Assembly: GCF_964355755.1 (NCBI RefSeq)
Contig: NC_092676.1
Location: forward strand, 12,154,671-12,218,670
Length of the DNA stretch: 64,000 nt
Reading direction: 5' to 3'
DNA from: Antedon mediterranea
Taxonomy: Eukaryota > Animalia > Echinodermata
Part shown: positions 1-64,000 of the stretch, in pieces
Position numbering within the stretch: position 1 is the first letter of the stretch
Layout: every line of letters starts with the position of its first letter
The notes under the pieces: generated by a model
The model's input: only the letters and a program-made list of their open reading frames with translations
The model's database searches: none
Told to the model about the DNA's origin: nothing
Translations under genes and position numbers: made by a program

Positions 1-3000
1 ATGTTAACAAATTTTTTCGAAATGCACAAAATGGTCTAAAACGTCTCTAAATGCGATTTGAAGCTATTTTGTACACTTTGATGTTTTTGTTTGAAAAGTT
101 TTATCGAAATGCTCAAAATGGTCTAAAACGGTTTCAAATGTGATTTTAAGCACTTTGATTCGTAACCAAGTTTCATCGAAATGCACAAAATGGTCTAAAA
201 CGTCTCCAAATGCGATTTGAAGCATTTCTAAGCACTTTGGTGTTTTTATGTTAAAAAGTTTTTTCGAAATGCACAAAATGGTCTAAAACGTCTCCAAATG
301 CGATTTGAGGCTATTCTGTGCACTTTGATGTTTTTGTGTGAAAAGTTTTATCGACATGCTCAAAATGGTTTAAAACGATTTCAAACACGGTATTAAGCTA
401 TTTTGTGCAATTTGATGTTTTTGTGTGAAAAGTTTTATCGAAATGCACAAAATGGTCTAAAACCTCTCTAAATACGATTTGAAGCTATTTTGTACACTTT
501 GATGTTTTTGTGTGAAAAGTTTTTGCGAAATGCTCAAAATGCTCTAAAACGGTTTTAAATGTGATTTTAAGCACTTTGATGTTTTTGTGTAACCAAGTTT
601 CATCGAAATGCACAAAATGGTCTAAAACGTCTCGAAATGCAATTTGGAGATATTCTAAACACTTTGGTCTTTTTATGTTAACAAATGTTTTCGAAATGCA
701 CAAAATGGTCTAAAACGTCTCTAAATGCGATTTTAAGCTATTTTGTACACTTTGATGTTTTTGTGTGAAAAGTTTTATCGAAATGCTCAAAATGGTCTAA
801 AAAGCTTTCAAATACGATATTAATCTATTTTGTGCACTTTGATATTTGTGTGTGAAAAGTTTTATCGAAATGCTCAAAATGGTCTAAACGGTTTCAAATA
901 TGATTTTAAGCACTTTGATGTTTTTGTGTAACCAAGTTTCATCGAAATGCCCAAAATGGTCTAAAACGTCTCCAAATGCGATTTGAAGCATTTCTAAGCA
1001 ATTTGGTGTTTTTATGTTAAAAAGTTTTTTCGAAATGCACTAAATGGTCTAAAACGTCTCCAAATGCCATTTGAAGCTATTCTGTGCACTTTGATGTTTT
1101 TGTGTGAAAAGTGTTATCGACATGCTCAAAATGGTTTAAAACGTTTTCAAACGATATTAAACTATTTTGTGCAATTTGATATTTTTGTGTGAAAAGTTTT
1201 ATCGAAATGCACAAAATGGTCTAGAACATCTCTAAATGCGATTTGAAGTTATTTTGTACACTTTGATGTTTTTGTGTGAAAAGTTTTATCGAAATGCTCA
1301 AAATGGTCTAAAACGGTTTCAAATGTGATTTTAAGCACTTTGATGTTTTTGTGTAACCAAGTTTCATCGAAATGCACATAATGGTCTAAAACGTCTCCAA
1401 ATGCGATATTAAGCTAGTTTGTGCACTTTGATATTTGTGTGTGAAAAGTTTTATCGAAATGCTCAAAATGGTCTAAAACGGTTTCAAATGTGATTTTAAG
1501 CACTTTGATGTTTTTGTGTAACCAAGTTTCATCGAAATGCACAAAATGGTCTAAAACGTCTTCAAATGCGATTTGAAGCATTTCTAATCAATTTGGTGTT
1601 TTTATGTTAAAAAGTTTTTTCGAAAATCACAAAATGGTCTCAAACGTCTCCCAATGCGATTTGAAGCTATTCTATGCACTTCTATGTTTTTATGTTAACA
1701 AGTTTTTTTCGAAATGCACAAAATGGACTAAAACGTCTCCAAATGCGATTTGAAGCTATTCTGTTCATTTTTATGTTTTTGTGTGAAAAGTGTTATCGAC
1801 ATGCTCAAAATGGTCTAAAACGTTTTCAAACACGATATTAAGCTATTTTGTACAATTTGATGTTTTTGTGTGAAAAGTTTTATCAAATTGCACAAAATGG
1901 TCTAAAACATCTCTAAATGCGATTTGAAGCTATTTTGTGCACTTTGATTCTTTTGTGTGAAAAGTTTTATCGAAATGCACAAAAGTGTCTAAAACGTCTC
2001 CAAATGCGATTTGAAGCTGTTCTGTGCACTTTGATGTTTTTGTGTGAAAAGTTTTATCAACATGCTCAAAATGGTTTAAAACGATTTAAAACACGGTATT
2101 AAGTTATTTTGTGCAATTTGATGTTTTTGTGTGAAAAGTTTTATCGAAATGCACAAAATGGTCTAAAACCTCTCTAAATGCGATTTGAAGCTATTTTGTA
2201 CACTTTGATGTTTTTGTGTGAAAAGTTTTATCGAAATGCTCAAAATGCTCTAAAACGGTTTTAAATATTTTGTATTGTATGGAGTGAGTGCAGAATCTGT
2301 TTGGGCTTTAGCCTATTCTCATTCCTGGTTATTTTTACATTGATGACCGAATAAATATTATTATTATTATTATTATTAAATGTGATTTTAAGCACTTTGA
2401 TGTTTTTGTGTAACCAAGTTTCATCGAAATGCACAAAATTGTCTAAAACGTCTCTAAATGCGATTTCGAGATATTCTAAACACTTTGGTCTTTTTATTTT
2501 AAACAAATTTTTTCGAAATGCACAAAATGGTCTAAAACGTCTCTAAATGCGATTTGAAGCTATATTGTACACTTTGATGTTTTTGTGTGAAAAGTTTTAT
2601 CGAAATGCTAAAAATGGTCTAAAACGCTTTAAAATACGATATTAAGCTATTTTGTGCACTTTGATATTTGTGTGTGAAAAGTTTTATCGAAATGCTCAAA
2701 ATGGTCTAAACGGTTTCAAATGTGATTTTAAGCACTTTGATGTTTTTGTGTAACCAAGTTTCATCGAAATGCACAAAATGGTCTAAAACGTCTCCAAATG
2801 CGATTTGAAGCATTTCTAAGGACTTTGGTGTTTTTATGTTAAAAAGTTTTTTCGAAAATCACAAAACGGTCTAAAACGTCTCCAAATGCGATTTGAAGCT
2901 ATTCTAAGCACTTCGATGTTTTTATGTTAACAAGTTTTTTCGAAATGCACAGAATGGTATAAAACGTCTCCAAATGCCATTTGAAGCTATTCTGTGCACT

Positions 3001-5022
3001 TTGATGTTTTTGTGTGAAAAGTTTTATTGACATGCTCAAAATGGTTTAAAACGTTTTCAAACACGATATTAAGCTATTTTGTGCAATTTGATGTTTTTGT
3101 GTGAAAAGTTTTACCGAAATGCACAAAATGGTCTAAAACGTCTCTAAATGCGATTTGAAGTTATTTTGTACACTTTGATGTTTTTGTGTGAAAAGTGTTA
3201 TCGAAATGCACAAAAATGGTCTAAAACGGTTTCAAATGTGATTTTATGCACTTTGATGTTTTTGTGTAATCAAGTTTCATCGAAATGCACAAAATGGTCT
3301 AAAACGTCTCCAAATACGATTTGAAGCATTTCTAAGCACTTTGGTGTTTTTATGTTAAAAAGTTTTTTCGAAAATCACAAAATGGTCTAAAACGTCTCCA
3401 AATGCGATTTGAAGCTATTCTGTGCACTTTGATGTTTTTGTGTCAAAAGTTTTATCGACATGCTCAAAATGGTCTAAAACGTCTTCAAACACGATATTAA
3501 GCTATTTTGTGCAATTTGATGTTTTTTTTGTGAAAAGTTTTATCGAAATTCACAAAATTTTCTAAAACGTCTCTAAATGCGATTTGAAGCTATTTTGTGC
3601 ACTTTGATGTTTTTTGTAAAAAGTTTTATCGAAATGCTCAAAATGCTCTAAAACGGTCAAATGTGATTTTAAGCACTTTGATGTTTTTGTGTAACCAAGT
3701 TTCATCGAAATGCACAAAATGGTATAAAACGTCTCTAAATGCGATTTGAAGCTATTTTGTGCACTTTGATGTTTTTGTGTGAAAAGTTTTATCGAAATGC
3801 TTAAAATGCTCTAAAACGGTTTTAAATGTGATTTTAAGCACTTTGATGTTTTTGTGTAACCAAGTTTCATCGCAATGCACAAAGTGGTCTAAAACGCCTC
3901 CAAATGCCATTTGAAGATATTCTAAACACTTTGCTCTTTTTATGTTAACACATTTTTTCGAAATGCACAAAATGTTCTAAAACGTCTCCAAATGCAATTT
4001 GAAGCTATTCTGTACACCTTGATATTTTGTGTAACCAAGTTTCATCGAAATGCACAAAATGGTCTAAAACGTCTCCAAATGCGATTTGAAGCATTTCTAA
4101 GCACTTTGGTGTTTTTATGTTAAAAAGTTTTTTCGAAATGCACAAAATGGTCTAAAATGTCTCCAAATTCGATTTGAAGCTATTCTGTGCACTTTGATGT
4201 TTTTGTGTGAAAAGTTTTATCGACATGCTCAAAATGGTTTAAAACGATTTCAAACACGGTATTAAGCTATTTTGTGCAATTTGATGTTTTTGTGTGAAAA
4301 GTTTTATCGAAATGCACAAAATGGTCTAAAACCTCTCTAAATGCAATTTGAAGCTGTTTTAAGCACTTTGATGTTTTTGTGTAACCAAGATTCATCGAAA
4401 CGCACAAAATGGTCTAAAACGTCTCCAAATGCGATTTGAAGCTATTTTGTACACTTTGATGTTTTTGTTTGAAAAGTTTTATCGAAATGCACAAAATGGT
4501 CTAAAACCTCTCTAAATGCGATTTGAAGCTATTTTGTACACTTTGATGTTTTTGTGTGAAAAGTTTTATCGAAATGCTCAAAATGCTCTAAAACGGTTTT
4601 AAATGTGATTTTAAGCACTTTGATGTTTTTGTGTAACCAAGTTTCATCGAAATGCACAAAATGGTCTAAAACGTCTCCAAATACGATTTGAAGCATTTCT
4701 AAGCACTTTGGTGTTTTTATGTTAAAAAGTTTTTTCGAAAATTACAAAATGGTCTACAACGTCTCCAAATGCGATTTGAAGCTATTCTGTGCACTTTGAT
4801 GTTTTTGTGTCAAAAGTTTTATCGACATGCTCAAAATGGTCTAAAACGTCTTCAAATACGATATTAAGCTATTTTGTGCAATTTGAAGTTTTTTTTGTGA
4901 AAAGTATTATCGAAATGCACAAAATTTTCTAAAACGTCTTTAAATGCGATTTGAAGCTGTTTTGTGCACTTCGATGTTTTTGTGTGAAAAGTTTTATCGA
5001 AATGCTCAAAATGCCCTAAAAC
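1..5022 (-). repeat. Satellite DNA array (87/88/78-bp monomer family), reverse orientation
   Basis: Continuous tandem units such as atcgaaatgcacaaaatggtctaaaacgtctctaaatgcgatttgaagctattttgtacactttgatgtttttgtgtgaaaagtttt, which is the reverse complement of the monomer seen from 13807 onward. Confidence 0.98.
2267..2375 (+). mobile_element. 5'-truncated non-LTR retroelement or SINE 3' end with (TAT)n tail, inserted in a satellite monomer
   Basis: 109 bp of non-satellite sequence interrupts aaacggttttaaat|gtgattttaag. TTAAAT is duplicated at 2261-2266 and 2376-2381. AATAAA at 2350-2355 is followed by about 7 TAT units. Confidence 0.8.
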
Positions 5023-5456
5023 CACCCGATTCTGCTTCTGTCCACACGTGCTATCTGTAAAACTATAGCAAGTTATACACGTTGCTGTCTGCTATAAATG
5101 CTATACTTTTAACACACGGTACACTGTCTGTAGCACAGTGTGTGTTGACAATTTACAATGATGTACAACCATAGGCAGGTTTTCGTACTGCTATGCAAGA
5201 ATGGATAGGTGTTTTCCGCCACTTTTGGGCCTTCTAGTCAATTATTGTTATTATTATACGAATTACGTAATTAGTCTAGTAGCTCATCTACCTTTTTAGC
5301 AGGGCATAATGAATATTGTAGCTAGGCTAGGCTTACTAGTCTAGCGGGAAATCAACCAATTATTTGGTTGGATACGAGTTTAGGGTAGGAAGTTAAGTAC
5401 GAGTTGGCATGGGTACGAGTCGAGCCAGGGGTGAATCGACCAGAGTACACCCGGCC

Positions 5457-6239
5457 ACCAGAAGTGATTACATTTTACACAAGTGCGGTACGATTCTAGG
5501 CCTATCTCCGCTGTGGTTGCCACGTGCGATTTCATAATAGAATAGCGGCGTTTTGTGTGGATTGTCGAAATAATCAGCCTTTAGTTTATGGTGTTTTTAA
5601 TATAATTTATTCCTAAAGAATTACGTGTTAAAATTATAGTTTCTATTGATACTATTAGGCCTAATTACTAGTCTCTAAACCCATGTCTATTCTAGTAGTA
5701 GCTGTGTTGGTGTGTGTGACGTGTGTGTTAGTTTAGTTATGACACAGTCAGAGTAATAAGTCAGCAAAATTAAACAATAAACATTACACAAAAATACATT
5801 TTTTATTCTCGTGGGTCTAATCTTCCCATCTCATGTGTTCATATACGCGCATTTTTTTAAGTTCCTTTGAGTACATGCATATTGTTTGATAATAAAATAG
5901 CAGAATTAAAAAATTACAGTAAACAAATTATACACATTCTTTATTCTTGTGGGTCTAAGCTTTCTTTGGGCTATGTCCAATGAATTACTACTTAGTTTAA
6001 TGTCTTGCCTAGCTGTCGATTAGCCTCGACTCGAAGAAGAGTGCACGAAGGCAATCACGTGAATTGACTTAGAATCCTAGGCCTACTGTAGAAAGTATCG
6101 TATCGCAGTTGTGTAATCACTTCTTGTTGCTATACGCTTGGGTTCACACGGAACAACAAATTGAACTGATGAATTATTCATGTTTATTTTGTGACGTTTC
6201 ATGAGGGGTCCCCAACTTAGGTACGGAAAAATAAATCGC
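5457..6239. other. 783-bp segment present only in the left arm, bounded by 9-bp direct repeat CACCCGGCC (insertion with target duplication, or deletion in the right arm)
   Basis: CACCCGGCC at 5448-5456 and 6240-6248. The right arm (about 13361-13390, gctctagtagggcggccgggtgtactctgg) has one copy and joins the flanks directly. Confidence 0.85.
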
Positions 6240-6585
6240 CACCCGGCCGCCCTACTAGAGCATAGGCTACAGGCCTGCAGGAATGGGAAATCTGTCCTAG
6301 CTATAGGCATAGGCCTACATTGAGACGCTCAAAAAAGCCATCCTATGAGCATAAAAAGGCCTCGTAGAGCCAGACATGTTAACATATACTACACAGTACT
6401 AGTACGTCTACCATTTATTATAGTTCCATGGTACTAAGGATCACTACACTACTATCTAGGTCTAGTAGGCTAGGGTAGGGTTCCAGTAATTTCGGTCGCG
6501 TTTTTTCAGGAGGGCATGTGAGAGGTGAGGTAGGTTAGCCCAGCTAGGCTAAACTAACATGTAAGTAGTATTCTACCATGGGATT

Positions 6586-6722
6586 GGAACGAGTCGGCAT
6601 GGGGGTGGGTACGGGTTGATCTTTATCCGTATTCTAGGGTGCTGGTCAACCCGTAACCTACCCATGTCAACTCGAACCAAACTTGGCTAACTCGTACCCA
6701 AATAATTGGTCAACTCGTACCA
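6586..6722. repeat. Oppositely oriented clusters of short GTACGAGTTGA-like motifs resembling DNA-transposon subterminal repeats (mirrored at about 12898-13034)
   Basis: gaacgagtcgg and gtacgggttga are followed by tcaacccgtaac, tcaactcgaac, taactcgtacc and tcaactcgtacc at about 21-bp spacing. A further cluster lies at 5370-5425. Confidence 0.6.
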
Positions 6723-9700
6723 ATAGCTTTATAGCTTTATTGATAGCTGGGTTCAAATCTAGGTTGGGACGGTTTTTTCTCATTCTAAAACAGATTTCCT
6801 TATAATAATAAAATAATATCGACCTATGAATTTAACTGTAATATTGTATTGTATACATAATATTAGTAGTAATAGCAATTCCCATTGCATTTATTATTAT
6901 AATATATTTTACGGTTACCCCTTAATTATACTATACTAGTATAACTTCCTTGTTATATTTTATAATATTTTTTTCATAATTCAACAATTTTTTTTCACAG
7001 CTAATTATCAAACTGAATCATCACACACCAAATCTCATGAAATCTCTAGTGTATTTCTCCAAGCTAATCCAGCTACATGGTATTGCCTTGAGGCTAAACT
7101 ACACTGTATACTGGGCACTACCATCATTCCTGGCCCGTCAACCTGGACCACATTATGGTCCAACACAGTCGTGCACTACTGATTCCAAATAGTGAATTGC
7201 ATCCTGTGTCAAGGATTTATTTGCACTTATGCTTATTTCCTCCAACATACAGAGTACGTTGGGCTTTTAATTTGCTTTTATACCTGTTAATTAAAAAATC
7301 GTGTATGCCTATTGTTGCATAAAGATCAAATTTAGACTGTAAATACTGGGATGATCACCCTAAATTTTCTTTTTCATTTAACAATTTTATATTTCACAGC
7401 CAGAAAAAAGCATACAGGGTTTTTTTTATTCATAACTGTTGAATTGCATCCCAATACATGGTACCTATTGGTATTATATCTATAATAATAAAGTACTCTC
7501 TTATAAATAGATGTATCTCTCCAAACTACCTAATCTAATAATAGTACTATTAGCATACTACTGTACACTTTGTAGACAAGAAATAAGTTGTATCCACCTA
7601 GAGGACTTATGTTAGTACTGTACAGTTGATCGTCCTCTCACTGGTCTGGTCAACATAATCTACGCCTAGATTATTACAGTAATTAAAGTACATTATTACA
7701 GAGATTTTTTTTTTTCAGAAATCAAAGTTATGTGTATAGAAAGCAGTACTCGTATTTAAAACTAAGCAGGTTGTACTGAACGCAAACTAACAGGAAACTT
7801 TTGAATATTTTTTGTTGTTGAAAATGATGGAATCCTAACTTCAATTTCCACGAACTGGAGACGAAGACATATTACGACCCTTTTATTTAAATTTATTTGG
7901 ATAGACCTCCATGTAAATTCATTAAAGGCTATATGATTGTTTTATATTTTAATATGTGATAGTAGAAAATCATTGTGTATAATGAGGACTATGAATCTGA
8001 TATTTACTTGCATTCTCATCTTTTTAAAATTTTATTTATAATGCTGGTAATGAATTTACTATTTAAAAAGTCATGTGTCCACTTATCTCAAATTGTGGCA
8101 CACCTCTAACCTTTGTAATAATAATAAAAATAATAAGATTTTTATAGCGCACATACCACTCCAGAGTGCTCAAGAACTGACTGTGTTCTATATGAGTACA
8201 TTTAATTTGCCATATAGTAGTGTTTCCACCATACTTCAACCTGGTAATTGAATACATTTCATCGGGGTAAAATTATCACCTTTAACATAAAGTATCCTCC
8301 TGAAACATGTATTTGTACTGTACTGCATCTACTATTCATTTAATTACTTAATACTAATTTGGGTGATTTATGTCTTAACTTCAGGAATGATCTGAGGCTA
8401 GAAGAACGAATTTCTGCACATATAATTTATATAAAAAATAAACCAATGTTTTCCTAAAAATTTAACCCCTAGGTAGATAACTAACAAAGAAATTATTGAA
8501 ATTGTGTTCTCACAATATATGTGTACTGTATCTACATATGCATACTGCTGTACTTGTTTTTAACCGCATAATGGCATTAACAAAAAAGAATGTTTTATAA
8601 TTATTATGTTATTTCCAAATATTAAAGGTCTGAAACAGAAACTAAATGTTACCAAACTATGTTTTTGAAAATCTCTATGATATAATATAACAATATGAAC
8701 ATAATATTAAATTATATTGACTATTTTTGATAATCATCATGTCCTTATAAATTCATTTATATTTCTTTTGTGTAATATAGTTCATATATTATGTATTAAA
8801 TAAATTGGTAAGGCCCTATACTGTTTATATTTAAGGAAAGTTTATATACACTATTATTTTATGCCTACCAATATTAGTATTAATTGTTTATGTAAATATT
8901 TTGTCTAATTGCATTGATTTTTTGTATAGGTCAATGGCATTAATGTTTTCTCAAATCAAATTAGCCTAATAATGCCATATTTAGAAACACAATTCATTGA
9001 TTTCTGATATTCTGTACTTGTGTATGCATTACTAAAATAGTAGTTATTTTATTTCATTTATAATGTATGTATAAACTTTTATTCAGTTTTTTTGGACATT
9101 TTTGAGTTTAAAAATTATTAAAATACCTATCTACCTTTCTGTTATTGTTACTATTATAATATTTTTTGAGGCAGATTGATTTCAATAAAAAAATTTTAAA
9201 CAATTAATTTGATTTATACTGTACTATGTTAGTTCAGGAGATGAAGTGTGTGTTGGTAGAATCTGGTGTGTTGGAGGTTGGTGATGTGAGGTGTATTTTT
9301 GTCACTTTAAGACCTAAATTAGATGTTTTCTGAAGATAGGCTTTCAAACAACTCCAAGAAGATTCACACAAAAATAATTACTTCCCAATAAAAGAGTATG
9401 TAACAGTGTATATTACACTACATTGAATAAACTCGAGCGGAAAAATAACACACATAAAAAATAATTCATTTCCTTGTCGAAAAGCGCCCTCTCTAGTTTT
9501 CTATTAATTTATTAATAATTATTATTAATTAATGAGTAATATAAACTTATTTTTAACATTTAATGCTGGAAGCTGATTCTACTCCTAACAAGGTGTCATA
9601 CCTCCAAATTTCGTCAACGTATTCAAAGCACTTCAATAAATATCACATTGAACATTAAAAATTAGGGTTATGGATAGAATTTTGCTTAAAAACATATACA

Positions 9701-9948
9701 AAAAACATCGATAAAAAATACTTTTCGAATTTAAAAACATTTGAAACTTCTTTTATATGTTCAATATAGGTTGCTCTATTCACAGAAACAAAAAGTTTTT
9801 TGTTGGTTGTTTCTTTCAAAATCATTATTAGGTTTAAAAAATGCATTGGAATTGTATGGTCTTTCATAAGTGTACATTTTGTAGAAACGTAAATTTAAAA
9901 AATCAGTAATATGGCTTGATAGTTATTTTTTTTTTTGCAATATGGATG

Positions 9949-12900
9949 GAGCAACCTATATTGAACATTTATACCAAGTATCAAATGTTTTTGAATACGA
10001 AAACTATTTTTTATCGATGTTTTTTGTATATGTTTTAAGCAAAATTCTATCCATAACCCTAATTTTTAATGTTCAATGTGATATCTATTGAAGTGCTTTG
10101 AATACGTTGATGAAATTTGGAGGTATGAAACTTTGTTTGGAGTAGAATCAGCTTCCAGCATCAAATGTTAAAAATATGTTCATATTACTCATTAATTAAT
10201 AATAATTATTAATAAATTAATAGAAAACTAGAGAGGGCGTTTTCGACAAGGAAATGAATGTTTTTTTATGTGTGTTATTTTTCCGCTCGAATTCATTCAA
10301 TGTACTTTAATATACACTATTACATACTATTTTATTGGGAAGCCTATTCACTTCTTTTCTTCAGAAAACATCTCATTTAGGTCTTAAAGTCACAAAAATA
10401 CACCTCACATCACCAACCTCAAACACACCAGATTCTACCAACACACACTTCATCTTCACACATCTCCTGAACTAACATAGTACAGTATAAGTCAAATTAA
10501 ATGTTTTAAATTTTTTTATTGAAATCAATCTTCTGCAAAAAATATTATAATAGTAACAATAACAGAAAGGTTGATAGGTATTTTAATATTTTTTAAACTT
10601 AAAAAGGTAAAAAAAAAACTGAATAAATGTTTATACATACATTATAAATGGAATAAAATAACTACTATTTTAGTAATGCATACACAAGTAAAGAATATCA
10701 GAAATCAATGAATTATGTGTCTAAATATGGCATTATTAGGCCAATTTGCTTTGAGAAAAACATTAAGGCCATTGGCCTATACAAAAAATCAATGCAATAA
10801 GACAAAATAGTTACATAAACAATTAATACTAATATTGGTAGGTATAAAATAATAGTGTATATAAACTTTCCTTAAATATAAACAGTATAGGGCCTTACCA
10901 ATTTATTTAATACATAATATATGAACTATATTACACAAAAGAAATATAAATGAATTTATAAGGACATGATTATCAATATAATTTAATATTATGTTCATAT
11001 TATTATATTATATCATAGAGATTTTTAAAAACATAGTTTGGTAACATTTAGTTTCTGTTTCAGACCTTTAATATTTGGAAATAACCTATAATAATTATAA
11101 AACATTCTTGTTTTCAATGCCATTATGCGGTTAAAAACAAGTACAGCAGCATGCATGTGTAGATACAGTACACCTATATATTGTGAGAACATAATTTCAA
11201 TAATTTCTTTGTTAGTTATCAACCTAGGGGTTAAATTATTAGCAAAACATTGGTTTATTTTTTATATGTGTACAGAAATTCGTTCTTCTAGCCTCAGATC
11301 ATTCCTGAAGTTAGACATAAATCACATAAATTAGTATTAAGTAATGGATATTAGATGAAGTATAGTACAAATACATGTTTCAGGAGGATACTTTATGTTA
11401 AAGGTGATAATTAGTTTAAATGTTACCCCAATGAAATTTATTCAATTACCAGGTTGAAGTAGTCTGGTGGAAACACTACTATATGTACTCATGTAGAACA
11501 CAGTCAGTTCTACCAAAGTTAGAGGTGGGTGCCAACATTTGAGATAAGTGGAAACATGACCTTTTCAATAGTAAATTCATTACCAGCATTATAAATAAAA
11601 TGTTAAAAAGATGAGAATGCAAGTAAATATTAGATTCATAGTCCTCATTATGCACAATGGTTTTCTACTATCACATTATTAAAATATAAAGCAATCATAT
11701 AGCCTTTAATGAATTTACATGGAGGTCTATCCAAATAAATTTAAATAAAAGGGTCGTAATATGTCTTTGTCTCCAGTTCATGGAAAATGAACAAAAAATA
11801 TTCAAAATATCCTGCCAGTTTGCGTTCAGTACAACCTGCTTAGTTTTTAATACGAGTACTGCTTTCTATACAAATAACTTTGATTTCTGCAACAACAAAA
11901 AAATCTCTGTAATAATAGTACTTTTTAATTACTGTAATAATCTAGGCATAGATTATGTTGACCAGGCCAGTGAGAGGACGATCGACTGTACAGTACTACT
12001 ATAAGTCCTCTAGGTGGATACAACTTATTTCTTGTCTACAAAGTGTACGGTAGTATGCTAATAGTACTATTATTAGATTAGGTAGTTGGAGTAGTTTGGA
12101 GAGATACATCTATTTATAAGAGAGTACTTTATATTTATAGATATAATACCAATAGGTACCATGTATTGGGATGCAATTCAACAGTTATGAATAAAAAAAA
12201 CCCTGTATGCTTTTTTCTGGCTGTGAAATATAAAATTGTTAAATGAAAAAGAAAATTTAGGGTGATCATCCCAGTATTTACAGTCTAAATTTGATCTTTA
12301 TGCAACAATAGGCATAAACGATTTTTTATTTAACAGGTATAAAAGCAAATTAAAAGCCCTACGTACTCTGTATGTTGGAGGAAATAAGCATAAGTGCAAA
12401 TAAATCCTTGACACAGGATGCAATTCACTATTTGGAATCAGTAGTACACGACTGTGTTGGACCATAATGTGGTCCAGGTTGACGGGCCAGGAATGATGGT
12501 AGTGCCCAGTATACAGTGTAGTTTAGCCTCAAGGCAATACCATGTAGCTGGATTAGCTTGGAGAAATACACTAGAGATTTCATGAGATTTGGTGTGTGAT
12601 GATTCAGTTTGATAATTAGCTGTGAAAAAAAATTGTTGAATTATGAAGAAAATATTGTAAAATATAACAAGGAAGTTATACTAGTATAGTATAATTAAGG
12701 GGAAACCGTAAAATATATTATAATAATAAATGCAATGGGAATTACTATTACTACTAATATTATGTATACAATACAATATTACAGTTAAATTCATAGGTCG
12801 ATATTATTTTATTATTATAAGGAAATCTGTTTTAGAATGAGAAAAAACCGTCCCAACCTAGATTTGAACCCAGCTATCAATAAAGCTATAAAGCTATTGG

Positions 12901-13806
12901 TACGAGTTGACCAATTATTTGGGTACGAGTTAGCCAAGTTTGGTTCGAGTTGACATGGGTACGTTACGGGTTGACCAGCACCCTAGAATACGGATAAAGA
13001 TCAACCCGTACCCACCCCCATGCCGACTCGTTCCAATCCCATGGTAGAATACTACTTACATGTTAGTTTAGCCTAGCTGGGCTAACCTACCTCACCTCTC
13101 ACATGCCCTCCTGAAAAAACGCGACCGAAATTACTGGAACCCTACCCTAGCCTACTAGACCTAGATAGTAGTGTAGTGATCCGTAGTACCATGGAACTAT
13201 AATAAATGGTAGACGTACTAGTACTGTGTAGTATATGTTAACATGTCTGGCTCTACAAGGCCTTTTTATGCTCATATAGGATGGCTTTTTTGGGCGTCCC
13301 AATGTAGGCCTATGCCTATAGCTAGGACAGATTTCCCATTCCTGCAGGCCTGTAGCCTATGCTCTAGTAGGGCGGCCGGGTGTACTCTGGTCGATTCACC
13401 CCTGGTCGACTCGTACCCATGCCAACTCGTACTTAACTTCCTACCCTAAACTCGTATCCAACCAAATAATTGATTGATTTCCCGCTAGAATAGTAGGCCT
13501 AGTCTAGCTACAATATTCATTATGCCCTTCTAAAAAGGTAGATGAGCTACTAGACTAATTACGTAATTCGTATAATAATAACAATAATTGACTAGAAGGC
13601 CTAAAAGCGGCGGAAAACACCTATCCATTCTTGCATGGCAGTACGAAAACCTGCCTATGGTTGTACATCATTGTAAATTGTCAACACACACTGAGCTACA
13701 GACAGTGTACCGTGTGTTAAAAGTACGGCATTTATAGCAGACAGCAACGTGTATAACTTGCTATAGTTTTACAGATAGCACCTGTGGACAGTAGCAGAAT
13801 CGGGTG
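9949..13806 (-). repeat. Right arm of palindrome
   Basis: Reverse complement of 5023-9776, lacking the 5457-6239 segment. Confidence 0.95.
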
Positions 13807-15619
13807 TAAAATCACATTTGAAACCGTTTAGACCATTTTGAGCATGTCGATAAAACTTTTCACACAAAAACATCAAAGTGTACAAAATAGCTTCAAATCG
13901 CATTTAGAGAGGTTTTAGACCATTTTGTGCATTTCGATAAAACTTTTCACACAAAAACATCAAAGTGTACAAAATAACTTCAAATCGCATTTAGAGACGT
14001 TTTAGACCATTTTGAGCATGTCGATAAAACTTTTCACACAAAAACATCAAAGTGCACAGAATAGTTTCAAATCGCATTTGGAGACGTTTTAGACCATTTT
14101 GTGCATTTCGATAAAACTTTTCACATAAAAACATCAAAGTGCACAAAATAGCTTCAAATCGCATTTAGACACGTTTTAGACCATTTTGGGCATTTCGATT
14201 AAACTTGGTTACACAAAAACATAAAAGTGCTTAAAATCACATTTCACACCGTTTTAGAGCATTTTGAGCATTTCGATAAAACTTTTCACACAAAAACATC
14301 AAAGTGTACAAAATAGCTTCAAATCGCATTTAGAGAGGTTTTAGACCATTTTGTGCATTTCGATAAAAATTTTCACATAAAAACATCGAAGTGCTTAGAA
14401 TAGCTTCAAATCGCATTTGGAGACGTTTTAGACCATTTTGTGCATTTCGATGAAACTTGGTTACACAAAAACATCAAACTGCTTAAAATCACATTTGACC
14501 GTTTTAGAGCATTTTGAGCATTTCGATAAAACTTTTCACACAAAAACATCAAAGTGCACAAAATAGCTTCAAATCGCATTTCGAGACGTTTTAGAAAATT
14601 TTGTGCATTTCAATAAAACTTTTCAAAAAAAAACATAAAAGTGAACAGAATAGCTTCAAATTGCGTTTGGAGACGTTTTAGAGCATTTTGTGTATTTCGA
14701 TAAAATGTGTTAACATAAAAATACCAAAGTGTTTAGAATATCTTCAAATCGCATTTGGAGACGTTTTAGACCATTTTGTGCATTTCGATGAAACTTGGTT
14801 ACACAAAAACTTAAAAGTGCTTAAAATCACATTTCAAACCGTTTTAGAGCATTTTGAGCATTTCGATAAAACTTTTCACACTAAAACATCAAAGTGCACA
14901 AAATAGCTTCAAATCGCATTTAGAGATGTTTTAGACCATTTTGTGCAATTCGATAAAAGTTTTCACACAAAAACATGAAATTGCACAAAATAGCTAAATA
15001 TCGTGTTTGAAAACGTTTTAGACCATTTTGTGCATTTCGATGAAACTTGGTTACACAAAAACATCAAAGTGCTTAAAATCACATTTGAAACCGTTTAGAC
15101 CATTTTGAGCATTTCGATAAAACTTTTCACACGCAAATATCAAAGTGTACAGAATAGCTTCAAATTGCATTTGGAGACGTTTTAGACCATTTTGTGCATT
15201 TCGATAAAATGTGTTAACATGAAAAGACCAAAGTGTTTAGAATATCTTCAAATCGCATTTGGAGACGTTTTAGACCATTTTGTGCATTTCGATGAAACTT
15301 GGTTACACAAAAAAATCAAAGTGCTTAAAATCACATTTAAAACCGTTTTAGAGCATTTTGAGCATTTCGATAAAACTTTTCACACAAAAACATCAAAGTG
15401 CACAGAATATCTTAAAATGGCATTTGGAGACGTTTTAGACTATTTTGTTCATTTCGAAAAAACTTGTTAACATAAAAACATCGAAGTGCTTAAAATCACA
15501 TTTAAAACCGTTTTAGAGCATTTTGAGCATTTCGATAAAACTTTTCACACAAAAACATCAAAGTGTACAAAATAACTTCAAATCGCATTTAGAGACGTTT
15601 TAGACCATTTTGTGCATTT

Positions 15620-18160
15620 CGATAAAACTTTTCACACAAAAACATCAAATTGCACAAAATAGCTTAATATCGTGTTTGAAAACGTTTTAGACCAATTTGA
15701 GCATGTCGATAAAACTTTTCACACAAAAACATAAAAGTGAACAGAATAGCTTCAAATTGGATTTGGAGACGTTTTAGAGCATTTTGTGCATTTCGATAAA
15801 ATGTGTTAACATAAAAAGACCAAAGTGTTTAGAATATCTTCAAATCACATTTGGAGACGTTTTAGACCATTTTTTGCATTTCGATGAAACTTGGTTACAC
15901 AAAAACATCAAAGTGCTTAAAACCGTTGCTTAAAATCACATTTAAAACCGTTTTAGAGCATTTTGAGCATTTCGTTAAAACTTTTCACACAAAAACATCA
16001 AAGTGTACAAAATAGCTTCAAATCGCATTTAGAGAGGTTTTAGACCATTTTGTGCATTTCGATAAAACTTTTCACACAAAAACATCAAAGTGTACAAAAT
16101 AGCTTCAAATGGCATTTAGAGACGTTTTAGACCATTTTGGGCATTTCGATGAAACTTAGTTACACAAATACATAAAAGTCCTTAAAATCACATTTCAAAC
16201 CGTTTTAGAGCATTTTGAGCATTTCGATAAAACTTTTCACACAAAAACATCAAAGTGCACAAAATAGCTTCAAATCGCATTTAGAGATGTTTTAGACCAT
16301 TTTGTGCAATTCGATAAAACTTTTAACACAAAAACATCAAATTGCACAAAATAGCTTAATATCGTGTTTGAAAACGTTTTAGACCATTTTGAGCATGTCG
16401 ATAAAACTTTTCACACAAAAACATAAAAGTGAACAGAATAGCTTCAAATTGGATTTGGAGACGTTTTAGAGCATTTTGTGCATTTCGATAACATGTGTTA
16501 ACATAAAAAGACCAAAGTGTTTAGAATATCTTCAAATCACATTTGGAGACGTTTTAGACCATTTTTTGCATTTCGATGAAACTTGGTTACACAAAAACAT
16601 CAAAGTGCTTAAAACCGTTGCTTAAAATCACATTTAAAACCGTTTTAGAGCATTTTGAGCATTTCGTTAAAACTTTTCACACAAAAACATCAAAGTGTAC
16701 AAAATAGCTTCAAATCGCATTTAGAGAGGTTTTAGACCATTTTGTGCATTTCGATAAAACTTTTCACACAAAAACATCAAAGTGTACAAAATAGCTTCAA
16801 ATGGCATTTAGAGACGTTTTAGACCATTTTGGGCATTTCGATGAAACTTAGTTACACAAATACATAAAAGTCCTTAAAATCACATTTCAAACCGTTTTAG
16901 AGCATTTTGAGCATTTCGATAAAACTTTTCACACAAAATCATCAAAGTGCACAAAATAGCTTCAAATCGCATTTAGAGATGTTTTAGACCATTTTGTGCA
17001 ATTCGATAAAACTTTTCACACAAAAACATCAAATTGCACAAAATAGCTTAATATCGTGTTTGAAAACGTTTTAGACCATTTTGAGCATGTCGATAAAACT
17101 TTTCACACAAAAACATAAAAGTGAACAGAATAGCTTCAAATTGGATTTGGAGACGTTTTAGAGCATTTTGTGCATTTCGATAAAATGTGTTAACATAAAA
17201 AGACCAAAGTGTTTAGAATATCTTCAAATCACATTTGGAGACGTTTTAGACCATTTTTTGCATTTCGATGAAACTTGGTTACACAAAAACATCAAAGTGC
17301 TTAAAACCGTTGCTTAAAATCACATTTAAAACCGTTTTAGAGCATTTTGAGCATTTCGTTAAAACTTTTCACACAAAAACATCAAAGTGTACAAAATAGC
17401 TTCAAATCGCATTTAGAGAGGTTTTAGACCATTTTGTGCATTTCGATAAAACTTTTCACACAAAAACATCAAAGTGTACAAAATAGCTTCAAATGGCATT
17501 TAGAGACGTTTTAGACCATTTTGGGCATTTCGATGAAACTTAGTTACACAAATACATAAAAGTCCTTAAAATCACATTTCAAACCGTTTTAGAGCATTTT
17601 GAGCATTTCGATAAAACTTTTCACACAAAAACATCAAAGTGCACAAAATAGCTTCAAATCGCATTTAGAGATGTTTTAGACCATTTTGTGCAATTCGATA
17701 AAACTTTTCACACAAAAACATCAAATTGCACAAAATAGCTTAATATCGTGTTTGAAAACGTTTTAGACCATTTTGAGCATGTCGATAAAACTTTTCACAC
17801 AAAAACATAAAAGTGAACAGAATAGCTTCAAATTGGATTTGGAGACGTTTTAGAGCATTTTGTGCATTTCGATAAAATGTGTTAACATAAAAAGACCAAA
17901 GTGTTTAGAATATCTTCAAATCACATTTGGAGACGTTTTAGACCATTTTTTGCATTTCGATGAAACTTGGTTACACAAAAACATCAAAGTGCTTAAAACC
18001 GTTGCTTAAAATCACATTTAAAACCGTTTTAGAGCATTTTGAGCATTTCGTTAAAACTTTTCACACAAAAACATCAAAGTGTACAAAATAGCTTCAAATC
18101 GCATTTAGAGAGGTTTTAGACCATTTTGTGCATTTCGATAAAACTTTTCACACAAAAACA
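15620..18160 (+). repeat. 692-bp 8-monomer higher-order repeat, about 3.7 copies
   Basis: The diagnostic gtgcttaaaaccgttgcttaaaatcac recurs with its ccgttg core at 15923, 16615, 17307 and 17999, an exact 692-bp spacing. It recurs again at 41523 and 42215 and once at 23309. Confidence 0.9.
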
Positions 18161-18497
18161 TCAGAGTGTACAAAATTGCTTCAAATGGCATTTAGAGAGG
18201 TTTTAGACCATTTTGTGCATTTCGATAAAACTTTTCACACAAAAACATCAAAGTGCACAGAATATCTTAATACCGTGTCTGAAATCGTTTTAAACCATTT
18301 TGAGCATGTCGATAAAACTTTTCACACAAAAACATCAAAGTGCACAGAATATCTTCAAATCGCATTTAGAGACGTTTTAGACCATTTTGTGCATTTCGAA
18401 AAAATTTGTTAACATAAAAAGACCAAAGTGTTTAGAATATCTCCAAATCGCATTTGGAGACGTTTTAGACCATTTTGTGCATTTCGATGAAACTTGG

Positions 18498-20270
18498 TTA
18501 CACAAAAACATCAAAGTGCTTAAAATCACATTTAAAACCGTTTTAGAGCGTTTTGAGCGATTCGATAAACTTTTCACACAAAAACATCAAAGTGCACAAA
18601 ATAGCTTCAAATCGCATTTAGAGATGTTTTAGACCATTTTGTGCATTTCGATAAAACTTTTCACACAAAAACATCAAATTGCACAAAATAGCTTAATACC
18701 GTGTTTGAAATCATTTTAAACCATTTTGAGCATGTCGATAAAACTTTTCACACAAAAATATCAAAGTGCACAGAATATCTTCAAATCGCATTTAGAGACG
18801 TTTTAGACCATTTTGTGCATTTCGAAAAAATTTGTTAACATAAAAAGACCAAAGTGTTTAGAATATCTCCAAATCGCATTTGGAGACGTTTTAGACCATT
18901 TTGTGTTTTTCGAAAAAACTTTTCACACAAAAACATCAAAGTGTACAAAATTGCTTCAAATCGCATTTGGAGACGTTTTAGACCATTTTGTGATTTTCGA
19001 AAAACTTTTCACACAAAAACATCAAAGTGTAGAAAATTGCTTCAAATCGGAAAAAAAATGTTTTGAGAGATGTTTTAGAACAATTTTGTGCATTTCGAAA
19101 AAATTTGTTAACATAAAAAGACCAAAGTGTTTAGAATATCTCCAAATCGCATTTGGAGACGTTTTAGACCATTTTGTGCATTTCGATGACACTTGGTTAC
19201 ACAAAAACATCAAAGTGCTTAAAATCACATTTAAAACCGTTTTAGAGCGTTTTGAGCATTTCGATAAACTTTTCAAACAAAAACATCAAAGTGTACAAAA
19301 TAGCTTCAAATCGTATTTGGAGACGTTTTAGACCATTTTGTGCGTTTCGATGTATCTTGGTTACACAAAAACATCAAAGTGCTTAAAATCACATTTAAAA
19401 CCGTTTTAGAGCGTTTTGAGCGATTCGATAAACTTTTCACACAAAAACATCAAAGTGCACAAAATAGCTTCAAATCGCATTTAGAGATGTTTTAGACCAT
19501 TTTGTGCATTTCGATAAAACTTTTCACACAAAAACATCAAATTGCACAAAATAGCTTAATACCGTGTTTGAAATCATTTTAAACCATTTTGAGCATGTCG
19601 ATAAAACTTTTCACACAAAAATATCAAAGTGCACAGAATATCTTCAAATCGCATTTAGAGACGTTTTAGACCATTTTGTGCATTTCGAAAAAATTTGTTA
19701 ACATAAAAAGACCAAAGTGTTTAGAATATCTCCAAATCGCATTTGGAGACCTTTTAGACCATTTTGTGTTTTTCGAAAAAACTTTTCACACAAAAACATC
19801 AAAGTGTACAAAATTGCTTCAAATCGCATTTGGAGACGTTTTAGACCATTTTGTGATTTTCGAAAAACTTTTCACACAAAAACATCAAAGTGTAGAAAAT
19901 TGCTTCAAATCGGAAAAAAAATGTTTTGAGAGATGTTTTAGAACAATTTTGTGCATTTCGAAAAAATTTGTTAACATAAAAAGACCAAAGTGTTTAGAAT
20001 ATCTCCAAATCGCATTTGGAGACGTTTTAGACCATTTTGTGCATTTCGATGACACTTGGTTACACAAAAACATCAAAGTGCTTAAAATCACATTTAAAAC
20101 CGTTTTAGAGCGTTTTGAGCATTTCGATAAACTTTTCAAACAAAAACATCAAAGTGTACAAAATAGCTTCAAATCGTATTTGGAGACGTTTTAGACCATT
20201 TTGTGCGTTTCGATGTATCTTGGTTACACAAAAACATCAAAGTGCTTAAAATCACATTTAAAACCGTTTT
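18498..20270 (+). repeat. 863-bp local tandem duplication of about 10 monomers
   Basis: The rare variant aaatcggaaaaaaaatgttttgagaga occurs at about 19043 and 19906. Near-identical 172-aa spurious ORFs start at 18813 and 19676 (offset 863). Confidence 0.88.
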
Positions 20271-23200
20271 AGTGCATTTTGAGCATTTCGATAAAACTTT
20301 TCACACAAAAACATCAAATTGCACAAAATAGCTTAATATCGTGTTTGAAAACGTTTTAGACCATTTTGAGCATGTCGATAAAACTTTTCACACAAAAACA
20401 TAAAAGTGCACAGAATAGCTTCAAATCGCATTTGGAGTCGTTTTAGACCATTTTGTGCATTTCGAAAAAACTTTTTAACATAAAAACACCAAAGTTCTTA
20501 GAATAGCTTCAAATCGCATTTGGAGACGTTTTAGACCATTTTGTGCATATCGATGAAACTTGGTTACACAAAAACATCAAAGTGCTTAAAATCACATTTG
20601 AAACCGTTTTAGAGCATTTTGAGCATTTCGATAAAACTTTTCACACAAAAACATCAAAGTGTACAAAATAGCTTCAAATCACATTTGAAACCGTTTTAGA
20701 CCATTTTGAGCATTTCGATAAAACTTTTCACACAAAAACATCAAAGTGTACAAAATAGCTTCAAATCGCATTTGGAGACGTTTTAGACCATTTTGTGCAT
20801 TTCGATGAAACTTGGTTACACAAAAACATCAAAGTGCTTAAAATTTCATTTGAAAGCGTTTTAGAGCATTTTGAGCATTTCGATAATACTTTTCACACAA
20901 AAACATCAAAGTGTACAAAATAGCTTCAAATCGCATTTGGAGACGTTTTAGACCATTTTGTGCATTTCGATAAAACTTTTCACACAAAAACATCAAAGTG
21001 TACAAAATAACTTCAAATCGTATTTAGAGACGTTTTAGACCATTTTGTGCATTTTGATAAAACTTTTCACACAAAAACATCAAATTGCACAAAATAGCTT
21101 AATATCGTGTTTGAAAACGTTTTAAACCATTTTGAGCATGTCGATAAAACTTTTCACACAAAAATATCAAAGTGCACAGAATATCTTCAAATCGCATTTA
21201 GAGACGTTTTAGACCATTTTGTGCATTTCGAAAAAATTTGTTAACATAAAAAGACCAAAGTGTTTAGAATATCTCCAAATCGCATTTGGAGACGTTTTAG
21301 ACCATTTTGTGATTTTCGAAAAACTTTTCACACTAAAACATCAAAGTGTAGAAAATTGCTTCAAATCGCATTTAGAGATGTTTTAGACCATTTTGTGCAT
21401 TTCGAAAAAATTTGTTAACATAAAAAGACCAAAGTGTTTAGAATATCTCCAAATCGCATTTGGAGACGTTTTAGACCATTTTGTGCATTTCGATGACACT
21501 TGGTTACACAAAAACATCAAAGTGCTTAAAATCACATTTAAAACCGTTTTAAAGCGTTTTGAGCATTTCGATAAACTTTTCAAACAAAAACATCAAAGTG
21601 TACAAAATAGCTTCAAATCGTATTTGGAGACGTTTTAGACCATTTTGTGCGTTTCGATGAATCTTGGTTACACAAAAACATCAAAGTGCTTAAAATCACA
21701 TTTAAAACCGTTGTAGTGCATTTTGAGCATTTCGATAAAACTTTTCACACAAAAACATCAAATTGCACAAAATAGCTTAATATCGTGTTTGAAAACGTTT
21801 TAGACCATTTTGAGCATGTCGATAAAACTTTTCACACAAAAACATCAAAGTGAACAGAATAGCTTCAAATTGCATTTGGAGACGTTTTAGAGCATTTTGT
21901 GCATTTCGATAAAATGTGTTAACATAAAAAGACAAAAGTGTTTAGAATATCTTCAAATCACATTTGGAGACGTTTTAGACCATTTTTTGCATTTCGATGA
22001 AACTTGGTTACACAAAAACATCAAAGTGCTTAAAATCACATTTAAAACCGTTTTAGAGCATTTTGAGCATTTCAATAAAACTTTTCACACAAAAACATCA
22101 AAAAGTGCACAGAATATCTTCAAATCGAATTTAGAGACGTTTTAGACCATTTTGTGCATTTCGAAAAAATTTGTTAACATAAAAAGACCAAAGTGTTTAG
22201 AATATCTCCAAATCGCATTTGGAGACGTTTTAGACCATTTTGTGCATTTCGATGAAACTTGGTTACACAAAAACATCAAAGTGCTTAAAATCACATTTGA
22301 AACCGTTTTAGAGCATTTTGAGCATTTCGATAAAACTTTTCACACAAAAACATCAAAGTGTACAAAATAGCTTCAAATCGCATTTGGAGACGTTTTAGAC
22401 CATTTTGTGCATTTCGATGAAACTTGGTTACACAAAAACATCAAAGTGCTTAAAATCACATTTGAAACCGTTTTAGAGCATTTTTAGCATTTCGATAATA
22501 CTTTTCACACAAAAACATCAAAGTGTACAAAATAGCTTCAAATCGCATTTGGAGACGTTTTAGACCATTTTGTGCATTTCGATAAAACTTTTCACACAAA
22601 AACATCAAAGTGTACAAAATAGCTTCAAATCGCATTTAGAGACGTTTTAGACCATTTTGTGCATTTCGATAAAACTTTTCACACAAAAACATCAAATTGC
22701 ACAAAATAGCTTCAAGTCGCATTTGGAGACGTTTTAAACCATTTTGTGCATTTCGATAAAACTTTTCACATAAAAACATCAAAGTGTACAAAATAGCTTC
22801 AAATGGCATTTAGAGACGTTTTAGACCATTTTCGGCATTTCGATGAAACTTAGTTACACAAATACATAAAAGTCCTTAAAATCACATTTCAAACCGTTTT
22901 AGAGCATTTTGAGCATTTCGATAAAACTTTTCACACAAAAACATCAAAGTGCACAAAATAGCTTCAAATCGCATTTAGAGATGTTTTAGACCATTTTGTG
23001 CAATTCGATAAAACTTTTCACACAAAAACATCAAATTGCACAAAATAGCTTAATATCGTGTTTGAAAACGTTTTAGACCATTTTGAGCATGTCGATAAAA
23101 CTTTTCACACAAAAACATAAAAGTGAACCGAATAGCTTCAAATTGGATTTGGAGACGTTTTAGAGCATTTTGTGCATTTCGATAAAATGTGTTAACATAA

Positions 23201-24218
23201 AAAGACCAAAGTGTTTAGAATATCTTCAAATCACATTTGGAGACGTTTTAGACCATTTTTTGCATTTCGATGAAACTTGGTTACACAAAAACATCAAAGT
23301 GCTTAAAACCGTTGCTTAAAATCACATTTAAAACCGTTTTAGAGCATTTTGAGCATTTCGTTAAAACTTTTCACACAAAAACATCAAAGTGTACAAAATA
23401 GCTTCAAATCGCATTTAGAGAGGTTTTAGACCATTTTGTGCATTTCGATAAAACTTTTCACACAAAAACATCAAAGTGAACAAAATAACTTCAAATCGCA
23501 TTTAGAGACGTTTTAGACCATTTTGTGCATTTTGATAAAACTTTTCACACAAAAACATCAAATTGCACAAAATAGCTTAATACCGTGTTTGAAATCGTTT
23601 TAAACCATTTTGAGCATGTCGATAAAACTTTTCACAAAAAAACATCAAAGTGCACAGAATAGCTTCAAATCGCATTTGGAGACGTTTTAAACCATTTTGT
23701 GCATTTCGATAAAACTTTTCACATAAAAACATCAAAGTGTACAAAATAGCTTCAAATCGCATTTAGAGACGTTTTAGACCATTTTGGGCATTTCGATGAA
23801 ACTAAGTTACACAAATACATAAAAGTCCTTAAAATCACATTTCAAACCGTTTTAGAGCATTTTGAGCATTTCGATAAAACTTTTCACACAAAAATATCAA
23901 AGTGCACAGAATAGCTTCAAATCGCATTTGGAGACGTTTTAGACCATTTTGTGTTTTTCGAAAAAACTTTTCACACAAAAACATCAAAGTGTACAAAATT
24001 GCTTCAAATCGCATTTGGAGACGTTTTAGACCATTTTGTGATTTTCGAAAAACTTTTCACACAAAAACATCAAAGTGTAGAAAATTGCTTCAAATCGCAT
24101 TTAGAGACGTTTTAGACCATTTTGTGCATTTCGAAAAAATTTGTTAACATAAAAAGACCAAAGTGTTTAGAATATCTCCAAATCGCATTTGGAGACGTTT
24201 TAGACCATTTTTTTTTTT

Positions 24219-25330
24219 ATCTTATGTGGGTTCATCCCACTTTTATTTCCATACCACTGTTCTCTTTACATATATTTTTCACTATACACTATACATATCA
24301 TTATATTTACAATGTTTGTTTAATCATCTGTATACATATACTTATTTAAAGAGTTTTATTCATTTGTTTACATATTATCACATTGATTACATAGCTTCCT
24401 CTTTTTAGACATATTATCTGTAACACATTTTCATTAACAAGCTTATTTTTTTTTCTTACATAGTTGTTTTTGATTTTTTCATCTACCACATTTTCATTTA
24501 ACAATGCATATTCTCTGTTATACTCATTACTTACTAAATGTTTACTGTTAACATAATATTGTTCTCATCCTTTAACATTAATATTAATATTTTTGTTCTT
24601 TAATGTTTACAAAACCAGCAGATCCTTTTTTGCATCTATAACTTCTTAAATTTTCATTTAACTTTTTTACTTTCTTCTCTTATGTGGATTCATTCCACTT
24701 TTTTTTTTTTGTTTACTTATTTTCTTTAAAAAAAAAAAAAAAAAAAACTATTTCCATATATTATTTTGTTTATACATACATTATCATTTAACCACATTGA
24801 TTACATAGTTTCCTCTTTTTATACATATTATCTATAACACATTTTCATTAACAAAGCTTATTTTTTCTTACATAGTTGTTTTTGGTTTTTTTTCATCTAC
24901 ATGCATATTTATTTCATACAATTATAATACGTTTATGTTTAATAAATCCATCCCATGGGTTTGTCCCATTTTATTTTTCTTTGGATTTATCTATGCAAAC
25001 ATATTTTCATTTAAACAATGCATATTCTCAGTTATACTAATTACTTACTAACTTTTTACTGTTAACATTATATTTTCCTCATCCTTTAACATTGATTTTT
25101 TTTATCTTTAAATGTTTACAAAATTTATTTCCAACAGATTATCCTTTTTTGCATCTACAGTATAACCCATCAAAGTTTCATTTAACTTTTTTTTCCTATG
25201 TGGGTTCATTCAATTATTTTTTTTTTTACTTATTATTTATTCTATTATTTTTTTTATACATACATTATCATTTAACAACATTTGTGTTTAATGATCCATT
25301 AAAAAAATTTGACATTTTTTTTTTTCTTTT
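24219..25330 (-). repeat. Diverged tandem repeats (about 460-520 bp, 2+ copies) in the LINE 3' UTR
   Basis: tatgtggRttcat recurs at about 24223, 24681 and 25197. cacattgattacatag...cattaaca recurs at about 24380 and 24794. acaatgcatattctc...ctcatcctttaacatt recurs at about 24501 and 25015. Confidence 0.85.
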
Positions 25331-25570
25331 TAACCATTTTATCATTTCAAAATTCCACATGCAGTAAGAATGTGCAAATTACATATATACGGTATATACC
25401 TATAATATGAAAGCTTTGATGAAAACACTTCACCACTTAAACCTAAACCTTCTTATCCTTCATCATTTTTTTTTATCATCAATCTATAAAAAGCTTTTCA
25501 CATTTTGTCTTTTTGTTTTCAAATCATCAAGGTATACATATTTACAAAATATACAGTATAGTAGCAAGGG

Positions 25571-25604
<34 letters not shown>

Positions 25605-25686
25605 ATAATAGATTCATCATTCATGGTATCTCATTTACATATTTTCTTCCTTAATCTGGTTGAGCATATATAGTATACCTGCAGAT

Positions 25687-28600
25687 TTACATATTTCTTA
25701 TCTTTTTTTCAGATTTAAACATTTGTAGGAGATTGATTTTTTTTCCCTTTTCCAATAAACTTAATATCTTTACTTTATAAATACAAAATGCTCCTAAGGT
25801 GTATAATTTATTTACGTAATTATTGTCAGTTTCAAATAAAAGTCTTTTGAAAGAAAAAACAGGAATATGTATGCTTACTGCTCTAATTATTTCGTTTATC
25901 TCTCTCCATAAACATTTTACTGTTATGCACTCTACTAACATATGTTTATCATTCTCAATAACATTGCATGTGTCACAACATGGGGAATTTACAAGTCTCC
26001 ACCTATGTAATCTTTCATTTGTTGGCAATATTCTGTGCAACAATTTAAAATTAAAATGTGCCAGTTTTTTTCCTTTAAGACCAGAAACTTTCTTAACCCA
26101 TATTTTTGTCCATGGCATATTACCAAATATGGATTCCCACTTAACCTGTGCCGTAGGTGTAATATATTGAGCATCTATTATGAATCTATATAATTGTCTA
26201 GACGTCATATTTAAGACCTTATTGTTTGTAATAGGTATATCATTTACATTAATGTCATGTGTTGATTTTAAAATACATTTCCATTCTTTTGGAATGGCTT
26301 TCAATATACATGAATATTCACTGATCCAATTTTGTGTACATCTTAACCTTCTTTTTATCTCTATCGCAGGCTTAAACACATTATTATTTATTACATCATA
26401 TATTTTTAAAAACCCTGAACTAATCCAGTTACAGTTATATAACGGCTTCTTTTTAATACATATAAACTCATTACCCCATAATGATTGATTAATAATGTCA
26501 TCATAGCTTATTGGTTCCTTATTTAATCTATTATTACAAGCATTAGCTACTGCTATAGACTTAATAACTGAGAGGTAAAATGGTGGTACGGATATATTAC
26601 ACGGAACTTTTGATAAATTTGAGGTTAATGATTTTGGGCCTATCTTTTCTATATAAAATGTAGGTAAATATTTCCATTTGGCATCATCGTTTTCATACAG
26701 TCTCCTGTACCATTTAACTTGGAAAGATATTACCTGAGATCTGAATTCTACCATTTTTAGACCACCTTGACTGTAATTGGCACACATGGTTTTTCTTTTT
26801 ATTTTCTCTTTCTTAGTTTCCCAAATGAATTTAAAAATTAATTTATCCACCTCTTTTATTACTTTTTCTGGTACTAGCAAAATGCAGGAATTGTATATAA
26901 TTTTTGAGAGCGCTAATGTTTTTACAATAGTAATTCTTCCAAAAAAAGTGAGGTGTCTTTTCTCCCATGTTTTTAGGGTATTTTTTAATGCGTCTATTTT
27001 TTCTTTCCAGTTCTTTTGATAACAATATTCCTTATCATGTCCAACATAGATACCTAATATCCGAATTGGTGTGGATGTCCAAGAAATGTTACCATGTGTG
27101 TCCTTGCAGTCTCTTAAACTGCCAAGCCAAAAAGCATTTGTTTTATTCTTATTTAATTTTAATCCAGAAACCTCTCCAAACTTTTCAATAATACTTATGC
27201 TGTTATCTATACTATTTATATCCTTTAGAAAAAGCACAGTGTCATCTGCTAGCTGTGCAATCTTAATATCTTTAAATATACCATTGCCTGCAGGAACAAT
27301 CAGGCCTTTGACCATATCACATGCTCTTATTTTTGTAGCTAGGACTTCAGCTACTAAAATAAACAATAGAGCAGACAAGGGACATCCTTGTCTAATACCT
27401 TGGTGCATTGCAAAACTTTCTGATTGCCAACCATTATTTGTGAATATACAATTTGTATTGTTATACAGTGCTTTTACCCAGTTCACAAATGAAATACCAA
27501 AATTGAATTTATTTAAGGCTTCTATTAAAAATGATCTATTGACACTGTCAAATGCTTTTTGGAAATCTAAACTTATAAGTATACCTTCAAGCTGTTCATT
27601 TTCCATGTAAGTAATTATGTCCTCTATTAGTCTTATATTGTCACCACCAAAGCGACCTTTTACATACCCTTTTTGGTCATTGTTTATTATATACTTTGCA
27701 ACTCGATGTAATCTTGTTGTAAGAACAAAAGAAGCTATTTTGTAGTCAATATTGAGTAAAGTGATAGGACGCCAGTTATTTAAATCTTTGTGATCACCTT
27801 TTTTGTAAATAAGGTTGATTATTCCCCTTCTTTGTGACACAGACATTTCTTGTGTGGCAAAACCATAATTTAGTGCATCACAAACAAGGTCACAGATAAG
27901 GTACCAGAAGAGTTGATAAAACTCAACTGTTAAACCGTCACTGCCTGGAGCTTAATTTTTTTTCATTTTCTTCATTGCTTGCTCACATTCGAAGAGAGAG
28001 AGATGACCCTCACACATCTCTTGTTCTGCCTCTGTGAGTTTAGTTAAATTAACATGAGATAGGTACTTATCAATTGATTTGTAAGGAACATCTTGTTTTG
28101 AATATATTTTTTTGAAGAAATTAACCTCTTCCTTCAATATCTCTGTGGAATTTGATATAATGGATCCGTCCTGTTTTTTTAATTTTTTAATATGTTTTTT
28201 ATTACTATTATTTTTCTCTAAACCAAGAAAGTATTTAGTGTTTCGTTCGCCATCTTCTATCCACTTTACTCTTGACCTAATTTGAGCGCCTTTAGCTTCC
28301 AATAGGTAAATTTGCTCAAGTTCATTCTTTTTTTGATCTAATTCTGTTTCATACTGGATATTATTATCAGTATTATCTTTTTTCATAATTAAATCATTAA
28401 TGATAGCAATTTCCTGTTGAAGTATTTCTTTTCTTTTGCATTTATTTTTATTTTTCATTTTCCCATATTTTATGGAGAATTCCTTTATTTTTACTTTAAT
28501 CATTTCCCATTTATCCTTTGGGTTAAGTTCTTCTAATCTAGCTCTTTCTATTATGTTTTTGATGTTGTTTATATAATCTTCATTATCTAAGTGAGAATTG

Positions 28601-29366
28601 TTCATTTTCCATAATCCTGGGCCTCTTTCTTCATTAGTTAAACTTATTTTTAAGGATATGGCTTGGTGATCAGACATGATTGACGGCCTGATATCACATG
28701 TGTTAACATATTCACATAAGTCGTTAGATATAAAAAATAGTCCAACCTTCTGTACGTTTGGGTGGATTTCCTTCGCCATGTGAATTGACATGTATCTGGG
28801 TTATTTTTTCTCCAGATGTCATTAAGATTCAGATTTTTCATAAAATGTGTTATTGTAAAAACAGAATTATCTACTCTATCGACACTACCTTTTTGGTCAA
28901 ATTTTCTGTCTAGAGCACAATTCATGTCACCACCTATAATTATTTTATCATTTTTGCTTTCTTTGAAGTCAATAATTGTTTTATGTAAAGTCCTGAAGTA
29001 AGAACATCGATCTTTTACATAATTTGGGGCATATGAATTGACAAGAATGAAATAGTTGTCATCTATTTGAACTCTTAGAAGTAAAAATCTACCATTAATA
29101 TCTTTGTATTGTTTTGTTACCCTGTGTTGAATTTTACTAGCAATAAATGTGGATGTTCCTCTACTGTGTGATGAGCCAAAGCAGTGGTAGGAATCACCTT
29201 GCCATATATCATTCAGTGACTGGGTTTTATCATTTGTCAAATGTGATTCTTGAATGAAGATGATATCTGCTTTGTTGTCTTTGACCCATTTAAAAATACT
29301 AATTTGTTTTTGTTTTTCTCTAAATCCTCTAACATTTAATGATAAAAGGTGTATGTTTGGTGTCAT
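25687..29366 (-). pseudogene. LINE ORF2 (AP endonuclease + reverse transcriptase + C-terminal zinc motif), interrupted by a -1 frameshift and an in-frame TAA
   Basis: APE motifs SLNVRG, FIQESH, SYAPN, GGDMN, DIWR, RLDYF and SDH. RT motifs WRPITLLNIDYKI, LDFQKAFDSV, GIRQGCPLS, LADD and GLKLNKNKT. C-terminal CDTC-X7-H-X4-C. The frame changes at a T6 run near 28732-28737, and TAA at 27954-27952 lies within MKKN*APGSDG, in frame with the 719-aa RT ORF. Confidence 0.93.
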
Positions 29367-29485
29367 ATGATTATTAAATATAAAACATTTTATAAACTTT
29401 ATAATTTATCTTAAATAAAAAAACTAAATTGTAATAATAAACATTTGAAGTCATATTGCACAGTATGATACAGTAGTTCTGCAAC

Positions 29486-30721
29486 TTACTTCCTTGTAAC
29501 CCTTTTCCTTAGGTTGATTTTTTTTTTTTTTTTCTGTGGTGGATTTTCTGGTGATGTTTCCTTTAAATCTTTTTCAGTTCTACTTTCATCAGTGGTAGCC
29601 CCTTTCCTTTCATTGTTACTTTTTGAGTTTTGAGTGGAAGAAACAAAAAAATCTGTTACCTTCTTCTGTTCTTTGCTTTCACTTGCTTCACTAATGGTCT
29701 TTTCCTCACTGTCCAAAATTATTATATCTTTGTCTTTTACATGTTCTTGTTCTTCATCAGATTCACTTCCGCTGCTGTCATCTGCAGTATCTTGTGAGCT
29801 GAACACTTCATCAATATCTACTTCTGTGTCTGAATTTGGGTTTGCATTATCATGTGATTTATCTTTATCTGTTATCTTTAAGTCTTTATCTGTTATTTGT
29901 TTTGGTATTGGAGTGTGCACAAATGATTCCCACATACGGTTAATATATGCCCCTGTTGATCCCATTGAGTTGGCTGATATTTGCTGTTGGCCTATTTCAT
30001 TGTTGCAAGTGCTCATAGTATGACCTTCTTGGTGACATTTAAAGCATACTCTATTAGCCTTACATTGATAAGCTTCGTGTCCATTTTTCAAGCATTTGTT
30101 ACATTTGATCTCTTGTCCTTCGTGAAACACACGAGCTTTGAAACCATTTAGAACGATTTGCCTGGGTATGGGGGATGACATTTTTTCAACAAAGACAGCC
30201 CTATCACCATTAAGCCAACTTGTCAGTTGTCCGTTGACTCTGATTTTTTGCCTCATTATATCACTTACTGGTTTGCAACCCAATGCTTTTAACCGGTTTG
30301 CTATCTCGGAGTCCGCTACAGACAACGGAATATCTTTAATGAGGATTCTCGTACTGTCCGTTTTGTTATATGCAAGATATGGATTAATGTCGAACACTGT
30401 GACATTACAATTTCTTATGTTAATACCGTTCGTTATTAGTTGCACTCTGTCTTTCCTATCATTGACATAGATTCTCCAGAGATTCCGGATTTTCTGAACA
30501 CCTACGATGTGATCGGCGGGTATAATTTTTGTTAATGTAATGCATAGATCTTCATCTCTAAAGAACGATTTATCGGTTGGAATTTGGTCTGCTTTTAAAA
30601 ACACCGGCTTCACACCTCCTTGTTGTTGCGTTGTTTGCATACCGGCTTTGTTTACTCGGTTGCTCGTAGCCCCCGCTGACTTTGTAGAAGCGGCGGGAGA
30701 TTTCGGTTGATATGTAGCCAT
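29486..30721 (-). CDS. LINE ORF1 nucleic-acid-binding protein with two CCHC zinc knuckles (411 aa)
   Basis: CX2CX4HX4C motifs CNKCLKNGHEAYQC and CFKCHQEGHTMSTC, an acidic low-complexity region and a basic tail. It lies upstream of the APE-RT ORF, as in Tx1-clade elements. Confidence 0.92.
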   Translation of the reverse strand: MATYQPKSPAASTKSAGATSNRVNKAGMQTTQQQGGVKPVFLKADQIPTDKSFFRDEDLCITLTKIIPADHIVGVQKIRNLWRIYVNDRKDRVQLITNGINIRNCNVTVFDINPYLAYNKTDSTRILIKDIPLSVADSEIANRLKALGCKPVSDIMRQKIRVNGQLTSWLNGDRAVFVEKMSSPIPRQIVLNGFKARVFHEGQEIKCNKCLKNGHEAYQCKANRVCFKCHQEGHTMSTCNNEIGQQQISANSMGSTGAYINRMWESFVHTPIPKQITDKDLKITDKDKSHDNANPNSDTEVDIDEVFSSQDTADDSSGSESDEEQEHVKDKDIIILDSEEKTISEASESKEQKKVTDFFVSSTQNSKSNNERKGATTDESRTEKDLKETSPENPPQKKKKKINLRKRVTRK

Positions 30722-30925
30722 TAAGCTACGTTGGATTTTACACGTTAAACTTGAGTATATTATCGTAATATACCAAACGACAAACTTCTTTTTGTTCAGA
30801 ATCCTTATGTAAATCAGGATTACTTACTTAATCTTCGTTTTACAGTGAAATATGGTGTAAAAATAACTATTTTACTCAGAGCTTAGTTTGGCCTGTCACC
30901 TTGGTTTCCTGACCAGAGCGCCCGT

Positions 30926-33900
30926 ACAAAAACATCAAAGTGCTTAAAATCACATTTAAAACCGTTTTAGAGCGTTTTGAGCATTTCGATAAACTTTTCA
31001 CACAAAAACATCAAAGTGCACAAAATAGCTTCAAATCGCATTTAGAGATGTTTTAGACCATTTTGTGCATTTCGATAAAACTTTTCACACAAAAACATCA
31101 AATTGCACAAAATAGCTTAATACCGTGTTAGAAATCGTTTTAAACCATTTTGAGCATGTCGATAAAACTTTTCACACAAAAACATCAAAGTGCACAGAAT
31201 ATCTTCAAATCGCATTTAGAGACGTTTTAGACCATTTTGTGCATTTCGAAAAAATTTGTTAACATAAAAAGACCAAAGTGTTTAGAATATCTCCAAATCG
31301 CATTTGGAGACGTTTTAGACCATTTTGTGCATTTCGATGAAACTTGGTTACACAAAAACATCAAAGTGCTTAAAATCACATTTGAAACTGTTTTAGAGCA
31401 TTTTGAGCATTTCGATAAAACTTTTCACACAAAAACATCAAAGTGTACAAAATAGCTTCAAATCACATTTGAAACCGTTTTAGACCATTTTGAGCATTTC
31501 GATAAAACTTTTCACACAAAAACATCAAAGTGTACAAAATAGCTTCAAATCGCATTTGGAGACGTTTTAGACCATTTTGTGCATTTCGATGAAACTTGGT
31601 TACACAAAAACATCAAAGTGCTTAAAATCACATTTGAAACCGTTTTAGAGCATTTTTAGCATTTCGATAATACTTTTCACACAAAAACATCAAAGTGTAC
31701 AAAATAGCTTCAAATCGCATTTGGAGACGTTTTAGACCATTTTGTGCATTTCGATGAAACTTGGTTACACAAAAACATCAAAGTGCTTAAAATCACATTT
31801 GAAACCGTTTTAGACCATTTTGAGCATTTCGATAAAACTTTTCACACAAAAAAATCAAAGTGCACAAAATAGCTTCAAATCGCATTTGGAGACGTTTTAG
31901 ACTATTTTGTGCATTTCGAAAAAATTTGTTAACATAAAAAGACCAAAGTGTTTAGAATATCTCCAAATCGCATTTGGAGACGTTTTAAACCATTTTGTGC
32001 ATTTCGATGGAACTTGGTTACACAAAAACATCAAAGTGCTTAAAATCACATTTAAAACCGTTTTAGAGCATTTTGAGCATTTCGATAAAACTTTTCACAC
32101 AAAAACATCAAAGTGCACAGAATATCTTCAAATCGCATTTAGAGACGTTTTAGACCATTTTGTGCATTTCGAAAAAATTTGTTAACATAAAAAGACCAAA
32201 GTGTTTAGAATATCTCCAAATCGCATTTGGAGACGTTTTAGACCATTTTGTGCATTTCGATGAAACTTGGTTACACAAAAACATCAAAGTGCTTAAAATC
32301 ACATTTGAAACTGTTTTAGAGCATTTTGAGCATTTCGATAAAACTTTTCACACAAAAACATCAAAGTGTACAAAATAGCTTCAAATCACATTTGAAACCG
32401 TTTTAGACCATTTTGAGCATTTCGATAAAACTTTTCACACAAAAACATCAAAGTGTACAAAATAGCTTCAAATCGCATTTGGAGACGTTTTAGACCATTT
32501 TGTGCATTTCGATGAAACTTGGTTACACAAAAACATCAAAGTGCTTAAAATCACATTTGAAACCGTTTTAGAGCATTTTTAGCATTTCGATAATACTTTT
32601 CACACAAAAACATCAAAGTGTACAAAATAGCTTCAAATCGCATTTGGAGACGTTTTAGACCATTTTGTGCATTTCGATGAAACTTGGTTACACAAAAACA
32701 TCAAAGTGCTTAAAATCACATTTGAAACCGTTTTAGACCATTTTGAGCATTTCGATAAAACTTTTCACACAAAAAAATCAAAGTGCACAAAATAGCTTCA
32801 AATCGCATTTGGAGACGTTTTAGACTATTTTGTGCATTTCGAAAAAATTTGTTAACATAAAAAGACCAAAGTGTTTAGAATATCTCCAAATCGCATTTGG
32901 AGACGTTTTAAACCATTTTGTGCATTTCGATGGAACTTGGTTACACAAAAACATCAAAGTGCTTAAAATCACATTTAAAACCGTTTTAGAGCATTTTGAG
33001 CATTTCGATAAAACTTTTCACACAAAAACATCAAAGTGTACAAAATAGCTTCAAATCGCATTTAGAGACGTTTTAGACCATTTTGTGCATTTCGATAAAA
33101 CTTTTCACACAAAAACATCAAAGTGTACAAAATAGCTTCAAATCGCATTTAGAGACGTTTTAGACCATTTTGGGCATTTCGATGAAACTTGGTTACACAA
33201 ATACATAAAAGTGCTTAAAATCACATTTCAAGCCGTTTTAGAGCATTTTGAGCATTTCGATAAAACTTTTCACACAAAAACATCAAAGTGCACAGAATAT
33301 CTTCAAATCGCATTTAGAGACGTTTTAGACCATTTTGTGCATTTCGAAAAAATTTGTTAACATAAAAAGACCAAAGTGTTTAGAATATCTCCAAATCGTA
33401 TTTGGAGACGTTTTAGACCATTTTGTGTTTTTCGAAAAAACTTTTCACACAAAAACATCAAAGTGTACAAAATTGCTTCAAATCGCATTTGGAGACGTTT
33501 TAGACCATTTTGTGATTTTCGAAAAAATTTGTTAACATAAAAAGACCAAAGTGTTTAGAATATCTCCAAATCGCATTTGGAGACGTTTTAAACCATTTTG
33601 TGAATTTCGATGGAACTTGGTTACACAAAAACATCAAAGTGCTTAAAATCACATTTAAAACCGTTTTAGAGCATTTTGAGCATTTCGATAAAACTTTTCA
33701 CACAAAAACATCAAAGTGTACAAAATAGCTTCAAATCGCATTTAGAGAGGTTTTAGACCATTTTGTGCATTTCGATAAAACTTTTCACACAAAAACTTCA
33801 AAGTGTACAAAATAGCTTCAAATCGCATTTAGAGACTTTTTGACCATTTTGTGCATTCTGATAAAACTTTTCACACAAAAACATCAAATTGCACAAAATA

Positions 33901-36900
33901 GCTTAATACCGTGTTTGAAATCGTTTTAAACCATTTTGAGCATGTCGATAAAACTTTTCACAAAAAAACATCAAAGTGCACAGAATAGCTTCAAATCGCA
34001 TTTGGAGACGTTTTAAACCATTTTGTGCATTTCGATAAAACTTTTCACATAAAAACATCAAAGTGTACAAAATAGCTTCAATTCGCATTTAGAGACGTTT
34101 TAGACCATTTTGGGCATTTCGATGAAACTTGGTTACACAAATACATAAAAGTGCTTAAAATCACATTTCAAACCGTTTTAGAGCATTTTGAGCATTTCGA
34201 TAAAACTTTTCACACAAAAACATCAAAGTGTACAAAATAGCTTCAAATCGCATTTAGAGAGGTTTTAGAGCATTTTGAGCATTTCGATAAAACTTTTCAC
34301 ACAAAAACATCAAAGTGTACAAAATAGCTTCAAATCACATTTGAAACCGTTTTAGACCATTTTGAGCATTTCGATAAAACTTTTCACACAAAAACATCAA
34401 AGTGTACAAAATAGCTTCAAATCGCATTTGGAGACGTTTTAGACCATTTTGTGCATTTCGATGAAACTTGGTTACACAAAAACATCAAAGTGCTTAAAAT
34501 CACATTTGAAACCGTTTTAGAGCATTTTTAGCATTTCGATAATACTTTTCACACAAAAACATCAAAGTGTACAAAATAGCTTCAAATCGCATTTGGAGAC
34601 GTTTTAGACCATTTTGTGCATTTCGATGAAACTTGGTTACACAAAAACATCAAAGTGCTTAAAATCACATTTGAAATCGTTTTAGACCATTTTGAGCATT
34701 TCGATAAAACTTTTCACACAAAAAAATCAAAGTGCACAAAATAGCTTCAAATCGCATTTGGAGACGTTTTAGACTATTTTGTGCATTTCGAAAAAATTTG
34801 TTAACATAAAAAGACCAAAGTGTTTAGAATATCTCCAAATCGCATTTGGAGACGTTTTAAACCATTTTGTGCATTTCGATGGAACTTGGTTACACAAAAA
34901 CATCAAAGTGCTTAAAATCACATTTAAAACCGTTTTAGAGCATTTTGAGCATTTCGATAAAACTTTTCACACAAAAACATCAAAGTGTACAAAATAGCTT
35001 CAAATCGAATTTAGAGAGGTTTTAGACCATTTTGTGCATTTCGATAAAACTTTTCACACAAAAACATCAAAGTGTACAAAATAACTTCAAATCGCATTTA
35101 GAGACGTTTTAGACCATTTTGTGCATTTTGATAAAACTTTTCACACAAAAACATCAAATTGCACAAAATAGCTTAATACCGTGTTTGAAATCGTTTTAAA
35201 CCATTTTGAGCATGTCGATAAAACTTTTCACAAAAAAACATCAAAGTGCACAGAATAGCTTCAAATCGCATTTGGAGACGTTTTAAACCATTTTGTGCAT
35301 TTCGATAAAACTTTTCACATAAAAACATGAAAGTGTACAAAATAGCTTCAAATCGCATTTAGAGACGTTTTAGACCATTTTGGGCATTTCGATGAAACTT
35401 AGTTACACAAATACATAAAAGTCCTTAAAATCACATTTCAAACCGTTTTAGAGCATTTTGAGCATTTCGTTAAAACTTTTCACACAAAAACATCAAAGTG
35501 CACAAAATAGCTTCAAATCGCATTTAGAGATGTTTTAGACCATTTTGTGCAATTCGATAAAACTTTTCACACAAAAACATCAAATTGCACAAAATAGCTT
35601 AATATCGTGTTTGAAAACGTTTTAGACAATTTTGAGCATGTCGATAAAACTTTTCACACAAAAACATAAAAGTGAACAGAATAGCTTCAAATTGCATTTG
35701 GAGACGTTTTAGAGCATTTTGTGCATTTCGATAAAATGTGTTAACATTTCACACAAAAACATCAAAGTGCACAAAATAGCTTCAAATCGCATTTAGAGAT
35801 GTTTTAGACCATTTTGTGCATTTCGATAAAACTTTTCACACAAAAACATCAAATTGCACAAAATAGCTTAATACCGTGTTTGAAATCGTTTTAAACCATT
35901 TTGAGCATGTCGATAAAACTTTTCACAAAAAAACATCAAAGTGCACAGAATAGCTTCAAATCGCATTTGGAGACGTTTTAAACCATTTTGTGCATTTCGA
36001 TAAAACTTTTCACATAAAAACATCAAAGTGTCCAAAATAGCTTCAAATCGCAGTTAGAGACGTTTTAGACCATTTTGGGCATTTATAAAAGTGCTTAAAA
36101 TCACATTTCAAACCGTTTTAGAGCATTTTGAGCATTTCGATAAAACTTTTCACACAAAAACATCAAAGTGCACAAAATAGCTTCAAATCGCATTTAGAGA
36201 TGTTTTAGACCATTTTGTGCAATTCGATAAAACTTTTCACACAAAAACATCAAAGTGCACAAAATAGCTTCAAATCGCATTTAGAGATGTTTTAGACCAT
36301 TTTGTGCATTTCGATAAAACTTTTCACACAAAAACATAAAAGTGAACAGAATAGCTTCAAATTGCATTTGGAGACGTTTTAGAGCATTTTGTGCATTTCG
36401 ATAAAATGTGTTAACATAAAAAGACCAAAGTGTTTAGAATATCTTCAAATCACATTTGGAGACGTTTTAGACCATTTTTGGCATTTCGATGAAACTTGGT
36501 TACACAAAAACATCAAAGTGCTTAAAATCACATTTAAAACCGTTTTAGAGCATTTTGAGCATTTCGATAAAACTTTTCACACAAAAACATCAAAGTGTAC
36601 AAAATAGCTTCAAATCGCATTTAGAGAGGTTTTAGACCATTTTGTGCATTTCGATAAAACTTTTCACACAAAAACATCAAAGTGTACAAAATAGCTTAAT
36701 ATCGTGTTTGAAAACGTTTTAAACCATTTTGAGCATGTCGATAAAACTTTTCACATAAAAAGACCAAAGTGCACAGAATATCTTCAAATCGCATTTAGAG
36801 ACGTTTTAGACCATTTTGTGTTTTTCGAAAAACTTTTCACACAAAAACATCAAAGTGTAGAAAATTGCTTCAAATCGCATTTAGAGACGTTTTAGACCAT

Positions 36901-39900
36901 TTTGTGCATTTCGAAAAAACTTTTTAAAATAAAAACACCAAAGTGCTTAGAATAGCTTCAAATCGCATTTGGAGACGTTTTAGACCATTTTGTGCATTTC
37001 GACGAAACTTGGTTACACAAAAACATCAGAGTGCTTAAAATCACATTTGAAACCGTTTTAGAGCATTTTGAGCATTTCGATAAAACTTTTCACACAAAAA
37101 CATAAAAGTGTACAAAATAGCTTCAAATCACATTTGAAACCGTTTTAGACCATTTTGAGCATTTCGAAAAAATTTTTCACACACAAACATCAAAGTGTAA
37201 AAAAATAGCTTCAAATCGCATTTGGAGACGTTTTAGACCATTTTGTGCATTTCGATGAAACTTGGTTAAACAAAAACATCAAAGTGCTTAAAATCACATT
37301 TGAAAGCGTTTTAGAGCATTTTGAGCATTTCGATAATACTTTTCACACAAAAACATCAAAGTGTACAAAATAGCTTCAAATCGCATTTGGAGACGTTTTA
37401 GACCATTTTGTGCATTTCGATGAAACTTGGTTACACAAAAACATCAAAGTGCTTAAAATCACATTTGAAACCGTTTTAGACCAATTTGAGCATTTCGAGA
37501 AAACTTTTCACACAAAAAAATCAAAGTGCACAAAATAGCTTCAAATCGCATTTGGAGACGTTTTAGACTATTTTGTGCATTTCGAAAAAATTTGTTAACA
37601 TAAAAAGACCAAAGTGTTTAGAATATCTCCAAATCGCATTTGGAGACGTTTTAAACCATTTTGTGCATTTCGATGGAACTTGGTTACACAAAAACATCAA
37701 AGTGCTTAAAATCACATTTAAAACCGTTTTAGAGCGTTTTGAGCATTTCGATAAACTTTTCACACAAAAACATCAAAGTGCACAAAATAGCTTCAAATCG
37801 CATTTAGAGATGTTTTAGACCATTTTGTGCATTTCGATAAAACTTTTCACACAAAAACATCAAATTGCACAAAACAGCTTAATACCGTGTTTGAAATCGT
37901 TTTAAACCATTTTGAGCATGTCGATAAAACTTTTCACACAATAACATCAAAGTGCACAGAATATCTTCAAATCGCATTTAGAGACGTTTTAGACCATTTT
38001 GTGCATTTCGAAAAAAATTTGTTAACATAAAAAGACCAAAGTGTTTAGAATAACTCCAAATCGCATTTGGAGACGTTTTAGACCATTTTGTGCATTTCGA
38101 TGAAACTTGGTTACACAAAAACATCAAAGTGCTTAAAATCACATTTGAAACCGTTTTAAAGCATTTTGTGCATTTCGATGAAACTTGGTTACACAAAAAT
38201 ATCAAAGTGCTTAAAATCACATTTAAAACCGTTTTAGAGCATTTTGAGCATTTCGATAAAACTTTTCACACAAAAACATCAAAGTGTACAAAATAGCTTC
38301 AAATCGCATTTAGAGAGGTTTTAGACCATTTTGTGCATTTCGATAAAACTTTTCACACAAAAACATCAAAGTGTACAAAATAGCTTCAAATCGCATTTAG
38401 AGACGTTTTAGACCATTTTGTGCATTTCGATAAAACTTTTCACACAAAAACATCAAATTGCACAAAATAGCTTAATATCGTGTTTGAAAACGTTTTAAAC
38501 CATTTTGAGCATGTCGATAAAACTTTTCACACAAAAATATCAAAGTGCACAGAATATCTTCAAATCACATTTAGAGACGTTTTAGACCATTTTGTGCATT
38601 TCGAAAAAGTTTGTTAACATAAAAAGACCAAAGTGTTTAGAATATCTCCAAATCACATTTGAAACCGTTTTAGAGCATTTTGTGCATTTCGACGAAACTT
38701 GGTTACACAAAAACATCAAAGTGCTTAAAATCACATTTGAAACCGTTTTAGAGCATTTTGAGCATTTCGATAAAACTTTTCACACAAAAACATCAAAGTG
38801 TACAAAATAGCTTCAAATCGCATTTAGAGAGGTTTTAGAGCATTTTGAGCATTTCGATAAAACTTTTCACACAAAAACATCAAAGTGTACAAAATAGCTT
38901 CAAATCACATTTGAAACCGTTTTAGACCATTTTGAGCATTTCGATAAAACTTTTCACACAAAAACATCAAAGTGTACAAAATAGCTTCAAATCGCATTTG
39001 GAGACGTTTTAGACCATTTTGTGCATTTCGATGAAACTTGGTTACACAAAAACATCAAAGTGCTTAAAATCACATTTGAAACCGTTTTAGAGCATTTTTA
39101 GCATTTCGATAATACTTTTCACACAAAAACATCAAAGTGTACAAAATAGCTTCAAATCGCATTTGGAGACGTTTTAGACCATTTTGTGCATTTCGATGAA
39201 ACTTGGTTACACAAAAACATAAAAGTGCTTAAAATCACATTTGAAATCGTTTTAGACCATTTTGAGCATTTCGATAAAACTTTTCACACAAAAAAATCAA
39301 AGTGCACAAAATAGCTTCAAATCGCATTTGGAGACGTTTTAGACTATTTTGTGCATTTCGAAAAAATTTGTTAACATAAAAAGACCAAAGTGTTTAGAAT
39401 ATCTCCAAATCGCATTTGGAGACGTTTTAAACCATTTTGTGCATTTCGATGGAACTTGGTTACACAAAAACATCAAAGTGCTTAAAATCACATTTAAAAC
39501 CGTTTTAGAGCATTTTGAGCATTTCGATAAAACTTTTCACACAAAAACATCAAAGTGTACAAAATAGCTTCAAATCGCATTTAGAGAGGTTTTAGACCAT
39601 TTTGTGCATTTCGATAAAACTTTTCACACAAAAACATCAAAGTGTACAAAATAGCTTCAAATCGCATTTAGAGAAGTTTTAGACCATTTTGTGCATTTCG
39701 ATAAAACTTTTCACACAAAAACATCAAATTGCACAAAATAGCTTAATATCGTGTTTGAAAACGTTTTAAACCATTTTGAGCATGTCGATAAAACTTTTCA
39801 CACAAAAATATCAAAGTGCACCGAATATCTTCAAATCGCATTTAGAGACGTTTTAGACCATTTTGTGCATTTCGGAAAAATTTGTTAACATAAAAAGACC

Positions 39901-42900
39901 AAAGTGTTTAGAATATCTCCAAATCGCATTTGGAGACGTTTTAGACCATTTTGTGCATTTCGATGAAACTTGGTTACACAAAAACATCAAAGTGCTTAAA
40001 ATCACATTTAAAACCGTTTTAGAGCGTTTTGAGCATTTCGATAAACTTTTCACACAAAAACATCAAAGTGCACAAAATAGCTTCAAATCGCATTTAGAGA
40101 TGTTTTAGACCATTTTGTGCGTTTCGATAAAACTTTTCACACAAAAACATCAAAGTGCACAGAATAGCTTCAAATCGCATTTGGAGACGTTTTAGACCAT
40201 TTTGTGCATTTCAAAAAAACTTTTTAACATAAAAACACCAAAGTGCTTAGAATCACATTTGAAACCGTTTTAGAGCATTTTGTGCATTTCGACGAAACTT
40301 GGTTACACAAAAACATCAAAGTGCTTAAAATCACATTTGAAACCGTTTTAGAGCATTTTGAGCATTTCGATAAAACTTTTCACACAAAAACATCAAAGTG
40401 TACAAAATAGCTTCAAATCGCATTTAGAGAGGTTTTAGAGCATTTTGAGCATTTCGATAATACTTTTCACACAAAAACATCAAAGTGTACAAAATAGCTT
40501 CAAATCACATTTGAAACCGTTTTAGACCATTTTGAGCATTTCGATAAAACTTTTCACACAAAAACATCAAAGTGTACAAAATAGCTTCAAATCGCATTTG
40601 GAGACGTTTTAGACCATTTTGTGCATTTCGATGAAACTTGGTTACACAAAAACATCAAAGTGCTTAAAATCACATTTGAAACCGTTTTAGAGCATTTTTA
40701 GCATTTCGATAATACTTTTCACACAAAAACATCAAAGTGTACAAAATAGCTTCAAATCGCATTTGGAGACGTTTTAGACCATTTTGTGCATTTCGATAAA
40801 ACTTTTCACACAAAAACATCAAAGTGTACAAAATAGCTTCAAATCGCATTTAGAGACGTTTTAGACCATTTTGTGCATTTCGATAAAACTTTTCACACAA
40901 AAACATCAAATTGCACAAAATAGCTTCAAGTCGCATTTGGAGACGTTTTAAACCATTTTGTGCATTTCGATAAAACTTTTCACATAAAAACATCAAAGTG
41001 TACAAAATAGCTTCAAATGGCATTTAGAGACGTTTTAGACCATTTTGGGCATTTCGATGAAACTTAGTTACACAAATACATAAAAGTCCTTAAAATCACA
41101 TTTCAAACCGTTTTAGAGCATTTTGAGCATTTCGATAAAACTTTTCACACAAAAACATCAAAGTGCACAAAATAGCTTCAAATCGCATTTAGAGATGTTT
41201 TAGACCATTTTGTGCAATTCGATAAAACTTTTCACACAAAAACATCAAATTGCACAAAATAGCTTAATATCGTGTTTGAAAACGTTTTAGACCATTTTGA
41301 GCATGTCGATAAAACTTTTCACACAAAAACATAAAAGTGAACAGAATAGCTTCAAATTGGATTTGGAGACGTTTTAGAGCATTTTGTGCATTTCGATAAA
41401 ATGTGTTAACATAAAAAGACCAAAGTGTTTAGAATATCTTCAAATCACATTTGGAGACGTTTTAGACCATTTTTTGCATTTCGATGAAACTTGGTTACAC
41501 AAAAACATCAAAGTGCTTAAAACCGTTGCTTAAAATCACATTTAAAACCGTTTTAGAGCATTTTGAGCATTTCGTTAAAACTTTTCACACAAAAACATCA
41601 AAGTGTACAAAATAGCTTCAAATCGCATTTAGAGAGGTTTTAGACCATTTTGTGCATTTCGATAAAACTTTTCACACAAAAACATCAAAGTGTACAAAAT
41701 AGCTTCAAATGGCATTTAGAGACGTTTTAGACCATTTTGGGCATTTCGATGAAACTTAGTTACACAAATACATAAAAGTCCTTAAAATCACATTTCAAAC
41801 CGTTTTAGAGCATTTTGAGCATTTCGATAAAACTTTTCACACAAAAACATCAAAGTGCACAAAATAGCTTCAAATCGCATTTAGAGATGTTTTAGACCAT
41901 TTTGTGCAATTCGATAAAACTTTTCACACAAAAACATCAAATTGCACAAAATAGCTTAATATCGTGTTTGAAAACGTTTTAGACCATTTTGAGCATGTCG
42001 ATAAAACTTTTCACACAAAAACATAAAAGTGAACAGAATAGCTTCAAATTGGATTTGGAGACGTTTTAGAGCATTTTGTGCATTTCGATAAAATGTGTTA
42101 ACATAAAAAGACCAAAGTGTTTAGAATATCTTCAAATCACATTTGGAGACGTTTTAGACCATTTTTTGCATTTCGATGAAACTTGGTTACACAAAAACAT
42201 CAAAGTGCTTAAAACCGTTGCTTAAAATCACATTTAAAACCGTTTTAGAGCATTTTGAGCATTTCGTTAAAACTTTTCAAACAAAAACATCAAAGTGTAC
42301 AAAATAGCTTCAAATCGCATTTAGAGAGGTTTTAGACCATTTTGTGCATTTCGATAAAACTTTTCACACAAAAACATCAAAGTGTACAAAATAGCTTCAA
42401 ATCGCATTTAGAGAGGTTTTAGACCATTTTGTGCATTTCGATAAAACTTTTCACACAAAAACATCAGAGTGTACAAAATTGCTTCAAATGGCATTTAGAG
42501 AGGTTTTAGACCATTTTGTGCATTTCGATAAAACTTTTCACACAAAAACATCAAAGTGCACAGAATATCTTAATACCGTGTCTGAAATCGTTTTAAACCA
42601 TTTTGAGCATGTCGATAAAACTTTTCACACAAAAACATCAAAGTGCACAGAATATCTTCAAATCGCATTTAGAGACGTTTTAGACCATTTTGTGCATTTC
42701 GAAAAAATTTGTTAACATAAAAAGACCAAAGTGTTTAGAATATCTCCAAATCGCATTTGGAGACGTTTTAGACCATTTTGTGCATTTCGATGAAACTTGG
42801 TTACACAAAAACATCAAAGTGCTTAAAATCACATTTAAAACCGTTTTAGAGCGTTTTGAGCGATTCGATAAACTTTTCACACAAAAACATCAAAGTGCAC

Positions 42901-45900
42901 AAAATAGCTTCAAATCGCATTTAGAGATGTTTTAGACCATTTTGTGCATTTCGATAAAACTTTTCACACAAAAACATCAAATTGCACAAAATAGCTTAAT
43001 ACCGTGTTTGAAATCATTTTAAACCATTTTGAGCATGTCGATAAAACTTTTCACACAAAAATATCAAAGTGCACAGAATATCTTCAAATCGCATTTAGAG
43101 ACGTTTTAGACCATTTTGTGCATTTCGAAAAAATTTGTTAACATAAAAAGACCAAAGTGTTTAGAATATCTCCAAATCGCATTTGGAGACGTTTTAGACC
43201 ATTTTGTGTTTTTCGAAAAAACTTTTCACACAAAAACATCAAAGTGTACAAAATTGCTTCAAATCGCATTTGGAGACGTTTTAGACCATTTTGTGATTTT
43301 CGAAAAACTTTTCACACAAAAACATCAAAGTGTAGAAAATTGCTTCAAATCGGAAAAAAAATGTTTTGAGAGATGTTTTAGAACAATTTTGTGCATTTCG
43401 AAAAAATTTGTTAACATAAAAAGACCAAAGTGTTTAGAATATCTCCAAATCGCATTTGGAGACGTTTTAGACCATTTTGTGCATTTCGGTGACACTTGGT
43501 TACACAAAAACATCAAAGTGCTTAAAATCACATTTAAAACCGTTTTAGAGCGTTTTGAGCATTTCGATAAACTTTTCAAACAAAAACATCAAAGTGTACA
43601 AAATAGCTTCAAATCGTATTTGGAGACGTTTTAGACCATTTTGTGCGTTTCGATGTATCTTGGTTACACAAAAACATCAAAGTGCTTAAAATCACATTTA
43701 AAACCGTTTTAGTGCATTTTGAGCATTTCGATAAAACTTTTCACACAAAAACATCAAATTGCACAAAATAGCTTAATATCGTGTTTGAAAACGTTTTAGA
43801 CCATTTTGAGCATGTCGATAAAACTTTTCACACAAAAACATAAAAGTGCACAGAATAGCTTCAAATCGCATTTGGAGTCGTTTTAGACCATTTTGTGCAT
43901 TTCGAAAAAACTTTTTAACATAAAAACACCAAAGTTCTTAGAATAGCTTCAAATCGCATTTGGAGACGTTTTAGACCATTTTGTGCATATCGATGAAACT
44001 TGGTTACACAAAAACATCAAAGTGCTTAAAATCACATTTGAAACCGTTTTAGAGCATTTTGAGCATTTCGATAAAACTTTTCACACAAAAACATCAAAGT
44101 GTACAAAATAGCTTCAAATCACATTTGAAACCGTTTTAGACCATTTTGAGCATTTCGATAAAACTTTTCACACAAAAACATCAAAGTGTACAAAATAGCT
44201 TCAAATCGCATTTGGAGACGTTTTAGACCATTTTGTGCATTTCGATGAAACTTGGTTACACAAAAACATCAAAGTGCTTAAAATTTCATTTGAAAGCGTT
44301 TTAGAGCATTTTGAGCATTTCGATAATACTTTTCACACAAAAACATCAAAGTGTACAAAATAGCTTCAAATCGCATTTGGAGACGTTTTAGACCATTTTG
44401 TGCATTTCGATAAAACTTTTCACACAAAAACATCAAAGTGTACAAAATAACTTCAAATCGTATTTAGAGACGTTTTAGACCATTTTGTGCATTTTGATAA
44501 AACTTTTCACACAAAAACATCAAATTGCACAAAATAGCTTAATATCGTGTTTGAAAACGTTTTAAACCATTTTGAGCATGTCGATAAAACTTTTCACACA
44601 AAAATATCAAAGTGCACAGAATATCTTCAAATCGCATTTAGAGACGTTTTAGACCATTTTGTGCATTTCGAAAAAATTTGTTAACATAAAAAGACCAAAG
44701 TGTTTAGAATATCTCCAAATCGCATTTGGAGACGTTTTAGACCATTTTGTGATTTTCGAAAAACTTTTTACACTAAAACATCAAAGTGTAGAAAATTGCT
44801 TCAAATCGCATTTAGAGATGTTTTAGACCATTTTGTGCATTTCGAAAAAATTTGTTAACATAAAAAGACCAAAGTGTTTAGAATATCTCCAAATCGCATT
44901 TGGAGACGTTTTAGACCATTTTGTGCATTTCGATGACACTTGGTTACACAAAAACATCAAAGTGCTTAAAATCACATTTAAAACCGTTTTAAAGCGTTTT
45001 GAGCATTTCGATAAACTTTTCAAACAAAAACATCAAAGTGTACAAAATAGCTTCAAATCGTATTTGGAGACGTTTTAGACCATTTTGTGCGTTTCGATGA
45101 ATCTTGGTTACACAAAAACATCAAAGTGCTTAAAATCACATTTAAAACCGTTTTAGTGCATTTTGAGCATTTCGATAAAACTTTTCACACAAAAACATCA
45201 AATTGCACAAAATAGCTTAATATCGTGTTTGAAAACGTTTTAGACCATTTTGAGCATGTCGATAAAACTTTTCACACAAAAACATAAAAGTGAACAGAAT
45301 AGCTTCAAATTGCATTTGGAGACGTTTTAGAGCATTTTGTGCATTTCGATAAAATGTGTTAACATAAAAAGACCAAAGTGTTTAGAATATCTTCAAATCA
45401 CATTTGGAGACGTTTTAGACCATTTTTTGCATTTCGATGAAACTTGGTTACACAAAAACATCAAAGTGCTTAAAATCACATTTAAAACCGTTTTAGAGCA
45501 TTTTGAGCATTTCAATAAAACTTTTCACACAAAAACATCAAAAAGTGCACAGAATATCTTCAAATCGAATTTAGAGACGTTTTAGACCATTTTGTGCATT
45601 TCGAAAAAATTTGTTAACATAAAAAGACCAAAGTGTTTAGAATATCTCCAAATCGCATTTGGAGACGTTTTAGACCATTTTGTGCATTTCGATGAAACTT
45701 GGTTACACAAAAACATCAAAGTGCTTAAAATCACATTTGAAACCGTTTTAGAGCATTTTGAGCATTTCGATAAAACTTTTCACACAAAAACATCAAAGTG
45801 TACAAAATAGCTTCAAATCGCATTTGGAGACGTTTTAGACCATTTTGTGCATTTCGATAAAACTTTTCACACAAAAACATCAAAGTGTACAAAATAGCTT

Positions 45901-46886
45901 CAAATCGCATTTAGAGACGTTTTAGACCATTTTGTGCATTTCGATAAAACTTTTCACACAAAAACATCAAATTGCACAAAATAGCTTCAAGTCGCATTTG
46001 GAGACGTTTTAAACCATTTTGTGCATTTCGATAAAACTTTTCACATAAAAACATCAAAGTGTACAAAATAGCTTCAAATGGCATTTAGAGACGTTTTAGA
46101 CCATTTTGGGCATTTCGATGAAACTTAGTTACACAAATACATAAAAGTCCTTAAAATCACATTTCAAACCGTTTTAGAGCATTTTGAGCATTTCGATAAA
46201 ACTTTTCACACAAAAACATCAAAGTGCACAAAATAGCTTCAAATCGCATTTAGAGATGTTTTAGACCATTTTGTGCAATTCGATAAAACTTTTCACACAA
46301 AAACATCAAATTGCACAAAATAGCTTAATATCGTGTTTGAAAACGTTTTAGACCATTTTGAGCATGTCGATAAAACTTTTCACACAAAAACATAAAAGTG
46401 AACAGAATAGCTTCAAATTGGATTTGGAGACGTTTTAGAGCATTTTGTGCATTTCGATAAAATGTGTTAACATAAAAAGACTTAGTTACACAAATACATA
46501 AAAGTCCTTAAAATCACATTTCAAACCGTTTTAGAGCATTTTGAGCATTTCGATAAAACTTTTCACACAAAAATATCAAAGTGCACAGAATAGCTTCAAA
46601 TCGCATTTGGAGACGTTTTAGACCATTTTGTGTTTTTCGAAAAAACTTTTCACACAAAAACATCAAAGTGTACAAAATTGCTTCAAATCGCATTTGGAGA
46701 CGTTTTAGACCATTTTGTGATTTTCGAAAAACTTTTCACACAAAAACATCAAAGTGTAGAAAATTGCTTCAAATCGCATTTAGAGACGTTTTAGACCATT
46801 TTGTGCATTTCGAAAAAATTTGTTAACATAAAAAGACCAAAGTGTTTAGAATATCTCCAAATCGCATTTGGAGACGTTTTAGACCA
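30926..46886 (+). repeat. Satellite DNA array, forward orientation
   Basis: Same monomer family, continuous between the two LINE copies. Confidence 0.98.
31161..33040 (+). repeat. 923-bp local tandem duplication
   Basis: Matching spurious ORF pairs at 31237/32160 and 31907/32830 (offset 923). The variant gaaactgttttag occurs at about 31384 and 32307. Confidence 0.85.
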
Positions 46887-48252
46887 TTTTTTTTTTTATC
46901 TTATGTGGGTTCATCCCACTTTTATTTCCATACCACTGTTCTCTTTACATATATTTTTCACTATACACTATACATATCATTATATTTACAATGTTTGTTT
47001 AATCATCTGTATACATATACTTATTTAAAGAGTTTTATTCATTTGTTTACATATTATCACATTGATTACATAGCTTCCTCTTTTTAGACATATTATCTGT
47101 AACACATTTTCATTAACAAGCTTATTTTTTTTTCTTACATAGTTGTTTTTGATTTTTTCATCTACCACATTTTCATTTAACAATGCATATTCTCTGTTAT
47201 ACTCATTACTTACTAAATGTTTACTGTTAACATAATATTGTTCTCATCCTTTAACATTAATATTAATATTTTTGTTCTTTAATGTTTACAAAACCAGCAG
47301 ATCCTTTTTTGCATCTATAACTTCTTAAATTTTCATTTAACTTTTTTACTTTCTTCTCTTATGTGGATTCATTCCACTTTTTTTTTTTTTTTTACTTATT
47401 TTCTTTAAAAAAAAAAAAAAAAAAAAAAACTATTTCCATATATTATTTTGTTTATACATACATTATCATTTAACCACATTGATTACATAGTTTCCTCTTT
47501 TTATACATATTATCTATAACACATTTTCATTAACAAAGCTTATTTTTTCTTACATAGTTGTTTTTGGTTTTTTTTCATCTACATGCATATTTATTTCATA
47601 CAATTATAATACGTTTATGTTTAATAAATCCATCCCATGGGTTTGTCCCATTTTATTTTTCTTTGGATTTATCTATGCAAACATATTTTCATTTAAACAA
47701 TGCATATTCTCAGTTATACTAATTACTTACTAACTTTTTACTGTTAACATTATATTTTCCTCATCCTTTAACATTGATTTTTTTTATCTTTAAATGTTTA
47801 CAAAATTTATTTCCAACAGATTATCCTTTTTTGCATCTACAGTATAACCCATCAAAGTTTCATTTAACTTTTTTTTTCCTATGTGGGTTCATTCAATTAT
47901 TTTTTTTTTACTTATTATTTATTCTATTATTTTTTTTATACATACATTATCATTTAACAACATTTGTGTTTAATGATCCATTAAAAAAATTTGACATTTT
48001 TTTTTTTCTTTTTAACCATTTTATCATTTCAAAATTCCACATGCAGTAAGAATGTGCAAATTACATATATACGGTATATACCTATAATATGAAAGCTTTG
48101 ATGAAAACACTTCACCACTTAAACCTAAACCTTCTTATCCTTCATCATTTTTTTTTATCATCAATCTATAAAAAGCTTTTCACATTTTGTCTTTTTGTTT
48201 TCAAATCATCAAGGTATACATATTTACAAAATATACAGTATAGTAGCAAGGG

Positions 48253-48288
<36 letters not shown>

Positions 48289-48370
48289 ATAATAGATTCA
48301 TCATTCATGGTATCTCATTTACATATTTTCTTCCTTAATCTGGTTGAGCATATATAGTATACCTGCAGAT

Positions 48371-51300
48371 TTACATATTTCTTATCTTTTTTTCAGATTT
48401 AAACATTTGTAGGAGATTGATTTTTTTTTCCTTTTCCAATAAACTTAATATCTTTACTTTATAAATACAAAATGCTCCTAAGGTGTATAATTTATTTACG
48501 TAATTATTGTCAGTTTCAAATAAAAGTCTTTTGAAAGAAAAAACAGGAATATGTATGCTTACTGCTCTAATTATTTCGTTTATCTCTCTCCATAAACATT
48601 TTACTGTTATGCACTCTACTAACATATGTTTATCATTCTCAATAACATTGCATGTGTCACAACATGGGGAATTTACAAGTCTCCACCTATGTAATCTTTC
48701 ATTTGTTGGCAATATTCTGTGCAACAATTTAAAATTAAAATGTGCCAGTTTTTTTCCTTTAAGACCAGAAACTTTCTTAACCCATATTTTTGTCCATGGC
48801 ATATTACCAAATATGGATTCCCACTTAACCTGTGCCGTAGGTGTAATATATTGAGCATCTATTATGAATCTATATAATTGTCTAGACGTCATATTTAAGA
48901 CCTTATTGTTTGTAATAGGTATATCATTTACATTAATGTCATGTGTTGATTTTAAAATACATTTCCATTCTTTTGGAATGGCTTTCAATATACATGAATA
49001 TTCACTGATCCAATTTTGTGTACATCTTAACCTTCTTTTTATCTCTATCGCAGGCTTAAACACATTATTATTTATTACATCATATATTTTTAAAAACCCT
49101 GAACTAATCCAGTTACAGTTATATAACGGCTTCTTTTTAATACATATAAACTCATTACCCCATAATGATTGATTAATAATGTCATCATAGCTTATTGGTT
49201 CCTTATTTAATCTATTATTACAAGCATTAGCTACTGCTATAGACTTAATAACTGAGAGGTAAAATGGTGGTACGGATATATTACACGGAACTTTTGATAA
49301 ATTTGAGGTTAATGATTTTGGGCCTATCTTTTCTATATAAAATGTAGGTAAATATTTCCATTTGGCATCATCGTTTTCATACAGTCTCCTGTACCATTTA
49401 ACTTGGAAAGATATTACCTGAGATCTGAATTCTACCATTTTTAGACCACCTTGACTGTAATTGGCACACATGGTTTTTCTTTTTATTTTCTCTTTCTTAG
49501 TTTCCCAAATGAATTTAAAAATTAATTTATCCACCTCTTTTATTACTTTTTCTGGTACTAGCAAAATGCAGGAATTGTATATAATTTTTGAGAGCGCTAA
49601 TGTTTTTACAATAGTAATTCTTCCAAAAAAAGTGAGGTGTCTTTTCTCCCATGTTTTTAGGGTATTTTTTAATGCGTCTATTTTTTCTTTCCAGTTCTTT
49701 TGATAACAATATTCCTTATCATGTCCAACATAGATACCTAATATCCGAATTGGTGTGGATGTCCAAGAAATGTTACCATGTGTGTCCTTGCAGTCTCTTA
49801 AACTGCCAAGCCAAAAAGCATTTGTTTTATTCTTATTTAATTTTAATCCAGAAACCTCTCCAAACTTTTCAATAATACTTATGCTGTTATCTATACTATT
49901 TATATCCTTTAGAAAAAGCACAGTGTCATCTGCTAGCTGTGCAATCTTAATATCTTTAAATATACCATTGCCTGCAGGAACAATCAGGCCTTTGACCATA
50001 TCACATGCTCTTATTTTTGTAGCTAGGACTTCAGCTACTAAAATAAACAATAGAGCAGACAAGGGACATCCTTGTCTAATACCTTGGTGCATTGCAAAAC
50101 TTTCTGATTGCCAACCATTATTTGTGAATATACAATTTGTATTGTTATACAGTGCTTTTACCCAGTTCACAAATGAAATACCAAAATTGAATTTATTTAA
50201 GGCTTCTATTAAAAATGATCTATTGACACTGTCAAATGCTTTTTGGAAATCTAAACTTATAAGTATACCTTCAAGCTGTTCATTTTCCATGTAAGTAATT
50301 ATGTCCTCTATTAGTCTTATATTGTCACCACCAAAGCGACCTTTTACATACCCTTTTTGGTCATTGTTTATTATATACTTTGCAACTCGATGTAATCTTG
50401 TTGTAAGAACAAAAGAAGCTATTTTGTAGTCAATATTGAGTAAAGTGATAGGACGCCAGTTATTTAAATCTTTGTGATCACCTTTTTTGTAAATAAGGTT
50501 GATTATTCCCCTTCTTTGTGACACAGACATTTCTTGTGTGGCAAAACCATAATTTAGTGCATCACAAACAAGGTCACAGATAAGGTACCAGAAGAGTTGA
50601 TAAAACTCAACTGTTAAACCGTCACTGCCTGGAGCTTAATTTTTTTTCATTTTCTTCATTGCTTGCTCACATTCGAAGAGAGAGAGATGACCCTCACACA
50701 TCTCTTGTTCTGCCTCTGTGAGTTTAGTTAAATTAACATGAGATAGGTACTTATCAATTGATTTGTAAGGAACATCTTGTTTTGAATATATTTTTTTGAA
50801 GAAATTAACCTCTTCCTTCAATATCTCTGTGGAATTTGATATAATGGATCCGTCCTGTTTTTTTAATTTTTTAATATGTTTTTTATTACTATTATTTTTC
50901 TCTAAACCAAGAAAGTATTTAGTGTTTCGTTCGCCATCTTCTATCCACTTTACTCTTGACCTAATTTGAGCGCCTTTAGCTTCCAATAGGTAAATTTGCT
51001 CAAGTTCATTCTTTTTTTGATCTAATTCTGTTTCATACTGGATATTATTATCAGTATTATCCTTTTTCATAATTAAATCATTAATGATAGCAATTTCCTG
51101 TTGAAGTATTTCTTTTCTTTTGCATTTATTTTTATTTTTCATTTTCCCATATTTTATGGAGAATTCCTTTATTTTTACTTTAATCATTTCCCATTTATCC
51201 TTTGGGTTAAGTTCTTCTAATCTAGCTCTTTCTATTATGTTTTTGATGTTGTTTATATAATCTTCATTATCTAAGTGAGAATTGTTCATTTTCCATAATC

Positions 51301-52050
51301 CTGGGCCTCTTTCTTCATTAGTTAAACTTATTTTTAAGGATATGGCTTGGTGATCAGACATGATTGACGGCCTGATATCACATGTGTTAACATATTCACA
51401 TAAGTCGTTAGATATAAAAAATAGTCCAACCTTCTGTACGTTTGGGTGGATTTCCTTCGCCATGTGAATTGACATGTATCTGGGTTATTTTTTCTCCAGA
51501 TGTCATTAAGATTCAGATTTTTCATAAAATGTGTTATTGTAAAAACAGAATTATCTACTCTATCGACACTACCTTTTTGGTCAAATTTTCTGTCTAGAGC
51601 ACAATTCATGTCACCACCTATAATTATTTTATCATTTTTGCTTTCTTTGAAGTCAATAATTGTTTTATGTAAAGTCCTGAAGTAAGAACATCGATCTTTT
51701 ACATAATTTGGGGCATATGAATTGACAAGAATGAAATAGTTGTCATCTATTTGAACTCTTAGAAGTAAAAATCTACCATTAATATCTTTGTATTGTTTTG
51801 TTACCCTGTGTTGAATTTTACTAGCAATAATTGTGGATGTTCCTCTACTGTGTGATGAGCCAAAGCAGTGGTAGGAATCACCTTGCCATATATCATTCAG
51901 TGACTGGGTTTTATCATTTGTCAAATGTGATTCTTGAATGAAGATGATATCTGCTTTGTTGTCTTTGACCCATTTAAAAATACTAATTTGTTTTTGTTTT
52001 TCTCTAAATCCTCTAACATTTAATGATAAAAGGTGTATGTTTGGTGTCAT
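48371..52050 (-). pseudogene. LINE ORF2 (APE-RT), copy 2, with the same frameshift and stop
   Basis: Same three fragments (238, 279, 719 aa). Frameshift near 51416-51421 and TAA at 50638-50636. Amino-acid differences are STFIAS>STIIAS and EKGKK>EKEKK. Confidence 0.93.
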
Positions 52051-52134
52051 ATGATTATTAAATATAAAACATTTTATAAACTTTATAATTTATCTTAAAT
52101 AAAAAAACTAAATTGTAATAATAAACATTTGAAG

Positions 52135-53406
52135 TCATATTGCACAGTATGATACAGTAGTTCTGCAACTTACTTCCTTGTAACCCTTTTCCTTAGGTTG
52201 ATTTTTTTTTTTTTTTTTCTGTGGTGGATTTTCTGGTGATGTTTCCTTTAAATCTTTTTCAGTTCTACTTTCATCAGTGGTAGCCCCTTTCCTTTCATTG
52301 TTACTTTTTGAGTTTTGAGTGGAAGAAACAAAAAAATCTGTTACCTTCTTCTGTTCTTTGCTTTCACTTGCTTCACTAATGGTCTTTTCCTCACTGTCCA
52401 AAATTATTATATCTTTGTCTTTTACATGTTCTTGTTCTTCATCAGATTCACTTCCGCTGCTGTCATCTGCAGTATCTTGTGAGCTGAACACTTCATCAAT
52501 ATCTACTTCTGTGTCTGAATTTGGGTTTGCATTATCATGTGATTTATCTTTATCTGTTATCTTTAAGTCTTTATCTGTTATTTGTTTTGGTATTGGAGTG
52601 TGCACAAATGATTCCCACATACGGTTAATATATGCCCCTGTTGATCCCATTGAGTTGGCTGATATTTGCTGTTGGCCTATTTCATTGTTGCAAGTGCTCA
52701 TAGTATGACCTTCTTGGTGACATTTAAAGCATACTCTATTAGCCTTACATTGATAAGCTTCGTGTCCATTTTTCAAGCATTTGTTACATTTGATCTCTTG
52801 TCCTTCGTGAAACACACGAGCTTTGAAACCATTTAGAACGATTTGCCTGGGTATGGGGGATGACATTTTTTCAACAAAGACAGCCCTATCACCATTAAGC
52901 CAACTTGTCAGTTGTCCGTTGACTCTGATTTTTTGCCTCATTATATCACTTACTGGTTTGCAACCCAATGCTTTTAACCGGTTTGCTATCTCGGAGTCCG
53001 CTACAGACAACGGAATATCTTTAATGAGGATTCTCGTACTGTCCGTTTTGTTATATGCAAGATATGGATTAATGTCGAACACTGTGACATTACAATTTCT
53101 TATGTTAATACCGTTCGTTATTAGTTGCACTCTGTCTTTCCTATCATTGACATAGATTCTCCAGAGATTCCGGATTTTCTGAACACCTACGATGTGATCG
53201 GCGGGTATAATTTTTGTTAATGTAATGCATAGATCTTCATCTCTAAAGAACGATTTATCGGTTGGAATTTGGTCTGCTTTTAAAAACACCGGCTTCACAC
53301 CTCCTTGTTGTTGCGTTGTTTGCATACCGGCTTTGTTTACTCGGTTGCTCGTAGCCCCCGCTGACTTTGTAGAAGCGGCGGGAGATTTCGGTTGATATGT
53401 AGCCAT
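52135..53406 (-). CDS. LINE ORF1 zinc-knuckle protein, copy 2 (423 aa, alternative C-terminus)
   Basis: Identical to copy 1 up to the poly-Lys run. One extra A in the homopolymer changes the tail from INLRKRVTRK to NQPKEKGYKEVSCRTTVSYCAI. Confidence 0.9.
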   Translation of the reverse strand: MATYQPKSPAASTKSAGATSNRVNKAGMQTTQQQGGVKPVFLKADQIPTDKSFFRDEDLCITLTKIIPADHIVGVQKIRNLWRIYVNDRKDRVQLITNGINIRNCNVTVFDINPYLAYNKTDSTRILIKDIPLSVADSEIANRLKALGCKPVSDIMRQKIRVNGQLTSWLNGDRAVFVEKMSSPIPRQIVLNGFKARVFHEGQEIKCNKCLKNGHEAYQCKANRVCFKCHQEGHTMSTCNNEIGQQQISANSMGSTGAYINRMWESFVHTPIPKQITDKDLKITDKDKSHDNANPNSDTEVDIDEVFSSQDTADDSSGSESDEEQEHVKDKDIIILDSEEKTISEASESKEQKKVTDFFVSSTQNSKSNNERKGATTDESRTEKDLKETSPENPPQKKKKKNQPKEKGYKEVSCRTTVSYCAI

Positions 53407-53610
53407 TAAGCTACGTTGGATTTTACACGTTAAACTTGAGTATATTATCGTAATATACCAAACGACAAACTTCTTTTTGTTCAGAATCCTTATGTAAATC
53501 AGGATTACTTACTTAATCTTCGTTTTACAGTGAAATATGGTGTAAAAATAACTATTTTACTCAGAGCTTAGTTTGGCCTGTCACCTTGGTTTCCTGACCA
53601 GAGCGCCCGT

Positions 53611-56600
53611 ACAAAAACATCAAAGTGCTTAAAATCACATTTAAAACCGTTTTAGAGCGTTTTGAGCATTTCGATAAACTTTTCACACAAAAACATCAAA
53701 GTGCACAAAATAGCTTCAAATCGCATTTAGAGATGTTTTAGACCATTTTGTGCATTTCGATAAAACTTTTCACACAAAAACATCAAATTGCACAAAATAG
53801 CTTAATACCGTGTTAGAAATCGTTTTAAACCATTTTGAGCATGTCGATAAAACTTTTCACACAAAAACATCAAAGTGCACAGAATATCTTCAAATCGCAT
53901 TTAGAGACGTTTTAGACCATTTTGTGCATTTCGAAAAAATTTGTTAACATAAAAAGACCAAAGTGTTTAGAATATCTCCAAATCGCATTTGGAGACGTTT
54001 TAGACCATTTTGTGCATTTCGATGAAACTTGGTTACACAAAAACATCAAAGTGCTTAAAATCACATTTGAAACTGTTTTAGAGCATTTTGAGCATTTCGA
54101 TAAAACTTTTCACACAAAAACATCAAAGTGTACAAAATAGCTTCAAATCACATTTGAAACCGTTTTAGACCATTTTGAGCATTTCGATAAAACTTTTCAC
54201 ACAAAAACATCAAAGTGTACAAAATAGCTTCAAATCGCATTTGGAGACGTTTTAGACCATTTTGTGCATTTCGATGAAACTTGGTTACACAAAAACATCA
54301 AAGTGCTTAAAATCACATTTGAAACCGTTTTAGAGCATTTTTAGCATTTCGATAATACTTTTCACACAAAAACATCAAAGTGTACAAAATAGCTTCAAAT
54401 CGCATTTGGAGACGTTTTAGACCATTTTGTGCATTTCGATGAAACTTGGTTACACAAAAACATCAAAGTGCTTAAAATCACATTTGAAACCGTTTTAGAC
54501 CATTTTGAGCATTTCGATAAAACTTTTCACACAAAAAAATCAAAGTGCACAAAATAGCTTCAAATCGCATTTGGAGACGTTTTAAACCATTTTGTGCATT
54601 TCGATGGAACTTGGTTACACAAAAACATCAAAGTGCTTAAAATCACATTTAAAACCGTTTTAGAGCATTTTGAGCATTTCGATAAAACTTTTCACACAAA
54701 AACATCAAAGTGTACAAAATAGCTTCAAATCGCATTTAGAGACGTTTTAGACCATTTTGTGCATTTCGATAAAACTTTTCACACAAAAACATCAAAGTGT
54801 ACAAAATAGCTTCAAATCGCATTTAGAGACGTTTTAGACCATTTTGGGCATTTCGATGAAACTTGGTTACACAAATACATAAAAGTGCTTAAAATCACAT
54901 TTCAAGCCGTTTTAGAGCATTTTGAGCATTTCGATAAAACTTTTCACACAAAAACATCAAAGTGCACAGAATATCTTCAAATCGCATTTAGAGACGTTTT
55001 AGACCATTTTGTGCATTTCGAAAAAATTTGTTAACATAAAAAGACCAAAGTGTTTAGAATATCTCCAAATCGTATTTGGAGACGTTTTAGACCATTTTGT
55101 GTTTTTCGAAAAAACTTTTCACACAAAAACATCAAAGTGTACAAAATTGCTTCAAATCGCATTTGGAGACGTTTTAGACCATTTTGTGATTTTTGAAAAA
55201 ATTTGTTAACATAAAAAGACCAAAGTGTTTAGAATATCTCCAAATCGCATTTGGAGACGTTTTAAACCATTTTGTGAATTTCGATGGAACTTGGTTACAC
55301 AAAAACATCAAAGTGCTTAAAATCACATTTAAAACCGTTTTAGAGCATTTTGAGCATTTCGATAAAACTTTTCACACAAAAACATCAAAGTGTACAAAAT
55401 AGCTTCAAATCGCATTTAGAGAGGTTTTAGACCATTTTGTGCATTTCGATAAAACTTTTCACACAAAAACTTCAAAGTGTACAAAATAGCTTCAAATCGC
55501 ATTTAGAGACTTTTTGACCATTTTGTGCATTTTGATAAAACTTTTCACACAAAAACATCAAATTGCACAAAATAGCTTAATACCGTGTTTGAAATCGTTT
55601 TAAACCATTTTGAGCATGTCGATAAAACTTTTCACAAAAAAACATCAAAGTGCACAGAATAGCTTCAAATCGCATTTGGAGACGTTTTAAACCATTTTGT
55701 GCATTTCGATAAAACTTTTCACATAAAAACATCAAAGTGTACAAAATAGCTTCAATTCGCATTTAGAGACGTTTTAGACCATTTTGGGCATTTCGATGAA
55801 ACTTGGTTACACAAATACATAAAAGTGCTTAAAATCACATTTCAAACCGTTTTAGAGCATTTTGAGTATTTCGATAAAACTTTTCACACAAAAACATCAA
55901 AGTGCACAAAATAGATTCAAATCGCATTTGGAGACGTTTTAGACCATTTTGTGCATTTCAAAAAAACTTTTTAACATAAAAACACCAAAGTGCTTAGAAT
56001 AGCTTCAAATCGCATTTGGAGACGTTTTAGACCATTTTGTGCATTTCGACTAAACTTGGTTACACAAAAACATCAAAGTGCTTAAAATCACATTTGAAAC
56101 CGTTTTAGAGCATTTTGAGCATTTCGATAAAACTTTTCACACAAAAACATAAAAGTGTACAAAATAGCTTCAAATCACATTTGAAACCGTTTTAGACCAT
56201 TTTGAGCATTTCGAAAAAATTTTTCACACAAAAACATCAAAGTGTACAAAATAGCTTCAAATCGCATTTGGAGACGTTTTAGACCATTTTGTGCATTTCG
56301 ATGAAACTTGGTTAAACAAAAACATCAAAGTGCTTAAAATCACATTTGAAAGCGTTTTAGAGCATTTTGAGCATTTCGATAATACTTTTCACACAAAAAC
56401 ATCAAAGTGTACAAAATAGCTTCAAATCGCATTTGGAGACGTTTTAGACCATTTTGTGCATTTCGATGAAACTTGGTTACACAAAAACATCAAAGTGCTT
56501 AAAATCACATTTGAAACCGTTTTAGACCATTTTGAGCATTTCGATAAAACTTTTCACACAAAAAAATCAAAGTGCACAAAATAGCTTCAAATCGCATTTG

Positions 56601-59600
56601 GAGACGTTTTAGACTATTTTGTGCATTTCGAAAAAATTTGTTAACATAAAAAGACCAAAGTGTTTAGAATATCTCCAAATCGCATTTGGAGACGTTTTAA
56701 ACCATTTTGTGCATTTCGATGGAACTTGGTTACACAAAAACATCAAAGTGCTTAAAATCACATTTAAAACCGTTTTAGAGCGTTTTGAGCATTTCGATAA
56801 ACTTTTCACACAAAAACATCAAAGTGCACAAAATAGCTTCAAATCGCATTTAGAGATGTTTTAGACCATTTTGTGCATTTCGATAAAACTTTTCACACAA
56901 AAACATCAAATTGCACAAAACAGCTTAATACCGTGTTTGAAATCGTTTTAAACCATTTTGAGCATGTCGATAAAACTTTTCACACAATAACATCAAAGTG
57001 CACAGAATATCTTCAAATCGCATTTAGAGACGTTTTAGACCATTTTGTGCATTTCGAAAAAAATTTGTTAACATAAAAAGACCAAAGTGTTTATAATAAC
57101 TCCAAATCGCATTTGGAGACGTTTTAGACCATTTTGTGCATTTCGATGAAACTTGGTTACACAAAAACATCAAAGTGCTTAAAATCACATTTGAAACCGT
57201 TTTAAAGCATTTTGTGCATTTCGATGAAACTTGGTTACACAAAAATATCAAAGTGCTTAAAATCACATTTAAAACCGTTTTAGAGCATTTTGAGCATTTC
57301 GATAAAACTTTTCACACAAAAACATCAAAGTGTACAAAATAGCTTCAAATCGCATTTAGAGACGTTTTAGACCATTTTGTGCATTTCGATAAAATTTTTC
57401 ACACAAAAACATCAAATTGCACAAAATAGCTTAATATCGTGTTTGAAAACGTTTTAAACCATTTTGAGCATGTCGATAAAACTTTTCACACAAAAATATC
57501 AAAGTGCACAGAATATCTTCAAATCACATTTAGAGACGTTTTAGACCATTTTGTGCATTTCGAAAAAGTTTGTTAACATAAAAAGACCAAAGTGTTTAGA
57601 ATATCTCCAAATCGCATTTGGAGACGTTTTAGACCATTTTGTGCATTTCGATGAAACTTGGTTACACAAAAACATCAAAGTGCTTAAAATCACATTTAAA
57701 ACCGTTTTAGAGCGTTTTGAGCATTTCGATAAACTTTTCACACAAAAACATCAAAGTGCACAAAATAGCTTCAAATCGCATTTAGAGATGTTTTAGACCA
57801 TTTTGTGCGTTTCGATAAAACTTTTCACACAAAAACATCAAAGTGCACAGAATAGCTTCAAATCGCATTTGGAGACGTTTTAGACCATTTTGTGCATTTC
57901 AAAAAAACTTTTTAACATAAAAACACCAAAGTGCTTAGAATCACATTTGAAACCGTTTTAGAGCATTTTGTGCATTTCGACGAAACTTGGTTACACAAAA
58001 ACATCAAAGTGCTTAAAATCACATTTGAAACCGTTTTAGAGCATTTTGAGCATTTCGATAAAACTTTTCACACAAAAACATCAAAGTGTACAAAATAGCT
58101 TCAAATCGCATTTAGAGAGGTTTTAGAGCATTTTGAGCATTTCGATAAAACTTTTCACACAAAAACATCAAAGTGTACAAAATAGCTTCAAATCACATTT
58201 GAAACCGTTTTAGACCATTTTGAGCATTTCGATAATACTTTTCACACAAAAACATCAAAGTGTACAAAATAGCTTCAAATCGCATTTGGAGACTTTTTAG
58301 ACCATTTTGTGCATTTCGATGAAACTTGGTTACACAAAAACATCAAAGTGCTTAAAATCACATTTGAAACCGTTTTAGAGCATTTTTAGCATTTCGATAA
58401 TACTTTTCACACAAAAACATCAAAGTGTACAAAATAGCTTCAAATCGCATTTGGAGACGTTTTAGACCATTTTGTGCATTTCGATGAAACTTGGTTACAC
58501 AAAAACATCAAAGTGCTTAAAATCACATTTGAAATCGTTTTAGACCATTTTGAGCATTTCGATAAAACTTTTCACACAAAAAAATCAAAGTGCACAAAAT
58601 AGCTTCAAATCGCATTTGGAGACGTTTTAGACTATTTTGTGCATTTCGAAAAAATTTGTTAACATAAAAAGACCAAAGTGTTTAGAATATCTCCAAATCG
58701 CATTTGGAGACGTTTTAAACCATTTTGTGCATTTCGATGGAACTTGGTTACACAAAAACATCAAAGTGCTTAAAATCACATTTAAAACCGTTTTAGAGCA
58801 TTTTGAGCATTTCGATAAAACTTTTCACACAAAAACATCAAAGTGTACAAAATAGCTTCAAATCGAATTTAGAGAGGTTTTAGACCATTTTGTGCATTTT
58901 GATAAAACTTTTCACACAAAAACATCAAATTGCACAAAATAGCTTAATACCGTGTTTGAAATCGTTTTAAACCATTTTGAGCATGTCGATAAAACTTTTC
59001 ACAAAAAAACATCAAAGTGCACAGAATAGCTTCAAATCGCATTTGGAGACGTTTTAAACCATTTTGTGCATTTCGATAAAACTTTTCACATAAAAACATG
59101 AAAGTGTACAAAATAGCTTCAAATCGCATTTAGAGACGTTTTAGACCATTTTGGGCATTTCGATGAAACTTAGTTACACAAATACATAAAAGTCCTTAAA
59201 ATCACATTTCAAACCGTTTTAGAGCATTTTGAGCATTTCGTTAAAACTTTTCACACAAAAACATCAAAGTGCACAAAATAGCTTCAAATCGCATTTAGAG
59301 ATGTTTTAGACCATTTTGTGCAATTCGATAAAACTTTTCACACAAAAACATCAAATTGCACAAAATAGCTTAATATCGTGTTTGAAAACGTTTTAGACAA
59401 TTTTGAGCATGTCGATAAAACTTTTCACACAAAAACATAAAAGTGAACAGAATAGCTTCAAATTGCATTTGGAGACGTTTTAGAGCATTTTGTGCATTTC
59501 GATAAAATGTGTTAACATTTCACACAAAAACATCAAAGTGCACAAAATAGCTTCAAATCGCATTTAGAGATGTTTTAGACCATTTTGTGCATTTCGATAA

Positions 59601-62600
59601 AACTTTTCACACAAAAACATCAAATTGCACAAAATAGCTTAATACCATGTTTGAAATCGTTTTAAACCATTTTGAGCATGTCGATAAAACTTTTCACAAA
59701 AAAACATCAAAGTGCACAGAATAGCTTCAAATCGCATTTGGAGACGTTTTAAACCATTTTGTGCATTTCGATAAAACTTTTCACATAAAAACATCAAAGT
59801 GTCCAAAATAGCTTCAAATCGCAGTTAGAGACGTTTTAGACCATTTTGGGCATTTATAAAAGTGCTTAAAATCACATTTCAAACCGTTTTAGAGCATTTT
59901 GAGCATTTCGATAAAACTTTTCACACAAAAACATCAAAGTGCACAAAATAGCTTCAAATCGCATTTAGAGATGTTTTAGACCATTTTGTGCAATTCGATA
60001 AAACTTTTCACACAAAAACATCAAAGTGCACAAAATAGCTTCAAATCGCATTTAGAGATGTTTTAGACCATTTTGTGCATTTCGATAAAACTTTTCACAC
60101 AAAAACATAAAAGTGAACAGAGTAGCTTCAAATTGCATTTGGAGACGTTTTAGAGCATTTTGTGCATTTCGATAAAATGGGTTAACATAAAAAGACCAAA
60201 GTGTTTAGAATATCTTCAAATCACATTTGGAGACGTTTTAGACCATTTTTGGCATTTCGATGAAACTTGGTTACACAAAAACATCAAAGTGCTTAAAATC
60301 ACATTTAAAACCGTTTTAGAGCATTTTGAGCATTTCGATAAAACTTTTCACACAAAAACATCAAAGTGTACAAAATAGCTTCAAATCGCATTTAGAGAGG
60401 TTTTAGACCATTTTGTGCATTTCGATAAAACTTTTCACACAAAAACATCAAAGTGTACAAAATAGCTTAATATCGTGTTTGAAAACGTTTTAAACCATTT
60501 TGAGCATGTCGATAAAACTTTTCACACAAAAATATCAAAGTGCACAGAATATCTTCAAATCGCATTTAGAGACGTTTTAGACCATTTTGTGCATTTCGAA
60601 AAAATGTGTTAACATAAAAAGACCAAAGTGTTTAGAATATCTCCAAATCACATTTGAAACCGTTTTAGAGCATTTTGTGCATTTCGACGAAACTTGGTTA
60701 CACAAAAACATCAAAGTGCTTAAAATCACATTTTAAACCGTTTTAGAGCATTTTGAGCATTTCGATAAAACTTTTCACACAAAAACATCAAAGTGTACAA
60801 AATAGCTTCAAATCGCATTTAGAGAGGTTTTAGAGCATTTTGAGCATTTCGATAAAACTTTTCACACAAAAACATCAAAGTGTACAAAATAGCTTCAAAT
60901 CACATTTGAAACCGTTTTAGACCATTTTGAGCATTTCGATAAAACTTTTCACACAAAAACATCAAAGTGTACAAAATAGCTTCAAATCGCATTTGGAGAC
61001 GTTTTAGACCATTTTGTGCATTTCGATGAAACTTGGTTACACAAAAACATCAAAGTGCTTAAAATCACATTTGAAACCGTTTTAGAGCATTTTTAGCATT
61101 TCGATAATACTTTTCACACAAAAACATCAAAGTGTACAAAATAGCTTCAAATCGCATTTGGAGACGTTTTAGACCATTTTGTGCATTTCGATGAAACTTG
61201 GTTACACAAAAACATCAAAGTGCTTAAAATCACATTTGAAATCGTTTTAGACCATTTTGAGCATTTCGATAAAACTTTTCACACAAAAAAATCAAAGTGC
61301 ACAAAATAGCTTCAAATCGCATTTGGAGACGTTTTAGACTATTTTGTGCATTTCGAAAAAATTTGTTAACATAAAAAGACCAAAGTGTTTAGAATATCTC
61401 CAAATCGCATTTGGAGACGTTTTAAACCATTTTGTGCATTTCGATGGAACTTGGTTACACAAAAACATCAAAGTGCTTAAAATCACATTTAAAACCCGTT
61501 TTAGAGCATTTTGAGCATTTCGATAAAACTTTTCACACAAAAACATCAAAGTGTACAAAATAGCTTCAAATCGCATTTAGAGAGGTTTTAGACCATTTTG
61601 TGCGTTTCGATAAAACTTTTCACACAAAAACATCAAAGTGCACAGAATAGCTTCAAATCGCATTTGGAGACGTTTTAGACCATTTTGTGCATTTCAAAAA
61701 AACTTTTTAACATAAAAACACCAAAGTGCTTAGAATCACATTTGAAACCGTTTTAGAGCATTTTGTGCATTTCGACGAAACTTGGTTACACAAAAACATC
61801 AAAGTGCTTAAAATCACATTTGAAACCGTTTTAGAGCATTTTGAGCATTTCGATAAAACTTTTCACACAAAAACATCAAAGTGTACAAAATAGCTTCAAA
61901 TCGCATTTAGAGAGGTTTTAGAGCATTTTGAGCATTTCGATAAAACTTTTCACACAAAAACATCAAAGTGTACAAAATAGCTTCAAATCACATTTGAAAC
62001 CGTTTTAGACCATTTTGAGCATTTCGATAAAACTTTTCACACAAAAACATCAAAGTGTACAAAATAGCTTCAAATCGCATTTGGAGACGTTTTAGACCAT
62101 TTTGTGCATTTCGATGAAACTTGGTTACACAAAAACATCAAAGTGCTTAAAATCACATTTGAAACCGTTTTAGAGCATTTTTAGCATTTCGATAATACTT
62201 TTCACACAAAAACATCAAAGTGTACAAAATAGCTTCAAATTGCATTTGGAGACGTTTTAGACCATTTTGTGCATTTCGATGAAACTTGGTTACACAAAAA
62301 CATCAAAGTGCTTAAAATCACATTTGAAATCGTTTTAGACCATTTTGAGCATTTCGATAAAACTTTTCACACAAAAAAATCAAAGTGCACAAAATAGCTT
62401 CAAATCGCATTTGGAGACGTTTTAGACTATTTTGTGCATTTCGAAAAAATTTGTTAACATAAAAAGACCAAAGTGTTTAGAATATCTCCAAATCGCATTT
62501 GGAGACGTTTTAAACCATTTTGTGCATTTCGATGGAACTTGGTTACACAAAAACATCAAAGTGCTTAAAATCACATTTAAAACCGTTTTAGAGCATTTTG

Positions 62601-64000
62601 AGCATTTCGATAAAACTTTTCACACAAAAACATCAAAGTGTACAAAATAGCTTCAAATCGCATTTAGAGAGGTTTTAGACCATTTTGTGCATTTCGATAA
62701 AACTTTTCACACAAAAACATCAAAGTGTACAAAATAGCTTCAAATCGCATTTAGAGACGTTTTAGACCATTTTGTGCATTTCGTTAAAACTTTTCACACA
62801 AAAACATCAAATTGCATAAAATAGCTTAATATCGTGTTTGAAAACGTTTTAAACCATTTTGAGCATGTCGATAAAACTTTTCACACAAAAATATCAAAGT
62901 GCACCGAATATCTTCAAATCGCATTTAGAGACGTTTTAGACCATTTTGTGCATTTCGGAAAAATTTGTTAACATAAAAAGACCAAAGTGTTTAGAATATC
63001 TCCAAATCGCATTTGGAGACGTTTTAGACCATTTTGTGCATTTCGATGAAACTTGGTTACACAAAAACATCAAAGTGCTTAAAATCACATTTAAAACCGT
63101 TTTAGAGCGTTTTGAGCATTTCGATAAACTTTTCACACAAAAACATCAAAGTGCACAAAATAGCTTAAAATCGCATTTAGAGATGTTTTAGACCATTTTG
63201 TGCATTTCGATAAAACTTTTCACACAAAAACATCAAATTTCACAAAATAGCTTAATATCGTGTTTGAAAACGTTTTAAACCATTTTGAGCATGTCGATAA
63301 AACTTTTCACACAAAAATATCAAAGTGCACAGAATAGCTTCAATTCGCATTTGGAGACGTTTTAGACCATTTTGTGCATTTTGATAAAACTTTTCACACA
63401 AAAACATCAAATTGCACAAAATAGCTTAATATCGTGTTTGAAAACGTTTTAAACCATTTTGAGCATGTCGATAAAACTTTTCACTCAAAAATATCAAAGT
63501 GCACAGAATATCTTCAAATCGCATTTAGAGACGTTTTAGACCATTTTGTGCATTTCGAAAAAATTTGTTAACATAAAAAGACCAAAGTGTTTAGAATATC
63601 TCCAAATCGCATTTGGAGACGTTTTAGACCATTTTGTGTTTTTCGAAAAAACTTTTCACACAAAAACATCAAAGTGTACAAAATTGCTTCAAATCGCATT
63701 TGGAGACGTTTTAGACCATTTTGTGATTTTCGAAAAACTTTTCACACAAAAACATCAAAGTGTAGAAAATTGCTTCAAATCGCATTTAGAGACGTTTTAG
63801 ACCATTTTGTGCATTTCGAAAAAATTTGTTAACATAAAAAGACCAAAGTGTTTAGAATATCTCCAAATCGCATTTGGAGACGTTTTAGACCATTTTGTGT
63901 TTTTCGAAAAACTTTTCACACAAAAACAACAAAGTGTAGAAAATTCCTTCAAATCGCATTTAGAGACGTTTTAGACCATTTTGTGCATTTCGAAAAAACT
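53611..64000 (+). repeat. Satellite DNA array, forward orientation, running off the window end
   Basis: Same monomer family. Blocks match those in 30926-40700. Confidence 0.98.

Follow-up and report, generated by a model that had tools for sequence, protein, structure and literature searches.

In the 64,000-nucleotide stretch of Antedon mediterranea DNA analyzed here (the window), a satellite array changes strand at an 8.8-kb palindrome. What is this palindrome, and how did opposed satellite come to lie on its two sides? We argue below that it is likely a non-autonomous fold-back DNA transposon and that two insertions have probably recombined to give this copy, which would mark an inversion breakpoint in the array; we give this reading a probability of about 0.55. 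The features discussed are as follows.

1-5022, plus strand: left satellite block of 87-, 88- and 78-bp monomers, less homogenized (k-mer and variant counts)
5023-9782, plus strand: left arm, starting with CACCCGATTCTGC (self-BLAST, global alignment, terminus match)
5448-6248, no strand assigned: nested insertion of 783 bp (5457-6239), left arm only (alignment)
7254-7718, plus strand: left-arm counterpart of the GT-AG intron (homology to 11887-12366)
7458-7627, no strand assigned: step in arm divergence, 1.8% outside versus 6.4% inside (reached in 0 of 500 permutations)
9783-9942, no strand assigned: spacer and fold-back center, about 160 bp, 24% GC (global alignment)
9943-13806, minus strand: right arm, ending with GCAGAATCGGGTG (self-BLAST, global alignment, terminus match)
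10426-10436, plus strand: inner terminus-like 11-mer in the partner orientation (left copy at 9258-9268)
11887-12366, minus strand: inward-strand GT-AG intron of 480 nt, removed by splicing in one public contig
13807-24211, minus strand: right satellite block, in the opposite orientation (k-mer and variant counts)
30942-46890 and 53627-64000: right satellite resumed, around two LINE copies

Architecture of the palindrome

Self-BLAST and global alignment resolved the 8.8-kb stretch into two mirror-image halves. The initial annotation had placed multi-kb inverted arms with sharp, matching ends at these coordinates, and both analyses bear this out: the 13 nt at each terminus (5023 and 13806) are a perfect match, the ends are sharp, and the arms differ at 134 of 3,813 aligned columns (3.5%, global alignment). 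The two arms are indeed inverted and matching, with the addition that the left arm contains a 792-bp segment, previously unmentioned, that is absent from the right arm. This segment corresponds to the nested insertion, which is framed by 9-bp direct repeats (5448-5456 and 6240-6248). The center of the palindrome has a computed folding energy of -530 kcal/mol. The inner terminus-like 11-mer may derive from what was once the other end of the element or may have arisen by chance; shuffled sequences gave matches this good in 33 of 1000 cases when the partner strand alone was considered and in 76 of 1000 on either strand.

A family of palindromes in public contigs

Seven of the 13 listed public runs (X1, X5, X6, X9, X10, X11 and X13) were compared with the palindrome. 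X1 may be the source sample, X5 is a second study of organism A, and X10, X11 and X13 were left out of the host-species count. Contigs cover all 30 bins of arm and spacer in X1, X5 and X6, and 28 of 30 in X10, which carries the letters of organism B. Many variant contigs are found per site, with 161 variant places in X1. Judged from these contigs, the palindrome belongs to a many-copy family with contigs in two organisms. The nested insertion is a separate repeat in organism A and is commoner than the arm, with about 10 times its summed contig depth in X1, a measure that does not give copy number. Contig joints bypassing the insertion are present in X1, X5 and X6.

The fold-back center is crossed with opposite-strand joints by two contigs from X5 and one from X9, and thus in two of four runs (X5, X9, X11 and X13). 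Center cover was absent from X11 and X13 and, at 9822-9960, from X10, all with small shares. One X5 contig of 339 nt carries 74-79 nt of arm on each side of the center; because it shows 22 differences in 206 nt, it represents another copy, from another study. As two X5 contigs of other copies cross the center, the contig sequences indicate that the palindrome is a family trait and not a fold-back read. A common center in a multi-copy family is seen in contigs that span the center, not full-length arms, and no contig spanning the whole palindrome was found among the public runs compared. In organism B, one contig matches the right arm for just 48 nt beyond the center and is dissimilar over the following 869 nt, so 4-kb arms are unsupported there. 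A chimeric fold-back read was ruled out because the center recurs in other copies; in addition, substitutions, 29 indels and one insertion separate the two arms.

At near-fixed rows of the left arm, 17 of 19 carry the right arm's letter, and 24 of 36 in the right arm carry the left arm's. Each arm therefore has its own changes against a common family letter. At the outer boundary, a low-depth X13 contig covers 13600-13806 and stops one letter later; its depth of 2.3, versus 20-32 for other X13 pieces, makes carry-over possible. No loose contig ends were found at the terminus among the matches listed.

Coding content and a candidate intron

The initial annotation reported no recognizable ORF, and our searches agree. 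No stop-to-stop frame exceeds 104 aa, and 200 local shuffles gave a median maximum of 105. None of the 73 frames of at least 40 aa scored above the Pfam cut-off, and no transposase remnant was found among them. Rfam and tRNA searches of the palindrome returned no match. A Cas_Csn2 hit on an AT-rich frame was rejected as below threshold (E 0.0015; 18.7 bits versus a cut-off of 23.7). The element thus shows the fold-back-type trait of long inverted arms that make up most of its length and lack coding capacity.

The intron at 11887-12366 has a GT donor and a polypyrimidine acceptor. Its spliced joint, 11886-12367, occurs in one X5 contig, which has a depth of 118 and extends 29 letters past the joint on its shorter side. 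X5, which also yielded center-crossing contigs, can only be guessed to be an RNA run. A neighboring joint, 11881-12375, is present in X9.

Opposed satellite subtypes on the two sides

Counts of an 18-nt satellite core confirm the annotated strand switch exactly at the element: to the left, 19 copies lie on the plus strand and 0 on the minus strand, and to the right, 0 and 143, respectively. A left-only 9-mer is present in 7 copies on the left and 0 on the right, and a right-only variant in 41 copies on the right and 0 on the left. Unique 31-mers make up 51% of the left block, of which 5 kb are visible in the window, versus 18-28% in seven equal right-hand blocks. In satellite phase the two junctions are offset by 19 bp; they fall in different monomer variants of the same 78-bp monomer type. 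The flanks are about 90% alike and have one low-count 20-mer in common among 193. At 170-430 bp, their similarity score is reached by 158, 66 and 26 of 250 random same-phase pairs; at 600 and 1000 bp there is a weak excess, with 7 and 3 of 250 pairs reaching it. The flanks are different satellite subtypes and not mirror copies. A symmetry continuing loosely into the array, as first annotated, thus holds for orientation and, by the same-phase pair scores, not for sequence. No significant satellite copy was found within the palindrome (best E 3.2), and the satellite pattern had 0 matches in metagenome contigs.

The array contains fresh LINE duplications; the best hit in a protein search with the LINE had 45% identity.

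Could the switch have arisen from the palindrome itself? A replication U-turn or sister-chromatid exchange might have mirrored the flank of one copy, with satellite then expanding in both directions. The shared 78-bp monomer type of the junctions and the weakly common monomer order at 600-1000 bp fit such an event, but with 1% divergence between the arms the flanks should be about 99% alike, well above the similarity observed. The near absence of shared low-count 20-mers, the 19-bp junction difference and the unlike subtype variants also speak against it. We disfavor this explanation and regard it as very improbable. Because the flanks differ in subtype and junction, the annotated alternative of a symmetry center with two-way satellite expansion is unsupported if taken literally. 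The common monomer order over about 600-1000 bp, beyond that of most random pairs (3-7 of 250), does count against a recombinant of two insertions.

Divergence between the arms

The step in divergence at 7458-7627 has its right-arm equivalent near 12000, and we infer that it marks a crossover or the end of a conversion tract. Two points weigh against a recombinant. Conversion of one arm by the other within a lone copy yields an equal step. In addition, the terminal 424 bp show 3.1% arm difference versus 1.2% in the adjoining segment (43 of 1000 permutations), an excess that one crossover does not explain.

A recombinant would also be mimicked by an assembly mis-join, in which a genuine family misled the assembler into changing copy within similar outer arms, thereby making the strand switch. 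A multi-copy 8.8-kb palindrome is a likely site for such an error, and no record spans it. However, the arms differ by 1-6% and their longest identical run is 220 bp, two LINE copies of 6.7 kb are kept separate in the assembly despite 99.8% identity, and independent contigs cross the center. A mis-join appears quite improbable.

Ends and target site

CAC..GTG ends are intact at both termini, matching the CMCT-type pattern 5'-CA(C)..(G)TG-3'. Such ends are found in EnSpm/CACTA, Mirage, Chapaev and Transib, which form the CMCT clade (PMC4079192, PMC12730594), where CA..TG ends are typically accompanied by 2-5-bp target duplications (PMC12730594). Membership in the clade, however, rests on a DDE transposase with C(2)C and H(3-4)H motifs, which is absent here, and no exact target-site duplication, of 2-5 bp or otherwise, was found at the two junctions. 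Chapaev3 duplicates TWA between A and T (PMC4079192), a rule that this copy does not follow: the right end has TTA but a T before it, and the left end has AAC. The terminus pattern had 0 matches in metagenome contigs. One locus in viral contigs, an 18-nt match without longer similarity, was taken as chance. Neither an autonomous partner nor a second insertion with its flanks was seen in the public contigs.

TAAAA occurs on both sides of the element with a one-base offset, as in 0.8% of 200,000 random pairs, although this motif was picked post hoc. It could be a true duplication, and its 5 bp fall inside the CMCT range. A single copy may accordingly have entered a pre-existing strand switch, duplicated TAAAA, later changed by one base at the left end and had its outer arms homogenized by conversion. 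Such an insertion would have to strike a rare junction, though, and the additional C is also the next satellite base. Furthermore, a common TAAAA/TTTTA target preference fits a recombinant of two insertions equally well. We consider this history improbable. If the copy is instead a recombinant, the missing target duplication is expected.

A proposed origin by fusion, spread and inversion

We propose a history in four steps. First, two copies of one end of a parent element would have fused head to head, the fused part comprising the terminus and the first non-coding exons and introns, comparable to maize Mu killer and Ac composite insertions. Second, the fused form would have spread as one piece; further copies sharing its center are known. 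Third, two related copies may have inserted at different A/T-rich sites in one array, where a crossover near 7,600/12,000, joining one copy's left arm to the other copy's right arm, would invert the intervening DNA. For directly oriented copies, such an inversion would be possible only with a palindromic element. A single crossover of this kind would yield opposed flanks, unmatched target sites and a distinct satellite subtype on each side, and it would leave the outer arm parts (same-side parts of sister copies) more alike than the inner parts (opposite arms of one copy). Finally, read-through from either arm over the center would give a putative multi-kb hairpin RNA and small RNAs.

The element itself is likely passive, moved in trans by a CMC/Transib-type transposase. 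The first option of the initial annotation, an undescribed giant fold-back transposon that is non-autonomous and marks an inversion breakpoint, gains from the family, the centers of other copies, the CAC..GTG ends, the lack of an exact target duplication and the divergence step, with mobility as the inferred part. The changes private to each arm, the junction offset in unlike monomer variants, the side-specific satellite variants and the spliced inward joint also speak for the reading as a whole.

Comparison with known elements

In the literature covered, we found no closer match than Galileo/Newton, cichlid centroids, maize Mu killer/Ac insertions and the CMCT clade; Repbase and Dfam lay outside this search and may catalogue the family. 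Galileo and Newton are two-TIR, fold-back-like elements of the P superfamily in Drosophila. They resemble the palindrome in that non-coding copies are nearly all long inverted repeats; nested insertions occur in them, some copies are chimeric and lack matching target duplications, and ectopic recombination gives rise to inversions (PMC2775673, PMC3573991, PMC4168063). Galileo breakpoints show exchanged target duplications and chimeric copies (PMC2775673; PMC3573991). Their TIRs reach about 1.26 kb in elements averaging 1.7-2.2 kb, whereas the palindrome has 3.9-kb arms, three times Galileo's longest, in 8.8 kb. They also carry a 7-8-bp target duplication and internal tandem repeats; unlike this classical FB/Galileo-type build, the arms here hold only short scattered repeats and one 21-bp tandem pair.

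Maize Mu killer and Ac composite insertions likewise present the same transposon end twice, head to head, over about 4-8 kb, and are transcribed into hairpin RNA (PMC3440606; 10.1101/2020.01.07.897926). They are, in the portions of those sources compared, single loci with transposase-coding fragments, in contrast to the multi-copy family without coding remnant described here. Ac composite insertions keep an 8-bp duplication (10.1101/2020.01.07.897926), and no exact duplication is present here.

Possible relation to centromere boundaries

The closest published layout is the cichlid centroid, as set out in the main text of PMC13652916; it gives the likeness to inverted-repeat centromeres, raised in the initial annotation, a genuine precedent. 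Centroids are about 15 kb long; pairs of them in inverted orientation, shared between chromosomes and spaced 150-250 kb, enclose a methylation dip (PMC13652916). Like the palindrome, they are ORF-less with a large inverted repeat, and they derive from a non-autonomous DNA transposon; a satellite switch at the element and different satellite types per side are found in both. The centroid, as described there, is only partly palindromic, contains satellite copies and shows no transcription, whereas the element here is wholly palindromic and without satellite. Satellite length also differs (237 or 186 bp in cichlids versus 87/78 bp here).

The palindrome might be kept as one of an inverted pair bracketing an active centromere, with a switch at each member. 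This idea can be combined with a transposon origin; what it claims is a selected function. The strand switch at the element, the different subtypes and the greater homogenization of one side are in its favor, as are the ORF-less, TE-derived make-up and oppositely oriented two-satellite flanks of centroids (PMC13652916). We nevertheless find it doubtful. Both cichlid centroid types contain satellite, and none was detected inside the element. No partner is present in the window, which reaches 50 kb beyond the element on the right and 5 kb on the left, a weak objection given centroid spacing; the family seems far above two per chromosome; and the array holds recent LINE duplications. Moreover, human satellites outside centromeres often switch strand (10.1101/2021.07.12.452052).

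A broader proposal is that of a second animal lineage with centroid-type centromeres, built from a wholly palindromic transposon. Its copies would home into the main satellite, cause strand switches through recombination of their mirror arms and, as pairs, enclose the active centromere, while inward promoters in the arms would yield hairpin RNA for heterochromatin, a role filled in fission yeast by the inner and outer repeats. This we judge unlikely. If true, the proposal would supply a mechanism for satellite reorientation by centroids, a point left open in PMC13652916.

Significance

A mobile family with arms of about 4 kb and a 160-bp loop would exceed known fold-back arms several-fold in the literature compared. 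Long palindromes are expected to be unstable, which makes the spread of such a family a puzzle. This copy would record a specific route to strand switches in satellite arrays, an opposite-arm crossover between directly oriented palindromic insertions, and a reciprocal breakpoint is predicted. If copies do not pair, the palindrome would be a passive transposon of ordinary kind, if of unusual size, lying at an inversion breakpoint; if they pair around the centromere, centroid architecture would extend beyond cichlids.

A non-coding palindrome with exactly matching ends

The window is an array of 87/88/78-bp satellite, broken by the 8.8-kb palindrome (the element) and by two LINE copies.

5023–13806, element: left arm, spacer and right arm
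5023–9782, left arm (self-BLAST, global alignment)
9782/9943, spacer of ~160 bp between the arms
9943–13806, right arm (self-BLAST, global alignment)
24212–30941, minus strand, LINE copy 1, 6.7 kb
46891–53626, minus strand, LINE copy 2, 6.7 kb

The initial annotation described two inverted arms with sharp, matching ends and no recognisable ORF, and both descriptions hold. The 13-nt termini match each other exactly, and the arms mismatch at 134 of 3,813 aligned columns. An extra 783 bp in the left arm, bounded by 9-bp direct repeats, is a separate repeat that is commoner than the arm in organism A (one source of the public sequencing runs compared below); joints skipping it are present in three runs. 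The element is non-coding: its longest frame is 104 aa (shuffle median, 105), 0 of its 73 frames pass the Pfam cut-off, and Rfam and tRNA searches found no match.

Each arm also contains GGTACGAG-type short sub-repeats in inverted arrangement (5355–5447 and 6580–6722, mirrored at 12898–13040 and 13382–13475), which may resemble Mutator-like sub-terminal repeats. Loose contig ends at 6721 and 12892 suggest that they are a nested, separately dispersed repeat. A terminus-like 11-mer lies within each arm in partner orientation (10426–10436, plus; 9258–9268, minus; 33 of 1000 shuffles), and family contigs run across its position. A genuine motif would mean that each arm began as a short-TIR element and that the full palindrome is a composite of two.

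The LINE copies, 99.8% alike and with identical satellite junctions, lie within a ~22.7-kb array duplication. ORF1 has a weak zinc-knuckle match, ORF2 (endonuclease, RT, zf-RVT) is in three pieces, and the best protein match is 45%. Going by its domain order, the LINE is presumably L1/Tx1-like. Together with the intron signal described below, the LINEs suggest an animal host.

Satellite orientation and subtype change at the element

The satellite core occurs 19 times on the plus strand and 0 on the minus strand to the left of the element, versus 0 and 143 to the right, which bears out the proposed opposite orientations. The further proposal that the symmetry extends loosely into the array stands for orientation and falls for mirror copying, since the similarity of the flanks over 170, 260 and 430 bp is equalled by 158, 66 and 26 of 250 random pairs taken in the same phase. 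At 600 and 1000 bp, 7 and 3 of 250 do so, a weak excess that is hard to dismiss. The subtypes also differ: one satellite 9-mer occurs 7 times left and 0 right, another 0 left and 41 right. The left block, visible for 5 kb only, is less homogenised (in-block unique 31-mers, 51% versus 18–28% in the right-hand blocks).

Read inward, the flanks end in CTAAAAC (left) and GTGATTTTA (right). Both junctions fall in the same 78-bp monomer type, at positions 19 bp apart, and the monomer variant differs between them. They carry no exact target-site duplication; TAAAA is present on both sides with a one-base offset (0.8% by chance, spotted post hoc).

In the right array, the 1.8 kb nearest the element is unhomogenised; a young ~692-bp higher-order repeat (99–100% identity; 15600–18000 and 41000–42500) starts at about that distance. 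At ~2267–2378, in the left array, a ~110-bp insertion ends in an (ATT)n tail, shows what looks like a short duplication and resembles a truncated retroelement 3' end. Its site is the 19-bp portion of the monomer lying between the positions of the element's two junctions, possibly an insertion hot spot.

The element belongs to a family

Part of the left arm is present in thirteen public runs, seven of which were compared by contigs. Contigs of X1 and X5 (organism A, two studies) and X6 (organism B) cover arm and spacer in 30/30 bins, and those of X10 in 28/30; at some sites the variant contigs run into dozens. This diversity shows many copies of the family, although summed depth gives no copy number. 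When four runs were compared with spacer plus right arm, two had opposite-strand joints at the fold-back centre (two X5 contigs, one X9 contig). With 22 differences in 206 nt, the longer of the X5 pair (339 nt, 74–79 nt of arm either side) comes from another copy. In organism B, the X9 contig follows the arm for 271 nt on one side but for only 48 nt on the other, beyond which come 869 unlike letters, so that for B the centre is documented rather than the full arms. One X13 contig spans 13600–13806 and stops one letter beyond, in line with a discrete element end, as a single low-depth record with carry-over possible. No single record among the compared contigs crosses the whole element, and the matches listed include no flanks of other copies. 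The palindrome and its family are real; our literature search, which covered papers rather than repeat databases, found no description of the family.

Arm divergence and a proposed origin of the strand switch

For the left arm, 34 of 40 listed matches (of 301) were used, dropping five in the insertion and one in the spacer; for spacer plus right arm, 38 of 40 (of 180), dropping two in the spacer. Among the matches listed, the near-fixed read letter is the opposite arm's in 17/19 left-arm rows and 24/36 right-arm rows, 7 of the remaining 12 coming from one divergent contig. Each arm therefore drifted separately from one family sequence.

Divergence is uneven: 3.1% in the terminal 424 bp, ~1.2% at 6240–7519, and 5% plus 27 indels at 7520–9782. 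At a change point at 7611/12000 (support 7458–7627), divergence rises inward from 1.8% to 6.4% events per column (0/500 permutations); the evidence for another at 6364 is marginal (43/1000). The step would be expected if two sister insertions had recombined through opposite arms and inverted the intervening array, the route described for Galileo, a Drosophila fold-back-like element (PMC2775673, PMC3573991, PMC4168063). The outer arm portions would then descend from the same side of two recent copies, and the inner portions would be the two opposite arms of a single copy. Arm-to-arm conversion inside one copy also accounts for the step, but it leaves the strand switch unexplained.

In the favoured model, the family would have arisen when two copies of one end of a parent element fused head to head, as is known from maize Mu killer (PMC3440606) and Ac composite insertions (10.1101/2020.01.07.897926). 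It may have moved in trans by a transposase of the CMCT type (EnSpm/CACTA, Mirage, Chapaev, Transib), whose CAC..GTG end rule (PMC4079192, PMC12730594) the element's intact ends follow. We give the whole model a probability of roughly 0.55.

Transcription, known systems and meaning

In one X5 contig, 11886 is joined directly to 12367, so that 480 nt are missing; on the inward strand the missing stretch has GT..AG ends, the donor being good and the acceptor polypyrimidine-rich. An X9 joint lies at nearly the same position. The joined exons contain no frame above 63 aa. As X5 is a guessed RNA run and the short side of its joint is 29 letters, this is a hint that some copy is transcribed inward and spliced. 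The predicted centre hairpin (−530 kcal/mol, z −64) is very stable because of the palindrome, which is no proof of expression.

Satellite strand switches are common in the human genome (10.1101/2021.07.12.452052). The closest layout is the cichlid centromere element centroid (PMC13652916): both are TE-derived and ORF-less, contain an inverted repeat and lie at a strand switch with two satellite types. Unlike centroid, the element lacks internal satellite copies and its satellite monomer length is unrelated. A centromere role is possible but unlikely.

Galileo TIRs reach ~1.26 kb (PMC3573991), against 3.9-kb arms here, and the accessible part of a giant-transposon review (PMC6431247) contains no element of such build. 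The initial reading as a giant non-autonomous fold-back transposon at an inversion breakpoint gains from the family with its shared centre, the CAC..GTG ends, the missing exact duplication (expected of a recombinant copy), the subtype boundary and the divergence step. The element is likely a fold-back non-autonomous transposon of a new and very large form, lying at a probable inversion breakpoint in the satellite array.
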